32,000 nucleotides of DNA from NCBI RefSeq assembly GCF_000020025.1, contig NC_010628.1, positions 2,040,001 to 2,072,000 on the forward strand, read 5' to 3'. How positions within the stretch are numbered: the stretch's first letter is position 1; the number at the start of each line of letters is the position of its first letter. The notes below the pieces were generated by a model, which ran no database searches, was not told the origin of the DNA, and saw only the letters and a list, made by a program, of their open reading frames with translations. A program made the position numbers and the translations under genes. The DNA is from Nostoc punctiforme PCC 73102 (lineage in GTDB: Bacteria; Cyanobacteriota; Cyanobacteriia; Cyanobacteriales; Nostocaceae). Below, in pieces: positions 1-32,000 of this stretch.

Positions 1-234
1 CATCTCTTGCCTGACACTTTCTGCCCAACGATTATGTTCTTCAGCTTGAATAATCAGATATTCCACATTGGGCGAGTTGTAATCAAATCCGGGAATTTCC
101 ACCCATAAGCTGACCCCTGGCAACCATACGGGATTGATGTGGTAAGGCAATGGCCACGGATCGGCTAAAGTTTGACAGTAGCCGCGATCGCACTTGAAAT
201 CGCTACAAATTAAACCAATTGGACAAGTTGTCAT
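1..234 (-). CDS. hypothetical protein, N-terminal part (gene runs off the left edge)
   Basis: Complement ATG at 232-234. The frame stays open to position 1 (78 codons: MTTCPIGLICSDFKCDRGYCQTLADPWPLPYHINPVW...). It is absent from the ORF track because the window truncates it. No family recognised. Confidence 0.35.
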   Translation of the reverse strand, partial: MTTCPIGLICSDFKCDRGYCQTLADPWPLPYHINPVWLPGVSLWVEIPGFDYNSPNVEYLIIQAEEHNRWAESVRQEM

Positions 235-288
235 TGCAGAGTTAAAAATTGTTTGATTTTTTTAAGTTTTTTAAACCCCGAAAAAATT

Positions 289-518
289 GTCTACAATCGC
301 CAAAACCCGCTCTGGGAAAGATTTTAGCCGTCTACAGCCAATTTTTTGCGGTTCAAAAATTGTAGGCGGTGTAGACGGTCTATAACTCAATTAGTCATTA
401 GGTATTGGGCATTGGTTGGAAATATCAAAGTATTTGAAGCTTGATAACCAATTCGCCTGTAAAGCTTTGCCTACAGCCTGTAGACGGACTGTAGGCAAAC
501 TGTAGGCAAACTGTAGAC
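289..518. repeat. iteron-like array of TGTAG[A/G]C heptamers (9 copies)
   Basis: Reverse orientation (G[T/C]CTACA) at 289-295, 330-336 and 469-475. Forward orientation at 361-367, 370-376, 479-485, 490-496, 501-507 and 512-518. The last four copies form exact 11-bp units (TGTAGRCNNAC) that end 2 nt before the stop codon of the 520-1773 gene. Confidence 0.75.
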
Positions 519-519
519 A

Positions 520-1773
520 TTACTGCGACCACCTCCAGCCCAAGCGATCGCCATTTCCTTGTACTTCCCCCAGTCCCCTATCAGCCATAGAAGCAAAGAT
601 GATCCGCACTTCGTCCGGCTGCATACCATCGAATAGTCGGCTAGCTCGGCTGAGATGAGCGGCCTTTAAAACCTCTCCTGGGTGCTGTTGACCCCAGTTA
701 AGGATAAATTGCTCATACTCGTTCATGACCGAGGATTGCGATCGCGCCTCCTCATTTCCCCCGCCGGAGTTTTCCACAGGTGCGCTCGTAGTAGTTCCCC
801 AGTTGCTAAGGTCAAGCTCACAAGGGCAGTCATCGACCATAAACCGCTTTTTACCACCTGCCTTTAACCACTGCTCTAGTTGAGGATCTTTAAGTTTAGT
901 CCTGGCGTAGTCGCGCCCAAACTGCCCCAAACGGACGAGGCAGAAGCAGCTGTAAAGGGTGTCCTTGTCACCTTGTAACCCAAAGTTCTCTGCGGTGTCG
1001 TTTTGGGCCAGCGCACAAATGAATTGTTTGTATCGCCTGCCCCGTTTGGCGTGACGTTTGATCCAGGGGGTGGAATTGTCGCATTCATCCACCAAAACGG
1101 GGAATTCTTCAGCAATCATGAATCGCTCCCGACCGGTAATCGCGTTATCTCCCCCCTCTCCGCGAAGCTCCACAAGCTCCTCTAAGGTTTTGAGGTCATT
1201 ACCCATCGCGGTGTCTATGGCTTTGAAGTTGCCTTTGCGGCCAATGACATCGGCTTGATCCAGCCATGCCCAATCATCTGGTTTAGCGTCGCTGTCGTAG
1301 ACGATGACCCTGCCACCGATTTTGGAGGATAGATACTGGGTAAAGGTTGACTTCCCGTCGCCAGTTCCACCGACTAAGGCGACGTGTTTTTGTTTTTTCT
1401 GGATGTACTCAACTGGATCTGTAATCAGATTCTCTGGTTTCCAGTCTTGGTCAAAACTGCCTACGGTCAAGGCTAACTGTGCAGTGGTCTGTGTCTGGGT
1501 TCTAGCCAAAGCTTGAAAGTTAAGCCTCGATGCTCGGTCAATATCGCCTAGCGACTCCCGCAGTAATTTCGCTGTTTGGCGATGTCTGCGCCCGACTTCC
1601 AAAGTGCCAACTGATGCAGCCAGAACCCAAGTTTTACTCTGTCTGGGCAGCGAAGCACCCAAGGATAGCAGTCCGACGGTGAGAAGCAAGCTTCCCCAAG
1701 ATGACCACTTTGCATAGGCGTACATTTGCAAGTGCTGATGTAACTGTGATGGGTGTAAGTTTTCAGTCATCAC
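520..1773 (-). CDS. membrane-anchored P-loop NTPase, FtsK/SpoIIIE/TraB-like (FtsK-HerA superfamily) DNA translocase candidate
   Basis: 417-aa ORF. N-terminal hydrophobic segment WSSWGSLLLTVGLLSLGASL. Walker A is VALVGGTGDGKST and Walker B is FPVLVDE. AKRGRRYKQFICALAQ follows and resembles the FtsK-family R-G-R...Q motif. Confidence 0.7.
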   Translation of the reverse strand: MMTENLHPSQLHQHLQMYAYAKWSSWGSLLLTVGLLSLGASLPRQSKTWVLAASVGTLEVGRRHRQTAKLLRESLGDIDRASRLNFQALARTQTQTTAQLALTVGSFDQDWKPENLITDPVEYIQKKQKHVALVGGTGDGKSTFTQYLSSKIGGRVIVYDSDAKPDDWAWLDQADVIGRKGNFKAIDTAMGNDLKTLEELVELRGEGGDNAITGRERFMIAEEFPVLVDECDNSTPWIKRHAKRGRRYKQFICALAQNDTAENFGLQGDKDTLYSCFCLVRLGQFGRDYARTKLKDPQLEQWLKAGGKKRFMVDDCPCELDLSNWGTTTSAPVENSGGGNEEARSQSSVMNEYEQFILNWGQQHPGEVLKAAHLSRASRLFDGMQPDEVRIIFASMADRGLGEVQGNGDRLGWRWSQ

Positions 1774-1954
1774 TATCCCTCACGTATTCTTGAGCCTGCT
1801 TTACTACCCTCACTTCAGCTTCCGTGGCCCCAATAAGTGTATTGTCTGGGTAATACTCGCTCAGAATACTAGCAGCATTCTTGGCTAAGTCTTGCGGACA
1901 CCAAGCATCGGTCAAAACGCTGATAATCGCTGACTCAATATCTTTTTTACTCAT
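1763..1954 (-). CDS. small hypothetical protein (63 aa)
   Basis: The ORF overlaps both neighbours (11 nt and 4 nt) in a same-strand operon. No family recognised. Confidence 0.45.
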   Translation of the reverse strand: MSKKDIESAIISVLTDAWCPQDLAKNAASILSEYYPDNTLIGATEAEVRVVKQAQEYVRDSDD

Positions 1955-2313
1955 AACCCCAGTAACACCCCCACAAATATCAATCCAAGGCGGATCAGCA
2001 AGATCGTCTCAATCTCTGGAATGGCTTGCCTGAGATAACAAGCGATAACGCCTGATAACGCCAACATAACCATTACTCCCCAACGAATAAAGCTAGGCAG
2101 GGGAAGCGATACCCAGCTGCTGCTAAAAAGCGCCGGAATCGTTAGAGATGCTGTGAGGTCAAAAGCCAAGTCTGCCAGATTGTCTGGCAGTGCGATCGCA
2201 TTCCTCCATCCTTTTTTAAATTCCTCTAACCGTGACACTTGGGCTGTACTAGCGACTGGGGAATAACCCCGATCGCTGGGAACCTCTACGACTATTTTTT
2301 GCTCATCTGCCAT
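1951..2313 (-). CDS. hypothetical membrane protein (about 120 aa from ATG 2313; ORF track extends to a TTG at 2379)
   Basis: The C-terminal half is strongly hydrophobic (WVSLPLPSFIRWGVMVMLALSGVIACY... LLIRLGLIFVGVLLGL). ATG at 2311-2313 gives MADEQKIVVEV. Confidence 0.55.
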   Translation of the reverse strand: MADEQKIVVEVPSDRGYSPVASTAQVSRLEEFKKGWRNAIALPDNLADLAFDLTASLTIPALFSSSWVSLPLPSFIRWGVMVMLALSGVIACYLRQAIPEIETILLIRLGLIFVGVLLGL

Positions 2314-2421
2314 ACTGCACCTCGATTTTGAGGTAAAACGGGCAATTACTTTCCTGCTTGAGCAGCGCGGCGATCGCAATTACTAAAGCCGCTGTGGTGC
2401 AAATTAGGATCACTGCTTGAT

Positions 2422-2610
2422 TCACTCCTGCTCTTGCTCCTCTTCCTTTTCGCGGATTGCTTTCCAGGTTTGGGGGTAAGTTTTCTTACTCATCCGGCGA
2501 CTTTCTGCCTGGACTTCTGGTGGTTGTTTCTTAAGTTCTTCAGAAATTGCGATCGCGGCAATAAGCCAAGGATTAGTAGTATTATTTTCAGTCATAATTT
2601 TTGACCCCAT
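2422..2610 (-). CDS. small hypothetical protein with acidic C-terminus (likely start ATG 2595)
   Basis: The ORF is in an operon. An ATGACTGA start/stop overlap with the upstream ORF suggests translational coupling. The tail is EKEEEQEQE. Confidence 0.4.
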   Translation of the reverse strand: MGSKIMTENNTTNPWLIAAIAISEELKKQPPEVQAESRRMSKKTYPQTWKAIREKEEEQEQE

Positions 2611-2842
2611 CGCTGTACTGCCCGTAGCCGCTTGTATGAGTGAGTCTTTCCGAGATGCGGTTAATTACTGGGTTTTCGCTTACAGGTAGCGGCTTTCCCT
2701 CAATGTAAGCGGCTGAGATTTCGGCGCATTCCTCAGCGCTTGCGCCATTGCCTAGTAGCTGTCCCTCTGGGAACCCTGCGCGGTGAATTTCGTTACTGGG
2801 ATTTGGCTTTTGAGTCATATAATTTTTGGAGTGTGGTTTCAT
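2588..2842 (-). CDS. small hypothetical protein (alternative ATG at 2818)
   Basis: 84-aa ORF in the same-strand operon. No family recognised. Confidence 0.4.
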   Translation of the reverse strand: MKPHSKNYMTQKPNPSNEIHRAGFPEGQLLGNGASAEECAEISAAYIEGKPLPVSENPVINRISERLTHTSGYGQYSDGVKNYD

Positions 2843-2891
2843 TGATGTGCCGCATCTGGCGATCGCGTATCTGTGCGGATGGCGATCGCCT

Positions 2892-3260
2892 TTAAAAATC
2901 GGCTTTGGTGGCAGTAGTGCTGTTAAAAAGGGTTACAAGCCATATCTGCCAAGTTTTTCGCCTTGTTGGGCTAACTTCGATTGGTTGACGAGTATCAAGG
3001 CAAACTGCCCGTCCGTCATTTAGTTTGACGTAAAGGCTTTTCCCGGTTTTTGACCGAGAAAACAATTGACCGGGTTCTAAAGTTCCAAAGCCTACCTGAG
3101 TTCTGCCTACTACATATTCAGCTTGGTGAGAATCAAATCCCTCTGAGAGCGGATCGTCTGCCATCTCTTTCCACTCTCGTGGTCTGCCTTTGCGATCGCT
3201 CTTGTTGGTGGTCGATCTGCCGTTAGTAATGGCTCGATCTGTTATCTGTTGGTCGGTCAT
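2892..3260 (-). CDS. hypothetical protein (122 aa)
   Basis: ORF in the same-strand operon with a basic N-terminal region. No family recognised. Confidence 0.5.
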   Translation of the reverse strand: MTDQQITDRAITNGRSTTNKSDRKGRPREWKEMADDPLSEGFDSHQAEYVVGRTQVGFGTLEPGQLFSRSKTGKSLYVKLNDGRAVCLDTRQPIEVSPTRRKTWQIWLVTLFNSTTATKADF

Positions 3261-3343
3261 AGTGGGTTACAAATACCTCATGAGTTGGTCGATAGTGCCT
3301 CATTAGTTAGTCACGAGTGCTTCATTACTTGGTCGATAGTGCG

Positions 3344-3691
3344 TTAATAGTCACTCAATAATGTTGGTTGTTTTTGGTCGTCAATTGCTTGTATAGCAAT
3401 AGGTTGAGCGTTTTTTACCTCTTCCTGTTTGGTAGTTTTTTTCTCTCCTAGCAACCAACTTGCGATTTCTACTCCCAGAAATACGAGGTGATATTCGTCG
3501 AGAGAATCGCACACAGCAATGATTTGTTCGGGAATGTCCTCAAAGCAATATTCTTTATGCTGGTAGGCGATTGATGTCTGTTCCCTCAGTGCCAGGAAGA
3601 TTAGACTGTTTAACCCAGTGGCTTGAGCGCGGTTAAAGTTCTGCTCAATGTGGGTAATGATGTCAACTGGTTTTATGTCTGTTAGATTCAT
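3344..3691 (-). CDS. hypothetical protein (115 aa), first gene of the minus-strand operon
   Basis: ORF with ATG start, facing the divergent control region at 3692-4140. Confidence 0.55.
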   Translation of the reverse strand: MNLTDIKPVDIITHIEQNFNRAQATGLNSLIFLALREQTSIAYQHKEYCFEDIPEQIIAVCDSLDEYHLVFLGVEIASWLLGEKKTTKQEEVKNAQPIAIQAIDDQKQPTLLSDY

Positions 3692-3771
3692 GTCGTCTAC
3701 TCTTTCAACGTTATTTACTTGCCGATTGTTTTTGGGATATCCAGGGCACTTGCTCTGGATTTTTAATGGCT

Positions 3772-3896
3772 GCTAACCCCGCGACGCTACGACTTACGGG
3801 TAAAGACAGTTGTTAATGAGACATTTAGCATGGATGAAAGCTACGTGTTCAACCGCTAACCCCGCGACGCTACGACTTATGGGTAAATGCAGTTGT
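3772..3896. repeat. pair of 42-bp direct repeats (3772-3813 and 3855-3896, about 39/42 identical)
   Basis: GCTAACCCCGCGACGCTACGACTTA[C/T]GGGTAAA..CAGTTGT occurs twice, 83 bp apart. Confidence 0.8.
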
Positions 3897-3938
3897 CAGT
3901 TGTCAGTTGTCAGTTGTCGGTTGTCAGTTGTCGGTTGT
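3890..3938. repeat. heptanucleotide tandem repeat (C[A/G]GTTGT x7), STRR-like
   Basis: Seven contiguous heptamers. This is the class of short tandem heptamer repeats known from heterocystous cyanobacteria, but the unit is not identical to the named STRR units I remember. Confidence 0.8.
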
Positions 3939-4140
3939 CACTTTCCCCTAGCAGGTCTTTGGTATTTGCTCAGTGCTGGCAGGCTGCTATCTCTGTCTGG
4001 TTTGGGGTGGTATATCTTAGTTTTGTTCACACATAACTAATGCTAGTATAATGTACGAATGAAACCTGTCAAGCATTCTATTCGTACAAAATAAGTTTCG
4101 TTCATACAATAAAATGGGGGTGTTGTTGTGGTATACGCGA

Positions 4141-4338
4141 ATGGCCAGACCCAAGAAACTAGCAGAAGACTCTATGCGGGCAACTTTTTGGATCAGCGAG
4201 AAGGACTGGGAGGACTTCAGGCTTCAAGCCGAAGCTATGGGACTGAATCGCTCCGATCTAATCAGGTTAATAGCTCAAAGGAAAATCCCCTTGGGCGAAC
4301 AAACGAATACAGAGATACTCCTCCTGGGAAAATCCTAG
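4141..4338 (+). CDS. ribbon-helix-helix (CopG/MetJ-type) DNA-binding protein
   Basis: MARPKKLAEDSMRATFWISEKDWEDFRLQAEAMGLNRSDLIRLIAQ shows the strand-helix-helix pattern typical of RHH proteins. ATG at 4141 is in frame with the track ORF 4114-4338. Confidence 0.65.
   Translation: MARPKKLAEDSMRATFWISEKDWEDFRLQAEAMGLNRSDLIRLIAQRKIPLGEQTNTEILLLGKS
4326..4332 (+). promoter_or_regulatory. candidate -1 programmed frameshift slippery heptamer G_GGA_AAA
   Basis: The zero-frame codons are CTG GGA AAA TCC TAG (stop at 4336-4338). The -1 frame reads GGG AAA ATC CTA GAG and stays open to 4541. Confidence 0.35.
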
Positions 4339-4541
4339 AGCGGCTCAAATTGATCGAGGGTAGTTATCTATCGCATCTCAAGAAACTTGAACAGAAACTA
4401 GAATGCCAGCTAGATGAAACTAGGGGTGAAGAGGAAAGCTTTAAAGCTGCTATTCAAGAACTTGAACAAGAAATTTACAACTTGGTATCCACCTCAGACA
4501 GGTTAGAGCCGCCTAACCAAAATAACGGACACAACGAATAA
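4326..4541 (+). CDS. -1-frame coiled-coil extension of the RHH ORF, or a separate TTG-initiated ORF from 4350
   Basis: The -1 frame encodes ILERLKLIEGSYLSHLKKLEQKLECQLDETRGEEESFKAAIQELEQEIYNLV..., which looks like a coiled coil. It ends at TAA 4539-4541 directly in front of a hairpin terminator. There is no in-frame ATG after 4338. Confidence 0.4.
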   Translation, partial: GKILERLKLIEGSYLSHLKKLEQKLECQLDETRGEEESFKAAIQELEQEIYNLVSTSDRLEPPNQNNGHNE

Positions 4542-4574
4542 AGCCGTCCTGCCTACTCTGGCAAGGACGGCTTT
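4540..4574 (+). terminator. hairpin terminator (10-bp stem AAAGCCGTCC / GGACGGCTTT)
   Basis: Perfect 10-bp inverted repeat with a 15-nt loop immediately after the 4541 stop. It lies between convergent genes. Confidence 0.5.
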
Positions 4575-4626
4575 CTCATGGATATGTCGCCTACTGTCTG
4601 TTTAGCAGGCGACGCATCTGTGATTA

Positions 4627-4995
4627 TTAGGGGTCTAATTGCGATCGCAGGTCATCCAGTGGTGACTCTAGCTTGTCCTCTTTCTGAGCGGACTCTTGCA
4701 AAAAAACCTCTGGGTTGTCAGGGATGAATTCTAGTCGTATACGAAATCGTCCTTTCTGCCAACCTCCGCCTGTTGTACGCAAAATCTCACACTCTCGCCC
4801 TTGGTCGAAAAACCATTGAGACTCAGCGCCCTTGTTGTTACTGTTCTTGTTTGACCATTGCTCTATTCCTTGAATTAACTGACCAAGCTTTGTCATTTTC
4901 TCCATGCCATAGTCTGCTGTCGTTAATGCGACAACATCATCAGTGGTCAACCCCAACCTACTGTTAGGGTCTAATCCAAATTTTTCGATACTCAT
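4627..4995 (-). CDS. hypothetical protein, possibly KGK-domain family (cyanobacteria-restricted)
   Basis: 122-aa ORF. GGGWQKGRFRIRLEFIPDNPE resembles my memory of the KGK-domain core. The family call is tentative. Confidence 0.5.
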   Translation of the reverse strand: MSIEKFGLDPNSRLGLTTDDVVALTTADYGMEKMTKLGQLIQGIEQWSNKNSNNKGAESQWFFDQGRECEILRTTGGGWQKGRFRIRLEFIPDNPEVFLQESAQKEDKLESPLDDLRSQLDP

Positions 4996-5064
4996 TTCGA
5001 CATTCTCTTTCGGTTAACAAAATGGCGGATCAAGCGCCAACTCGATCCGCCTTTCCTAAGTTTT

Positions 5065-5099
5065 CCCAATGCCCAATGCCCAATGCCCAATAACCAATG
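5065..5099. repeat. heptanucleotide tandem repeat (CCCAATG x5, last two degenerate)
   Basis: CCCAATG CCCAATG CCCAATG CCCAATA ACCAATG. Two reverse-orientation units also occur near 401-417. Confidence 0.75.
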
Positions 5100-5393
5100 C
5101 CTATGTTTGGCTTCGATGGTTCTACCAAAGCGATCATTCATTTCCTTGAACAAATCAGGGACAACAAAGAAGGCGACAAGCTTACCCACAAGGAAGTACG
5201 AGCTTATGGAAGGCTGATGTTAAATCTGCTGCCTAATTTGCAAGTCGATAATGACGAACAAATCCAAGTCCTGCTTGCTGCCATGTCCAGTTCTGGGCTG
5301 CCACACTACGATCGCTCCTTCGCGGCGGAACAGATTCTCAAATTGCTCCAGGAGCAACAGCAACGTAAACTCGATTGTCCTGATGGATTTTAA
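5097..5393 (+). CDS. hypothetical protein (98 aa)
   Basis: ORF with plausible composition. Its ATG lies inside the last heptamer repeat. No family recognised. Confidence 0.4.
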   Translation: MPMFGFDGSTKAIIHFLEQIRDNKEGDKLTHKEVRAYGRLMLNLLPNLQVDNDEQIQVLLAAMSSSGLPHYDRSFAAEQILKLLQEQQQRKLDCPDGF

Positions 5394-5457
5394 AAGTGAG
5401 TGCGATCGCCAACTTCAAATAACAGTTAACAGATACTTATTATCCTGTTAATTAATC

Positions 5458-5481
5458 AAAAAAAAAGCGGCAAGAGCCGCT
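5458..5481 (-). terminator. intrinsic terminator oriented for the minus strand (AGCGGC-TCTT-GCCGCT followed by U9)
   Basis: The plus strand reads A9-GCGGC-AAGA-GCCGCT. On the minus strand this is a GC-rich 6-bp hairpin followed by a 9-nt T tract. Confidence 0.55.
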
Positions 5482-5553
5482 AACTTACAAAATAAAAACT
5501 CGTTTTTTATTACTTATGACAACAATTTTAGCATCTTTTCGGAGGGTAGAACA

Positions 5554-8289
5554 ATGATTTTATCTACTCCTCAAGCAGTCGATACCATTGCATCTCACCA
5601 TTGGGAAGAATGGCAATTAAGTGGTGTATCTGCAAAAATAATACAGCGAAATGTGAGAACCTTATATGACTCTAGAGAAGTCGATAAAGTTCTAAATCGC
5701 AATACAAAATCCAGACAAAAACACTCGGAGCATTTAGTACCTTGCTGGATGGTTTCAGGGGTAAATCCACTGACAGGAGAAAATACATTAGAAGGCGTAC
5801 AAGCAAAACCAGATGTCTCACCATTAGGCAAAGATGGAAAAGTAAACAAGTATTTGGGAGCCGTTGGTTATGGTGCTTCTCCCTTATTTTTGGATACAGG
5901 AGTCGAGTATTGTTGGCAACAAGTCCTCGCTGACAAATCAATCCCTATAATCATTACCGAAGGAGCTAAGAAAGCAGGTGCAGGGTTAACCATCGGACTC
6001 CCAACCATATCTATACCTGGTGTATCGACTTGCCGAAAGATGGGCAGACTTCACTCATGGATAGAAGCCTTTGCTGGATTTGGAAGAACTTTCTACCTAT
6101 GTTTTGACGCTGACATATTACATAAACGTCCTGTCCAGCAATCCTTAATCAACATAGCCAGAGATTTAGCCGCGACAGGTTCAAAAGTTATGGTAATTAA
6201 ATTACCATCAATTGAACTTAAAGGCATGGATGACTTTATTGCTGCTAAGGGAGAAGAAGCTTTCAAGCAACTAATAGAAGATGCCCCAACCATTGAAGAG
6301 TGGAAGAAGGATTTAGAGGAGCAACGTAAAAACGACACAGAATATGATGACGAGGAACGCACATCAAAAGTTTACCGTGCCTACAAAATCATCAGAGATG
6401 GATGGGGCGACAATCTCCGGTTAAACCAACTAAAAAACATCATTGAACTGAACGACCAAAAAATAGAGTTGAATCAATTGCGGCTAGGTATAGCACGGGA
6501 GTTTGACATGGATGTGCAAATAGGAGATGGACAGGCGATTGTTGAGGCGATCGCATCTCAAAATGCTTACCATCCAGTAGTTGAATATCTAGATGAAGTT
6601 GCCGCTAGATATAGTACAGTTGACCCCTCAATTCTTGACAACTTAGCAACTAAATACTTCGGCACTGACGACCCACTTCATAACATTTACCTGAAAAAAA
6701 TGCTGATATCAGCCGTAGCTCGGGCCCGTCGTCCTGGATGCAAAGTTGATACCGCGTTGATCCTGGTAGGGGAACAGGGCATAAACAAATCCAGCTTTTG
6801 GCGTGAGCTTTTCGGGCGGGACTGGTTCACCGACGAACTCAGCGACGGCAACGAGAAAGACGAGCTTATGAAACTGCATAAGTTTTGGGGACTGGAAATT
6901 CCAGAAATCGAACACATGTATAAGAGAAAGGACATCAGCAGCATCAAAAAATTTATGTCTTCCAGTGTTGATGCCTTCCGCGCTCCCTACGGACTTGAGG
7001 TAAAAGAGCATCCCCGCGCTTGTGTCTTGGTCGGAACAAGTAACGAGACAGAACTTCTCAACGACCCCACAGGCAACCGACGATTTTGGATTATCCCTGT
7101 AACAGACGACATCCCAATTGATATCGAGCAGTTAGTCCGAGAGCGGGATTTAATCTGGGCATCTGCCAACGCCCTTTACGAGAAAGGATACCAGTGGTGG
7201 TTATCACCAGCCGAGTCAAAAATTCACAACGAAGCCAGCAAAGACTTCCAATCCGTTGACCCCTGGACAGATACAGTATTGGCTTACGCTCGGCAGCAAG
7301 GAGAGACAACCACCTCTGAAATTTTGAGAATAGCGCTAGGAATTGAACTCGGCAGACAGGAGATGCTTTACACCAAAAGAGTTTCAGCGATTCTCCGATC
7401 CAATGGCTGGGAGCAATATAGACAAAAAATTGGTAATAGTCGCCCCTGGGCTTGGCGATTGAAGTCATCGTCAGAAAACCAAAAAAGTTTGGGTAACAAG
7501 GCGGATCAAGGCAGATCACCCGGATCACTTTTCCAGAATTTTGAACTTGAGACTGAATTAGAAAACCAAAAAAGTTTGGGTAACAAGGCAGATCAAGGCA
7601 GATCACCTGGATCACTTCCCCAAAACCTCCAAAGTGATCCGCCTAGCACTCAACAGAGGCAGATCACACCTGAACCCTTGCAACAAGAGACTTTCGAGCA
7701 TTGTGATCCGCCCGTGATCCGCCTTGATCCGCCTACTTTACCCAACTTTTCTGAAAATAATTTTGTTGTACAAGCGGAAGGAACGACGACTGACACAGAA
7801 ACCAGAAACGAGAGCAGCGCTATCACTTGCCCAGAGAAATGCAGCTATTACAAAACATTTGAGGGTATTAAACCTTTCACATTCAAAGTAGAGTCAGACT
7901 TTGGAGCGGTTGAGGTCAGCGCCGAACCATATCACCGATTCCAAACAAGTGGTGAGAGTAAAATCTGGTTGATATTCAAGACACCGGACGGGCAGGCATT
8001 AACTAAGAGCATTAAGGCAACCCCAGATAAAAAGGTGCTGCCCAGGCTGGCTAAAGAATGTGGTGTCATTCAACAGTGGGAAGAGAAGGTAAGGAAAGAT
8101 TTCAGTTCCAAGGTTGAAAATGCAAGCTATAAATTTAAGGTGCAGATTCTCGGAGATGATGACTACGAGTGGATTGAGGGTTGCATTCTCAAAACTATGC
8201 CCAATCGCCCCTCTGTTAGCCATTTCATCTTTACAACTCCGAAGAAGACAGTTGTCACTTCTCACTTGGGCGAATTTGAGGAGATGTAG
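5554..8289 (+). CDS. replicative primase-helicase: Toprim (DUF3854-like) N-domain fused to a VirE/D5-type P-loop NTPase, plus a repeat linker and an unassigned C-terminal domain
   Basis: 911 aa, with a GGAGGG Shine-Dalgarno upstream. Toprim-like motifs are IIITEGAKKA, FDAD and GMDDF. Walker A is LVGEQGINKSS. VLVGTSNE and DPTGNRRFWIIPV are typical of the VirE/primase-helicase family. A 29-aa unit, ENQKSLGNKADQGRSPGSL, is repeated twice. Confidence 0.9.
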   Translation: MILSTPQAVDTIASHHWEEWQLSGVSAKIIQRNVRTLYDSREVDKVLNRNTKSRQKHSEHLVPCWMVSGVNPLTGENTLEGVQAKPDVSPLGKDGKVNKYLGAVGYGASPLFLDTGVEYCWQQVLADKSIPIIITEGAKKAGAGLTIGLPTISIPGVSTCRKMGRLHSWIEAFAGFGRTFYLCFDADILHKRPVQQSLINIARDLAATGSKVMVIKLPSIELKGMDDFIAAKGEEAFKQLIEDAPTIEEWKKDLEEQRKNDTEYDDEERTSKVYRAYKIIRDGWGDNLRLNQLKNIIELNDQKIELNQLRLGIAREFDMDVQIGDGQAIVEAIASQNAYHPVVEYLDEVAARYSTVDPSILDNLATKYFGTDDPLHNIYLKKMLISAVARARRPGCKVDTALILVGEQGINKSSFWRELFGRDWFTDELSDGNEKDELMKLHKFWGLEIPEIEHMYKRKDISSIKKFMSSSVDAFRAPYGLEVKEHPRACVLVGTSNETELLNDPTGNRRFWIIPVTDDIPIDIEQLVRERDLIWASANALYEKGYQWWLSPAESKIHNEASKDFQSVDPWTDTVLAYARQQGETTTSEILRIALGIELGRQEMLYTKRVSAILRSNGWEQYRQKIGNSRPWAWRLKSSSENQKSLGNKADQGRSPGSLFQNFELETELENQKSLGNKADQGRSPGSLPQNLQSDPPSTQQRQITPEPLQQETFEHCDPPVIRLDPPTLPNFSENNFVVQAEGTTTDTETRNESSAITCPEKCSYYKTFEGIKPFTFKVESDFGAVEVSAEPYHRFQTSGESKIWLIFKTPDGQALTKSIKATPDKKVLPRLAKECGVIQQWEEKVRKDFSSKVENASYKFKVQILGDDDYEWIEGCILKTMPNRPSVSHFIFTTPKKTVVTSHLGEFEEM
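7474..7733. repeat. intragenic iteron-like cluster: two 57-bp direct repeats plus 5 copies of GATCCGCC; 11 GATC sites in 226 bp
   Basis: 57-bp units at 7474-7530 and 7561-7617 are 55/57 identical. GATCCGCC occurs at 7636, 7705, 7716 and 7726, with an inverted copy (GGCGGATC) at 7501-7508. GATC sites are at 7504, 7514, 7523, 7591, 7601, 7610, 7636, 7662, 7705, 7716 and 7726. Confidence 0.8.
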
Positions 8290-8665
8290 GCAGGCATAGT
8301 AAAACGCGATCGCCCTTGTACCTTGAGCGATCGCGCCGAATAGCTTTGAATACGACCTTCAGGGCATTCGCTCTAGAAGTGTTTGTCACTGCGATCGTTT
8401 TTAAAGATTGTATAAATTATTTTATTAGCAGATTCAGTACAGATACTTATATTATCTGGACTGAATTTCCGATGACTTCTTGTTTTGCCTGTCTCCAGGG
8501 TTAAATAGGTATACTTTTTAGCTTTCAAATATTCAATATCACTGTAATTTAGTCATAGCAACACATACGGTAAGTGAAACTACTTCCTCTTTTACATAAA
8601 AGTGGAACATTTACAGAAAATTAGAACCCGCATACAAAGGATTTATTCACTTATCAATCCGTTGT

Positions 8666-9007
8666 ATGACCACAGAACCTACACTAGTTCAAATTTTTGG
8701 GGCAGGGGCTGTCCAAGACAGTGCCAGCTTAACTATTCAAAAAGCAGCGTTGACTGCTGTAGGTTTGACAGCTAGCTCAAACAATAGTGCTGAATCATTG
8801 CTAATTGCACTTTTACTCGTAGCTAAAGAAAACCTGACACCAGAAAATCACGATATTAATCTCGATCAATCGGTGACAATCACTAATGGGGTTATCCCAT
8901 CATTTGTGGCACGCGGGACAAGCCAAATCCAATATCGCCAAGATACTTTTACCGTAGCTGTTGAAAAACCAGAAGGTTTAATAGTTATTGACCCAGATGA
9001 TTATTAA
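8666..9007 (+). CDS. paralog family member 1 (113 aa), unknown function
   Basis: Shares the pattern IFGA.A.Q....L.I.KA.L..VGLTAS..N.AE.LL.A.LL.AK..LT and the C-terminal DPDDY with the 10534-10866 product. The N-terminal half also matches the 9007-9375 product. Confidence 0.75.
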   Translation: MTTEPTLVQIFGAGAVQDSASLTIQKAALTAVGLTASSNNSAESLLIALLLVAKENLTPENHDINLDQSVTITNGVIPSFVARGTSQIQYRQDTFTVAVEKPEGLIVIDPDDY

Positions 9008-9375
9008 TGGCTTTTTCAATTTTAAATCTTCAACAAATCTTTGGGGAGAATGCCACACAGGATATTGACACTTTGATAATTAAAAAAAGTGACCTTATTG
9101 GGCTGACAGCTTCTCCTTCAAACACGGCTGAATCTTTATTAGTTGCCATTCTACTACGCGCTAGTTATGCTTTTGAAGGAAGTATCGGGGATGAGCATGG
9201 CAATAAATTATCTGATGAGCATGGCAACTCAATCGGCTACAGCTATAGAACATTTTATGAGTTTCTTAATGTTTTTATTTGGGAGCCAAAATATGTTGTT
9301 AGGGATGAAAATCAACTTTTTATAAAGGACACAATCGTTGCCGAATCCTATTCAAATCTCCCAGCTTGGGAGTGA
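9007..9375 (+). CDS. paralog family member 2 (122 aa), divergent C-terminal half
   Basis: TAATG stop/start overlap with the upstream gene. N-terminus QQIFGENATQDIDTLIIKKSDLIGLTASPSNTAESLLVAILL aligns with members 1 and 3. Contains an internal DEHGN x2 repeat. Confidence 0.7.
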   Translation: MAFSILNLQQIFGENATQDIDTLIIKKSDLIGLTASPSNTAESLLVAILLRASYAFEGSIGDEHGNKLSDEHGNSIGYSYRTFYEFLNVFIWEPKYVVRDENQLFIKDTIVAESYSNLPAWE

Positions 9376-9952
9376 AAAATTACAACCTGATGACACTGAT
9401 TTAATACCCATTCAGCAGGCTGATGGTATTACCAGACATATATCAAAAGAAAATCTGTTTGCTAATTATGCCCCAATATCACAAGCGCCCTCCGGCTCTC
9501 AATACATTCACTTGCAACATACAGTAGCTAGCGGACAGGGAAGTGGAGGTAAACAAAGCGTTCAGTGGACAGCTAGACCAATCAATACAATCAAGTTCGA
9601 TCAGACTGGTTTGGCGCTACTGAGTAATAACACTATTACCCTCCCTGCGGGGATTTATGTTTGTGACGCTGTAGGGCAGTTTTATGATTGTGGACTTATC
9701 AAGACAAGATTGCAAGATGTCACAAACGATGCAACATTAGGGCGTGGTTATTTTACCTACACTAATTGGGGTAGTATGATGTACCTCATTCCCTTAAAAG
9801 CCATATTCACTTTAGCTCAAAGTACTGATATTCAATTACAGTATTTTCAGGCTGGAGGTAATTACGACGGTACTTATAACATGGGTGCGCCGTGGTCTTA
9901 TCCAGGCGTACCGGAAGTTTTCGCAGATATTATATTAGCGAAAATAGGATAG
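9338..9952 (+). CDS. fibre/receptor-binding-like protein (204 aa, TTG start)
   Basis: The N-terminus IQISQLGSEKLQPDDTDLIPIQQADGITRHISKENL resembles the conserved N-terminal anchor of many phage tail-fibre/spike proteins. The C-terminal beta-rich part (ITLPAGIYVCDAVGQF...) is reminiscent of C1q/TNF-like fibre heads. Recognition is by pattern only. Confidence 0.6.
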   Translation: MPNPIQISQLGSEKLQPDDTDLIPIQQADGITRHISKENLFANYAPISQAPSGSQYIHLQHTVASGQGSGGKQSVQWTARPINTIKFDQTGLALLSNNTITLPAGIYVCDAVGQFYDCGLIKTRLQDVTNDATLGRGYFTYTNWGSMMYLIPLKAIFTLAQSTDIQLQYFQAGGNYDGTYNMGAPWSYPGVPEVFADIILAKIG

Positions 9953-9956
9953 TTCT

Positions 9957-10532
9957 ATGAGTTATTGTTTGGTTGATGACACTGCCGCATTACTTACCTA
10001 TACTGACGGCGACAATATTACCAAATCAGTAAAGTTTGTGGGTGCTATGCCGATAGATGTAGAAGTTAACAACATTAACAAAGAACACTTTTTTAGTAGT
10101 GGCAACGCTCCACTAAACCACTTTGCACCAGGCAGCATAACAGCAGTATCTTGTATTGGTAATTTTAGACAAATTGCCAGCAACCCATCTACAGAACTGC
10201 CATGTACTTATATTTTGGATAATGCTTTGATTACTGATAATCGCATTACAGCAGAGTATGACAGTCTCTATAGTGATAATAGCGGCGACATGGATTTTAC
10301 AGTTTCTTATATTTCAACCGAAAATATTATTCGTGCATTTCGTAATGGAGAAATAATTTATAAGGATGTTAGAAAAGCTCCCATTACTTTTAAGGTTGAT
10401 TGTATTAAAGATTCTTGTCCTGATGGATATTTAAAGTGTGAATCCGATAATTATCCCGGATACTGCTGCATTTCCTGCTCCGAACTTAAATCAACTATTG
10501 CAAATATAACTGCTTCTGTGAGGAATAAATAA
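9957..10532 (+). CDS. hypothetical protein with Cys-rich C-terminus (191 aa)
   Basis: ORF 4 nt after the previous stop. The C-terminus DCIKDSCPDGYLKCESDNYPGYCCISCSE has 7 Cys in about 30 aa. Confidence 0.65.
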   Translation: MSYCLVDDTAALLTYTDGDNITKSVKFVGAMPIDVEVNNINKEHFFSSGNAPLNHFAPGSITAVSCIGNFRQIASNPSTELPCTYILDNALITDNRITAEYDSLYSDNSGDMDFTVSYISTENIIRAFRNGEIIYKDVRKAPITFKVDCIKDSCPDGYLKCESDNYPGYCCISCSELKSTIANITASVRNK

Positions 10533-10533
10533 T

Positions 10534-10866
10534 ATGTCCGGTCAATCTTTAGCTTCTGTTTTAGGAGCAAATGCAACTCAAACTAGTTCTACAGTAACAA
10601 TTAGCAAGGCTGACCTCGCATCTGTAGGATTAACTGCCAGTGGAGCCAATGATGGTGAAGCAATATTTGCAGCAATAGTTTTATTAGCGAAACAATATCT
10701 GACAAGTTCTAACCAAGTTGCAATTCCGGCAATTCAAACAATTATTAATGATGTAGCCCAACCATCCTATGTAACTCGCAATGGGCAACTTTATAAGCGA
10801 GATAGCATGACTATTGCCTTTGATAAAGCAACTACAAATCCAGTACTAGACCCAGACGATTATTAA
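10534..10866 (+). CDS. paralog family member 3 (110 aa)
   Basis: Starts 1 nt after the previous stop. Aligns over its full length with the 8666-9007 product, including the terminal DPDDY. Confidence 0.75.
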
Positions 10867-10871
10867 TATTT

Positions 10872-13787
10872 ATGGCTGATTGTTGTTCTCAGATAAGTTC
10901 CCAATTGTCAGCGTTGCAAGCAGCAGTTGCAAATATTAAAGGAGTTAATGAAGATGCAATTGTGCAACGAGTTTTAGGTATTGTTCAGCCGCAAATTAAT
11001 TCTTTAAAATCTCAAGTGGCTGATGTTTACCGTCAAATAGCCCAAGACGCGATCCAAATTGGGAATCTTGAAAGCGAGTTGCACGATTTAGAAGCAAAAT
11101 TAATTGCTTTTGGGGCGGCAATTGCTGGATTAGTAGCCATTGCCGCCGCGCCGCTCATTGCCGCAGCACTTGAAGGTGTGTTTGCAGCGATCGCTGCTTT
11201 AGGGGCTGAAGTCGCTGCTGCTGTGGCATCGGCTGCTGGTCTTCAGGCTGAGATCGTTGTTTTAGAAGCTGAAATTGTGGGAATTGGGGCGACTGCTGGA
11301 AGCGCCCTAGCCCTAGCTACTGCTGCACAAGGCGAAATAGTCGTTTTAGAAGCTGAAATTGTGGGAATTGGGGCGACTGCTGGAAGTGCCTTAGCCCTAG
11401 CTGGAGCTGCTGAAGGTACGGCTGGAACCGCGCTAGCCCTAGCTGGAACTGCTGAAGGTACGGCTGGAACTGCGCTAGCCTTAGCTGGAACTGCTGAAGC
11501 GACGGCTAACTCTGCATTAGGAGCAGCGTTACCAGCATTAACACTGGCCCAAAAAGCAGACTTAACAGCAGATTCGGCATTAGGCTTGGCTGTAGCAGCT
11601 GAAGGAACGGCTGGATCAGCTTTATCAATTGCCGAAATTGCTCAAATTCTTGCTGGCACTGCTGAAGAGACAGCTATTGCAGCAGGCTCTACGGCATCAA
11701 CTGCTTTATTTACGGCTGAAACAGCTATGGCTGAATTGCAGCCAATAGCAGCACAAGTAGAAGCTCAACAGGTGGAGCTTGCATTTTTAGAACCACAAGT
11801 AAAAGTGGCCCTCAATTTGGGAACTGTAGCCGAAGGGGAAGCCGCCGCCGCTCTTGCTGCTGCTGAACTTGCCGAAGGTACAGCAGCGACAGCGCTTCAA
11901 CTTGGCACTGTAGCTGAAGGGGAAGCCGCCGCCGCTCTCGCTACAGCAGAACTTGCGTTAGCGACAGCAGAAACATCACTTGCTAAACCAATTATTCCAG
12001 GCCCTCCAGGACTTCCAGGAGAGCCAGGGGCACAAGGTGAGCCAGGGGCACAGGGAGAGCCAGGGCCACAAGGGGAACCGGGAATTCCATTGCCTCCATT
12101 GCAAGGACTTCCAGGAGAACCAGGGCCGCAAGGTGAGCCTGGCCCACAGGGAGAGCCAGGACCACAAGGGGAACCGGGAATTCCATTGCCTCCATTGCAA
12201 GGACTTCCAGGAGAGCCAGGACCACAAGGAGAACCTGGCCCACAGGGAGAACCTGGCCCACAGGGAGAGCCAGGGCCACAAGGGGAACCGGGAATTCCAT
12301 TGCCTCCATTGCAAGGACTTCCAGGAGAGCCAGGGCCGCAAGGAGAACCTGGCCCACAGGGAGAGCCAGGGCCACAAGGGGAACCGGGAATCCCATTGCC
12401 TCCATTGCAAGGACTTCCAGGAGAGCCAGGGCCGCAAGGAGAACCTGGCCCACAGGGAGAGCCAGGGCCACAAGGGGAACCGGGAATCCCATTGCCTCCA
12501 TTGCAAGGACTTCCAGGAGAACCAGGGCCGCAAGGTGAGCCTGGCCCACAAGGAGAACCAGGGACACCAGGAGAAGTAAACGTGACACCAGAAGAAATTA
12601 CTACTGCAATAACGGCTGGAATAGCAGCAAACTTTCCTCCGATCGCAGGCGAAATATTCTCACATAATTGTGTGACTAATCAAACTGAAACTTACCCTTA
12701 TGGAGGTTTGGGGCTGTATGGATTACAAGCACAAATTCAGCAGGTTAGTAATCAATTAGAATCAGTCAGCAAAACAATTTGCAGGACTTACAGAATTATG
12801 GGTGGTAATGACTGGTTTGAAGGAGAAAATCTTAATCTAAGATTTAATCCAGAACAAACTATAAAATCACAAATAAAAAGTTGTTACCAAGAATCTGCAA
12901 CGCCTCAAGCTGATATTACACCTCAAACAGTTCAAGTTCAGAACTTGCCACAAATGCTTTATAGCCTTCAAGCTGTGACGTGGCGTAGAGAGGGGTTACA
13001 TAAATTACCTATTAATGCGGCTCCTAGCCTGATGCCAAATATTACTCGTAATCCAGCAACAGGGGATATTTTAAATATTAGAGATTGGCAACCTCAAGAA
13101 TATCAAAAAATATCTGATAGCGTCAGTTTTAATGCTTATCAGCTAGGTCAATTCAAAGCTTTTATGGGTGAATTCCCACTTACTATTACTATTAATACGG
13201 AGGAAGGAGAAAAACAGATTTATATGGACAATGTGAGTGATGCCCTAGCAGAATTAGCAGGTATTAGTTTGCTAACGCATAATGATTTAGAAATTAATAC
13301 TCAGTTAGGAGTAAAAACCTTAATTGAAGTAGGAGCAACAAAAAATTCATCACTCATTACTCAAGACATAGCTTTTGCTAATGCTAAATATTTGGGATAT
13401 CAGCTTAACAAGGTTCCTAAATCAGTTAAAACTCTATTTACACCAGGTGAACAAGATATCAAAGCCTTCCTTAAAGAATCAGATCAGCAAATAATTACCT
13501 ACACACACAGAAACGGGCATCTAGAACATAAACTCAATACCTTGCTAATTAGCGCTGGCATCACTAAAGCTGCACTAACTGGTTTTGCGGCTCCAGGTGA
13601 TGATGTTATGGGGAGCATAATCGCTAAATCTGCACTAGGCCAATTTACAGAAAATGCTGATGATTGGAGGAAGTTTTTAGAGTTACTTAATTCTCCACCT
13701 GGTGACATGAAAATTGATGGTATTCCTCAGCTTGTCATTGAAGACATTACCGCTAGAGTTCAAGAACACTTAAGCAAACTAACATGA
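10872..13787 (+). CDS. 971-aa fibre protein: Ala-rich helical repeat region, interrupted collagen-like (G-X-Y) region, globular C-terminal domain
   Basis: The N-terminal third has repeats such as [19 protein letters not shown] x2 and [14 protein letters not shown] x2-3. Positions 12000-12578 encode GEPGPQ-type triplets in six blocks separated by five IPLPPLQ interruptions. About 400 aa of non-repetitive C-terminus follow. Confidence 0.9.
11250..11402 (+). repeat. two 69-bp near-identical direct repeats (84-bp period) inside the fibre gene
   Basis: Positions 11250-11318 and 11334-11402 both encode [23 protein letters not shown]. Confidence 0.8.
12000..12578 (+). repeat. collagen-like coding tandem repeats (93-111 bp units)
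   Basis: Near-identical DNA units encode [32 protein letters not shown]. They also create long spurious ORFs in other frames and on the opposite strand. Confidence 0.9.
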
Positions 13788-14665
13788 AAATTAATCCAGA
13801 TGGCAGCATTGATTTAGAACCTGGTAAAGATTATGTGCAAGTAGGTCAAACTACTCAATATCACGGTGCAAACCGTTGGTACAAAAAGCGTACATTCTCT
13901 AGCCAGTATGCTGAATCATCTGGAAGTGATGGGAAAACTTTACTAGGTAAATTGTTAGGCGGACTTAAAAGATTAGGTGGTTTCGCTCTCTCAATTGCTA
14001 ATGCTTTAGGAATCCAAATTAGTTGGACTTCATTATGGCAATTCTGCCAAATGACATCTTATACAATTTATAACTTTGATTGGAATCAGTCAGATGAACA
14101 ACTAAAAAGTCAAATTGAAGCTATTAATGGGATGATAGCTAATCTTGCAGGCTATATATTAGGTGATGTATCTATTCGTGTGGTAACAGTTGCAGTTATC
14201 GATGGGGTTCCCATCCGCTACCCAATAATTCCAGCAAGATTAGCTGTAGAGATTGCTAGAGAGAAAATTGCTGTTATTAAAGGAGACATCAAACATACAG
14301 CAGGTAAAAATATTGAAAATCAATTTAAATTTGGTATTCAATTAATTGGTCAATTAGGAGCGCAAAACCTTTTTTATCAATCAATTTTATCGCTTCGTAG
14401 CTTAAAAGCATTCGGTTTAGAACCAGTAGAAAAATCTGGTGAACGTTGGTCATTTGCAACAGAAGTTGACAAAAGAATTCAAAGTATTAAACCAAAAGTT
14501 CTTCAAGAGTTTGTTAAAGGATATCTTGGAGGGTTAGAAAATGCGTTTTGGGATCAGGGATATATCTTATCTATGGGATTAGATGATATTTGGGCAATGG
14601 ACGATTTAAGACACGAAGTAAACGACGGCGACCAAAAAGCTGTACGTATTAACCCAGATCCATAA
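13784..14665 (+). CDS. hypothetical protein (293 aa)
   Basis: ATGA start/stop overlap with the fibre gene. Contains a Gly/hydrophobic segment, [29 protein letters not shown]. No family recognised. Confidence 0.75.
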
Positions 14666-14666
14666 C

Positions 14667-15311
14667 ATGACAGGATTAGTAAAATCTCAAGGTGATATTG
14701 TAATTTTCGGTAGGCAGCGAGATATAAAGCTAGCTATTCTTCAGGCTATTTCTGCTCAACGCCAAATCTGGAATAAAGATGTAGGGCAAATTGTGGGGAT
14801 GCCCACCGAAGATTTACCACGAGCCAAGCACATGGATCGGAAGCTTGTGGTACTTTTTAAATCTGTAGAAAAACCACCTTGGCGAATTAATGGGATTAAC
14901 CCTAAAAGTGTGGATTACAGTATTCCAGATTGTAAACAAGGGCTAACATACGAACAAATAAAAGAAATATGCCGCGCTTTTACTTGGGGCAAATTTCGCT
15001 GTACGGCTTTTTTAGACAATGCCCGACAGATGGCAGTATATGCGGCATCAAAGGAAGAAGCTGAGGAAGTAATGCAACGGCTTGTGACCCTTTCAACTGC
15101 TCAGATTATTCGTCTCAGTGTGACTGAAGAAATTAAGGTTAATGTCAACCAGATTAAAATAGCAACTCGCGTTTACCCTTGTTATGCAACCTTGGTTACT
15201 GAACCAACTGATATTTTAGGCGTACCTGTTGGGGGAAAACAAGCTTATAAACGGAGACGACGCAGGCTTGACCTTTACCGACAACCAACTGATTTATCAC
15301 CACTGGGTTAG
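14667..15311 (+). CDS. hypothetical protein (214 aa) with basic C-terminal patch (KRRRRR)
   Basis: Starts 1 nt after the previous stop. No family recognised. Confidence 0.7.
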   Translation: MTGLVKSQGDIVIFGRQRDIKLAILQAISAQRQIWNKDVGQIVGMPTEDLPRAKHMDRKLVVLFKSVEKPPWRINGINPKSVDYSIPDCKQGLTYEQIKEICRAFTWGKFRCTAFLDNARQMAVYAASKEEAEEVMQRLVTLSTAQIIRLSVTEEIKVNVNQIKIATRVYPCYATLVTEPTDILGVPVGGKQAYKRRRRRLDLYRQPTDLSPLG

Positions 15312-15508
15312 ATGTAACAAATATTTACATACCATTTTTACCTAGACGTTTTAATGGACTAGTCAGATTTTCCACCCATAGGGTGGTTACATCCCTAATA
15401 GCTTATAATCCTTGTGCAGTAAGCGGTTTATCTGCCTATAAATTTACTCTTGTCATTCAGTTTCTACATATCATAATTTGTAAAAAGAAATACAAATTAA
15501 TTACTGAT

Positions 15509-15865
15509 ATGACAGCTAGAACCGATCTAACTTTTCAAGAGCTTGAGACTGCCCTTGCTGCTAATGGATTGACAAATGCTCTTACTGTAATTTCTGGGAA
15601 ATTATACGTTGATATTAGTGTAGTTAACGGCGTTACCGTTGCGGATCTAACTGTTGAAGGAGTAGCGGAACTTTTATATAAACTTCGTATTGCTGCTGGC
15701 AATGCTCAATCAACAGTTAACGCTGCTCTTTCAACTGGTGAACAATTGGCTTCTTACCCTCCTTTCAGTTATGGCCCGCCAATAAGCGGCAAAGTTTCAG
15801 TTACTCATGTCTCTACTTTCTTGATTCCTCTCAATGAAAATACAATTACTTCTCCTAACGTTTAA
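15509..15865 (+). CDS. hypothetical protein (118 aa from ATG 15509), possibly a distant relative of the three-paralog family
   Basis: The track ORF starts at 15383, but its first 42 codons look non-coding. MTARTDLTFQELETALAANGLTNALT... has size and helical N-terminal character similar to the paralogs. The similarity is weak. Confidence 0.55.
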   Translation: MTARTDLTFQELETALAANGLTNALTVISGKLYVDISVVNGVTVADLTVEGVAELLYKLRIAAGNAQSTVNAALSTGEQLASYPPFSYGPPISGKVSVTHVSTFLIPLNENTITSPNV

Positions 15866-15915
15866 TTGACTTGAAAAAACGTTTAGTTGGTTTGAACAAT
15901 AATTAGGAGAACAAA

Positions 15916-16503
15916 ATGGTACGTAGACGAGGGAATAAAGTTCAAGCTTATGTCATTTTTAAAGGAAGCTTGAAGTATGGCTTTCAAATTAATGAAGGTT
16001 TTCACGAAACATACAAAAGTGAGTTAGGACAAACTACTTTTGCTGGAGCAGTTGGTGTATTTTTTGGTTGTAATTCACCAAAGCCAAATCGTGCTAGTAA
16101 ATTAATTGCTACGGGAAATATTTCTAGTTTTTGTTCCAGTGCCAGCGAGAAAAACTTACAAAAAGCTGGTTGGACAATAACTAGTAAAGGTTCAAATATT
16201 CGCGGTATTAAAACAGCCGGGTTAACAAGAACTGTTTATGTTCCGATGCCAGGTGGTTACAATTATGCCTGGAATATTACCGCAGCAGAAATATCTCATG
16301 CTGAGGAATTAGGAATATTAGAAGCCGCAGGGGATACAGCAAATTTAATCTGGGGTTCTACTCCTAAACCGCCAAGGGCATCTAAAAAAGATGCAAGTGG
16401 TACTGTTAGTACCTTTATTCAACCAAAGCAAAGTATTATCACTGGGGCTGTTGAAAAAGGCTGGAGCATTAGGGGCATAAATTATGCTTTGCTCCCAGAA
16501 TAG
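15916..16503 (+). CDS. hypothetical protein (195 aa) with internal sequence duplication
   Basis: AGGAGA Shine-Dalgarno 6 nt upstream of the ATG. The two halves share PKP.RASK..A.G..S.F....K.GW.I...RGI (aa 51-99 versus 147-189). Confidence 0.75.
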   Translation: MVRRRGNKVQAYVIFKGSLKYGFQINEGFHETYKSELGQTTFAGAVGVFFGCNSPKPNRASKLIATGNISSFCSSASEKNLQKAGWTITSKGSNIRGIKTAGLTRTVYVPMPGGYNYAWNITAAEISHAEELGILEAAGDTANLIWGSTPKPPRASKKDASGTVSTFIQPKQSIITGAVEKGWSIRGINYALLPE

Positions 16504-16735
16504 GATAATTATTCTTCCCGGCGATCCGGAGTTTGACTGGACTTTACAAACCTCAATCCCTCCCCTTTGGCGACAAGTAGCTCAACAAGATCCAGACGGT
16601 TTTGCATTTTGCGCTCGTGCTGGATCTGGTGTACTTGAACCAATGACGGATGAAGAATTAGAAGAATACCTTTATGGGGGAGAGTATGACGAACGACTAC
16701 AACAAATAGGGGAAGCTGATTTGGTGCTTACATAA
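16484..16735 (+). CDS. small acidic hypothetical protein (83 aa)
   Basis: ATG start overlaps the upstream gene by 20 nt. TAATG overlap with the downstream gene. Confidence 0.55.
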   Translation: MLCSQNRIIILPGDPEFDWTLQTSIPPLWRQVAQQDPDGFAFCARAGSGVLEPMTDEELEEYLYGGEYDERLQQIGEADLVLT

Positions 16736-17067
16736 TGCCGTGGCAGACAATTAGCGCTATTCAAGTAACTAATACTTGGCAGTTTACTGCACCTATCAAT
16801 GGTAATCTTTTTCGACTTAAACATAGCTTGCTTGGCACTGCACACGGCTTTATGTCTGGTTTGGTGTGCCAAGCAGCTTTTACTAATGAGCAAATAGAAA
16901 TTTACCAACCTCAAAAAATATACCCTAGAAATGAATTAGTAATTTTAGAATTTATTTCTCCTGCCTGTTTTTTTGACCGCAGGATAGGAATTAAAAAGCG
17001 TCAATCCAGAGAAATAAATAATTTGGTATGGATTGTTGAGGTAAGTATTTGGAACAATGAAATTTGA
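16735..17067 (+). CDS. hypothetical protein (110 aa)
   Basis: Translationally coupled ORF. No family recognised. Confidence 0.55.
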   Translation: MPWQTISAIQVTNTWQFTAPINGNLFRLKHSLLGTAHGFMSGLVCQAAFTNEQIEIYQPQKIYPRNELVILEFISPACFFDRRIGIKKRQSREINNLVWIVEVSIWNNEI

Positions 17068-17386
17068 CCCTAATGTAGCAAGTTTTATTCTAGCTTTTAT
17101 CGGTGCTTTATCTGGATGGGTTGCGTGGTGGGCTGGTAGGTTAAAGTTTGAACGCCAACAAGCAACCCAAGAAGCTGTAAAACAGGCAGAAAAAGCCTTA
17201 AATGAAGAGCGTGATTTCAACCACCTTAAGAGGAATCAAGAACAAATCTCAGAGGGAATTGCTAATGGATTTGATGGGATTGAGGAAATCCTTGAGGATC
17301 TTATGAAAGAAGTTTTAGAGATTAAATCCTACTTAATTCGTTATGGTGTAATCCCGGACGCAACACTACGTAAGAAGCAAGAGTGA
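17057..17386 (+). CDS. membrane-anchored coiled-coil protein (109 aa), holin/spanin-like by architecture only
   Basis: N-terminal transmembrane segment VASFILAFIGALSGWVAWWAG, followed by a charged helical region. It is the last gene of the plus-strand block. Confidence 0.6.
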   Translation: MKFDPNVASFILAFIGALSGWVAWWAGRLKFERQQATQEAVKQAEKALNEERDFNHLKRNQEQISEGIANGFDGIEEILEDLMKEVLEIKSYLIRYGVIPDATLRKKQE

Positions 17387-17405
17387 TTTTTGGAGAATAC
17401 TACAA

Positions 17406-17433
17406 ATCCCCTATATACGAGCTTGTAGGGGAT
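17406..17433. terminator. hairpin between convergent genes (ATCCCCTA / TAGGGGAT)
   Basis: 8-bp perfect inverted repeat with a 12-nt loop. The following T tract is weak. Confidence 0.3.
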
Positions 17434-17462
17434 ATAACTAATATATTGTTTGTTTTCTAATG

Positions 17463-17831
17463 CTATTGACAAGTTTTGTTTGCCATAGCTCCGCTTCCAA
17501 CTACAGATATTTGGTCACACTCTGAACCATTTTTTAGAATTTTGATTTCTACCGCGCCCTGATTACCTGTTGCTCCTGCCGCAGAAATCAGGGCATTTTT
17601 TGGAGCAGAGAAGTTAACTGTATAAGGGAGTGTGGCTGTAATTTTTTCTACCTTTGAAGGTGTACTTGGATTTTTGGAAACAATAACATAGCTTCCAAAT
17701 AGCTTGCTTCCATTAGTTCCAGTCCATTGAACTTTGTAGTTATCTAGCCCGCTGGAAGATACTGGATTAGTCAAAGGGCTACATCCTGTTAATAGTGTGA
17801 TTACAAATGTTAACCTTATTAGTTTTTTCAT
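17463..17831 (-). CDS. small secreted lipoprotein (122 aa)
   Basis: Signal peptide with lipobox, MKKLIRLTFVITLLTGC. Confidence 0.75.
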   Translation of the reverse strand: MKKLIRLTFVITLLTGCSPLTNPVSSSGLDNYKVQWTGTNGSKLFGSYVIVSKNPSTPSKVEKITATLPYTVNFSAPKNALISAAGATGNQGAVEIKILKNGSECDQISVVGSGAMANKTCQ

Positions 17832-18097
17832 TTGGGTGTAAATAGGTACAGACTTAACGTACCCAGATACCCTTTTATTCTTACTGGGGATTCACTCTAG
17901 TAATTTTGGGGGCAGGGGGCATAATCTCCATTTCGTCTCATGCCCGTGGGCCCCTCAACATAATTTTGTTCCCACAAAAAGGGTACAAAGTCTCTATTTC
18001 GTCACATTTTATTAGTCCAGTGGACTTTGATCGGTGTCCACTGGGCTGTGGGCTTTTACCAATATCGTTTTTGAGGTGCGATCATAGTTTATCAAGC

Positions 18098-18559
18098 CTA
18101 CGTATCTTGTGTAAGCTTTATCAAAATTGCAACTAGCTCGTCCGCTTCAAAAGGCTTACGGATAAGCTTTTGAAACCCAGCATCCATTGCTTGATCTAAC
18201 TCATCTTGACACCAATAACTCGTAAGAGCCACAGCTGGAAGAAACCCACCTTCTAAAATTTCTTTCTTTCTAATACTGCGAATTAGTGAATAACCATCCT
18301 TGCCTGGCATCGCAATATCACTGATCAAAATATCTGGTTTCCATTCTACTACTGCTTCTATAGCTTCATCTGCTGATAGCGCTCTCTTAATTTGTGCTTG
18401 GTAATCTTCCAAAACAAACGCAATTATACATAAACAATCCTCATTGTCATCTACCGCAAGTACCTTTAAACCTTTGAGAGATAGTAGTTTTTTTGGGGGT
18501 ATTTCTTCTAAAAGTTTTCTATCTTTGTTTGGATGTAGATCGTTAGAACTTTTTAGCAC
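18098..18559 (-). CDS. CheY-like receiver-domain protein (single domain, GTG start)
   Basis: VLAVDDNEDCL..., DILISDIAMPGKDG, ALTSY and KPF are receiver hallmarks. The ~30-aa leader before the receiver resembles the linker of a hybrid kinase. Confidence 0.85.
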   Translation of the reverse strand: MLKSSNDLHPNKDRKLLEEIPPKKLLSLKGLKVLAVDDNEDCLCIIAFVLEDYQAQIKRALSADEAIEAVVEWKPDILISDIAMPGKDGYSLIRSIRKKEILEGGFLPAVALTSYWCQDELDQAMDAGFQKLIRKPFEADELVAILIKLTQDT

Positions 18560-18605
18560 TATATATGTACCTCCTACTTGGTAATGACAATTAGGAGTCT
18601 TAAAG

Positions 18606-18632
18606 AGCAGATGGTTGCTGCCATCTGCTTTT
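18606..18632 (+). terminator. orphan intrinsic terminator-like hairpin (AGCAGATGG-TTGCTG-CCATCTGCT + TTT)
   Basis: 9-bp perfect stem, 6-nt loop and a short T tract. There is no plus-strand ORF upstream. Confidence 0.35.
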
Positions 18633-18883
18633 AGACATTTTTATCTTAAATCAAACAAGTTTGTAATAGTGTTTTGTTTGCATAATTTACTTTTTTGTCA
18701 CATTTTAAGCGTCCAATGGACAAATTAGACATTCCACGGGACTATTAAGGAGAAGAGGGGTTTTTATTTAAATTAGTCAAAGCTTTAGTGGCGTTTACCC
18801 TTGAAAATTGGGGCTTTTGGAGCGTAACACCAACTCAATTTAGTCAAGAATTAGTCAAGGGCAAATAGCCGGGGGCTGGAGTA

Positions 18884-18932
<49 letters not shown>

Positions 18933-19320
18933 CCTCTAAATGAGTAGCATTTGAGTAGCGCGATCGCAGTTGAGGATCGCCAAAGATAAGGTTAAAAATA
19001 GCTGCTTTGAGTAGCAAACAAGTAGCAGATATCAAAAAAAGCGTTGAAAGTATTGGTACTGCATATAGGAGCTAGACCTCCCAGTAGTTGTTAGGGTACT
19101 GTTCGCCAATGCCGAAAGGCTTCCAACTCGCCCAGTGCTGGGGTGTCCAATATTTCTTGGGTTTAGGCAACATAGCCAAAATATAGTGTATTTCTTTAAG
19201 GCTACCGTTTTGAGTAACAAATGAGTAGCAAAGTGGCTAAACCCATTACTGTCGCCGAACGTACCATGAATCTAGTCCGAAGTATGGCTATCCACGCTGG
19301 GCGAACAAAAATCAAAGCGG

Positions 19321-19334
19321 ATTGCTATAGCAAT
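19321..19334. promoter_or_regulatory. perfect 14-bp palindrome ATTGCTATAGCAAT upstream of arsR-family gene (candidate operator)
   Basis: Lies 78 bp upstream of the 19412 start codon. ArsR/SmtB repressors usually bind inverted repeats near their own promoters. Confidence 0.25.
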
Positions 19335-19411
19335 AACTCAACTACGCTATTATGAAATTTAATAACTAATTAGCTATTAAAAAAATATTATACCGACTAT
19401 TAAATCTCCCT

Positions 19412-19774
19412 ATGCCAAAAACTAAGCCACACAAGTCCGATCCAGCTGTTCTCGTGGCAGTTGCTGACTACTTCAGGGTTTTATCAGAGGCGAGTCGGCT
19501 ACAGATTTTGGCCTGTCTAAAATCAGGGCCAATGAATGTGATGGAAATTGCCGAGGTTACTAGCTTAGGTCAGGCAAATCTATCTAAGCATCTGAAAGTG
19601 TTAACTCAAGCAGGGATTCTATCTCGTCAGCCCAAAGGCACGAGTGCCTATTACGAGATTGCCGAACCAATGATTTTTGAGCTTTGTGAGTTAGCGTGCG
19701 ATCGCATTAGTGAGCGCGTGCAACAGCAGGCTGAAAGCTTGAAAGTCTTTCGAAGCAAAACAGCAGTTTTTTAA
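19412..19774 (+). CDS. ArsR/SmtB-family transcriptional regulator
   Basis: FRVLSEASRLQILACLKSGPMNVMEIAEVTSLGQANLSKHLKVLTQAGILSRQPKGTSAYYEI is the ArsR winged-HTH pattern. Confidence 0.9.
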   Translation: MPKTKPHKSDPAVLVAVADYFRVLSEASRLQILACLKSGPMNVMEIAEVTSLGQANLSKHLKVLTQAGILSRQPKGTSAYYEIAEPMIFELCELACDRISERVQQQAESLKVFRSKTAVF

Positions 19775-19780
19775 AAAAGA

Positions 19781-19822
19781 CCCCTAGCTGCTGGTGGTTA
19801 GGGGCATAATCGTTATGCCCCT
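19781..19822. terminator. double hairpin between convergent genes (CCCCTA/TAGGGG and AGGGGCATAA-TCG-TTATGCCCCT)
   Basis: 10-bp perfect stem with a 3-nt loop at 19800-19822, preceded by a second, overlapping hairpin. Confidence 0.45.
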
Positions 19823-19842
19823 ACAAATGATTCATATTCCCT

Positions 19843-20181
19843 TTAATCTTCGTCAAGGGCTGGGAAAGCTTCTTCAATCTGCCACAACTTATCTTTGTTT
19901 TCAACAAACCAAATACGAGTTTCGGGAGTTAATTTACTCCAAATAACTTCAACCGGGATGTGAGGAGATGCATATTGGTACTGCTGACCAAGTGATTTGA
20001 GATTGTCTGCCACATCATGGGGAATTCCGAATTGTTCCCAGTCAACTGTTATATGTCTTCCAGAAACTCCGGCTGTGGGGTCGAAAATCAATTGTGCCGA
20101 TCTGACTAAATCAGCAAAGTGTTTCGGTTTGAGTTTGGTGATCTCTTGAATTTGGAGTGATTCGTTATGTTCTTGAGACAT
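19843..20181 (-). CDS. hypothetical protein (112 aa)
   Basis: ORF with ATG start and plausible composition. No family recognised. Confidence 0.6.
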   Translation of the reverse strand: MSQEHNESLQIQEITKLKPKHFADLVRSAQLIFDPTAGVSGRHITVDWEQFGIPHDVADNLKSLGQQYQYASPHIPVEVIWSKLTPETRIWFVENKDKLWQIEEAFPALDED

Positions 20182-20708
20182 TATCGCCGCAGTGGTAAAG
20201 ATTAGTGGTGTTTGAACTTACTGGCAGAGATTTTGATCCCAATATTTTTACTTTAGCGCAGAGCTGCTAACTCGATCGTTATTTATAATCGGAAACTGAA
20301 TTTTCAGATCATCTAGAAAGAAACAATGCAATCGCTGTGCCAACGTTAAGGAAGAACGTAATCCTAGCTGTATAATTTGCAGCATTTTTTCATGTCGGGT
20401 GGCAATGCGGCGAAATTACCACTGCTTATGTCTCGTTTTTGGGCACGGTATTTAGGTTATAAATATAGTTACTTTAAAGCTTTTGAAATTTTTCGCTAAT
20501 GTATAGAGGCTAGATTATTTACTGCAATAGCAAATAATAATTACCAAGCCGCACTACACAAGTAAGTATGGCTACGCCACACTGCGCGAACACGAATTAA
20601 AGCGGATTTATCTAAAACACAAAACTATTGCTATATCTATTGCCGTTTAGCTTAGGTCAATGCCAAAATATAAATACATTTTTTGTAGTAAAACAATAGG
20701 ATAAAACC

Positions 20709-21035
20709 ATGAGCATTAACGTAAAATTACTAGAATTATCTGGGATTTTAGATGGTGTTAGAGGTAATGAGCTGCGTCGTGAAGTTAGCGATATTCTGGC
20801 AAATGGAGCCGATATATTGTTACTTGATATGAAAGAAGTAAAGTTTATCGATAGCTCTGGTTTAGGTGCTTTAGTCTCAGCAATGCAAATGGCACGAAAT
20901 GCTAATACTAAACTTTTTGTTTGTTCGATCAGCGATCAAGTCAGAATGTTGTTTGAATTGACTAAAATGGATAGAATTTTTCAAACCTTCGCTGACCAAG
21001 ATGAATTCAATCGCCAAGTATTGGCAACACAGTAA
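20709..21035 (+). CDS. STAS-domain anti-sigma-factor antagonist (SpoIIAA/RsbV-like)
   Basis: LLLDMKEVKFIDSSGLGALV contains the conserved phosphorylatable Ser context. The size is typical at 108 aa. Confidence 0.9.
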   Translation: MSINVKLLELSGILDGVRGNELRREVSDILANGADILLLDMKEVKFIDSSGLGALVSAMQMARNANTKLFVCSISDQVRMLFELTKMDRIFQTFADQDEFNRQVLATQ

Positions 21036-21078
21036 GTTCCTAGACTAGCCTAAATTTGAATCTGCCCACTTGACTATA

Positions 21079-22269
21079 CTAACCAAAGTTAACTTTTACC
21101 AAAGAGAAGTCATCATCAAGATTATCTTGAGAATTCAAGATAAGAATGTTCGCCAATAGTTCATTTAGAACACAGGGGTCTTTTAGACTATATTTAGTTA
21201 GTAAGTCAATGAAAGCATCAATACCCCAAGTTTTACCATCTGACTGATTAATTTCATAAACACCATCACTAAAAATGTATAAAAAACTGTTCTCTTCAAT
21301 CTGAAAAATAGCATCTTCAAACTGGACATCAGGTAAAAAGCCAATTGGGAGATCCAAAGAACTTAGCTGTTTAACTCGGATGTTTGTTGTAGAGGTATTT
21401 GATAACAGTAAAGCTGGTGGATGTCCGGCATTAGCATAAATAAGTTGACGTTTCAGACGGTGATAAACTCCATACCAGATTGTGAAGTATTTATCACCGT
21501 GCTTCGTCATTTGAAAGGCATGATTGAGCGCTTTCAGGACTTCACTGGGTTGACAAAAGTTGGTGTTTGGTAGAGATTGCGATCGCAAAACATTCAGCAC
21601 GGATACAGATAGGAGGGCTGAACCCACGCCATGACCTGATACATCCAACAAATAAATTGCCAAATTATCCTCGTCGATCCAATAATGGTCAAAGCAATCA
21701 CCTCCTAGCTGTGCTGAGGGAATAAACAGATTTTCTGTAGTTACTGCTCCTACAAGCGGTGAGGGTAAGAGCGATCGCACATAATCAGCAGCCTCAGCTA
21801 ATTCTGCCTCCAAAATTTGCTTTTGGGTTTGCAAATCTTGATTTAGTGTCTCTAAAACTTCTTTTTGACTTTGTAAATCCTGATTTAACTGGTGTAATCT
21901 TAGTCCTGCTCTTACCCGCGCTTTCAATTCATTCATCTCTATTGGTTTAGAGATAAACTCATCTGCTCCAGCGTCAAGTCCTCTAACTCGATCTTCCTCC
22001 TCTCCTCGAGCTGCTCCCTTAGCCGTCAATAGAATGAAAAAAGTAGTTGCCAACTCTGGATCTGTTCTAATTCGACGACACACTTCTAGCCCATCTAACT
22101 GGGACATCATCCAGTCACAGATAATCAGAGCAGGACGTAGTAATTGTGCTTGTCTAATTCCTTCCTCGCCATTTTTGGCGACACTGGTATCATAACCTTG
22201 ATTTTGGAGTGTTTTTTTCAGTACTGTTCGCACTATAGGGTCATCATCAATAACCAAAATTTTAAACAT
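21079..22269 (-). CDS. response regulator with PP2C/SpoIIE-type phosphatase output (RsbU-like)
   Basis: Receiver motifs are ILVIDDDPIV and DWMMSQLDG. A coiled-coil linker follows. The PPM domain shows GGDCFDHYWI and LLDVSGHGVGSALL. Confidence 0.9.
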   Translation of the reverse strand: MFKILVIDDDPIVRTVLKKTLQNQGYDTSVAKNGEEGIRQAQLLRPALIICDWMMSQLDGLEVCRRIRTDPELATTFFILLTAKGAARGEEEDRVRGLDAGADEFISKPIEMNELKARVRAGLRLHQLNQDLQSQKEVLETLNQDLQTQKQILEAELAEAADYVRSLLPSPLVGAVTTENLFIPSAQLGGDCFDHYWIDEDNLAIYLLDVSGHGVGSALLSVSVLNVLRSQSLPNTNFCQPSEVLKALNHAFQMTKHGDKYFTIWYGVYHRLKRQLIYANAGHPPALLLSNTSTTNIRVKQLSSLDLPIGFLPDVQFEDAIFQIEENSFLYIFSDGVYEINQSDGKTWGIDAFIDLLTKYSLKDPCVLNELLANILILNSQDNLDDDFSLVKVNFG

Positions 22270-22528
22270 AAATTAAAGTTTACTAAGTAAATTGAAGAAG
22301 AATTTAGAAGTCAGAATAGGCTACGTGTAGCGTAGCGTCCCGCAGGCTTGACGCTCTGCTATCCGCTCTTTCCGTCAGAATTCAGAATGAATTCTGCTTC
22401 GCTTAAAAGGAAGTAATTGCTCTAATTCAACTTATATGCAATTTAGTTTTAAATGTATAGTGAAAATACTCAAATTAAATAAATTAAATACGAATAGGAT
22501 CGTCTCAAAATATTTTATGGGTTAAGAA

Positions 22529-22945
22529 GTGAAAAATAAAATTTATCTAAAAGTCAACACAGACCTTACAGCATCGTCTCAAGTATTATTTTGGTTCGAT
22601 CAGATGAATCAGCCGCCTATTCCTAACAAAGAGGTTTGGTGGCAATGTCAAACACTTTTGATGGAAGGCTTTACTAACATTGTTGAACATGCACACAAAA
22701 ACTTACCGATTGAAACTCCTATTGAAATAGAAGCTGTACGGGTAAATAAATATATAGAAATTCGCATTTGGTCTCAAGGTGAACCATTTGACTTAGAGCA
22801 GCAATTGCGGCAAATATCTGAATTTGATGAGAATGAGCAAGAGCGCGGGCGGGGTTTAAAAATTATGTCTGCCATTGCCGACAAATTGAGTTATGAGCCA
22901 ACAGAAGACAATCGTTACTGTTTATTTATTAGTAAATACTATTAA
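22529..22945 (+). CDS. anti-sigma regulatory Ser/Thr kinase (RsbW/SpoIIAB-like HATPase)
   Basis: N-box-like NIVEHAH and ERGRGLKIM. 138 aa with a GTG start. Confidence 0.8.
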   Translation: MKNKIYLKVNTDLTASSQVLFWFDQMNQPPIPNKEVWWQCQTLLMEGFTNIVEHAHKNLPIETPIEIEAVRVNKYIEIRIWSQGEPFDLEQQLRQISEFDENEQERGRGLKIMSAIADKLSYEPTEDNRYCLFISKYY

Positions 22946-23177
22946 TCCTCTTATCTAAGTTTTGCTAGCTGCTATAGCAGGTCTATTTGATTCATACAGA
23001 AAGACTCAATGTCTTACCAACTTTTACAAGCATCTCCACCAATCAATGCAAATAGTTATCAATTCGATTCGGTCGCCCTTAAAGAATTAAAGCTTGAAAT
23101 TTACGTGGTATTTTTACCACCAAAACTAAGGAAATTGGCACAATAAAATCAAAATATGTAAATAAAAAACGAACTAG

Positions 23178-23306
23178 ATTAAAACCCAATACGGTTCAGT
23201 TAAGGCTAAAACTCTGTTACCAAAGTCTTTTTTTTACGAACCGCCAAGGCGCAGAGAACGCAGAGAGAAGAAAGAGATGCTTAACTGAACTGTATTGGAT
23301 TAAAAC
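23178..23306. mobile_element. MITE: 113-bp element with 19-bp terminal inverted repeats and 8-bp target duplication
   Basis: The inverted repeats are CCAATACGGTTCAGTTAAG (23186-23204) and CTTAACTGAACTGTATTGG (23280-23298), matching at 18/19. They are flanked by ATTAAAAC at 23178-23185 and 23299-23306. Confidence 0.7.
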
Positions 23307-23359
23307 CCTTATAGCTATTGCCTATTTTCTTATCCCAACAACTATTTACGGCCGCTTCC

Positions 23360-26300
23360 TTATCTCGTGATTAAAAACTCTTGGATACATTTAACAAAAT
23401 CTTCTAACTCTGAGATTAAGTGAGTAGTACCTCGACGTTCTTGATTGTGAGCTAATTGTTCTAATTTTTGTGCTGCTAGATGCATGGTTGTAGCTCCAAC
23501 ATTGGCGCTAGCACCTTTAATTTGATGGGTTTGGAGCGCTAGCTGCTCATAGTCATTATCTGCGATCGCTATTTTAATAATCTCTAAACGAGGTTGCATA
23601 TCTTCAACAAATATTTCCAGTAGTTCCAATTCAAATTCTGGGTTGTTTTCTGAGAGTTGATGCAAGCGTTCCCAATCAATTGGGAGGTCAACTGAACCTA
23701 CATCTGTTTTAGAACCTTTCTTCTGCTCTAAAACATATATTTCTTTTGCCTGGAATATCACACTTCCCCAACGCTGTAGCGCCGCCGCCAATTTTTCTTT
23801 GATTACTGGCTTGCTCAGATAGTCGTCCATTCCCGCATCTAGACACATCTGTTGATCTTCTTTCATCGCATTAGCTGTCATCGCAATTACTACAGGGCGA
23901 CGACTACTGACAAAGCTGCTTTCTTGCCAACGATGAATTTCTTTTGTAGTTTCTAAACCGTCGAGAACTGGCATTTGGCAATCCATCAAAATTAAATCGT
24001 AGGGGATTTTTTCTAATAGCTGCAAAACTTCTTTCCCATTACCAGCAACATCAGCGCTATAACCTAGGCTTTGGAGTTGCTTCAAAGCAACTTTCTGATT
24101 CACCAGATTATCTTCAGCTAAGAGAATTCTTAATTTATGGAAGTCACGAGCCAGGAGGCGGGAGCTAGAAGAATGATCGTTGCTGTTGTTTTCGTAATCT
24201 TTTAGTTTGAACTCTTGACTTCTGACTTCTGTCTCCTCCTTTATCTGCGTTCCTAAGATAGTCATGATGGTATCGAGGAGTCGGGACGGCTTAACAGGTT
24301 TGACCAAATAAGCCGCAAATCCTATTTTTAGCGCTCGTTGGATTTCATCGCGTTGATTAGTAGAGGTCAGCATAATCAAAGGTAGCCCAGCGATCGCTGA
24401 ATTTGCTTTAATTTGCTCTCCCAAGGTCATGCCATCTACTTCTGGCATGTGCATATCAATCACAGCAATGTCATAGAGATTTTTTTGCTTGGCAGTCTCC
24501 TCAATAGCTTTGAGGGCAATAGTAGCCGAAGCAGCCTGATCTACGAGCATTCCCCAACGGGTAGCTTGATGGTGGATGATTTTGCGATTAGTGGCATTAT
24601 CATCCACCACTAACAAGCGTCGATTAATCAGAAGTTCGCGTTCGCTTTCTGAGGAAATCGGGTAAAGTTGCTGGGCGAAAGTGACTTCAAACCAAAATTT
24701 AGATCCTTTACCCAATCGACTTTCTACCCCAATTTCTCCTCCCATCAAGCTTACCAGTTGCTTGCAGATGGCTAATCCCAAACCTGTGCCGCCATACTTG
24801 CGGGTGTTGGAAGCATCTACTTGGGTAAATGGGGTAAAAAGTCTGCATTGGTCTTCAAAGGTAATGCCAAGACCGGTATCTGTGATGGCAAAATAGATGG
24901 TGGCTGTAGTAGAGGAAAGCGAACGCAATTCTGCTCTGACTACTACCTCTCCATTGCTGGTGAACTTGATCGCATTGCTGATCAGGTTCATAAGAATTTG
25001 CCGCAAGCGGCCAGCATCGCCTTGGAGTTGGGTGGGAACGTTGGGATAGATTAAGGCTGCAATTTCTAATCCTTTATTATGGGCTGAGGGAGCTAATAAT
25101 TCCAACACCTCTTCTAGACAGGTAGATAAGTCAAAATCTAGAGTTTCTAGTGCCATTTCCCCAGCCTCAAGTTTGGACAAATCCAAAATTTCGTTGATGA
25201 GGCTTAAAAGAGCATCTCCACTAATACGAATAGTTTCGATAAAATCCTGTTGCTCCGAGTTTAGGGGAGTTTCTAACATTAAACCTGTCATCCCCAGCAC
25301 AGCATTCATCGGAGTCCGGATTTCATGACTCATGTTTGCTAAAAAGGCACTTTTGGTTTTAGAAGCTAATTCAGCTTGATGACGAGCAACCTCAAGTTCT
25401 CTTCGCTGTTGAGTTTCTGCATACAACATTTGGGCTTGGGCTAAGGCAATACCTACTTGATCGGCTATTTGTCGTAAAAGATGAGTTTCAAAGCTAGACC
25501 ACTGGCGGGAACTGCCACACTGATGGACAATTAGCAAACCGCAGAGTTCTTCTTTGACAAGAATGGGTATGACTAAATTGGATTTGACCCCAAATTGTTG
25601 CAGTAATTCTATGTGCCTTTTTTGAATTTCCACTATATCTAAGTCAGCAAGCTCTAGATTCCGTTTTTGACGATATTGCTGTAGATAGTACTGTTGTGTA
25701 TATTCCGCTTGAAAATAAGAATCAGTGAGTTTTTTCTCTTTAATTGTCAGCCAGCCAGAAACTACTGCTTCAACCACAGTGCTTCCAGATCCATCTGTCA
25801 AAGGTTGATAAATCAAAACTCGATCGCTATGGAGAATTTTTTGTACCTCTGTAACACTGACTTGGAGAATTTCTTGGATTTTCAAAGACTGACGAATCTT
25901 GAGGGTGATTTCAGTAAATAGTTGCGATCGCAAATTTTGGCGTTGGAGTTCTTCTTCTGCCTGCTTGCGCTCAATAAACTGCCCTACTTGCTCACCAATA
26001 GAATTCATGACTTTTGCCAAATCTGGGTCGGGTTGCTGGATTTCATGGCTAAAGCAGGTAATGACACCAAGGATTTTTTTACCACTATGGATCGGAAAAC
26101 CAAAAGCTCCGTGCAGTTCTGCTTGGACAGCCATTTGAGAGCGAATGAAATCTTTGTCTTTAACTACATCAACAATCCAAACAGGTTCAGAACTCACCCA
26201 GACACGACCAGGTAGGCCAATTCCTGGTGCAAAGATGATCTGCTGACTAAGGATCTCAAATTCTTGCATTTCTGAAGACATTTTATACCATGAATTCAGC

Positions 26301-28039
26301 AAAGATAGTAGATTCACTCGCTGATTTACCATCCAAATTTCACTTAAATCCCATTCCAAACTCTCGCAGATTCCTTGCAGAATTTGGGGCATAGCTTCAC
26401 TGATTGTAGTTGACTCTGCTAAGACGCGCGTTGTAGAGTACTGGGCTTTGAGGTGCTGTTCTGCTCGTTTGCGTAAACGAAGCTCATCGTAGGCATCGCT
26501 AATGTCAATACCTGTAGCAACAATGTATTCAACGCAACCCTCATGATCTTGCAAAATAGCATTAGCCCATGAAATCAGCCGCAGACTACCATCCTTTGCT
26601 ACCCAATAATTTTCATATTCTTTGGGCGCTTCACCAGTTCGCAACTGTTCAAAAACTGCTTTAACCGGTTCTACCTGTTCAGGAATGAGAAACAGGTTCC
26701 AGAAATGCCTTCCTCTCACCTCATCGAATGAGTAACCTGTTGTTTGTTCACAAGCTTGATTGAAGCGAACGATCTGCCCTTGTGTATCCAGAACTATTAC
26801 CAAAGCACTAGCTGTATCAAGAACTGCTGAAATAAAGTTGCGTTCTTGGTTTAGCGTTTCCTCTGTTAATTTACGTTCTTTTACCTCACGATAAATGAAG
26901 TAGTAGACTATAGCCAGAGTGATAAAACCTAGGCAAATAGCGATCGCAAGTGTCAAAACTGTGTTGTTTGCACTGGCTTTTGCTGCTTGTGACTGCTGTT
27001 GAAGCAACCTTTTATCCTCATTCTCGATCTCATGGATGACCTTGCGAATATCATCCATAATATATTTCCCATGATTTGTCTGGATTACCTGCAACGCTGC
27101 CTCGAACCCCTGATTTTGACGCAGGTATATAGTCTGCTTGAGTATGGCAAATTTTGCAGCTATCAGAGATTCAAGGGCGGCAAACTGGTTTTGTTGGCTT
27201 GGTTGATCTGCGATTAAATCCTTCAGTTCTACAATTTTTTGATCGATATTTACAACTACTGCTTGATAAGGTTCCAGATAACTTTCTTGTCCAGTCAGGA
27301 TATAACCGCGTTGTCCAGTTTCAGCATCCTTCATCTCGGACAGTAATTCTTCTAGCTTATTGATTTTACCTTGGGTTTTTTGTACCTGATTACTAGCATC
27401 AATCAATATGCGTGTGTTTTGATAAGAAATCACGCCAATCAAAACTAAAATTGCCGATGCTAACCCAAACCCTCCGGCTACTGTTTTAAAAAATTGTTTG
27501 CGTCTCTTGTGTGCCTGTTTGCGTGTATGAGTGACCAATACCAAACTTGCTAAGTTACGCCGCATTTCTAATTGCTTGATTACCTGGCGACCGATAATTC
27601 GCAATGCTTCAACTTGTTCTGGAGAGAGGTTTCTTGGTACACGGTCAATTACACAAAGTGTTCCTAGCGCATATCCTTCAGGGTTAGTTAGTGGTACACC
27701 AGCATAAAATCGAATATCCGGGTCAGAAGTGACTAGCGGGTTTGTCGCAAACCTTTCGTCTTGTGTGGCATCAGGCACAACAAAAACTTCTGGTTGCAGA
27801 ATAGCATGGGCGCAGAAAGCCAAATCTCGCGGTGTTTCTAGGGCTTCCATTCCAACTTTGGATTTGAACCACTGGCGATCGCTATCAATTAAACTGATTA
27901 AGGCAATAGGAGTGCCACAAATATATGAGGCTAAATGGGTGAGATCGTCAAAGGCAGCTTCCGAATGAGTATCGAGGATCTTATACTCCAAAAGAGATTC
28001 GATTCGCTGTATTTCGTTATCAGGTAATGGTGCTTTCAT
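23360..28039 (-). CDS. multi-domain hybrid sensor histidine kinase (GAF-TM-CHASE3-TM-PAS-GAF-GAF-HisKA-HATPase-REC-REC-HPt)
   Basis: Motifs seen: N-terminal GAF; CHASE3-like [18 protein letters not shown] between two transmembrane segments; H-box SHEIRTPMN; G-box GGTGLGLAI; two receivers (DMHMPEVDG and [10 protein letters not shown]); HPt [12 protein letters not shown]. Confidence 0.95.
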
Positions 28040-28061
28040 TCTTCAGCCTTATCAGTGACTA

Positions 28062-29330
28062 CTAAAATTTGACTCGCAACTGTCCTGTCAAGGAATTACC
28101 ACCGTAAGCACTTCCCCCAGTTTCTTGATTGCGAACATTACTAAAGCTATAGCCAAGGTCTGCCTCTATATTTGGTGAAACCTTGACCGTACAGCGCGTT
28201 TGATAAGTATTGGCGTTATCAAATTCTCCTTTAAGTCGCTGCTGTCCTAAGTTGGCAGCGAGTCGACAGCGTAAGAAATTAGCAATATCTCCTTCCCAAG
28301 CCACCTCAGCGTTGTAAACCAGAAAATCTGGTGGGGAAAAATAGCCACTTGTGCGTTCTAAATCGCGATCGAAATTCCAAGTGAATAAGTTAGCTGCCAG
28401 AGAAAACTGTCCGAACTTGCGTTCTAGCCGACTAAATGACTGCACCTCGGAATTACCATCGTTGTAACTACCCAAACGCAATGATGAAAACAAGCTGGTA
28501 TCACCGTCAATTTGCCAATATAAATCAGGCCCAAATCGCCAAGCAGTAATTTGATTTTCTAAAGTTCGGGCATTGGATTTATAAGGCCCTTGTTCTAAAT
28601 TACCTGATAGTACTACTACCGATAGCAATCGACCTGATGATGAAACTTGCGGTGGCGAAATGGGAGCCTCCACCTTAGCATTGAGATTGATAGCTTTAGG
28701 TAAACTATTGAAGACATCGACTCCGGCTGCTGTTTGCAGAGTCACTTGACCAATTTTTCCTTGCCATCCAACTTGCAAGGGAAAATTCGTAATTGATTCA
28801 ACACCGCGTTGTTCAAATAAGTTAAAACCTGTTTTCACAAATATTTTATTGCCATTATTCAATCGAAACTGAACCGTTGGTTCAAAAAAGAAATTGGTTT
28901 GGCCAAAGTTATCTGTGTCATAGCGATAGTCCGTATGAATGCTTTCCAAAACTGCATCCGGCGTTCTTGGTTCGGTAGAAGTCTTAGGTGGGCTAGAATC
29001 CTCCGGTGGTTCAATGGAAGTTTTTGGTGGACTAGAATTCTGCGGGGGTGAGGGTAACACTGGGGGTAATTGCAAATCAGGATTGAAGTTTTCGGGTGCC
29101 GCCATCAAAATAGGTGTTGGCTCAGGATTTACTTTGGTGGCTCCCTCAGTCAATTCGGAAGGTGAATTCCAGGTCTGATGTGCTTGGGCAGCTTGTAACT
29201 TAGCTTCTGATAATGTCCAAATACCTACGCTACAGATTACTCCTAATTGAATCTGTAGGCATCTCCAAATCAACCCAGTGTAAGAACTATGTGGAGAAAT
29301 AGAGAGATAACGTATAAAACTATCTGCCAT
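28062..29330 (-). CDS. outer-membrane beta-barrel protein with Pro-rich repeat linker
   Basis: Signal-like N-terminus. SSPPKTSIEPPEDSSPPKTSTEP repeat. Alternating beta-strand pattern and a terminal aromatic residue (LRVKF), typical of outer-membrane barrels. The stop lies 22 nt upstream of the kinase start. Confidence 0.75.
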   Translation of the reverse strand: MADSFIRYLSISPHSSYTGLIWRCLQIQLGVICSVGIWTLSEAKLQAAQAHQTWNSPSELTEGATKVNPEPTPILMAAPENFNPDLQLPPVLPSPPQNSSPPKTSIEPPEDSSPPKTSTEPRTPDAVLESIHTDYRYDTDNFGQTNFFFEPTVQFRLNNGNKIFVKTGFNLFEQRGVESITNFPLQVGWQGKIGQVTLQTAAGVDVFNSLPKAINLNAKVEAPISPPQVSSSGRLLSVVVLSGNLEQGPYKSNARTLENQITAWRFGPDLYWQIDGDTSLFSSLRLGSYNDGNSEVQSFSRLERKFGQFSLAANLFTWNFDRDLERTSGYFSPPDFLVYNAEVAWEGDIANFLRCRLAANLGQQRLKGEFDNANTYQTRCTVKVSPNIEADLGYSFSNVRNQETGGSAYGGNSLTGQLRVKF

Positions 29331-29503
29331 AGGTCAATACTATAGTTGTAAATAAAAAACTTGCTGCCAGAGAGTTTTCTGGCTGCTAGCTTATGTATTC
29401 AGCTTGGAATTATGATGCCCAAAATATATGCTTGTTAAGACATGGCAAACAAAAAAGGCATTACTTTTATATACCTGCCCCTTGACTGTCTGATTAGTAT
29501 TTT

Positions 29504-29527
29504 TTGCAAGAGCATCTTGCAATTTTT
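29504..29527 (+). terminator. orphan plus-strand intrinsic terminator (TTGCAAGA-GCA-TCTTGCAA + TTTTT)
   Basis: 8-bp perfect stem, 3-nt loop and a T5 tract, in a 600-bp region with no ORF of 60 aa or more. Confidence 0.4.
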
Positions 29528-29939
29528 AATTTGAGCGTACTCCTAGGTCGAAACAAGCTAGCAAGAGCGTCTCGTAGAGAAGCGACTTGACCGCTCAGCA
29601 ACGAGAACAAACCCAGATTGCCCTCAATACCTGTCGATTAAGGAGAAAAGAGGAATGGCAAAGGGAAATAAAAAACCTTTAATTCAAACCCACTAACCTT
29701 TTGCCCAAACCAATTTCAGTTTAAAATCCAAACCCCGAGCAGTATTGGGTTCTATAAATAGCTATGCCGCACCATTAGAAGAGAAGTGTGTTCTAGGAAA
29801 AGCTTAAGGGAATAAAGGTAAGGGCTTAAATTCATCCCTTACCCTTTTCCTTTAACCGAGAAGTATTGCCTTGAATCCTATTGGTAATTCAAGATAGCTA
29901 GCAGATTTTTGAGATTTGGCAGGATATTCTGGTGAATAG

Positions 29940-30152
29940 TTACTGTGATTTTGACCAACTGCCAACTGTTGTTTTTGAGTCTGCTGTTGCCATTTCAGAG
30001 TTTTCAGTATTGTCAACCTCAAGAGATCGAAGTAATTCTCGAATTACGTCTGTTGCTGGTCTTCCTGTCAAAGCACAGTAGTGTTCAAGTTTCTTCATTT
30101 CCTCAGTGGTGAGATTTACTGTTAGCCGTTTAACAGCCCATTTTTTATTCAT
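29940..30152 (-). CDS. ribbon-helix-helix (CopG-like) protein (70 aa)
   Basis: KRLTVNLTTEEMKKLEHYCALTGRPATDVIRELLRSL is the RHH pattern. Confidence 0.7.
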   Translation of the reverse strand: MNKKWAVKRLTVNLTTEEMKKLEHYCALTGRPATDVIRELLRSLEVDNTENSEMATADSKTTVGSWSKSQ

Positions 30153-30202
30153 GATCCTCTTTTTTCTTTAAAATTGTGCTTTTTGTCGAAATCACCAAGC
30201 GA

Positions 30203-30883
30203 TTATGATTGCTCCCGTAGTGCATAGCCTACACCACGGACTGTATGAATCAAACGCTTTTCATTATTCTCTTCTAATTTGAGTCGCAGATAACGAATAT
30301 ATACTTCAATAATATTAGAATCACCCATGAAATCATAACCCCAAACTTTCTCTAAAATTTGATCTCTAGTAAACACCTGACGAGGATGTGAGAGGAGATA
30401 TTCTAATAAGTCAAACTCTTTTGCTGTTAACTCAATGCTTCGTTTTTCCCGAAAAACTTCACGAGTGCGACGATTTAAGCTTAAATCTTCAAATTGCAAC
30501 AAATCTTCGGCTGTTTCTTGCGTGCGGCGCAGATGGGCGCGAATTCTAGCTAGTAGTTCCTCTATGCTGAAGGGCTTAACTACATAATCATCGGCTCCCG
30601 CGTCTAATCCGGCGACGCGATCGCTCACTTCATCTTTTGCCGTCAGTAAAATTACTGGTACTGTACTACCTGTTGCTCGCAAACGGCGACAAATTTCTAA
30701 ACCTGTTAAACCTGGTAACATCCAATCCAGAATCGCTAAATCTGGTGATGAGTCTCGCGCTAGGGTGAGACCAGCAATCCCATCATGTGCTACACTTACT
30801 TGGTATCCTTCGCTACTTAACTCTAATTCGACAAATCGTGCTAGTTTGACTTCATCTTCCACCAAAAGGATATGTGCTGTCAT
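30203..30883 (-). CDS. OmpR-family response regulator (receiver + winged-helix)
   Basis: ILLVEDEVKLARF, DLAILDWMLPGLTG, KPFSIEEL and a C-terminal IHTVRGVGYAL. ATG 30883 is preferred over the track start at 30931, which overlaps the merR-family gene. Confidence 0.9.
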   Translation of the reverse strand: MTAHILLVEDEVKLARFVELELSSEGYQVSVAHDGIAGLTLARDSSPDLAILDWMLPGLTGLEICRRLRATGSTVPVILLTAKDEVSDRVAGLDAGADDYVVKPFSIEELLARIRAHLRRTQETAEDLLQFEDLSLNRRTREVFREKRSIELTAKEFDLLEYLLSHPRQVFTRDQILEKVWGYDFMGDSNIIEVYIRYLRLKLEENNEKRLIHTVRGVGYALREQS

Positions 30884-30924
30884 AAGTTTGCTTCTGCTAC
30901 CTCCTCTGTCTTCTTTTCTGTTTC

Positions 30925-31365
30925 TCAGCACTGAGGGATATTTTGAATAATGGGACAGATTGTATCTTCATACTGGTCGCCGATATTCTTCCAGCCTGAA
31001 AGTAATCCTTTTATTTCAGATCGCAAAGTTAACAACTGATCGATTTGGCGATCAATTTGCAAAAGCTTGTCCTGGAGCTTTTCTTTGATTTCACCACAAG
31101 GAGCTTGTCCTTGGTCATAGACCTGAAGAATATTTCCAATCTCCTCTAAGCTAAGACCAAGATTTTGTGCCCTTTTAATGAACGCTAGACGAGTCAGCAC
31201 ATCCAATGAAAATTGGCGGAAGCCTCCCTCTGTTCGTCTTGATGATTTGATTAAACCTAAACTCTCGTAATAGCGAATTGTCCTGATAGGGATTCCGCTT
31301 ATATCTGTTACCTGACCAATTAAAAGCAGTTTTGTCTCCTGAGTTAACACGGCAGATTTCCCCAA
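30925..31365 (-). CDS. MerR-family transcriptional regulator
   Basis: IGQVTDISGIPIRTIRYYESLGLI..GGFRQF is the MerR HTH, followed by a coiled-coil region. The TTG start is uncertain. Confidence 0.85.
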   Translation of the reverse strand: MGKSAVLTQETKLLLIGQVTDISGIPIRTIRYYESLGLIKSSRRTEGGFRQFSLDVLTRLAFIKRAQNLGLSLEEIGNILQVYDQGQAPCGEIKEKLQDKLLQIDRQIDQLLTLRSEIKGLLSGWKNIGDQYEDTICPIIQNIPQC

Positions 31366-31518
31366 ATATTGTAATTATTATTACATATTTATACTAATAA
31401 TTTATTAATTCAGATGAGAGTTGAGCCAAATCTTGGTGTCAGTAGTTTAAATTTTTATTTAATTAGAGATATTACTAAGTTTTGATTTTTCAAATATTTT
31501 CAAATATCTATTGTTAAT

Positions 31519-31638
31519 GCATATTAGCTTAATACAGTTCAAATAAGACCAAAACACTTGTAGAGACAGCGATTTATCGCGTCTCAAAACCCGCGATTTT
31601 GTACAAGTAGCGCTTTGAACCGTATTGCATATTAGCTT
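31519..31638. mobile_element. MITE related to the one at 23178: 96-bp element with 13-bp terminal inverted repeats flanked by 12-bp direct repeats
   Basis: The inverted repeats are AATACAGTTCAAA (31531-31543) and TTTGAACCGTATT (31614-31626). GCATATTAGCTT flanks them at 31519-31530 and 31627-31638. The core CAATAC[A/G]GTTCA is shared with the other MITE. Confidence 0.6.
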
Positions 31639-31850
31639 ACATTAAGTGTTCCAGCTTTTACTAGCACACCATGAATCAACAAGTATTTTGATCGCAGTTA
31701 AAACAAACCAACAAAAATGGAACCCTTGGCGATCAACCAAGGGTCATATCAATTTGGTCTTGCGGGGTGTCTAGATGCCGATCAATTATTTATTATCTAC
31801 AACTTCAAGTTTGAACACCCCGGCTAACGAGAATTCGTTTTCGGGCAGAT

Positions 31851-32000
31851 TTAAGGATTGATCGCAAGCTGTGGTTGATTAACACTAGCTTCACGAGACT
31901 TGATGTTGATATTAGTACCAGCATTATTCTGACTGTGTAAGACAAAGCTGATTGCTGTCGCACCCACAGACCTCTGCATCTGCACATAATTAGTAACATC
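31851..32000 (-). CDS. C-terminal end of a gene entering from the right edge (secreted-protein-like C-terminus)
   Basis: The frame is open from 32000 down to TAA at 31851-31853: DVTNYVQMQRSVGATAISFVLHSQNNAGTNINIKSREASVNQPQLAINP. The ending ..SREA......PQL.I.. resembles the terminal strand motif of some secreted carbohydrate-binding/DNRLRE-type domains as I remember them. Confidence 0.35.
   Translation of the reverse strand, partial: DVTNYVQMQRSVGATAISFVLHSQNNAGTNINIKSREASVNQPQLAINP

Follow-up and report, generated by a model that had tools for sequence, protein, structure and literature searches.

One of the closest known systems to the locus described here is that of Streptomyces TraB (Tra/KilA), clt and spd, carried by pIJ101- and pSVH1-type plasmids and by AICEs. 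TraB is composed of a hydrophobic helix, a motor, a linker and a winged helix, it binds direct 8-bp repeats in clt through its C-terminus, and three to seven spd genes form operons with overlapping stops and starts (PMC4447253). The P9 protein of corticovirus PM2, whose ATPase core is comparable, is a structural protein of a virion with an internal membrane (PMC1950889). We analyzed a 32,000-nt stretch (the window) of the Nostoc punctiforme PCC 73102 chromosome, which carries an integrated mobile element bearing an operon of eight ORFs on the minus strand at 520-3691, the last of them coding for a 417-aa P-loop protein with the domain order of TraB. The features of the element and operon are as follows (strand in parentheses).

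1..237 (-): 179-aa ORF, of which only the 5' part lies in the window
289..518 (no strand assigned): nine YGYCTACAG motifs (9 bp; core GYCTACA) in 230 bp, beginning right at the ATPase stop
520..1773 (-): 417-aa FtsK-HerA-superfamily ATPase, assigned by AF2 model, Foldseek and profile-profile comparison
1763..1954 (-): 63-aa ORF, overlapping both neighbours, conserved in few loci only
1951..2313 (-): 120-aa integral membrane protein, hydrophobic spans 72-98 and 97-120
2303..2425 (-): 40-aa membrane peptide with a single span (Kyte-Doolittle 2.82)
2422..2610 (-): 62-aa ORF, kept in ~10 loci
2588..2842 (-): 84-aa ORF, kept by plasmid L054 and by many loci (60-85% identity)
2892..3260 (-): 122-aa protein, the first conserved gene in the operon family, recurring beside the ATPase
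3344..3691 (-): 115-aa ORF at the operon head, 42-82% identity in ~25 loci
4045..4072 (-): promoter-like TTGACA-16-TATACT upstream of the operon, assigned by consensus alone (11 of 12 positions match)
4114..4338 (+): 74-aa ribbon-helix-helix-like regulator of the element backbone, divergent from the operon, with weak RHH_1 and NikA-like matches
5554..8289 (+): 911-aa primase-helicase (DUF3854 and VapE-like, by Pfam and PHROG), the replication gene of the element

The operon genes were confirmed as real. The sequence-only reading had described seven same-strand genes with overlapping stops and starts; the common strand held, but the genes number eight, the 40-aa ORF having gone uncounted, and overlaps occur at five consecutive junctions (84/62, 62/40, 40/120, 120/63 and 63/ATPase), with gaps at the first two. 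Its small integral membrane partner was borne out by the two clear spans of the 120-aa protein, together with the single span of the 40-aa ORF. The 122-, 120-, 84- and 40-aa partners adjoin the ATPase in most of ~60 related loci, the 120-aa protein being the most constant (nearly all close loci and plasmids L054 and L008), and the 40-aa peptide retains 57-90% identity across many loci. The 122-aa protein shares 33% identity (E 4e-6) with a 120-aa protein of L054, which in turn shares 45% (E 4e-21) with a 110-aa protein of pDU1. By eye, a 103-aa membrane protein directly upstream of the ATPase in L074 resembles the 120-aa protein, and ORFs of 61 aa in L054 and 49 aa in pDU1 look like the 40-aa peptide.

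A 394-aa tyrosine integrase lies just beyond the window edge, after the 179-aa ORF at the left end of the element, and contigs with an identical ATPase show the order 179-aa ORF, Phage_integrase and host molybdopterin oxidoreductase. The primase-helicase was supported by Pfam (E 7e-75 and 2e-32) and by PHROG helicase/primase families. As the sequence-only reading had noted, relaxase and type IV secretion genes are missing: the element's proteins gave no such match in Pfam or PHROG, and neither a relaxase nor an oriT-type or T4SS gene turned up in any locus examined; a search for defence-system matches also returned none. Operon hosts comprise small plasmids and elements bounded by a tyrosine integrase, which lies within 10 kb of an intact ATPase in more than 40 loci. 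For instance, the module occurs without structural genes on pDU1 (pNOS7524.02; 6.4 kb), on pCC7120zeta (5.6 kb) and on a circular 12.3-kb contig with ~89x coverage, from an assembly whose other contigs have 20-29x; it is carried, too, by an 11.1-kb circle and by a Calothrix plasmid of 23.8 kb, which encodes ParA in addition. Such a patchy, sometimes multicopy, plasmid-borne and integrase-adjacent distribution is not that of a housekeeping cluster, a possibility raised earlier. In searches among fairly close relatives, the named cyanobacterial hosts were all filamentous genera except two MAGs labelled Chroococcales. A literature search found no paper on this ATPase and operon family.

By predicted fold and profile comparison, the ATPase is a member of the FtsK-HerA superfamily rather than of an unrelated P-loop clade (ParA, AAA+ or Zot), in line with the earlier assignment. 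The AF2 model (pLDDT 79.5) runs from a hydrophobic N-terminal helix through a long helix, a RecA-like core and a disordered linker to a C-terminal winged helix, and Foldseek against the PDB ranked the FtsK motor 6t8b first (E 5e-5), followed by EccC/EssC, HerA, VirB4 and STIV2 B204. Profile-profile alignments with PM2-type P9 (E 9e-10, 128 columns) and Streptomyces Tra (E 1.6e-6, 160 columns) span the entire core and place the protein slightly nearer to viral P9 than to TraB, while Pfam matches to FtsK_SpoIIIE, DUF87 and TrwB stayed under cut-offs and covered the P-loop region only. Its parts are as follows.

1648..1710 (-): hydrophobic helix, residues 22-42, presumed membrane anchor (hydropathy alone; helix 8-39 in the model)
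1345..1371 (-): Walker A GGTGDGKST, G135-T143, invariant in 28 homologues
1105..1122 (-): probable Walker B, F218-M-I-A-E-E223, overlapping the invariant A221-P225
1003..1047 (-): K243-R-G-R...A-Q257, the arginine/sensor segment usual in FtsK-HerA ATPases, by conservation
532..720 (-): C-terminal winged helix (H-S-H-H-S-S), residues 352-414 (model DSSP topology, pLDDT 82-90)

Among the FtsK motifs named earlier, GGTGDGKST and the conserved residues of RGR...AQ stood up to comparison with the 28 homologues, all of which keep K243, G245, R246, Q250, A256 and Q257; LVDE is unlikely to be the Walker B, as it is variable (LAD- in several homologues) whereas A221-E-E-F-P225 is invariant. The latter aligns with IVEE of PM2 P9, and the K243...Q257 segment with RKGRKYGVQLYVATQS of the same protein. 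A hydrophobic 17-19-mer near the N-terminus, presumed to anchor the ATPase in the membrane, recurs in most family members examined, distant ones included, with a mean best 17-19-residue Kyte-Doolittle score of 1.86 over 28 homologues and a modest 1.61 in the window protein itself. The winged helix shares 35% identity over 69 aa with the C-terminal end of an L100-encoded DUF3987 helicase, and no resemblance in sequence to FtsK gamma or to the C-terminus of pIJ101 Tra was detected. Purifying selection on the ATPase is strong in the eight chromosomal copies measured (dN/dS 0.07-0.14 against relatives with unsaturated dS), and internal stop codons are absent from all 12 copies examined.

A conserved repeat array linked to the operon is a new finding of this analysis. 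Cluster I (469-518) begins at the ATPase stop codon with a period of 11 nt, also returned by TRF, and cluster II (289-376) consists of copies converging on an A/T-rich palindrome; the motifs read four forward and one reverse, then two forward, the palindrome and two reverse. Nine of the 13 motif copies in the window fall inside 289-518, with 5.5 expected in the whole window. The forward-then-reverse layout is fixed in ~55 related loci, independently of whether the next gene is an integrase, module X (L001) or another gene (plasmid L008), and plasmids L054 and L008 have two arrays each. In L097/98, which has no ATPase but carries the same primase (53% identity) and integrase (47%) families, the array is missing. 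Moreover, where the winged helix has diverged (L065/66), the copies that could be placed by eye read CTAGAC and those of the window GTAGAC, and distant homologues with a different C-terminal HTH have other arrays, such as eight copies of GTATAAC or eight of TGTACACC. In the distant subfamilies L074 and L076, the repeats surround a small gene whose product may bind DNA, and in Trueperaceae arrays precede parA; because of these arrangements, the partner that binds the repeats is uncertain.

Compared with TraB, the Nostoc ATPase has a similar hydrophobic (in TraB, membrane-associated) N-terminus, an FtsK-like motor whose core aligns with that of Tra, and a C-terminal domain for which DNA recognition is predicted. 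Like clt, the array of short (8-9 bp) repeats lies at the 3' end of the motor gene, and, as with spd, the motor gene shares an operon with small membrane-protein genes that are poorly conserved and overlap at their stops and starts. Both systems occur on small plasmids and on integrative elements with integrase and replicase but without relaxase or T4SS, the window element recalling AICEs in its integrase, primase-helicase and small overlapping membrane-protein genes, and in both the hosts are multicellular and filamentous. Several differences were observed: the Nostoc protein has 417 aa and TraB ~630-770 aa; its winged helix is not detectably homologous; its gene stands last in the operon, whereas that of pIJ101 stands first, followed by spdA, spdB and kilB; the array, unlike clt, contains inverted copies; and the Nostoc system has a Gram-negative-type envelope around it and is known from sequence alone. 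The TraB-type module proposed by the sequence-only reading thus gained from the winged helix, the 9-bp array and the AICE-like context, but membership of the TraB family did not hold, since PF01580 falls under its cut-off and the ATPase is at least as close to PM2-type packaging ATPases. Its observation was confirmed and its interpretation partly supported. By analogy, the ATPase is best read as a sequence-directed dsDNA pump working like TraB/clt, and that the operon serves a family of Nostocales plasmids and integrative elements as its DNA-export module is a serious but tentative proposal, to which we give somewhat less than an even chance.

The similarity to P9 gives some, though low, probability to the idea that the ATPase packages the genome of a membrane-containing virus or vesicle-type particle, with the motor in an internal or vesicle membrane, the array as pac site and the particle made by the adjacent module (8666-17386) or a helper element. 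PM2 P9 and PM2-like prophage ATPases (phrog_2666) provide the closest profile match, sharing Walker A and the YD.D strand after it, a Walker B that ends with EE, and the KRGR...Q segment, and phrog_2666 (PRD1/PM2 P9) was the best PHROG for the window protein (E 0.003) and its pCC7120zeta homologue (E 3e-6); however, Streptomyces Tra matches this family equally well, and P9, at ~220 aa, is ~200 aa shorter and without the anchor helix and winged helix. In PRD1, the P9 gene adjoins two small ORFs annotated 'DNA packaging', P20 and P22 (42 and 47 aa), which are small membrane proteins. The adjacent module encodes a tail-fibre-like and a collagen-repeat protein, a relative has an M15 peptidase and a malectin domain, and many relatives lie on 14-22-kb contigs. 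Yet P9 genes adjoin the double jelly-roll capsid gene P2, and neither a P2-like nor another capsid family was found here by Pfam or PHROG; the module's most conserved protein (15916-16503) was modelled with confidence, matched no PDB fold and is not a jelly roll, and neither it nor the cyanobacterial ATPase family had relatives in IMG/VR or GenBank phages. Furthermore, the operon is present on 5.6-12-kb plasmids without the structural module, where there is no room for a capsid, and the module is found alongside the same primase and integrase families in a ~20.6-kb element that lacks an FtsK-like ATPase and whose only Walker A is that of the primase. As operon and module each occur without the other, packaging for the adjacent module, the competing idea of the sequence-only reading, is weakened and disfavoured.

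FtsK, the best structural match, suggests instead a plasmid maintenance device, an unlikely explanation in which a membrane-tethered translocase would load on oriented repeats and, on the FtsK-KOPS-XerCD/dif principle, either segregate copies at division or make the tyrosine recombinase nearby carry out resolution or excision. As in FtsK/SpoIIIE, the order is membrane anchor, motor and C-terminal winged helix, short oriented motifs resembling KOPS/SRS (their recognition here being predicted) converge as KOPS do on dif, a layout that also fits a recombination or segregation site, and a tyrosine recombinase is almost always near: the 394-aa integrase directly follows in the window element, and recombinases have 177-193 aa in pDU1, L008, L074 and L001 and 336 aa in L054. 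Nevertheless, the array is intact within the integrated element, 1.7 kb from its end, and is hence not attP; it lies 7-8 kb from the recombinase in L001 and L008; and L008 has a ParA of its own and does not conserve the central palindrome. An integrated copy needs neither partition nor dimer resolution, but the chromosomally integrated copies examined are intact and the eight measured are under the purifying selection noted above. The protein also differs from FtsK in being plasmid-borne and only remotely similar in sequence, with one hydrophobic helix instead of four and only a RecA-like core of ~215 residues (aligned region and model), too small to hold an alpha domain of the FtsK type as well.

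Because the winged helix resembles a replicative-helicase C-terminus, that of DUF3987, the array could be origin-like; in an improbable variant, it would be an iteron-type origin and the ATPase a membrane-tethered origin-binding initiator or helicase-loader. Direct repeats of 11-nt period beside A/T-rich DNA and the paired arrays of L054 and L008 agree with this, but a dedicated primase-helicase or Rep already exists in most cases examined (window, L054, pDU1 RepA and pCC7120zeta), L097/98 has the same primase family yet no array, membrane proteins travel with the ATPase, and its motor folds like an FtsK-type dsDNA pump rather than an initiator. L074 has only a 273-aa candidate Rep/primase-helicase. 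Finally, a type IV coupling protein feeding a T4SS encoded elsewhere is highly improbable: TrwB/VirD4/TcpA likewise combine an N-terminal membrane anchor with an FtsK-HerA-type NTPase on mobile elements, and NCBI names some homologues 'type IV secretory system conjugative DNA transfer family protein', but the weak TrwB_AAD_bind match (E 0.074) is confined to the P-loop (33-35 columns to TrwB by hhalign), the all-alpha domain is absent, the protein has 417 aa versus ~500-600, none of four homologues so named matches an NCBIfam coupling-protein model above noise, and the relaxase and T4SS partners are missing.

Under the export reading, the 417-aa protein would form an FtsK-type ring and be anchored to the cytoplasmic membrane through its N-terminal helix, its winged helix would read the YGYCTACAG array directly 3' of its own gene, and the motor would pump element dsDNA through a conduit built with the 120-aa and 40-aa membrane proteins, most probably into a neighbouring or contacting cell. 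This would amount to T4SS-independent transfer or spread, analogous to that by Streptomyces TraB/clt/Spd. TraB-like logic reaches further here than first read, the winged helix and 3' array paralleling the TraB C-terminus and clt (PMC4447253), and, given that pDU1-type Nostoc plasmids bear the same module, it most likely moves plasmid DNA across a membrane without a T4SS.

The ATPase gene (520-1773, minus strand, 417 aa) is the last of eight minus-strand ORFs forming an operon from 3691 to 520, with a near-consensus promoter-like site upstream at 4072-4045. The sequence-only reading had counted seven overlapping genes; eight ORFs were counted here, and between the third and the eighth every stop overlaps the next start. 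Its small integral membrane partner was confirmed, as both the 120-aa and the 40-aa products carry strong hydrophobic spans. The genes of this operon are real, given that the ATPase is under purifying selection (dN/dS of 0.07 to 0.14 against eight chromosomal relatives with unsaturated dS), that internal stops are absent from all 12 ATPase copies examined, and that the 122-, 120-, 84-, 40-, and 115-aa partners recur beside the ATPase in most of ∼60 related loci. Moreover, the first operon gene is kept across the whole family: the 122-aa product of the window matches a 120-aa protein of the free plasmid L054 (E = 4e-6), which matches the 110-aa protein of plasmid pDU1 (E = 4e-21). The small membrane partners are constant, and the integrated copies are under strong purifying selection.

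The 417-aa product is identical to an N. punctiforme hypothetical protein on an 8.23-Mb contig. On contigs with the identical ATPase gene (locus L004, 1915-3625), the region left of the window contains a 179-aa ORF, followed by a 394-aa tyrosine integrase with a faint Arm-DNA-binding match and then a host molybdopterin oxidoreductase, while ordinary two-component and regulatory genes lie beyond the gene block designated module X. Considering the integrase at the left and the host genes on the flanks, the operon lies within an integrated mobile element of ∼19 to 20 kb, which contains the following features besides the operon.

1-237, minus strand: start of the 179-aa ORF
4114-4338: small RHH-like gene, right of the operon
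4627-4995, minus strand: KGK-domain gene (Pfam E = 1.4e-15)
5554-8289: 911-aa primase-helicase with DUF3854 and VapE
8666-17386, plus strand: module X, twelve same-strand ORFs with no family assignment
8666-9007, 9007-9375, and 10534-10866, plus strand: three module X paralogues ending in DPDDY
10872-13787, plus strand: module X 971-aa protein with a coiled coil, a hydrophobic stretch, and collagen repeats
15916-16503, plus strand: module X 195-aa protein with an internal duplication, xWGSxPKPPRASK...GWxI
Also in module X: a tail-fibre-like 204-aa protein (phrog_24210, E = 2e-6) and a Cys-rich 191-aa protein

A search for the att sites of the element gave only a shared 10-mer, which was unconvincing, and Rfam and tRNA scans of the window returned no match. 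Several short repeats were found around the control region, including a 22-nt unit in three copies between the 115-aa and 122-aa genes (3276-3342), a 42-nt pair (3772-3813 and 3855-3896), CAGTTGT in 7.3 copies between the divergent operons (3890-3940), and CCCAATG in 5.3 copies upstream of the primase block (5065-5101); these are probably operator- or origin-type sites. KGK-domain proteins form a family specific to cyanobacteria, and the control regions of related elements, among them the ATPase-less L097, have one as well. The primase gene contains two direct copies of a 66-nt segment with 92% identity (7473-7538 and 7560-7625, plus strand), through which the peptide ENQKSLGNKADQGRSPGSL is repeated in tandem in the C-terminally extended part of the primase-helicase.

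To place the ATPase, its motifs, predicted fold, and family profile were compared with those of known P-loop proteins. The Walker A motif GGTGDGKST (G135-T143) and the segment K243-R-G-R...A-Q257 (K243/G245/R246 and A256-Q257) are invariant, both aligning with PM2 P9 and pIJ101 Tra; two of the three motifs named in the sequence-only reading stood, whereas its LVDE is variable and doubtful as Walker B. The invariant A221-E-E-F-P225 aligns instead with the Walker B of P9 and, at A221-E-E223, with pIJ101 Tra as well, so that the motif set of the FtsK-HerA superfamily (Walker A, acidic Walker B, and an Arg/Gln segment after the next strand) is present. The AlphaFold model (pLDDT 79.5), based on 28 homologues, comprised a helix at 8-39, a long helix at 44-94, a RecA-like core from ∼110 to 325, a disordered linker at 327-348, and a C-terminal winged helix at 352-414 (H-S-H-H-S-S), and a hydrophobic helix near residue 25 is conserved in most family members examined. 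Foldseek against the PDB ranked the FtsK motor 6t8b first (E = 5e-5), followed by EccC/EssC, SIR2-HerA, VirB4, and the STIV2 B204 packaging NTPase, and the P-loop core was accordingly nearest to FtsK/HerA/VirB4/A32-type structures. Among viral models (BFVD), the best match was A0A345MZL5, an unnamed 384-aa protein that aligned over 363 columns with the whole ATPase model (E = 2e-15); FtsK-like phage proteins and A32-like packaging ATPases came next, all far weaker.

Scans of the single ATPase sequence against Pfam, PHROG, NCBIfam, and PADLOC gave P-loop-level matches only, and PDB sequences searched with an HMM of 28 homologues yielded only ABC-transporter P-loops. Profile-profile comparison with hhalign, using small family alignments built from public records and shuffled controls that gave no match, connected the ATPase family with PM2-type P9, a PM2/PRD1-type packaging ATPase (E = 9e-10, 128 columns), and with Streptomyces Tra/TraB (E = 1.6e-6, 160 columns), while P9 matched TraB (E = 1e-7, 151 columns) and TraB matched FtsK (E = 8e-16, 222 columns); only the P-loop was shared with TrwB, VirB4, and VirB11. 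Fold and profile comparison together indicated that the ATPase, a compact protein, falls in the FtsK/TraB/P9 neighbourhood, and the check on the 417-aa protein therefore placed it in the FtsK-HerA superfamily and not among ParA, AAA+, Zot, or coupling proteins. The TraB-family identity suggested earlier was not borne out, as PF01580 scored below its cutoff (E = 0.026; 14.4 bits against 24) and no FtsK/SpoIIIE PHROG matched the ATPase, whereas pIJ101 Tra matched at 1e-148 and 3e-25; its relation to TraB is a remote one at the profile-profile level. In these profile comparisons, the family falls between the DNA pumps of plasmids and the ATPase with which double jelly-roll viruses package their genomes. 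An exhaustive HMMER search yielded 190 relatives (E ≤ 1e-10, 50% clustering), and most of the best 150 were 300 to 500 aa long, besides some shorter fragments.

Directly behind the ATPase gene lies a repeat array at 289-518, in which 9 of the 13 GYCTACA copies in the window occur, against an expectation of 5.5 for the entire window. The first of them adjoins the stop codon of the ATPase gene, copies one to four recur every 11 nt, and the extended motif reads YGYCTACAG. Read in the ATPase sense, cluster I consists of four forward copies and one reverse copy, and cluster II, ∼100 nt beyond, consists of two forward copies, an A/T-rich palindrome, and two reverse copies. This layout is kept in ∼55 loci with ATPases 55 to 100% identical to that of the window, whether the array is followed by an integrase, by the 3′ end of module X (L001), or by unrelated genes (a Calothrix plasmid). 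A Leptolyngbyaceae element (L097/98) has the primase (53%) and integrase (47%) families together with module X and possesses neither ATPase nor array. L065/66 have a diverged winged helix, and those of their copies that an alignment by eye can match to the window's read CTAGAC rather than GTAGAC. Behind more distant homologues, in which the C-terminal HTH is of another kind, lie other arrays, namely, eight copies of GTATAAC and eight of TGTACACC. Since the array is absent from the ATPase-less element and its motif differs where the winged helix or HTH differs, it belongs with the ATPase and not with the backbone of the element, and this cis array is genetically linked to the operon. Three observations qualify this link: a small gene whose product may bind DNA is interspersed with the repeats of the distant plasmids that have other arrays, the repeats of Trueperaceae lie ahead of parA, and the winged helix is similar to the C terminus of a DUF3987 helicase. 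On the free plasmids, GYCTACA arrays come in pairs (L054, 4574-5574; L008, 10019-10243 and 11242-11465), the first directly after the ATPase gene and the second 0.6 to 1.2 kb further, while the integrated element of the window has one array with two clusters. The sole exception among close family members is L053 (2950-3400, 60% identity), where the 3′ end of the ATPase gene is rearranged, the reading frame is extended, and no array lies downstream. Over 69 aa, the winged helix (532-720, minus strand) shares 35% identity with the C-terminal domain of this DUF3987 helicase, which is encoded by a further cyanobacterial element (L100, 14411-14620); pumps and replication proteins appear to have a DNA-binding module in common. 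No sequence similarity was detected between the C-terminal domain and FtsK gamma, the Tra C terminus, or the window primase.

A tblastn search of 72,556 plasmids detected the operon only in filamentous cyanobacteria. It occurs on a 23.8-kb Calothrix plasmid with ParA and a PriCT-2 primase, on Tolypothrix, Moorena, and Pseudanabaena plasmids, and on pNOS7524.02, that is, the 6.4-kb pDU1 of Nostoc PCC 7524, which comprises RepA, a small recombinase, and the operon (568-2677; a 110-aa protein, small ORFs, a 49-aa transmembrane protein, and a 377-aa ATPase). pDU1 is the replicon behind the standard Anabaena/Nostoc shuttle vectors. The 5.6-kb pCC7120zeta also encodes an ATPase homologue (2957-4129), and the core identity to the window ATPase was 42% for pDU1 and 39% for pCC7120zeta, both of which are typed as "non-mobilizable." In addition, a 12.29-kb contig of Nostoc CHAB 5715 is circular, its ends overlapping by 127 nt, and has a coverage of ∼89× compared with 20 to 29× for the other contigs of the assembly. 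Apart from the operon, its coding content is limited to RHH proteins, a Xer-like recombinase, and a putative 1118-aa primase-type protein, and a circle of 11.07 kb from Spirirestis resembles it. The size and content of these small plasmids leave no room for a capsid module. The operon is thus carried by small plasmids and by integrase-bearing elements, and a housekeeping cluster, the case that the sequence-only reading had set against itself, was rejected on this ground.

Modeling depicts the ATPase as an FtsK-type motor with a hydrophobic N terminus and a winged helix. We propose that the winged helix would load a ring of the motor onto the array and that the motor would pump dsDNA across the cytoplasmic membrane through a conduit including the 120-aa and 40-aa proteins. 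The likeliest destination would be another cell, given that integrated elements, which need neither partition nor dimer resolution, keep the module, that the module coexists with ParA, and that it is the sole candidate transfer function on the "non-mobilizable" plasmids. By analogy with the TraB/clt/Spd system described for Streptomyces (PMC4447253), we tentatively favor such transfer or spread as the role of the operon. TraB, which serves conjugal dsDNA transfer and intramycelial spread together with Spd proteins, binds 8-bp clt repeats near its gene by a C-terminal winged helix; here, a winged-helix topology is predicted, and behind the gene lies a 9-bp array that is kept in related loci. 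A TraB/clt-like mode of action is thereby proposed for an ATPase outside the TraB/PF01580 family.

That the ATPase packages DNA into a particle or vesicle, the competing idea of the sequence-only reading, is unlikely, even though P9 is its closest profile and module X looks like a virion or surface apparatus. The P9 family, phrog_2666, matched the window protein at E = 0.003, its pCC7120zeta homologue at 3e-6, and pIJ101 Tra at 7e-7. The 195-aa protein, the most conserved in module X, has 107 homologues of 109 to 229 aa (most of 191 to 212 aa) across the cyanobacteria, with Myxosarcina, Xenococcaceae, and non-filamentous members included; its AlphaFold model (pLDDT 93.9) is not a jelly roll and had no fold match in the PDB (best E = 1.9), making it a candidate new fold. 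Relatives of module X swap putative receptor-binding parts, one of them carrying an M15 peptidase, and module X may be a virion of a new type or a surface apparatus. Its collagen G-X-Y array (11900-12670, plus strand) consists of 96-nt plus 18-nt periodic DNA repeats, 10 copies in register, and is overlapped by three long spurious ORFs on other frames. However, other cyanobacterial elements carry module X and lack the ATPase operon, and the operon likewise exists apart from module X; it is therefore improbable that a module X particle depends on the ATPase as its packaging motor. Pfam and PHROG detected no capsid, portal, or terminase families in module X, and in genuine PM2-like elements P9 stays close to the capsid gene (P9, then P2), whereas the ATPase has no jelly-roll capsid neighbor. 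Moreover, the virus genome collections searched gave no relatives: neither the ATPase nor the 195-aa protein had any in IMG/VR or among GenBank phages, the ATPase matching none of the 50,697 phage records, and tblastn there was empty even at E = 10. In sequence the ATPase is P9-like, but its genomic context and architecture are not those of packaging ATPases.

An FtsK/Xer-like maintenance device is improbable, as the retention of the module by integrated elements and its coexistence with ParA speak against it, and an accessory role in replication, to which the likeness of the winged helix to the DUF3987 helicase would point, is more improbable still. A type IV coupling protein is scarcely credible and was rejected: TrwB_AAD_bind matched the P-loop only (E = 0.074), the NCBIfam coupling-protein models gave nothing above noise, and no relaxase or T4SS genes were found in the window or the related loci examined, as had been claimed from the sequence. 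Zot/inovirus pI (no Zot Pfam match; one Zot structure in BFVD at E = 4e-3, below the FtsK-like matches), an inovirus gene set (the element has a primase-helicase and not a rolling-circle Rep), anti-phage defence (only P-loop-level HerA and mad8 in PADLOC, E ≥ 0.002), and kinship with Thermus TdtA (HerA-like, 64 kDa, paired with NurA) were likewise dismissed.

Transfer or spread between cells, the reading we favor, admits a wider and rather doubtful extension, namely, that multicellular cyanobacteria have their own T4SS-independent dsDNA conjugation or spread system on pDU1-type plasmids and AICE-like elements, whose motor would be a non-viral, membrane-anchored cousin of the PM2/PRD1 ATPase reading a clt-like 9-bp array; that these plasmids would be a living example of the kind of replicon that could have donated a packaging motor to double jelly-roll viruses; and that module X, around its 195-aa protein, may be a new type of virion or surface apparatus. 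According to Krupovic et al. 2022 (PMC8812541), double jelly-roll viruses added their packaging ATPase later, from an unidentified source, and a plasmid-borne family between TraB/FtsK and P9 bears on its origin. The module would be an FtsK-family DNA pump of mobile elements, on whose ATPase family our literature search found no publication. The pump operon makes up about a third of pDU1 and its relatives and has hitherto been unstudied, and the pair of winged helix and array offers a direct and cheap experimental handle. Should the module indeed carry dsDNA from cell to cell, this would account for the spread of "non-mobilizable" plasmids, and of integrative elements, among cyanobacteria. It would then be the first TraB-style system outside Actinomycetota to transfer DNA without a relaxase and possibly a second, independent case of relaxase-free dsDNA transfer in a multicellular bacterium, in another multicellular lineage.

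Follow-up and report, generated by a model that had tools for sequence, protein, structure and literature searches.

Small tailless membrane-containing phages, such as the PM2-like Corticoviridae, the Tectiviridae and the P23-77/IN93-like viruses, have genomes of 10-19 kb, integrated forms and small membrane proteins, and bear vertex spikes or fibres, some of them collagen-like, while their structural gene sequences are hard to recognise. They are defined by jelly-roll capsid proteins plus a packaging ATPase of the FtsK/HerA type. The tycheposons of Prochlorococcus reportedly act as cargo carriers that rely on other vehicles, and they are not known to carry the conserved fibre-rich module described here. 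Heterocyst-specific DNA interruption elements have been portrayed as gene-poor "phage remnants" with little common content (PMC4874684). In Anabaena cylindrica, a 5'-nifD element is deleted in heterocysts (bioRxiv 10.1101/629832).

The locus compared here with these systems lies in the window, the whole 32-kb stretch of Nostoc punctiforme DNA that was analysed. A block of 13 ORFs (g1-g13), all on the forward strand, does not stand alone but makes up the structural-type module within an integrated element of ~19.5 kb. The features of this module and of its borders are as follows, with related element loci cited by L numbers throughout.

8290..8665, no strand: intergenic, between replication and structural modules; HIP1 pair at 8306 and 8327 just past the VapE stop codon; promoter-like site at 8425-8453
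8666..9007, +: g1, 113 aa, small adaptor-type protein, paralogue of g5
9007..9375, +: g2, 122 aa, N-terminal ~55 aa paralogous to g1 and g5 (hhalign 97.7%)
9338..9952, +: g3, 204 aa, fibre protein with tail-fibre-type C-terminal domain (phrog_24210, 2e-6)
9957..10532, +: g4, 191 aa, Cys-rich C-terminal ~80 aa
10534..10866, +: g5, 110 aa, conserved adaptor-type protein
10872..13787, +: g6, 971 aa, collagen repeat (PF01391, 9.6e-23)
13784..14665, +: g7, 293 aa, helical, N-terminal half of a 480-530-aa protein
14667..15311, +: g8, 214 aa, alpha/beta, basic RRRRR tract in the C-terminal part, equivalent to the second half of that protein
15509..15865, +: g9, 118 aa, acidic core protein opening the second sub-module
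15916..16503, +: g10, 195 aa, basic, MxRRRG N-terminus, internal ~50-aa duplication (PKPxRAS...GW)
16484..16735, +: g11, 83 aa, strongly acidic core protein
16735..17067, +: g12, 110 aa; relatives have longer fibre proteins with a homologous N-terminal anchor domain
17057..17386, +: g13, 109 aa, TM segment at residues 7-25, then a charged helical tail
17408..17431, no strand: inverted repeat CCCCTA...TAGGGG (direct reading) between the convergent g13 and lipoprotein genes, probably a bidirectional terminator

Of the 12 junctions in the block, ten overlap or leave no more than 5 nt between genes, with coupled junctions at 9007 and 16735 (TAATG) and at 13784 (ATGA) and further overlaps of 38, 20 and 11 nt. 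A sequence-only reading of this DNA had described 13 coupled genes on one strand with gaps of 1-5 nt; the strand and those ten junctions stand, but g8 and g9 are separated by 197 nt (71 nt with the GTG at 15383 as the start) and g9 and g10 by 50 nt. Distant relatives have g9-g13 as a unit of its own. That reading also held that no product of the block carries a signal peptide and that the last one is membrane-anchored, and both points were borne out, the latter by the N-terminal TM segment of g13.

The largest product, g6, consists of an N-terminal "DCC" helix, a coiled coil, hydrophobic Ala-rich repeats, a collagen Gly-X-Y array and a conserved C-terminal domain of ~330-390 aa, whose identity is 55-60% within the Nostocales/Leptolyngbyaceae clade and 29-31% in distant elements. 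In L005, L013, L016 and L029 the module begins with a protein of the g5 type, which lies upstream of g6, and g5 itself scores 93% against a 104-aa protein of L010 in an hhalign-type comparison. The C-terminal ~80 aa of g4 are also found in proteins that precede g6 elsewhere (212 aa in L016, 190 aa in L005 and 182 aa in L010). The g3 protein is lineage-specific, having no orthologue in the other element loci. In most relatives g7 and g8 are one gene of 480-530 aa, and the g8 profile matches residues ~270-483 of the fused proteins with E-values down to 2e-75. The best-conserved core protein is g10. The domain represented by g12 opens longer fibre proteins elsewhere, of 255 aa with a phage tail Collar domain in L022 and of 271 aa in L013, and homologues of g13 occur in L010, L013, L022 and L023. 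Selection on the core genes is strongly purifying (dN/dS 0.02-0.09 at dS 0.33-0.79).

The rest of the element extends on both sides of the module, and on the left beyond the window:

about -1476 to -292 (window coordinates): tyrosine integrase, 394 aa (PF00589, 3.8e-15, plus Arm-DNA-bind_2)
1..234, -: 179-aa ORF, of which the window holds the 5' part, the rest lying past its left edge
520..1770, -: P-loop NTPase, 416 aa, Walker A GGTGDGKST
1763..3691, -: six small ORFs (62-142 aa), two TM segments in one of them
3260..3347, no strand: intergenic, a 22-nt unit repeated in tandem about four times, candidate iterons or operators
4128..4541, +: 137-aa conserved element protein, 39% identical to one in the Nodularia locus L004 (E 1.6e-22)
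4627..4995, -: KGK-domain protein (PF08872, 1.4e-15), orthologues in L004, L005 and L015
5097..5393, +: 98-aa conserved gene, accompanying the primase-helicase in L005, L013 and L015
5554..8289, +: 911-aa DUF3854 plus VapE-like (D5/P4-type) primase-helicase (PF05272, 7e-75; PF12965, 2e-32)
17463..17831, -: 122-aa lipoprotein, signal peptide plus Cys lipobox

The integrase side is the left end of the element: the order ATPase, 179-aa ORF, integrase and molybdopterin oxidoreductase is found in L018-L021, the host oxidoreductase gene begins 72 bp beyond the integrase, and L016 and L022 have homologous integrases. The unit is ~19.5 kb and not the ~17 kb proposed at first, its integrase lying outside the window. 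The HIP1-rich segment 1763..3691 is an early or accessory region, and a KGK-domain gene recurs in the elements beside the regulator/replicase region. The primase-helicase is the replication module of the element; its assignment to the same mobile unit as the block, already suspected from the sequence, is supported by its linkage to the module in L001, L005, L013 and L015/L016. On the right, the lipoprotein gene is kept downstream of g13 (orthologues in L001, L002 and L010/L011) and is the rightmost gene assigned to the element, which places the right end between 17832 and about 18097. A search for an att repeat at the window copy found none.

The left arm and the module differ sharply in their content of HIP1 (GCGATCGC). 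By exact count the 32-kb window holds 25 sites, the shuffle expectation being 0.15, and 14 of them lie at 184-8334, one at 11187 and 10 at 18960-30624, in agreement with the counts of the sequence-only reading. At the flank rate, 10.2 sites would be expected in 8341-17900 (Poisson P(<=1) = 4e-4). The GC content is nearly the same in the block (0.408) and in the right flank (0.402), so the gap has no explanation in GC. Since the HIP1-rich left arm belongs to the same N. punctiforme element, the block departs from its own element and not from the host alone. HIP1 poverty recurs in the structural module of related elements, although their remaining modules are rich in HIP1. It thus characterises this module alone and does not mark the history of the element versus the host.

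Virion hallmarks were sought by several routes. Among 135 proteins drawn from nine elements, scans against Pfam and PHROGs detected no capsid, portal, terminase or conserved packaging ATPase, the recognised domains being limited to tail-fibre, collar and collagen types, and the window proteins matched no capsid, portal, terminase, tail-tube or lysin family. Six profile or sequence searches of module proteins against the PDB, and a Foldseek search of the fused g7g8 model against the same database, likewise returned no capsid, portal, terminase or conserved ATPase; g3, g9, g10 and the C-terminal domain of g6 had no PDB match of any kind. The structure search covered the fused g7g8 model, the one protein modelled with confidence; a capsid fold may be hidden in g9, g10, g11 or the g6 C-terminal domain. 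This AlphaFold model (pLDDT 80.6) comprises a helical and an alpha/beta domain, and its one significant full-length structural match is a viral protein (BFVD A0A510E869, E 1e-5). The family had no match in IMG/VR, GenBank phages or PLSDB, and no publication describing the module was found. Profile, structure and comparative searches uphold a coherent fibre-rich module bearing no recognisable hallmark of tailed phages, microviruses or inoviruses; no ordinary tailed-phage proteins emerged, and the suspicion that the block was genuinely undescribed has held in these databases and in the literature searched.

The block is a fibre-bearing and probably particle-forming module. The best explanation, to which we give about half of our belief, is that it is the particle and host-recognition module of a temperate virus-like element of ~19.5 kb. 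In this scheme, the integrase would excise the element as a circle, which would be replicated by the DUF3854-VapE primase-helicase. Two transcription units, g1-g8 and g9-g13, would supply products that, carrying no signal peptides, may assemble in the cytoplasm. The particle body would be made of the most conserved proteins, g10 and g7+g8 (the split 480-530-aa two-domain protein), and the fibres, of the g6, g3 and g12 types, would be attached via the small paralogous adaptors g1, g2 and g5. Release, entry or exclusion might involve g13 (a TM segment plus helix), the lipoprotein and, in the Calothrix relative L005, a peptidoglycan-binding cysteine peptidase (PG_binding plus Peptidase_C39_2). 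Since a packaging ATPase, a portal and any known capsid fold are missing from the complete relatives, the putative particle would be of an undescribed type. Points against this explanation are the failure of the searches to reveal a capsid, portal, terminase or conserved ATPase, the absence of the family from IMG/VR and GenBank phages, the lack of an att repeat at the window copy and the integrated state of the element in the N. punctiforme assemblies.

The P-loop ATPase at 520..1770 bears on two other readings. It had been labelled FtsK-like, but its matches are below cut-offs (DUF87/HerA 0.0026, FtsK_SpoIIE 0.026), it has no relative in the PDB, with no segment reaching the TM threshold, and no homologue was found in the other element loci, including three complete relatives of 14.2, 15.4 and 15.8 kb. 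It is an accessory, weakly HerA/FtsK-like protein, and the proposal of a membrane virus with FtsK-HerA packaging therefore loses its key component. The same absence tells against a conjugative or cell-to-cell transfer element of filamentous cyanobacteria, in which a membrane-associated ATPase would pump DNA and the fibres would be adhesins. This reading, modelled on TraB of actinomycete integrative elements, is very improbable: the faint HerA/FtsK similarity, several small membrane proteins and the mostly filamentous hosts fit it, but Pfam/PHROGs scans revealed no relaxase, coupling protein or secretion component, and the family is also present in a strain named Synechocystis.

The family is cyanobacteria-specific and widespread, with elements of 14-20 kb. 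Relatives comprise 313 g10 clusters and 283 relatives of g7/g8, all named sources being cyanobacterial, and synteny is conserved across Nostoc, Anabaena, Nodularia, Calothrix, Leptolyngbyaceae and Timaviella. The shared orphan set consists of the g5-type adaptor, the g6 C-terminal domain, g7+g8, g9, g10, g11, the g12 N-terminal domain and g13. The module bears fibre or receptor-binding domains of several kinds. Relatives carry a tyrosine integrase, of the Arm or the XisA/C type, with a replicase cassette that varies between members; excisionase and CI/Cro-type HTH genes occur in some, and L013 has a DpdA-type DNA-modification gene. Between the window copy and L001, g7 and g8 are 97% identical in protein sequence, whereas VapE is 44% identical and differently placed, and such structural/replicase mosaicism is typical of viruses. 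Flanking genes differ and copies occupy different chromosomal sites. The 14,170-bp contig L022 has 17-bp terminal direct repeats resembling a tRNA T-arm, Timaviella carries head-to-tail copies 15,374 bp apart, and two metagenome contigs of 18.0 and 17.9 kb hold element genes only in the 15.8-15.9 kb available. The block is patchy in distribution, its loci vary and have integrases next to them, and excision of one relative has been shown by experiment, which is not the pattern of a syntenic core genome.

That relative is found in Anabaena cylindrica PCC 7122 / ATCC 29414, where a family copy abuts a nifD fragment and corresponds to the basal 5'-nifD element of 15.8 kb, the size left when the nested 59,225 bp are taken from 74,986 bp. 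It has the same module order (g5-like gene, 182-aa gene, g6-g13, lipoprotein), followed by small genes, a primase-helicase and an XisA/C-type recombinase. The window copy differs in lying outside the nif genes, next to the oxidoreductase, and in having an Arm-type phage integrase, not an XisAC_N protein. The family carries a conserved module, whereas the literature on interruption elements describes no such carriers (PMC4874684). Excision of the A. cylindrica copy only in terminally differentiated heterocysts would suit a domesticated or defective remnant whose module serves the host, perhaps as a bacteriocin-like particle with fibres, perhaps as a structure of the cell surface or of development, which we consider improbable; equally so is the variant in which the element persists merely as a developmentally excised interruption element. 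Also in favour are a degraded copy in Nostoc sp. 232, where g7, g8 and g10 are frameshifted, and the N. punctiforme assemblies examined, which have the integrated arrangement at every place shown, with no excised form and no alternative junction among 23 contigs per look-up. On the other hand, integrase, replicase and regulators remain intact beside the module in many lineages and at many sites, tandem copies and recurrent contigs of whole-element size exist, and the lack of signal peptides is contrary to a surface structure of living cells.

A P4/PICI-type phage satellite with fibres of its own is the main rival to a virus-like element. It would combine its own integrase, primase-helicase, regulators and adaptors with fibres that retarget the particle of a helper, a reading that we regard as unlikely though well above the other rivals; the accompanying proposal, held no more firmly, is that the orphan core proteins remodel or dock onto helper capsids and tails. 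An A. cylindrica gene is annotated "primase P4", and a sheath-containing prophage in N. punctiforme is a possible helper (PMC12691664), although no helper has been identified. P4-like and PICI-like satellites share with this element a tyrosine integrase, a P4/D5/VapE-type primase-helicase and HTH regulators within 14-20 kb, and the complete copies, like satellites, are devoid of capsid, portal and terminase. However, the hijacking genes of known satellites are few and helper-specific, whereas the conserved part of this family is a large orphan module of ten genes (8-9 kb) with interchangeable replicases; at least three fibre genes with dedicated adaptors are unusual for a satellite, and no Sid, Psu, AlpA, small-terminase (TerS) or cos-type component was recognised.

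The fibres invite comparison with tailed phages: tail-fibre and tail-collar families are matched by the C-terminal domain of g3, by the collagen stalk of g6 and by the 255-aa (L022) and 373-aa (L023) proteins. Unlike in tailed phages, these fibres come without baseplate, tube, sheath or tape-measure families, and their anchoring domains (the g12 N-terminal domain, g1, g2 and g5) are orphan. The small tailless membrane phages are approached in genome size, integration, small membrane proteins, collagen-like fibres and structural genes that are hard to recognise, but no jelly-roll protein was identified and no packaging ATPase of their type is conserved. Finally, tycheposons and this family are both integrative elements of cyanobacteria that combine tyrosine recombinases with primase-helicase modules for replication, and the likeness extends to L022, which is apparently bounded by tRNA-derived repeats.

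The element that includes the HIP1-poor block extends beyond the left edge of the window, as seen in assemblies reaching further in that direction. On the right, the lipoprotein gene next to g13, the last gene of the block, adjoins it in other elements too, and host signalling genes then follow. From the integrase/host boundary on the left and this conserved gene on the right, the element is estimated at ~19.5 kb. In window coordinates, it begins near -1.5 kb and ends at 17.8-18.1 kb, and it is organized as follows:

Left of the window, from the outside inwards: host molybdopterin oxidoreductase gene, 72-bp spacer, 394-aa tyrosine integrase gene, 179-aa gene
520-1770 (-): P-loop ATPase gene
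Between the integrase and primase-helicase genes: accessory leftward genes, then the KGK protein gene
5554-8289 (+): 911-aa primase-helicase gene (DUF3854 plus VapE-like)
8666-17386 (+): g1-g13, the structural module
17463-17831 (-): lipoprotein gene

The integrase combines PF00589 with Arm-DNA-bind_2. A unit of about 17 kb including the adjacent primase-helicase had been proposed in the sequence-only reading; the linkage to the primase-helicase stood, whereas the size had to be enlarged to take in the integrase outside the window. On the left, the window copy ends within the 72-bp spacer that separates the integrase gene from an intact 740-aa gene, not inside a gene that excision would restore; on the right, it ends after the lipoprotein gene and ahead of a response-regulator gene. 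No direct repeat of at least 12 nt linking the two ends (an att repeat) was found for this copy, and no excised form of it was seen in N. punctiforme assemblies. Promoter and terminator scans of the window did no better than shuffled sequences, and Rfam and tRNA scans of it were empty. The host flank at 20709-22945 encodes a partner-switching set, namely a STAS anti-sigma antagonist (20709-21035), a response-regulator-SpoIIE phosphatase (21079-22269, -) and a HATPase_c_2 anti-sigma kinase (22529-22945), adjoined by a 1559-aa CHASE3-PAS-GAF hybrid histidine kinase (23360-28039, -).

The element carries several sets of repeats. Within the primase-helicase gene (7473-7753), a 66-nt direct repeat (7473-7538/7560-7625, 92% identical) is followed by an inverted copy (7714-7753). 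The repeat accounts for a duplicated ENQKSLGNKADQGRSPGSL stretch in the linker that follows the helicase domain, and looks like a small in-frame, tolerated repeat insertion. The early region of the element has further arrays: about four 22-nt tandem repeats (3260-3347), a 42-nt direct repeat at 3772 and 3855, GTTGTCA heptamers (3892-3943) and, at 5066-5103, CCAATGC heptamers whose inverted partner lies at 390-415. These may serve as iterons or operators, or may be short tandem repeats of the ordinary cyanobacterial kind. Two ORFs, at 4114-4338 and 4128-4541, overlap in different frames; the 137-aa one is conserved in Nodularia, and the 74-aa product of 4114-4338 would read like a ribbon-helix-helix regulator (MARPKKLAEDSMRATFWISEKDWEDF...).

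The 13 genes of the module all lie on the + strand, and at 10 of their 12 junctions the neighbours overlap or are separated by no more than 5 nt. The earlier description of a tightly coupled array on one strand is accurate in these respects but not at g8-g9 and g9-g10, where gaps of 197 and 50 nt are found. Only two of the products have been recognized by Pfam or PHROGs: g6, through its collagen repeats (PF01391, 9.6e-23), and g3, through a C-terminal domain of tail-fibre type (phrog_24210, 2e-6). Two predictions made by eye were borne out, since g13 carries a transmembrane segment at its N-terminus and the module proteins lack signal peptides. The small adaptor-type proteins g1, g2 and g5 are mutually paralogous; g9 was considered as a further paralogue of g1 and g5, and rejected (hhalign 0.2%). 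The module genes are unmentioned in the supplement of a diel transcriptome paper on N. punctiforme (PMC12691664).

Hallmarks of virions, satellites and conjugative elements were sought with PHROGs and Pfam in 135 proteins from nine elements. The families recognized include tail-fibre, tail-collar, collagen, coiled-coil and DpdA, and none corresponds to a capsid, terminase, tube, sheath or lysin; in particular, no HK97-fold capsid family was matched either by the 13 window proteins or by the 135. PDB profile searches gave nothing for g7, g8, g9, g10 or the C-terminal domain of g6, and PDB profile or sequence searches nothing for g3, the window ATPase or a 486-aa protein of the distant element L022; sequence profiles were the sole test applied to g9, g10, g11 and the g6 C-terminal domain. 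The earlier impression that no capsid, portal, terminase or lysin is recognizable has therefore survived Pfam, PHROGs, profile and structure searches, none of which revealed ordinary tailed-phage proteins. Two apparent exceptions have been discarded. A phrog_21 "portal" match in a 419-aa protein of L023, another distant element, is confined to positions 1017-1322 of the 1362 in the profile, which form a C-terminal extension outside the portal domain. The other is a lysozyme assignment for g10: in the g10 homologue P0318 (228 aa, on a 1.7-kb NCBI contig), the last ~50 residues are replaced by a phage lysozyme C-terminal end (PF00959 positions 78-125), and the match covers only these foreign 48 residues. 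A chimeric gene call is the probable explanation for P0318, which may otherwise mark a recombination joint beside a lysozyme gene in some element.

The absence of capsid and terminase alongside an integrase and an own primase-helicase is also a feature of satellites, and the main rival explanation is that the element borrows the capsid of a helper and supplies its own fibres. N. punctiforme does have a sheath-containing prophage (PMC12691664), and no match to the Sid/Psu, TerS or cos/pac hijacking families was obtained among the 135 proteins; we regard a satellite as a doubtful but serious candidate. A conjugation-like element is much less likely than either a satellite or a virus-like element, and indeed highly improbable, because the same proteins include no relaxase, coupling protein, type IV secretion component or TraB-type translocase and the ATPase is not conserved. 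This P-loop ATPase had been proposed as an FtsK-type packaging component of the unit, a role that did not hold up: its matches to HerA (E 0.0026) and FtsK (E 0.026) fall below Pfam cut-offs, and no homologue is present in any related locus. In fact, complete elements of 14.2, 15.4 and 15.8 kb encode no P-loop protein besides the replicase, which indicates that the window ATPase is accessory.

No sequence match pointed to a major capsid protein of the double or paired single jelly-roll type, and the one fold that has been modelled is of another kind. The g7 protein is 100% identical to an N. punctiforme protein on an 8.23-Mb contig, and an exhaustive HMMER search with its profile retrieved 283 relatives, most of 480-530 aa, whose C-terminal halves are covered by the g8 profile; g7 and g8 are thus the split form of a single protein. 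In the window (13784-15311), one base separates the stop codon of g7 (293 aa) from g8 (214 aa), and the split is kept throughout the Nostocales/Leptolyngbyaceae clade. AlphaFold gave a pLDDT of 35 for g7 alone with 14 close homologues, and of 80.6 for the fused relative P0015 with 59 sequences. The predicted P0015 structure consists of an N-terminal long-helix domain and a C-terminal alpha/beta domain, and is not a jelly roll. Foldseek found no PDB match for it at E<=1e-3 (weak Hcp and flagellar-rod matches were not relied on), and its single significant full-length match in BFVD is a 443-aa viral protein (A0A510E869, E 1e-5).

The stretch from the g6 C-terminal domain to g12 is syntenic in two other Nostoc, Anabaena CCY0017, Nodularia, Calothrix, Anabaena cylindrica, GCA_029979785.1 (locus L013) and a Leptolyngbyaceae MAG. 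Identity to the window proteins across these genomes is 54-97% for g7, g8 and the g6 C-terminal domain; g12 is more divergent, and the module is always accompanied by a primase-helicase gene and usually by KGK, HTH and integrase genes. For example, two joined Leptolyngbyaceae contigs give the circular order VapE, integrase, module, leftward small genes, HTH, KGK, VapE. Four distant elements (L022, L023, L029 and L033) retain the g6 C-terminal domain, a fused g7g8, g9, g10, g11, the g12 N-terminal domain (in L022 joined to a Collar domain) and g13. The replicases of distant members vary: some have an AAA_25 helicase, others an orphan protein 486-529 aa long. The g10 family comprises 313 clusters, and every named source is cyanobacterial (Nostocales, Leptolyngbya, Symploca, Synechocystis, Myxosarcina, Xenococcaceae, Timaviella, Microcoleus); one homologue bears the source name Timaviella obliquedivisa. 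No relatives were found in IMG/VR, GenBank phages or PLSDB. Between the window and the Nostoc locus L001, dN/dS is 0.02-0.09 at dS 0.33-0.79 for the g6 C-terminal domain, g7, g8, g9 and g10; these genes are functional. That the element is a domesticated or defective remnant is unlikely, and less of a contender than the virus-like or satellite explanations. Two accessory genes of relatives, encoding a PG_binding_1 plus Peptidase_C39_2 protein of lysin-like architecture in Calothrix (L005:5238-6002) and a DpdA-type enzyme of 7-deazaguanine DNA modification (L013:3951-4835), would be supporting genes of virus type.

Mobility is apparent from several observations. The sequence-only reading had allowed that the block might be core genome, and its relatives instead occupy differing genomic contexts. 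The 14,170-bp contig of L022 ends in a 17-bp direct repeat resembling a tRNA T-arm, and Timaviella contig JAESGK010000010.1 (677 kb) carries, at 592731-628674, two copies in head-to-tail orientation with a spacing of 15,374 bp. Two independent metagenomes yielded contigs of 18.0 and 17.9 kb (15.8-15.9 kb of each examined) with an integrase, an excisionase-like HTH_17, an HTH_3 regulator pair, a replicase and the module, and with no recognizable host gene. When the window is compared with L001, the g7 and g8 proteins share 97% identity, whereas VapE shares 44% and is positioned differently, a contrast that amounts to module exchange. A decaying copy is present in Nostoc sp. 'Peltigera membranacea cyanobiont' 232 (L002:9000-13700), with g6 truncated and g7, g8 and g10 broken by frameshifts or deletions at a residual identity to the window of 80-97%.

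The window contains 25 copies of the HIP1 octamer (GCGATCGC), against 0.15 expected from dinucleotide shuffles, and exact counting reproduced the distribution estimated by eye, with 14 sites at 184-8334, one at 11187 and 10 at 18960-30624. At the flank rate, 10.2 sites would be expected in 8341-17900 (Poisson P of one or none = 4e-4). GC content has been ruled out as the cause (0.408 in the block, 0.402 in the right flank), and Ala-Ile-Ala is encoded by HIP1 in 3/3 cases in the left arm, 3/4 in the right flank and 1/4 in the block, small numbers that go in the same direction. The poverty on which a distinct history for the block was argued is thus real, but the contrast is also with the left arm of its own element, which has 14 sites over 8.3 kb. 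Across eight related loci, 2 sites fall in ~53 kb of structural module and 39 in the ~72 kb of other sequence, so HIP1 poverty is a conserved property of the module and not of the whole element; distant L022, with HIP1 within its module, is an exception. Shorter residence of an often-exchanged module and selection against the motif are both possible causes, and a HIP1-poor module joined to a HIP1-rich replication arm offers a natural experiment on HIP1 accumulation or counter-selection. Pairs of HIP1 sites 20-25 nt apart often lie exactly at module borders (window 8306-8334, L010:14330/14352, L015:6352/6375, L022:8828/8848) and may act as hairpin terminators or mark joints left by recombination.

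Another link involves a developmentally excised element. In A. cylindrica, the module begins ~320 bp from a nifD fragment (L010:5409-5900, -; PF00148, 3e-26; ending in ...HSWDYS) and continues to the primase-helicase and then to an XisA/C-type recombinase. A 74,986-bp 5'-nifD element is lost from heterocysts of this organism, and its "primase P4" gene is interrupted by a 59,225-bp element (bioRxiv 10.1101/629832). The difference, 15.8 kb, agrees with the span from nifD fragment to recombinase, and the primase gene is split in PCC 7122 and intact (1056 aa) in another assembly. From these coordinates and the gene content, we infer that the basal 15.8-kb 5'-nifD element is the carrier of the module. 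The primase-helicase gene (L010/L011 17298-20468) hosts the nested second XisA-type element (59 kb in PCC 7122), so that one element sits within another, which in turn sits within nifD. The link joins the excised nifD element to a widespread family with intact, purifying-selected genes and a virion-like module, and makes the long-standing idea of a viral origin of heterocyst interruption elements directly testable in the genetically tractable N. punctiforme ATCC 29133.

The absence of signal peptides, the several kinds of fibre with small adaptors of their own, the conservation of the module rather than the replicase and the lysogeny-type regulators point to a temperate virus-like element assembling a particle in the cytoplasm, a reading to which we give about an even chance for the window element. 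The particle body would be formed by orphan g10, g7 plus g8, the g6 C-terminal domain and g9, and would bear fibres of the collagen-like and collar types on its outside. More tentatively, the elements may be living temperate viruses of a new cyanobacteria-specific lineage, with an orphan-protein particle in which neither a portal nor a packaging ATPase nor any known capsid fold takes part. Should particles be made, they would consist of new components, as no capsid, portal or packaging motor is recognizable; and if this reading is true, some interruption elements are intact proviruses, one member being the A. cylindrica 5'-nifD element. In any case, a large and coherent family of cyanobacterial elements has apparently been overlooked by current virus-detection resources.

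The window element differs from tailless viruses of the PRD1/PM2 type, in which an FtsK/HerA-type packaging ATPase is conserved together with the structural genes, unlike the ATPase of the window. Finally, heterocyst interruption elements interrupt a gene that is restored by excision, which is the case for the A. cylindrica relative but not for the window copy; and they rely on a recombinase of the XisA/XisC/XisF type, which the window element lacks, whereas its relatives in A. cylindrica (L010) and L023 encode one with the XisAC_N domain.
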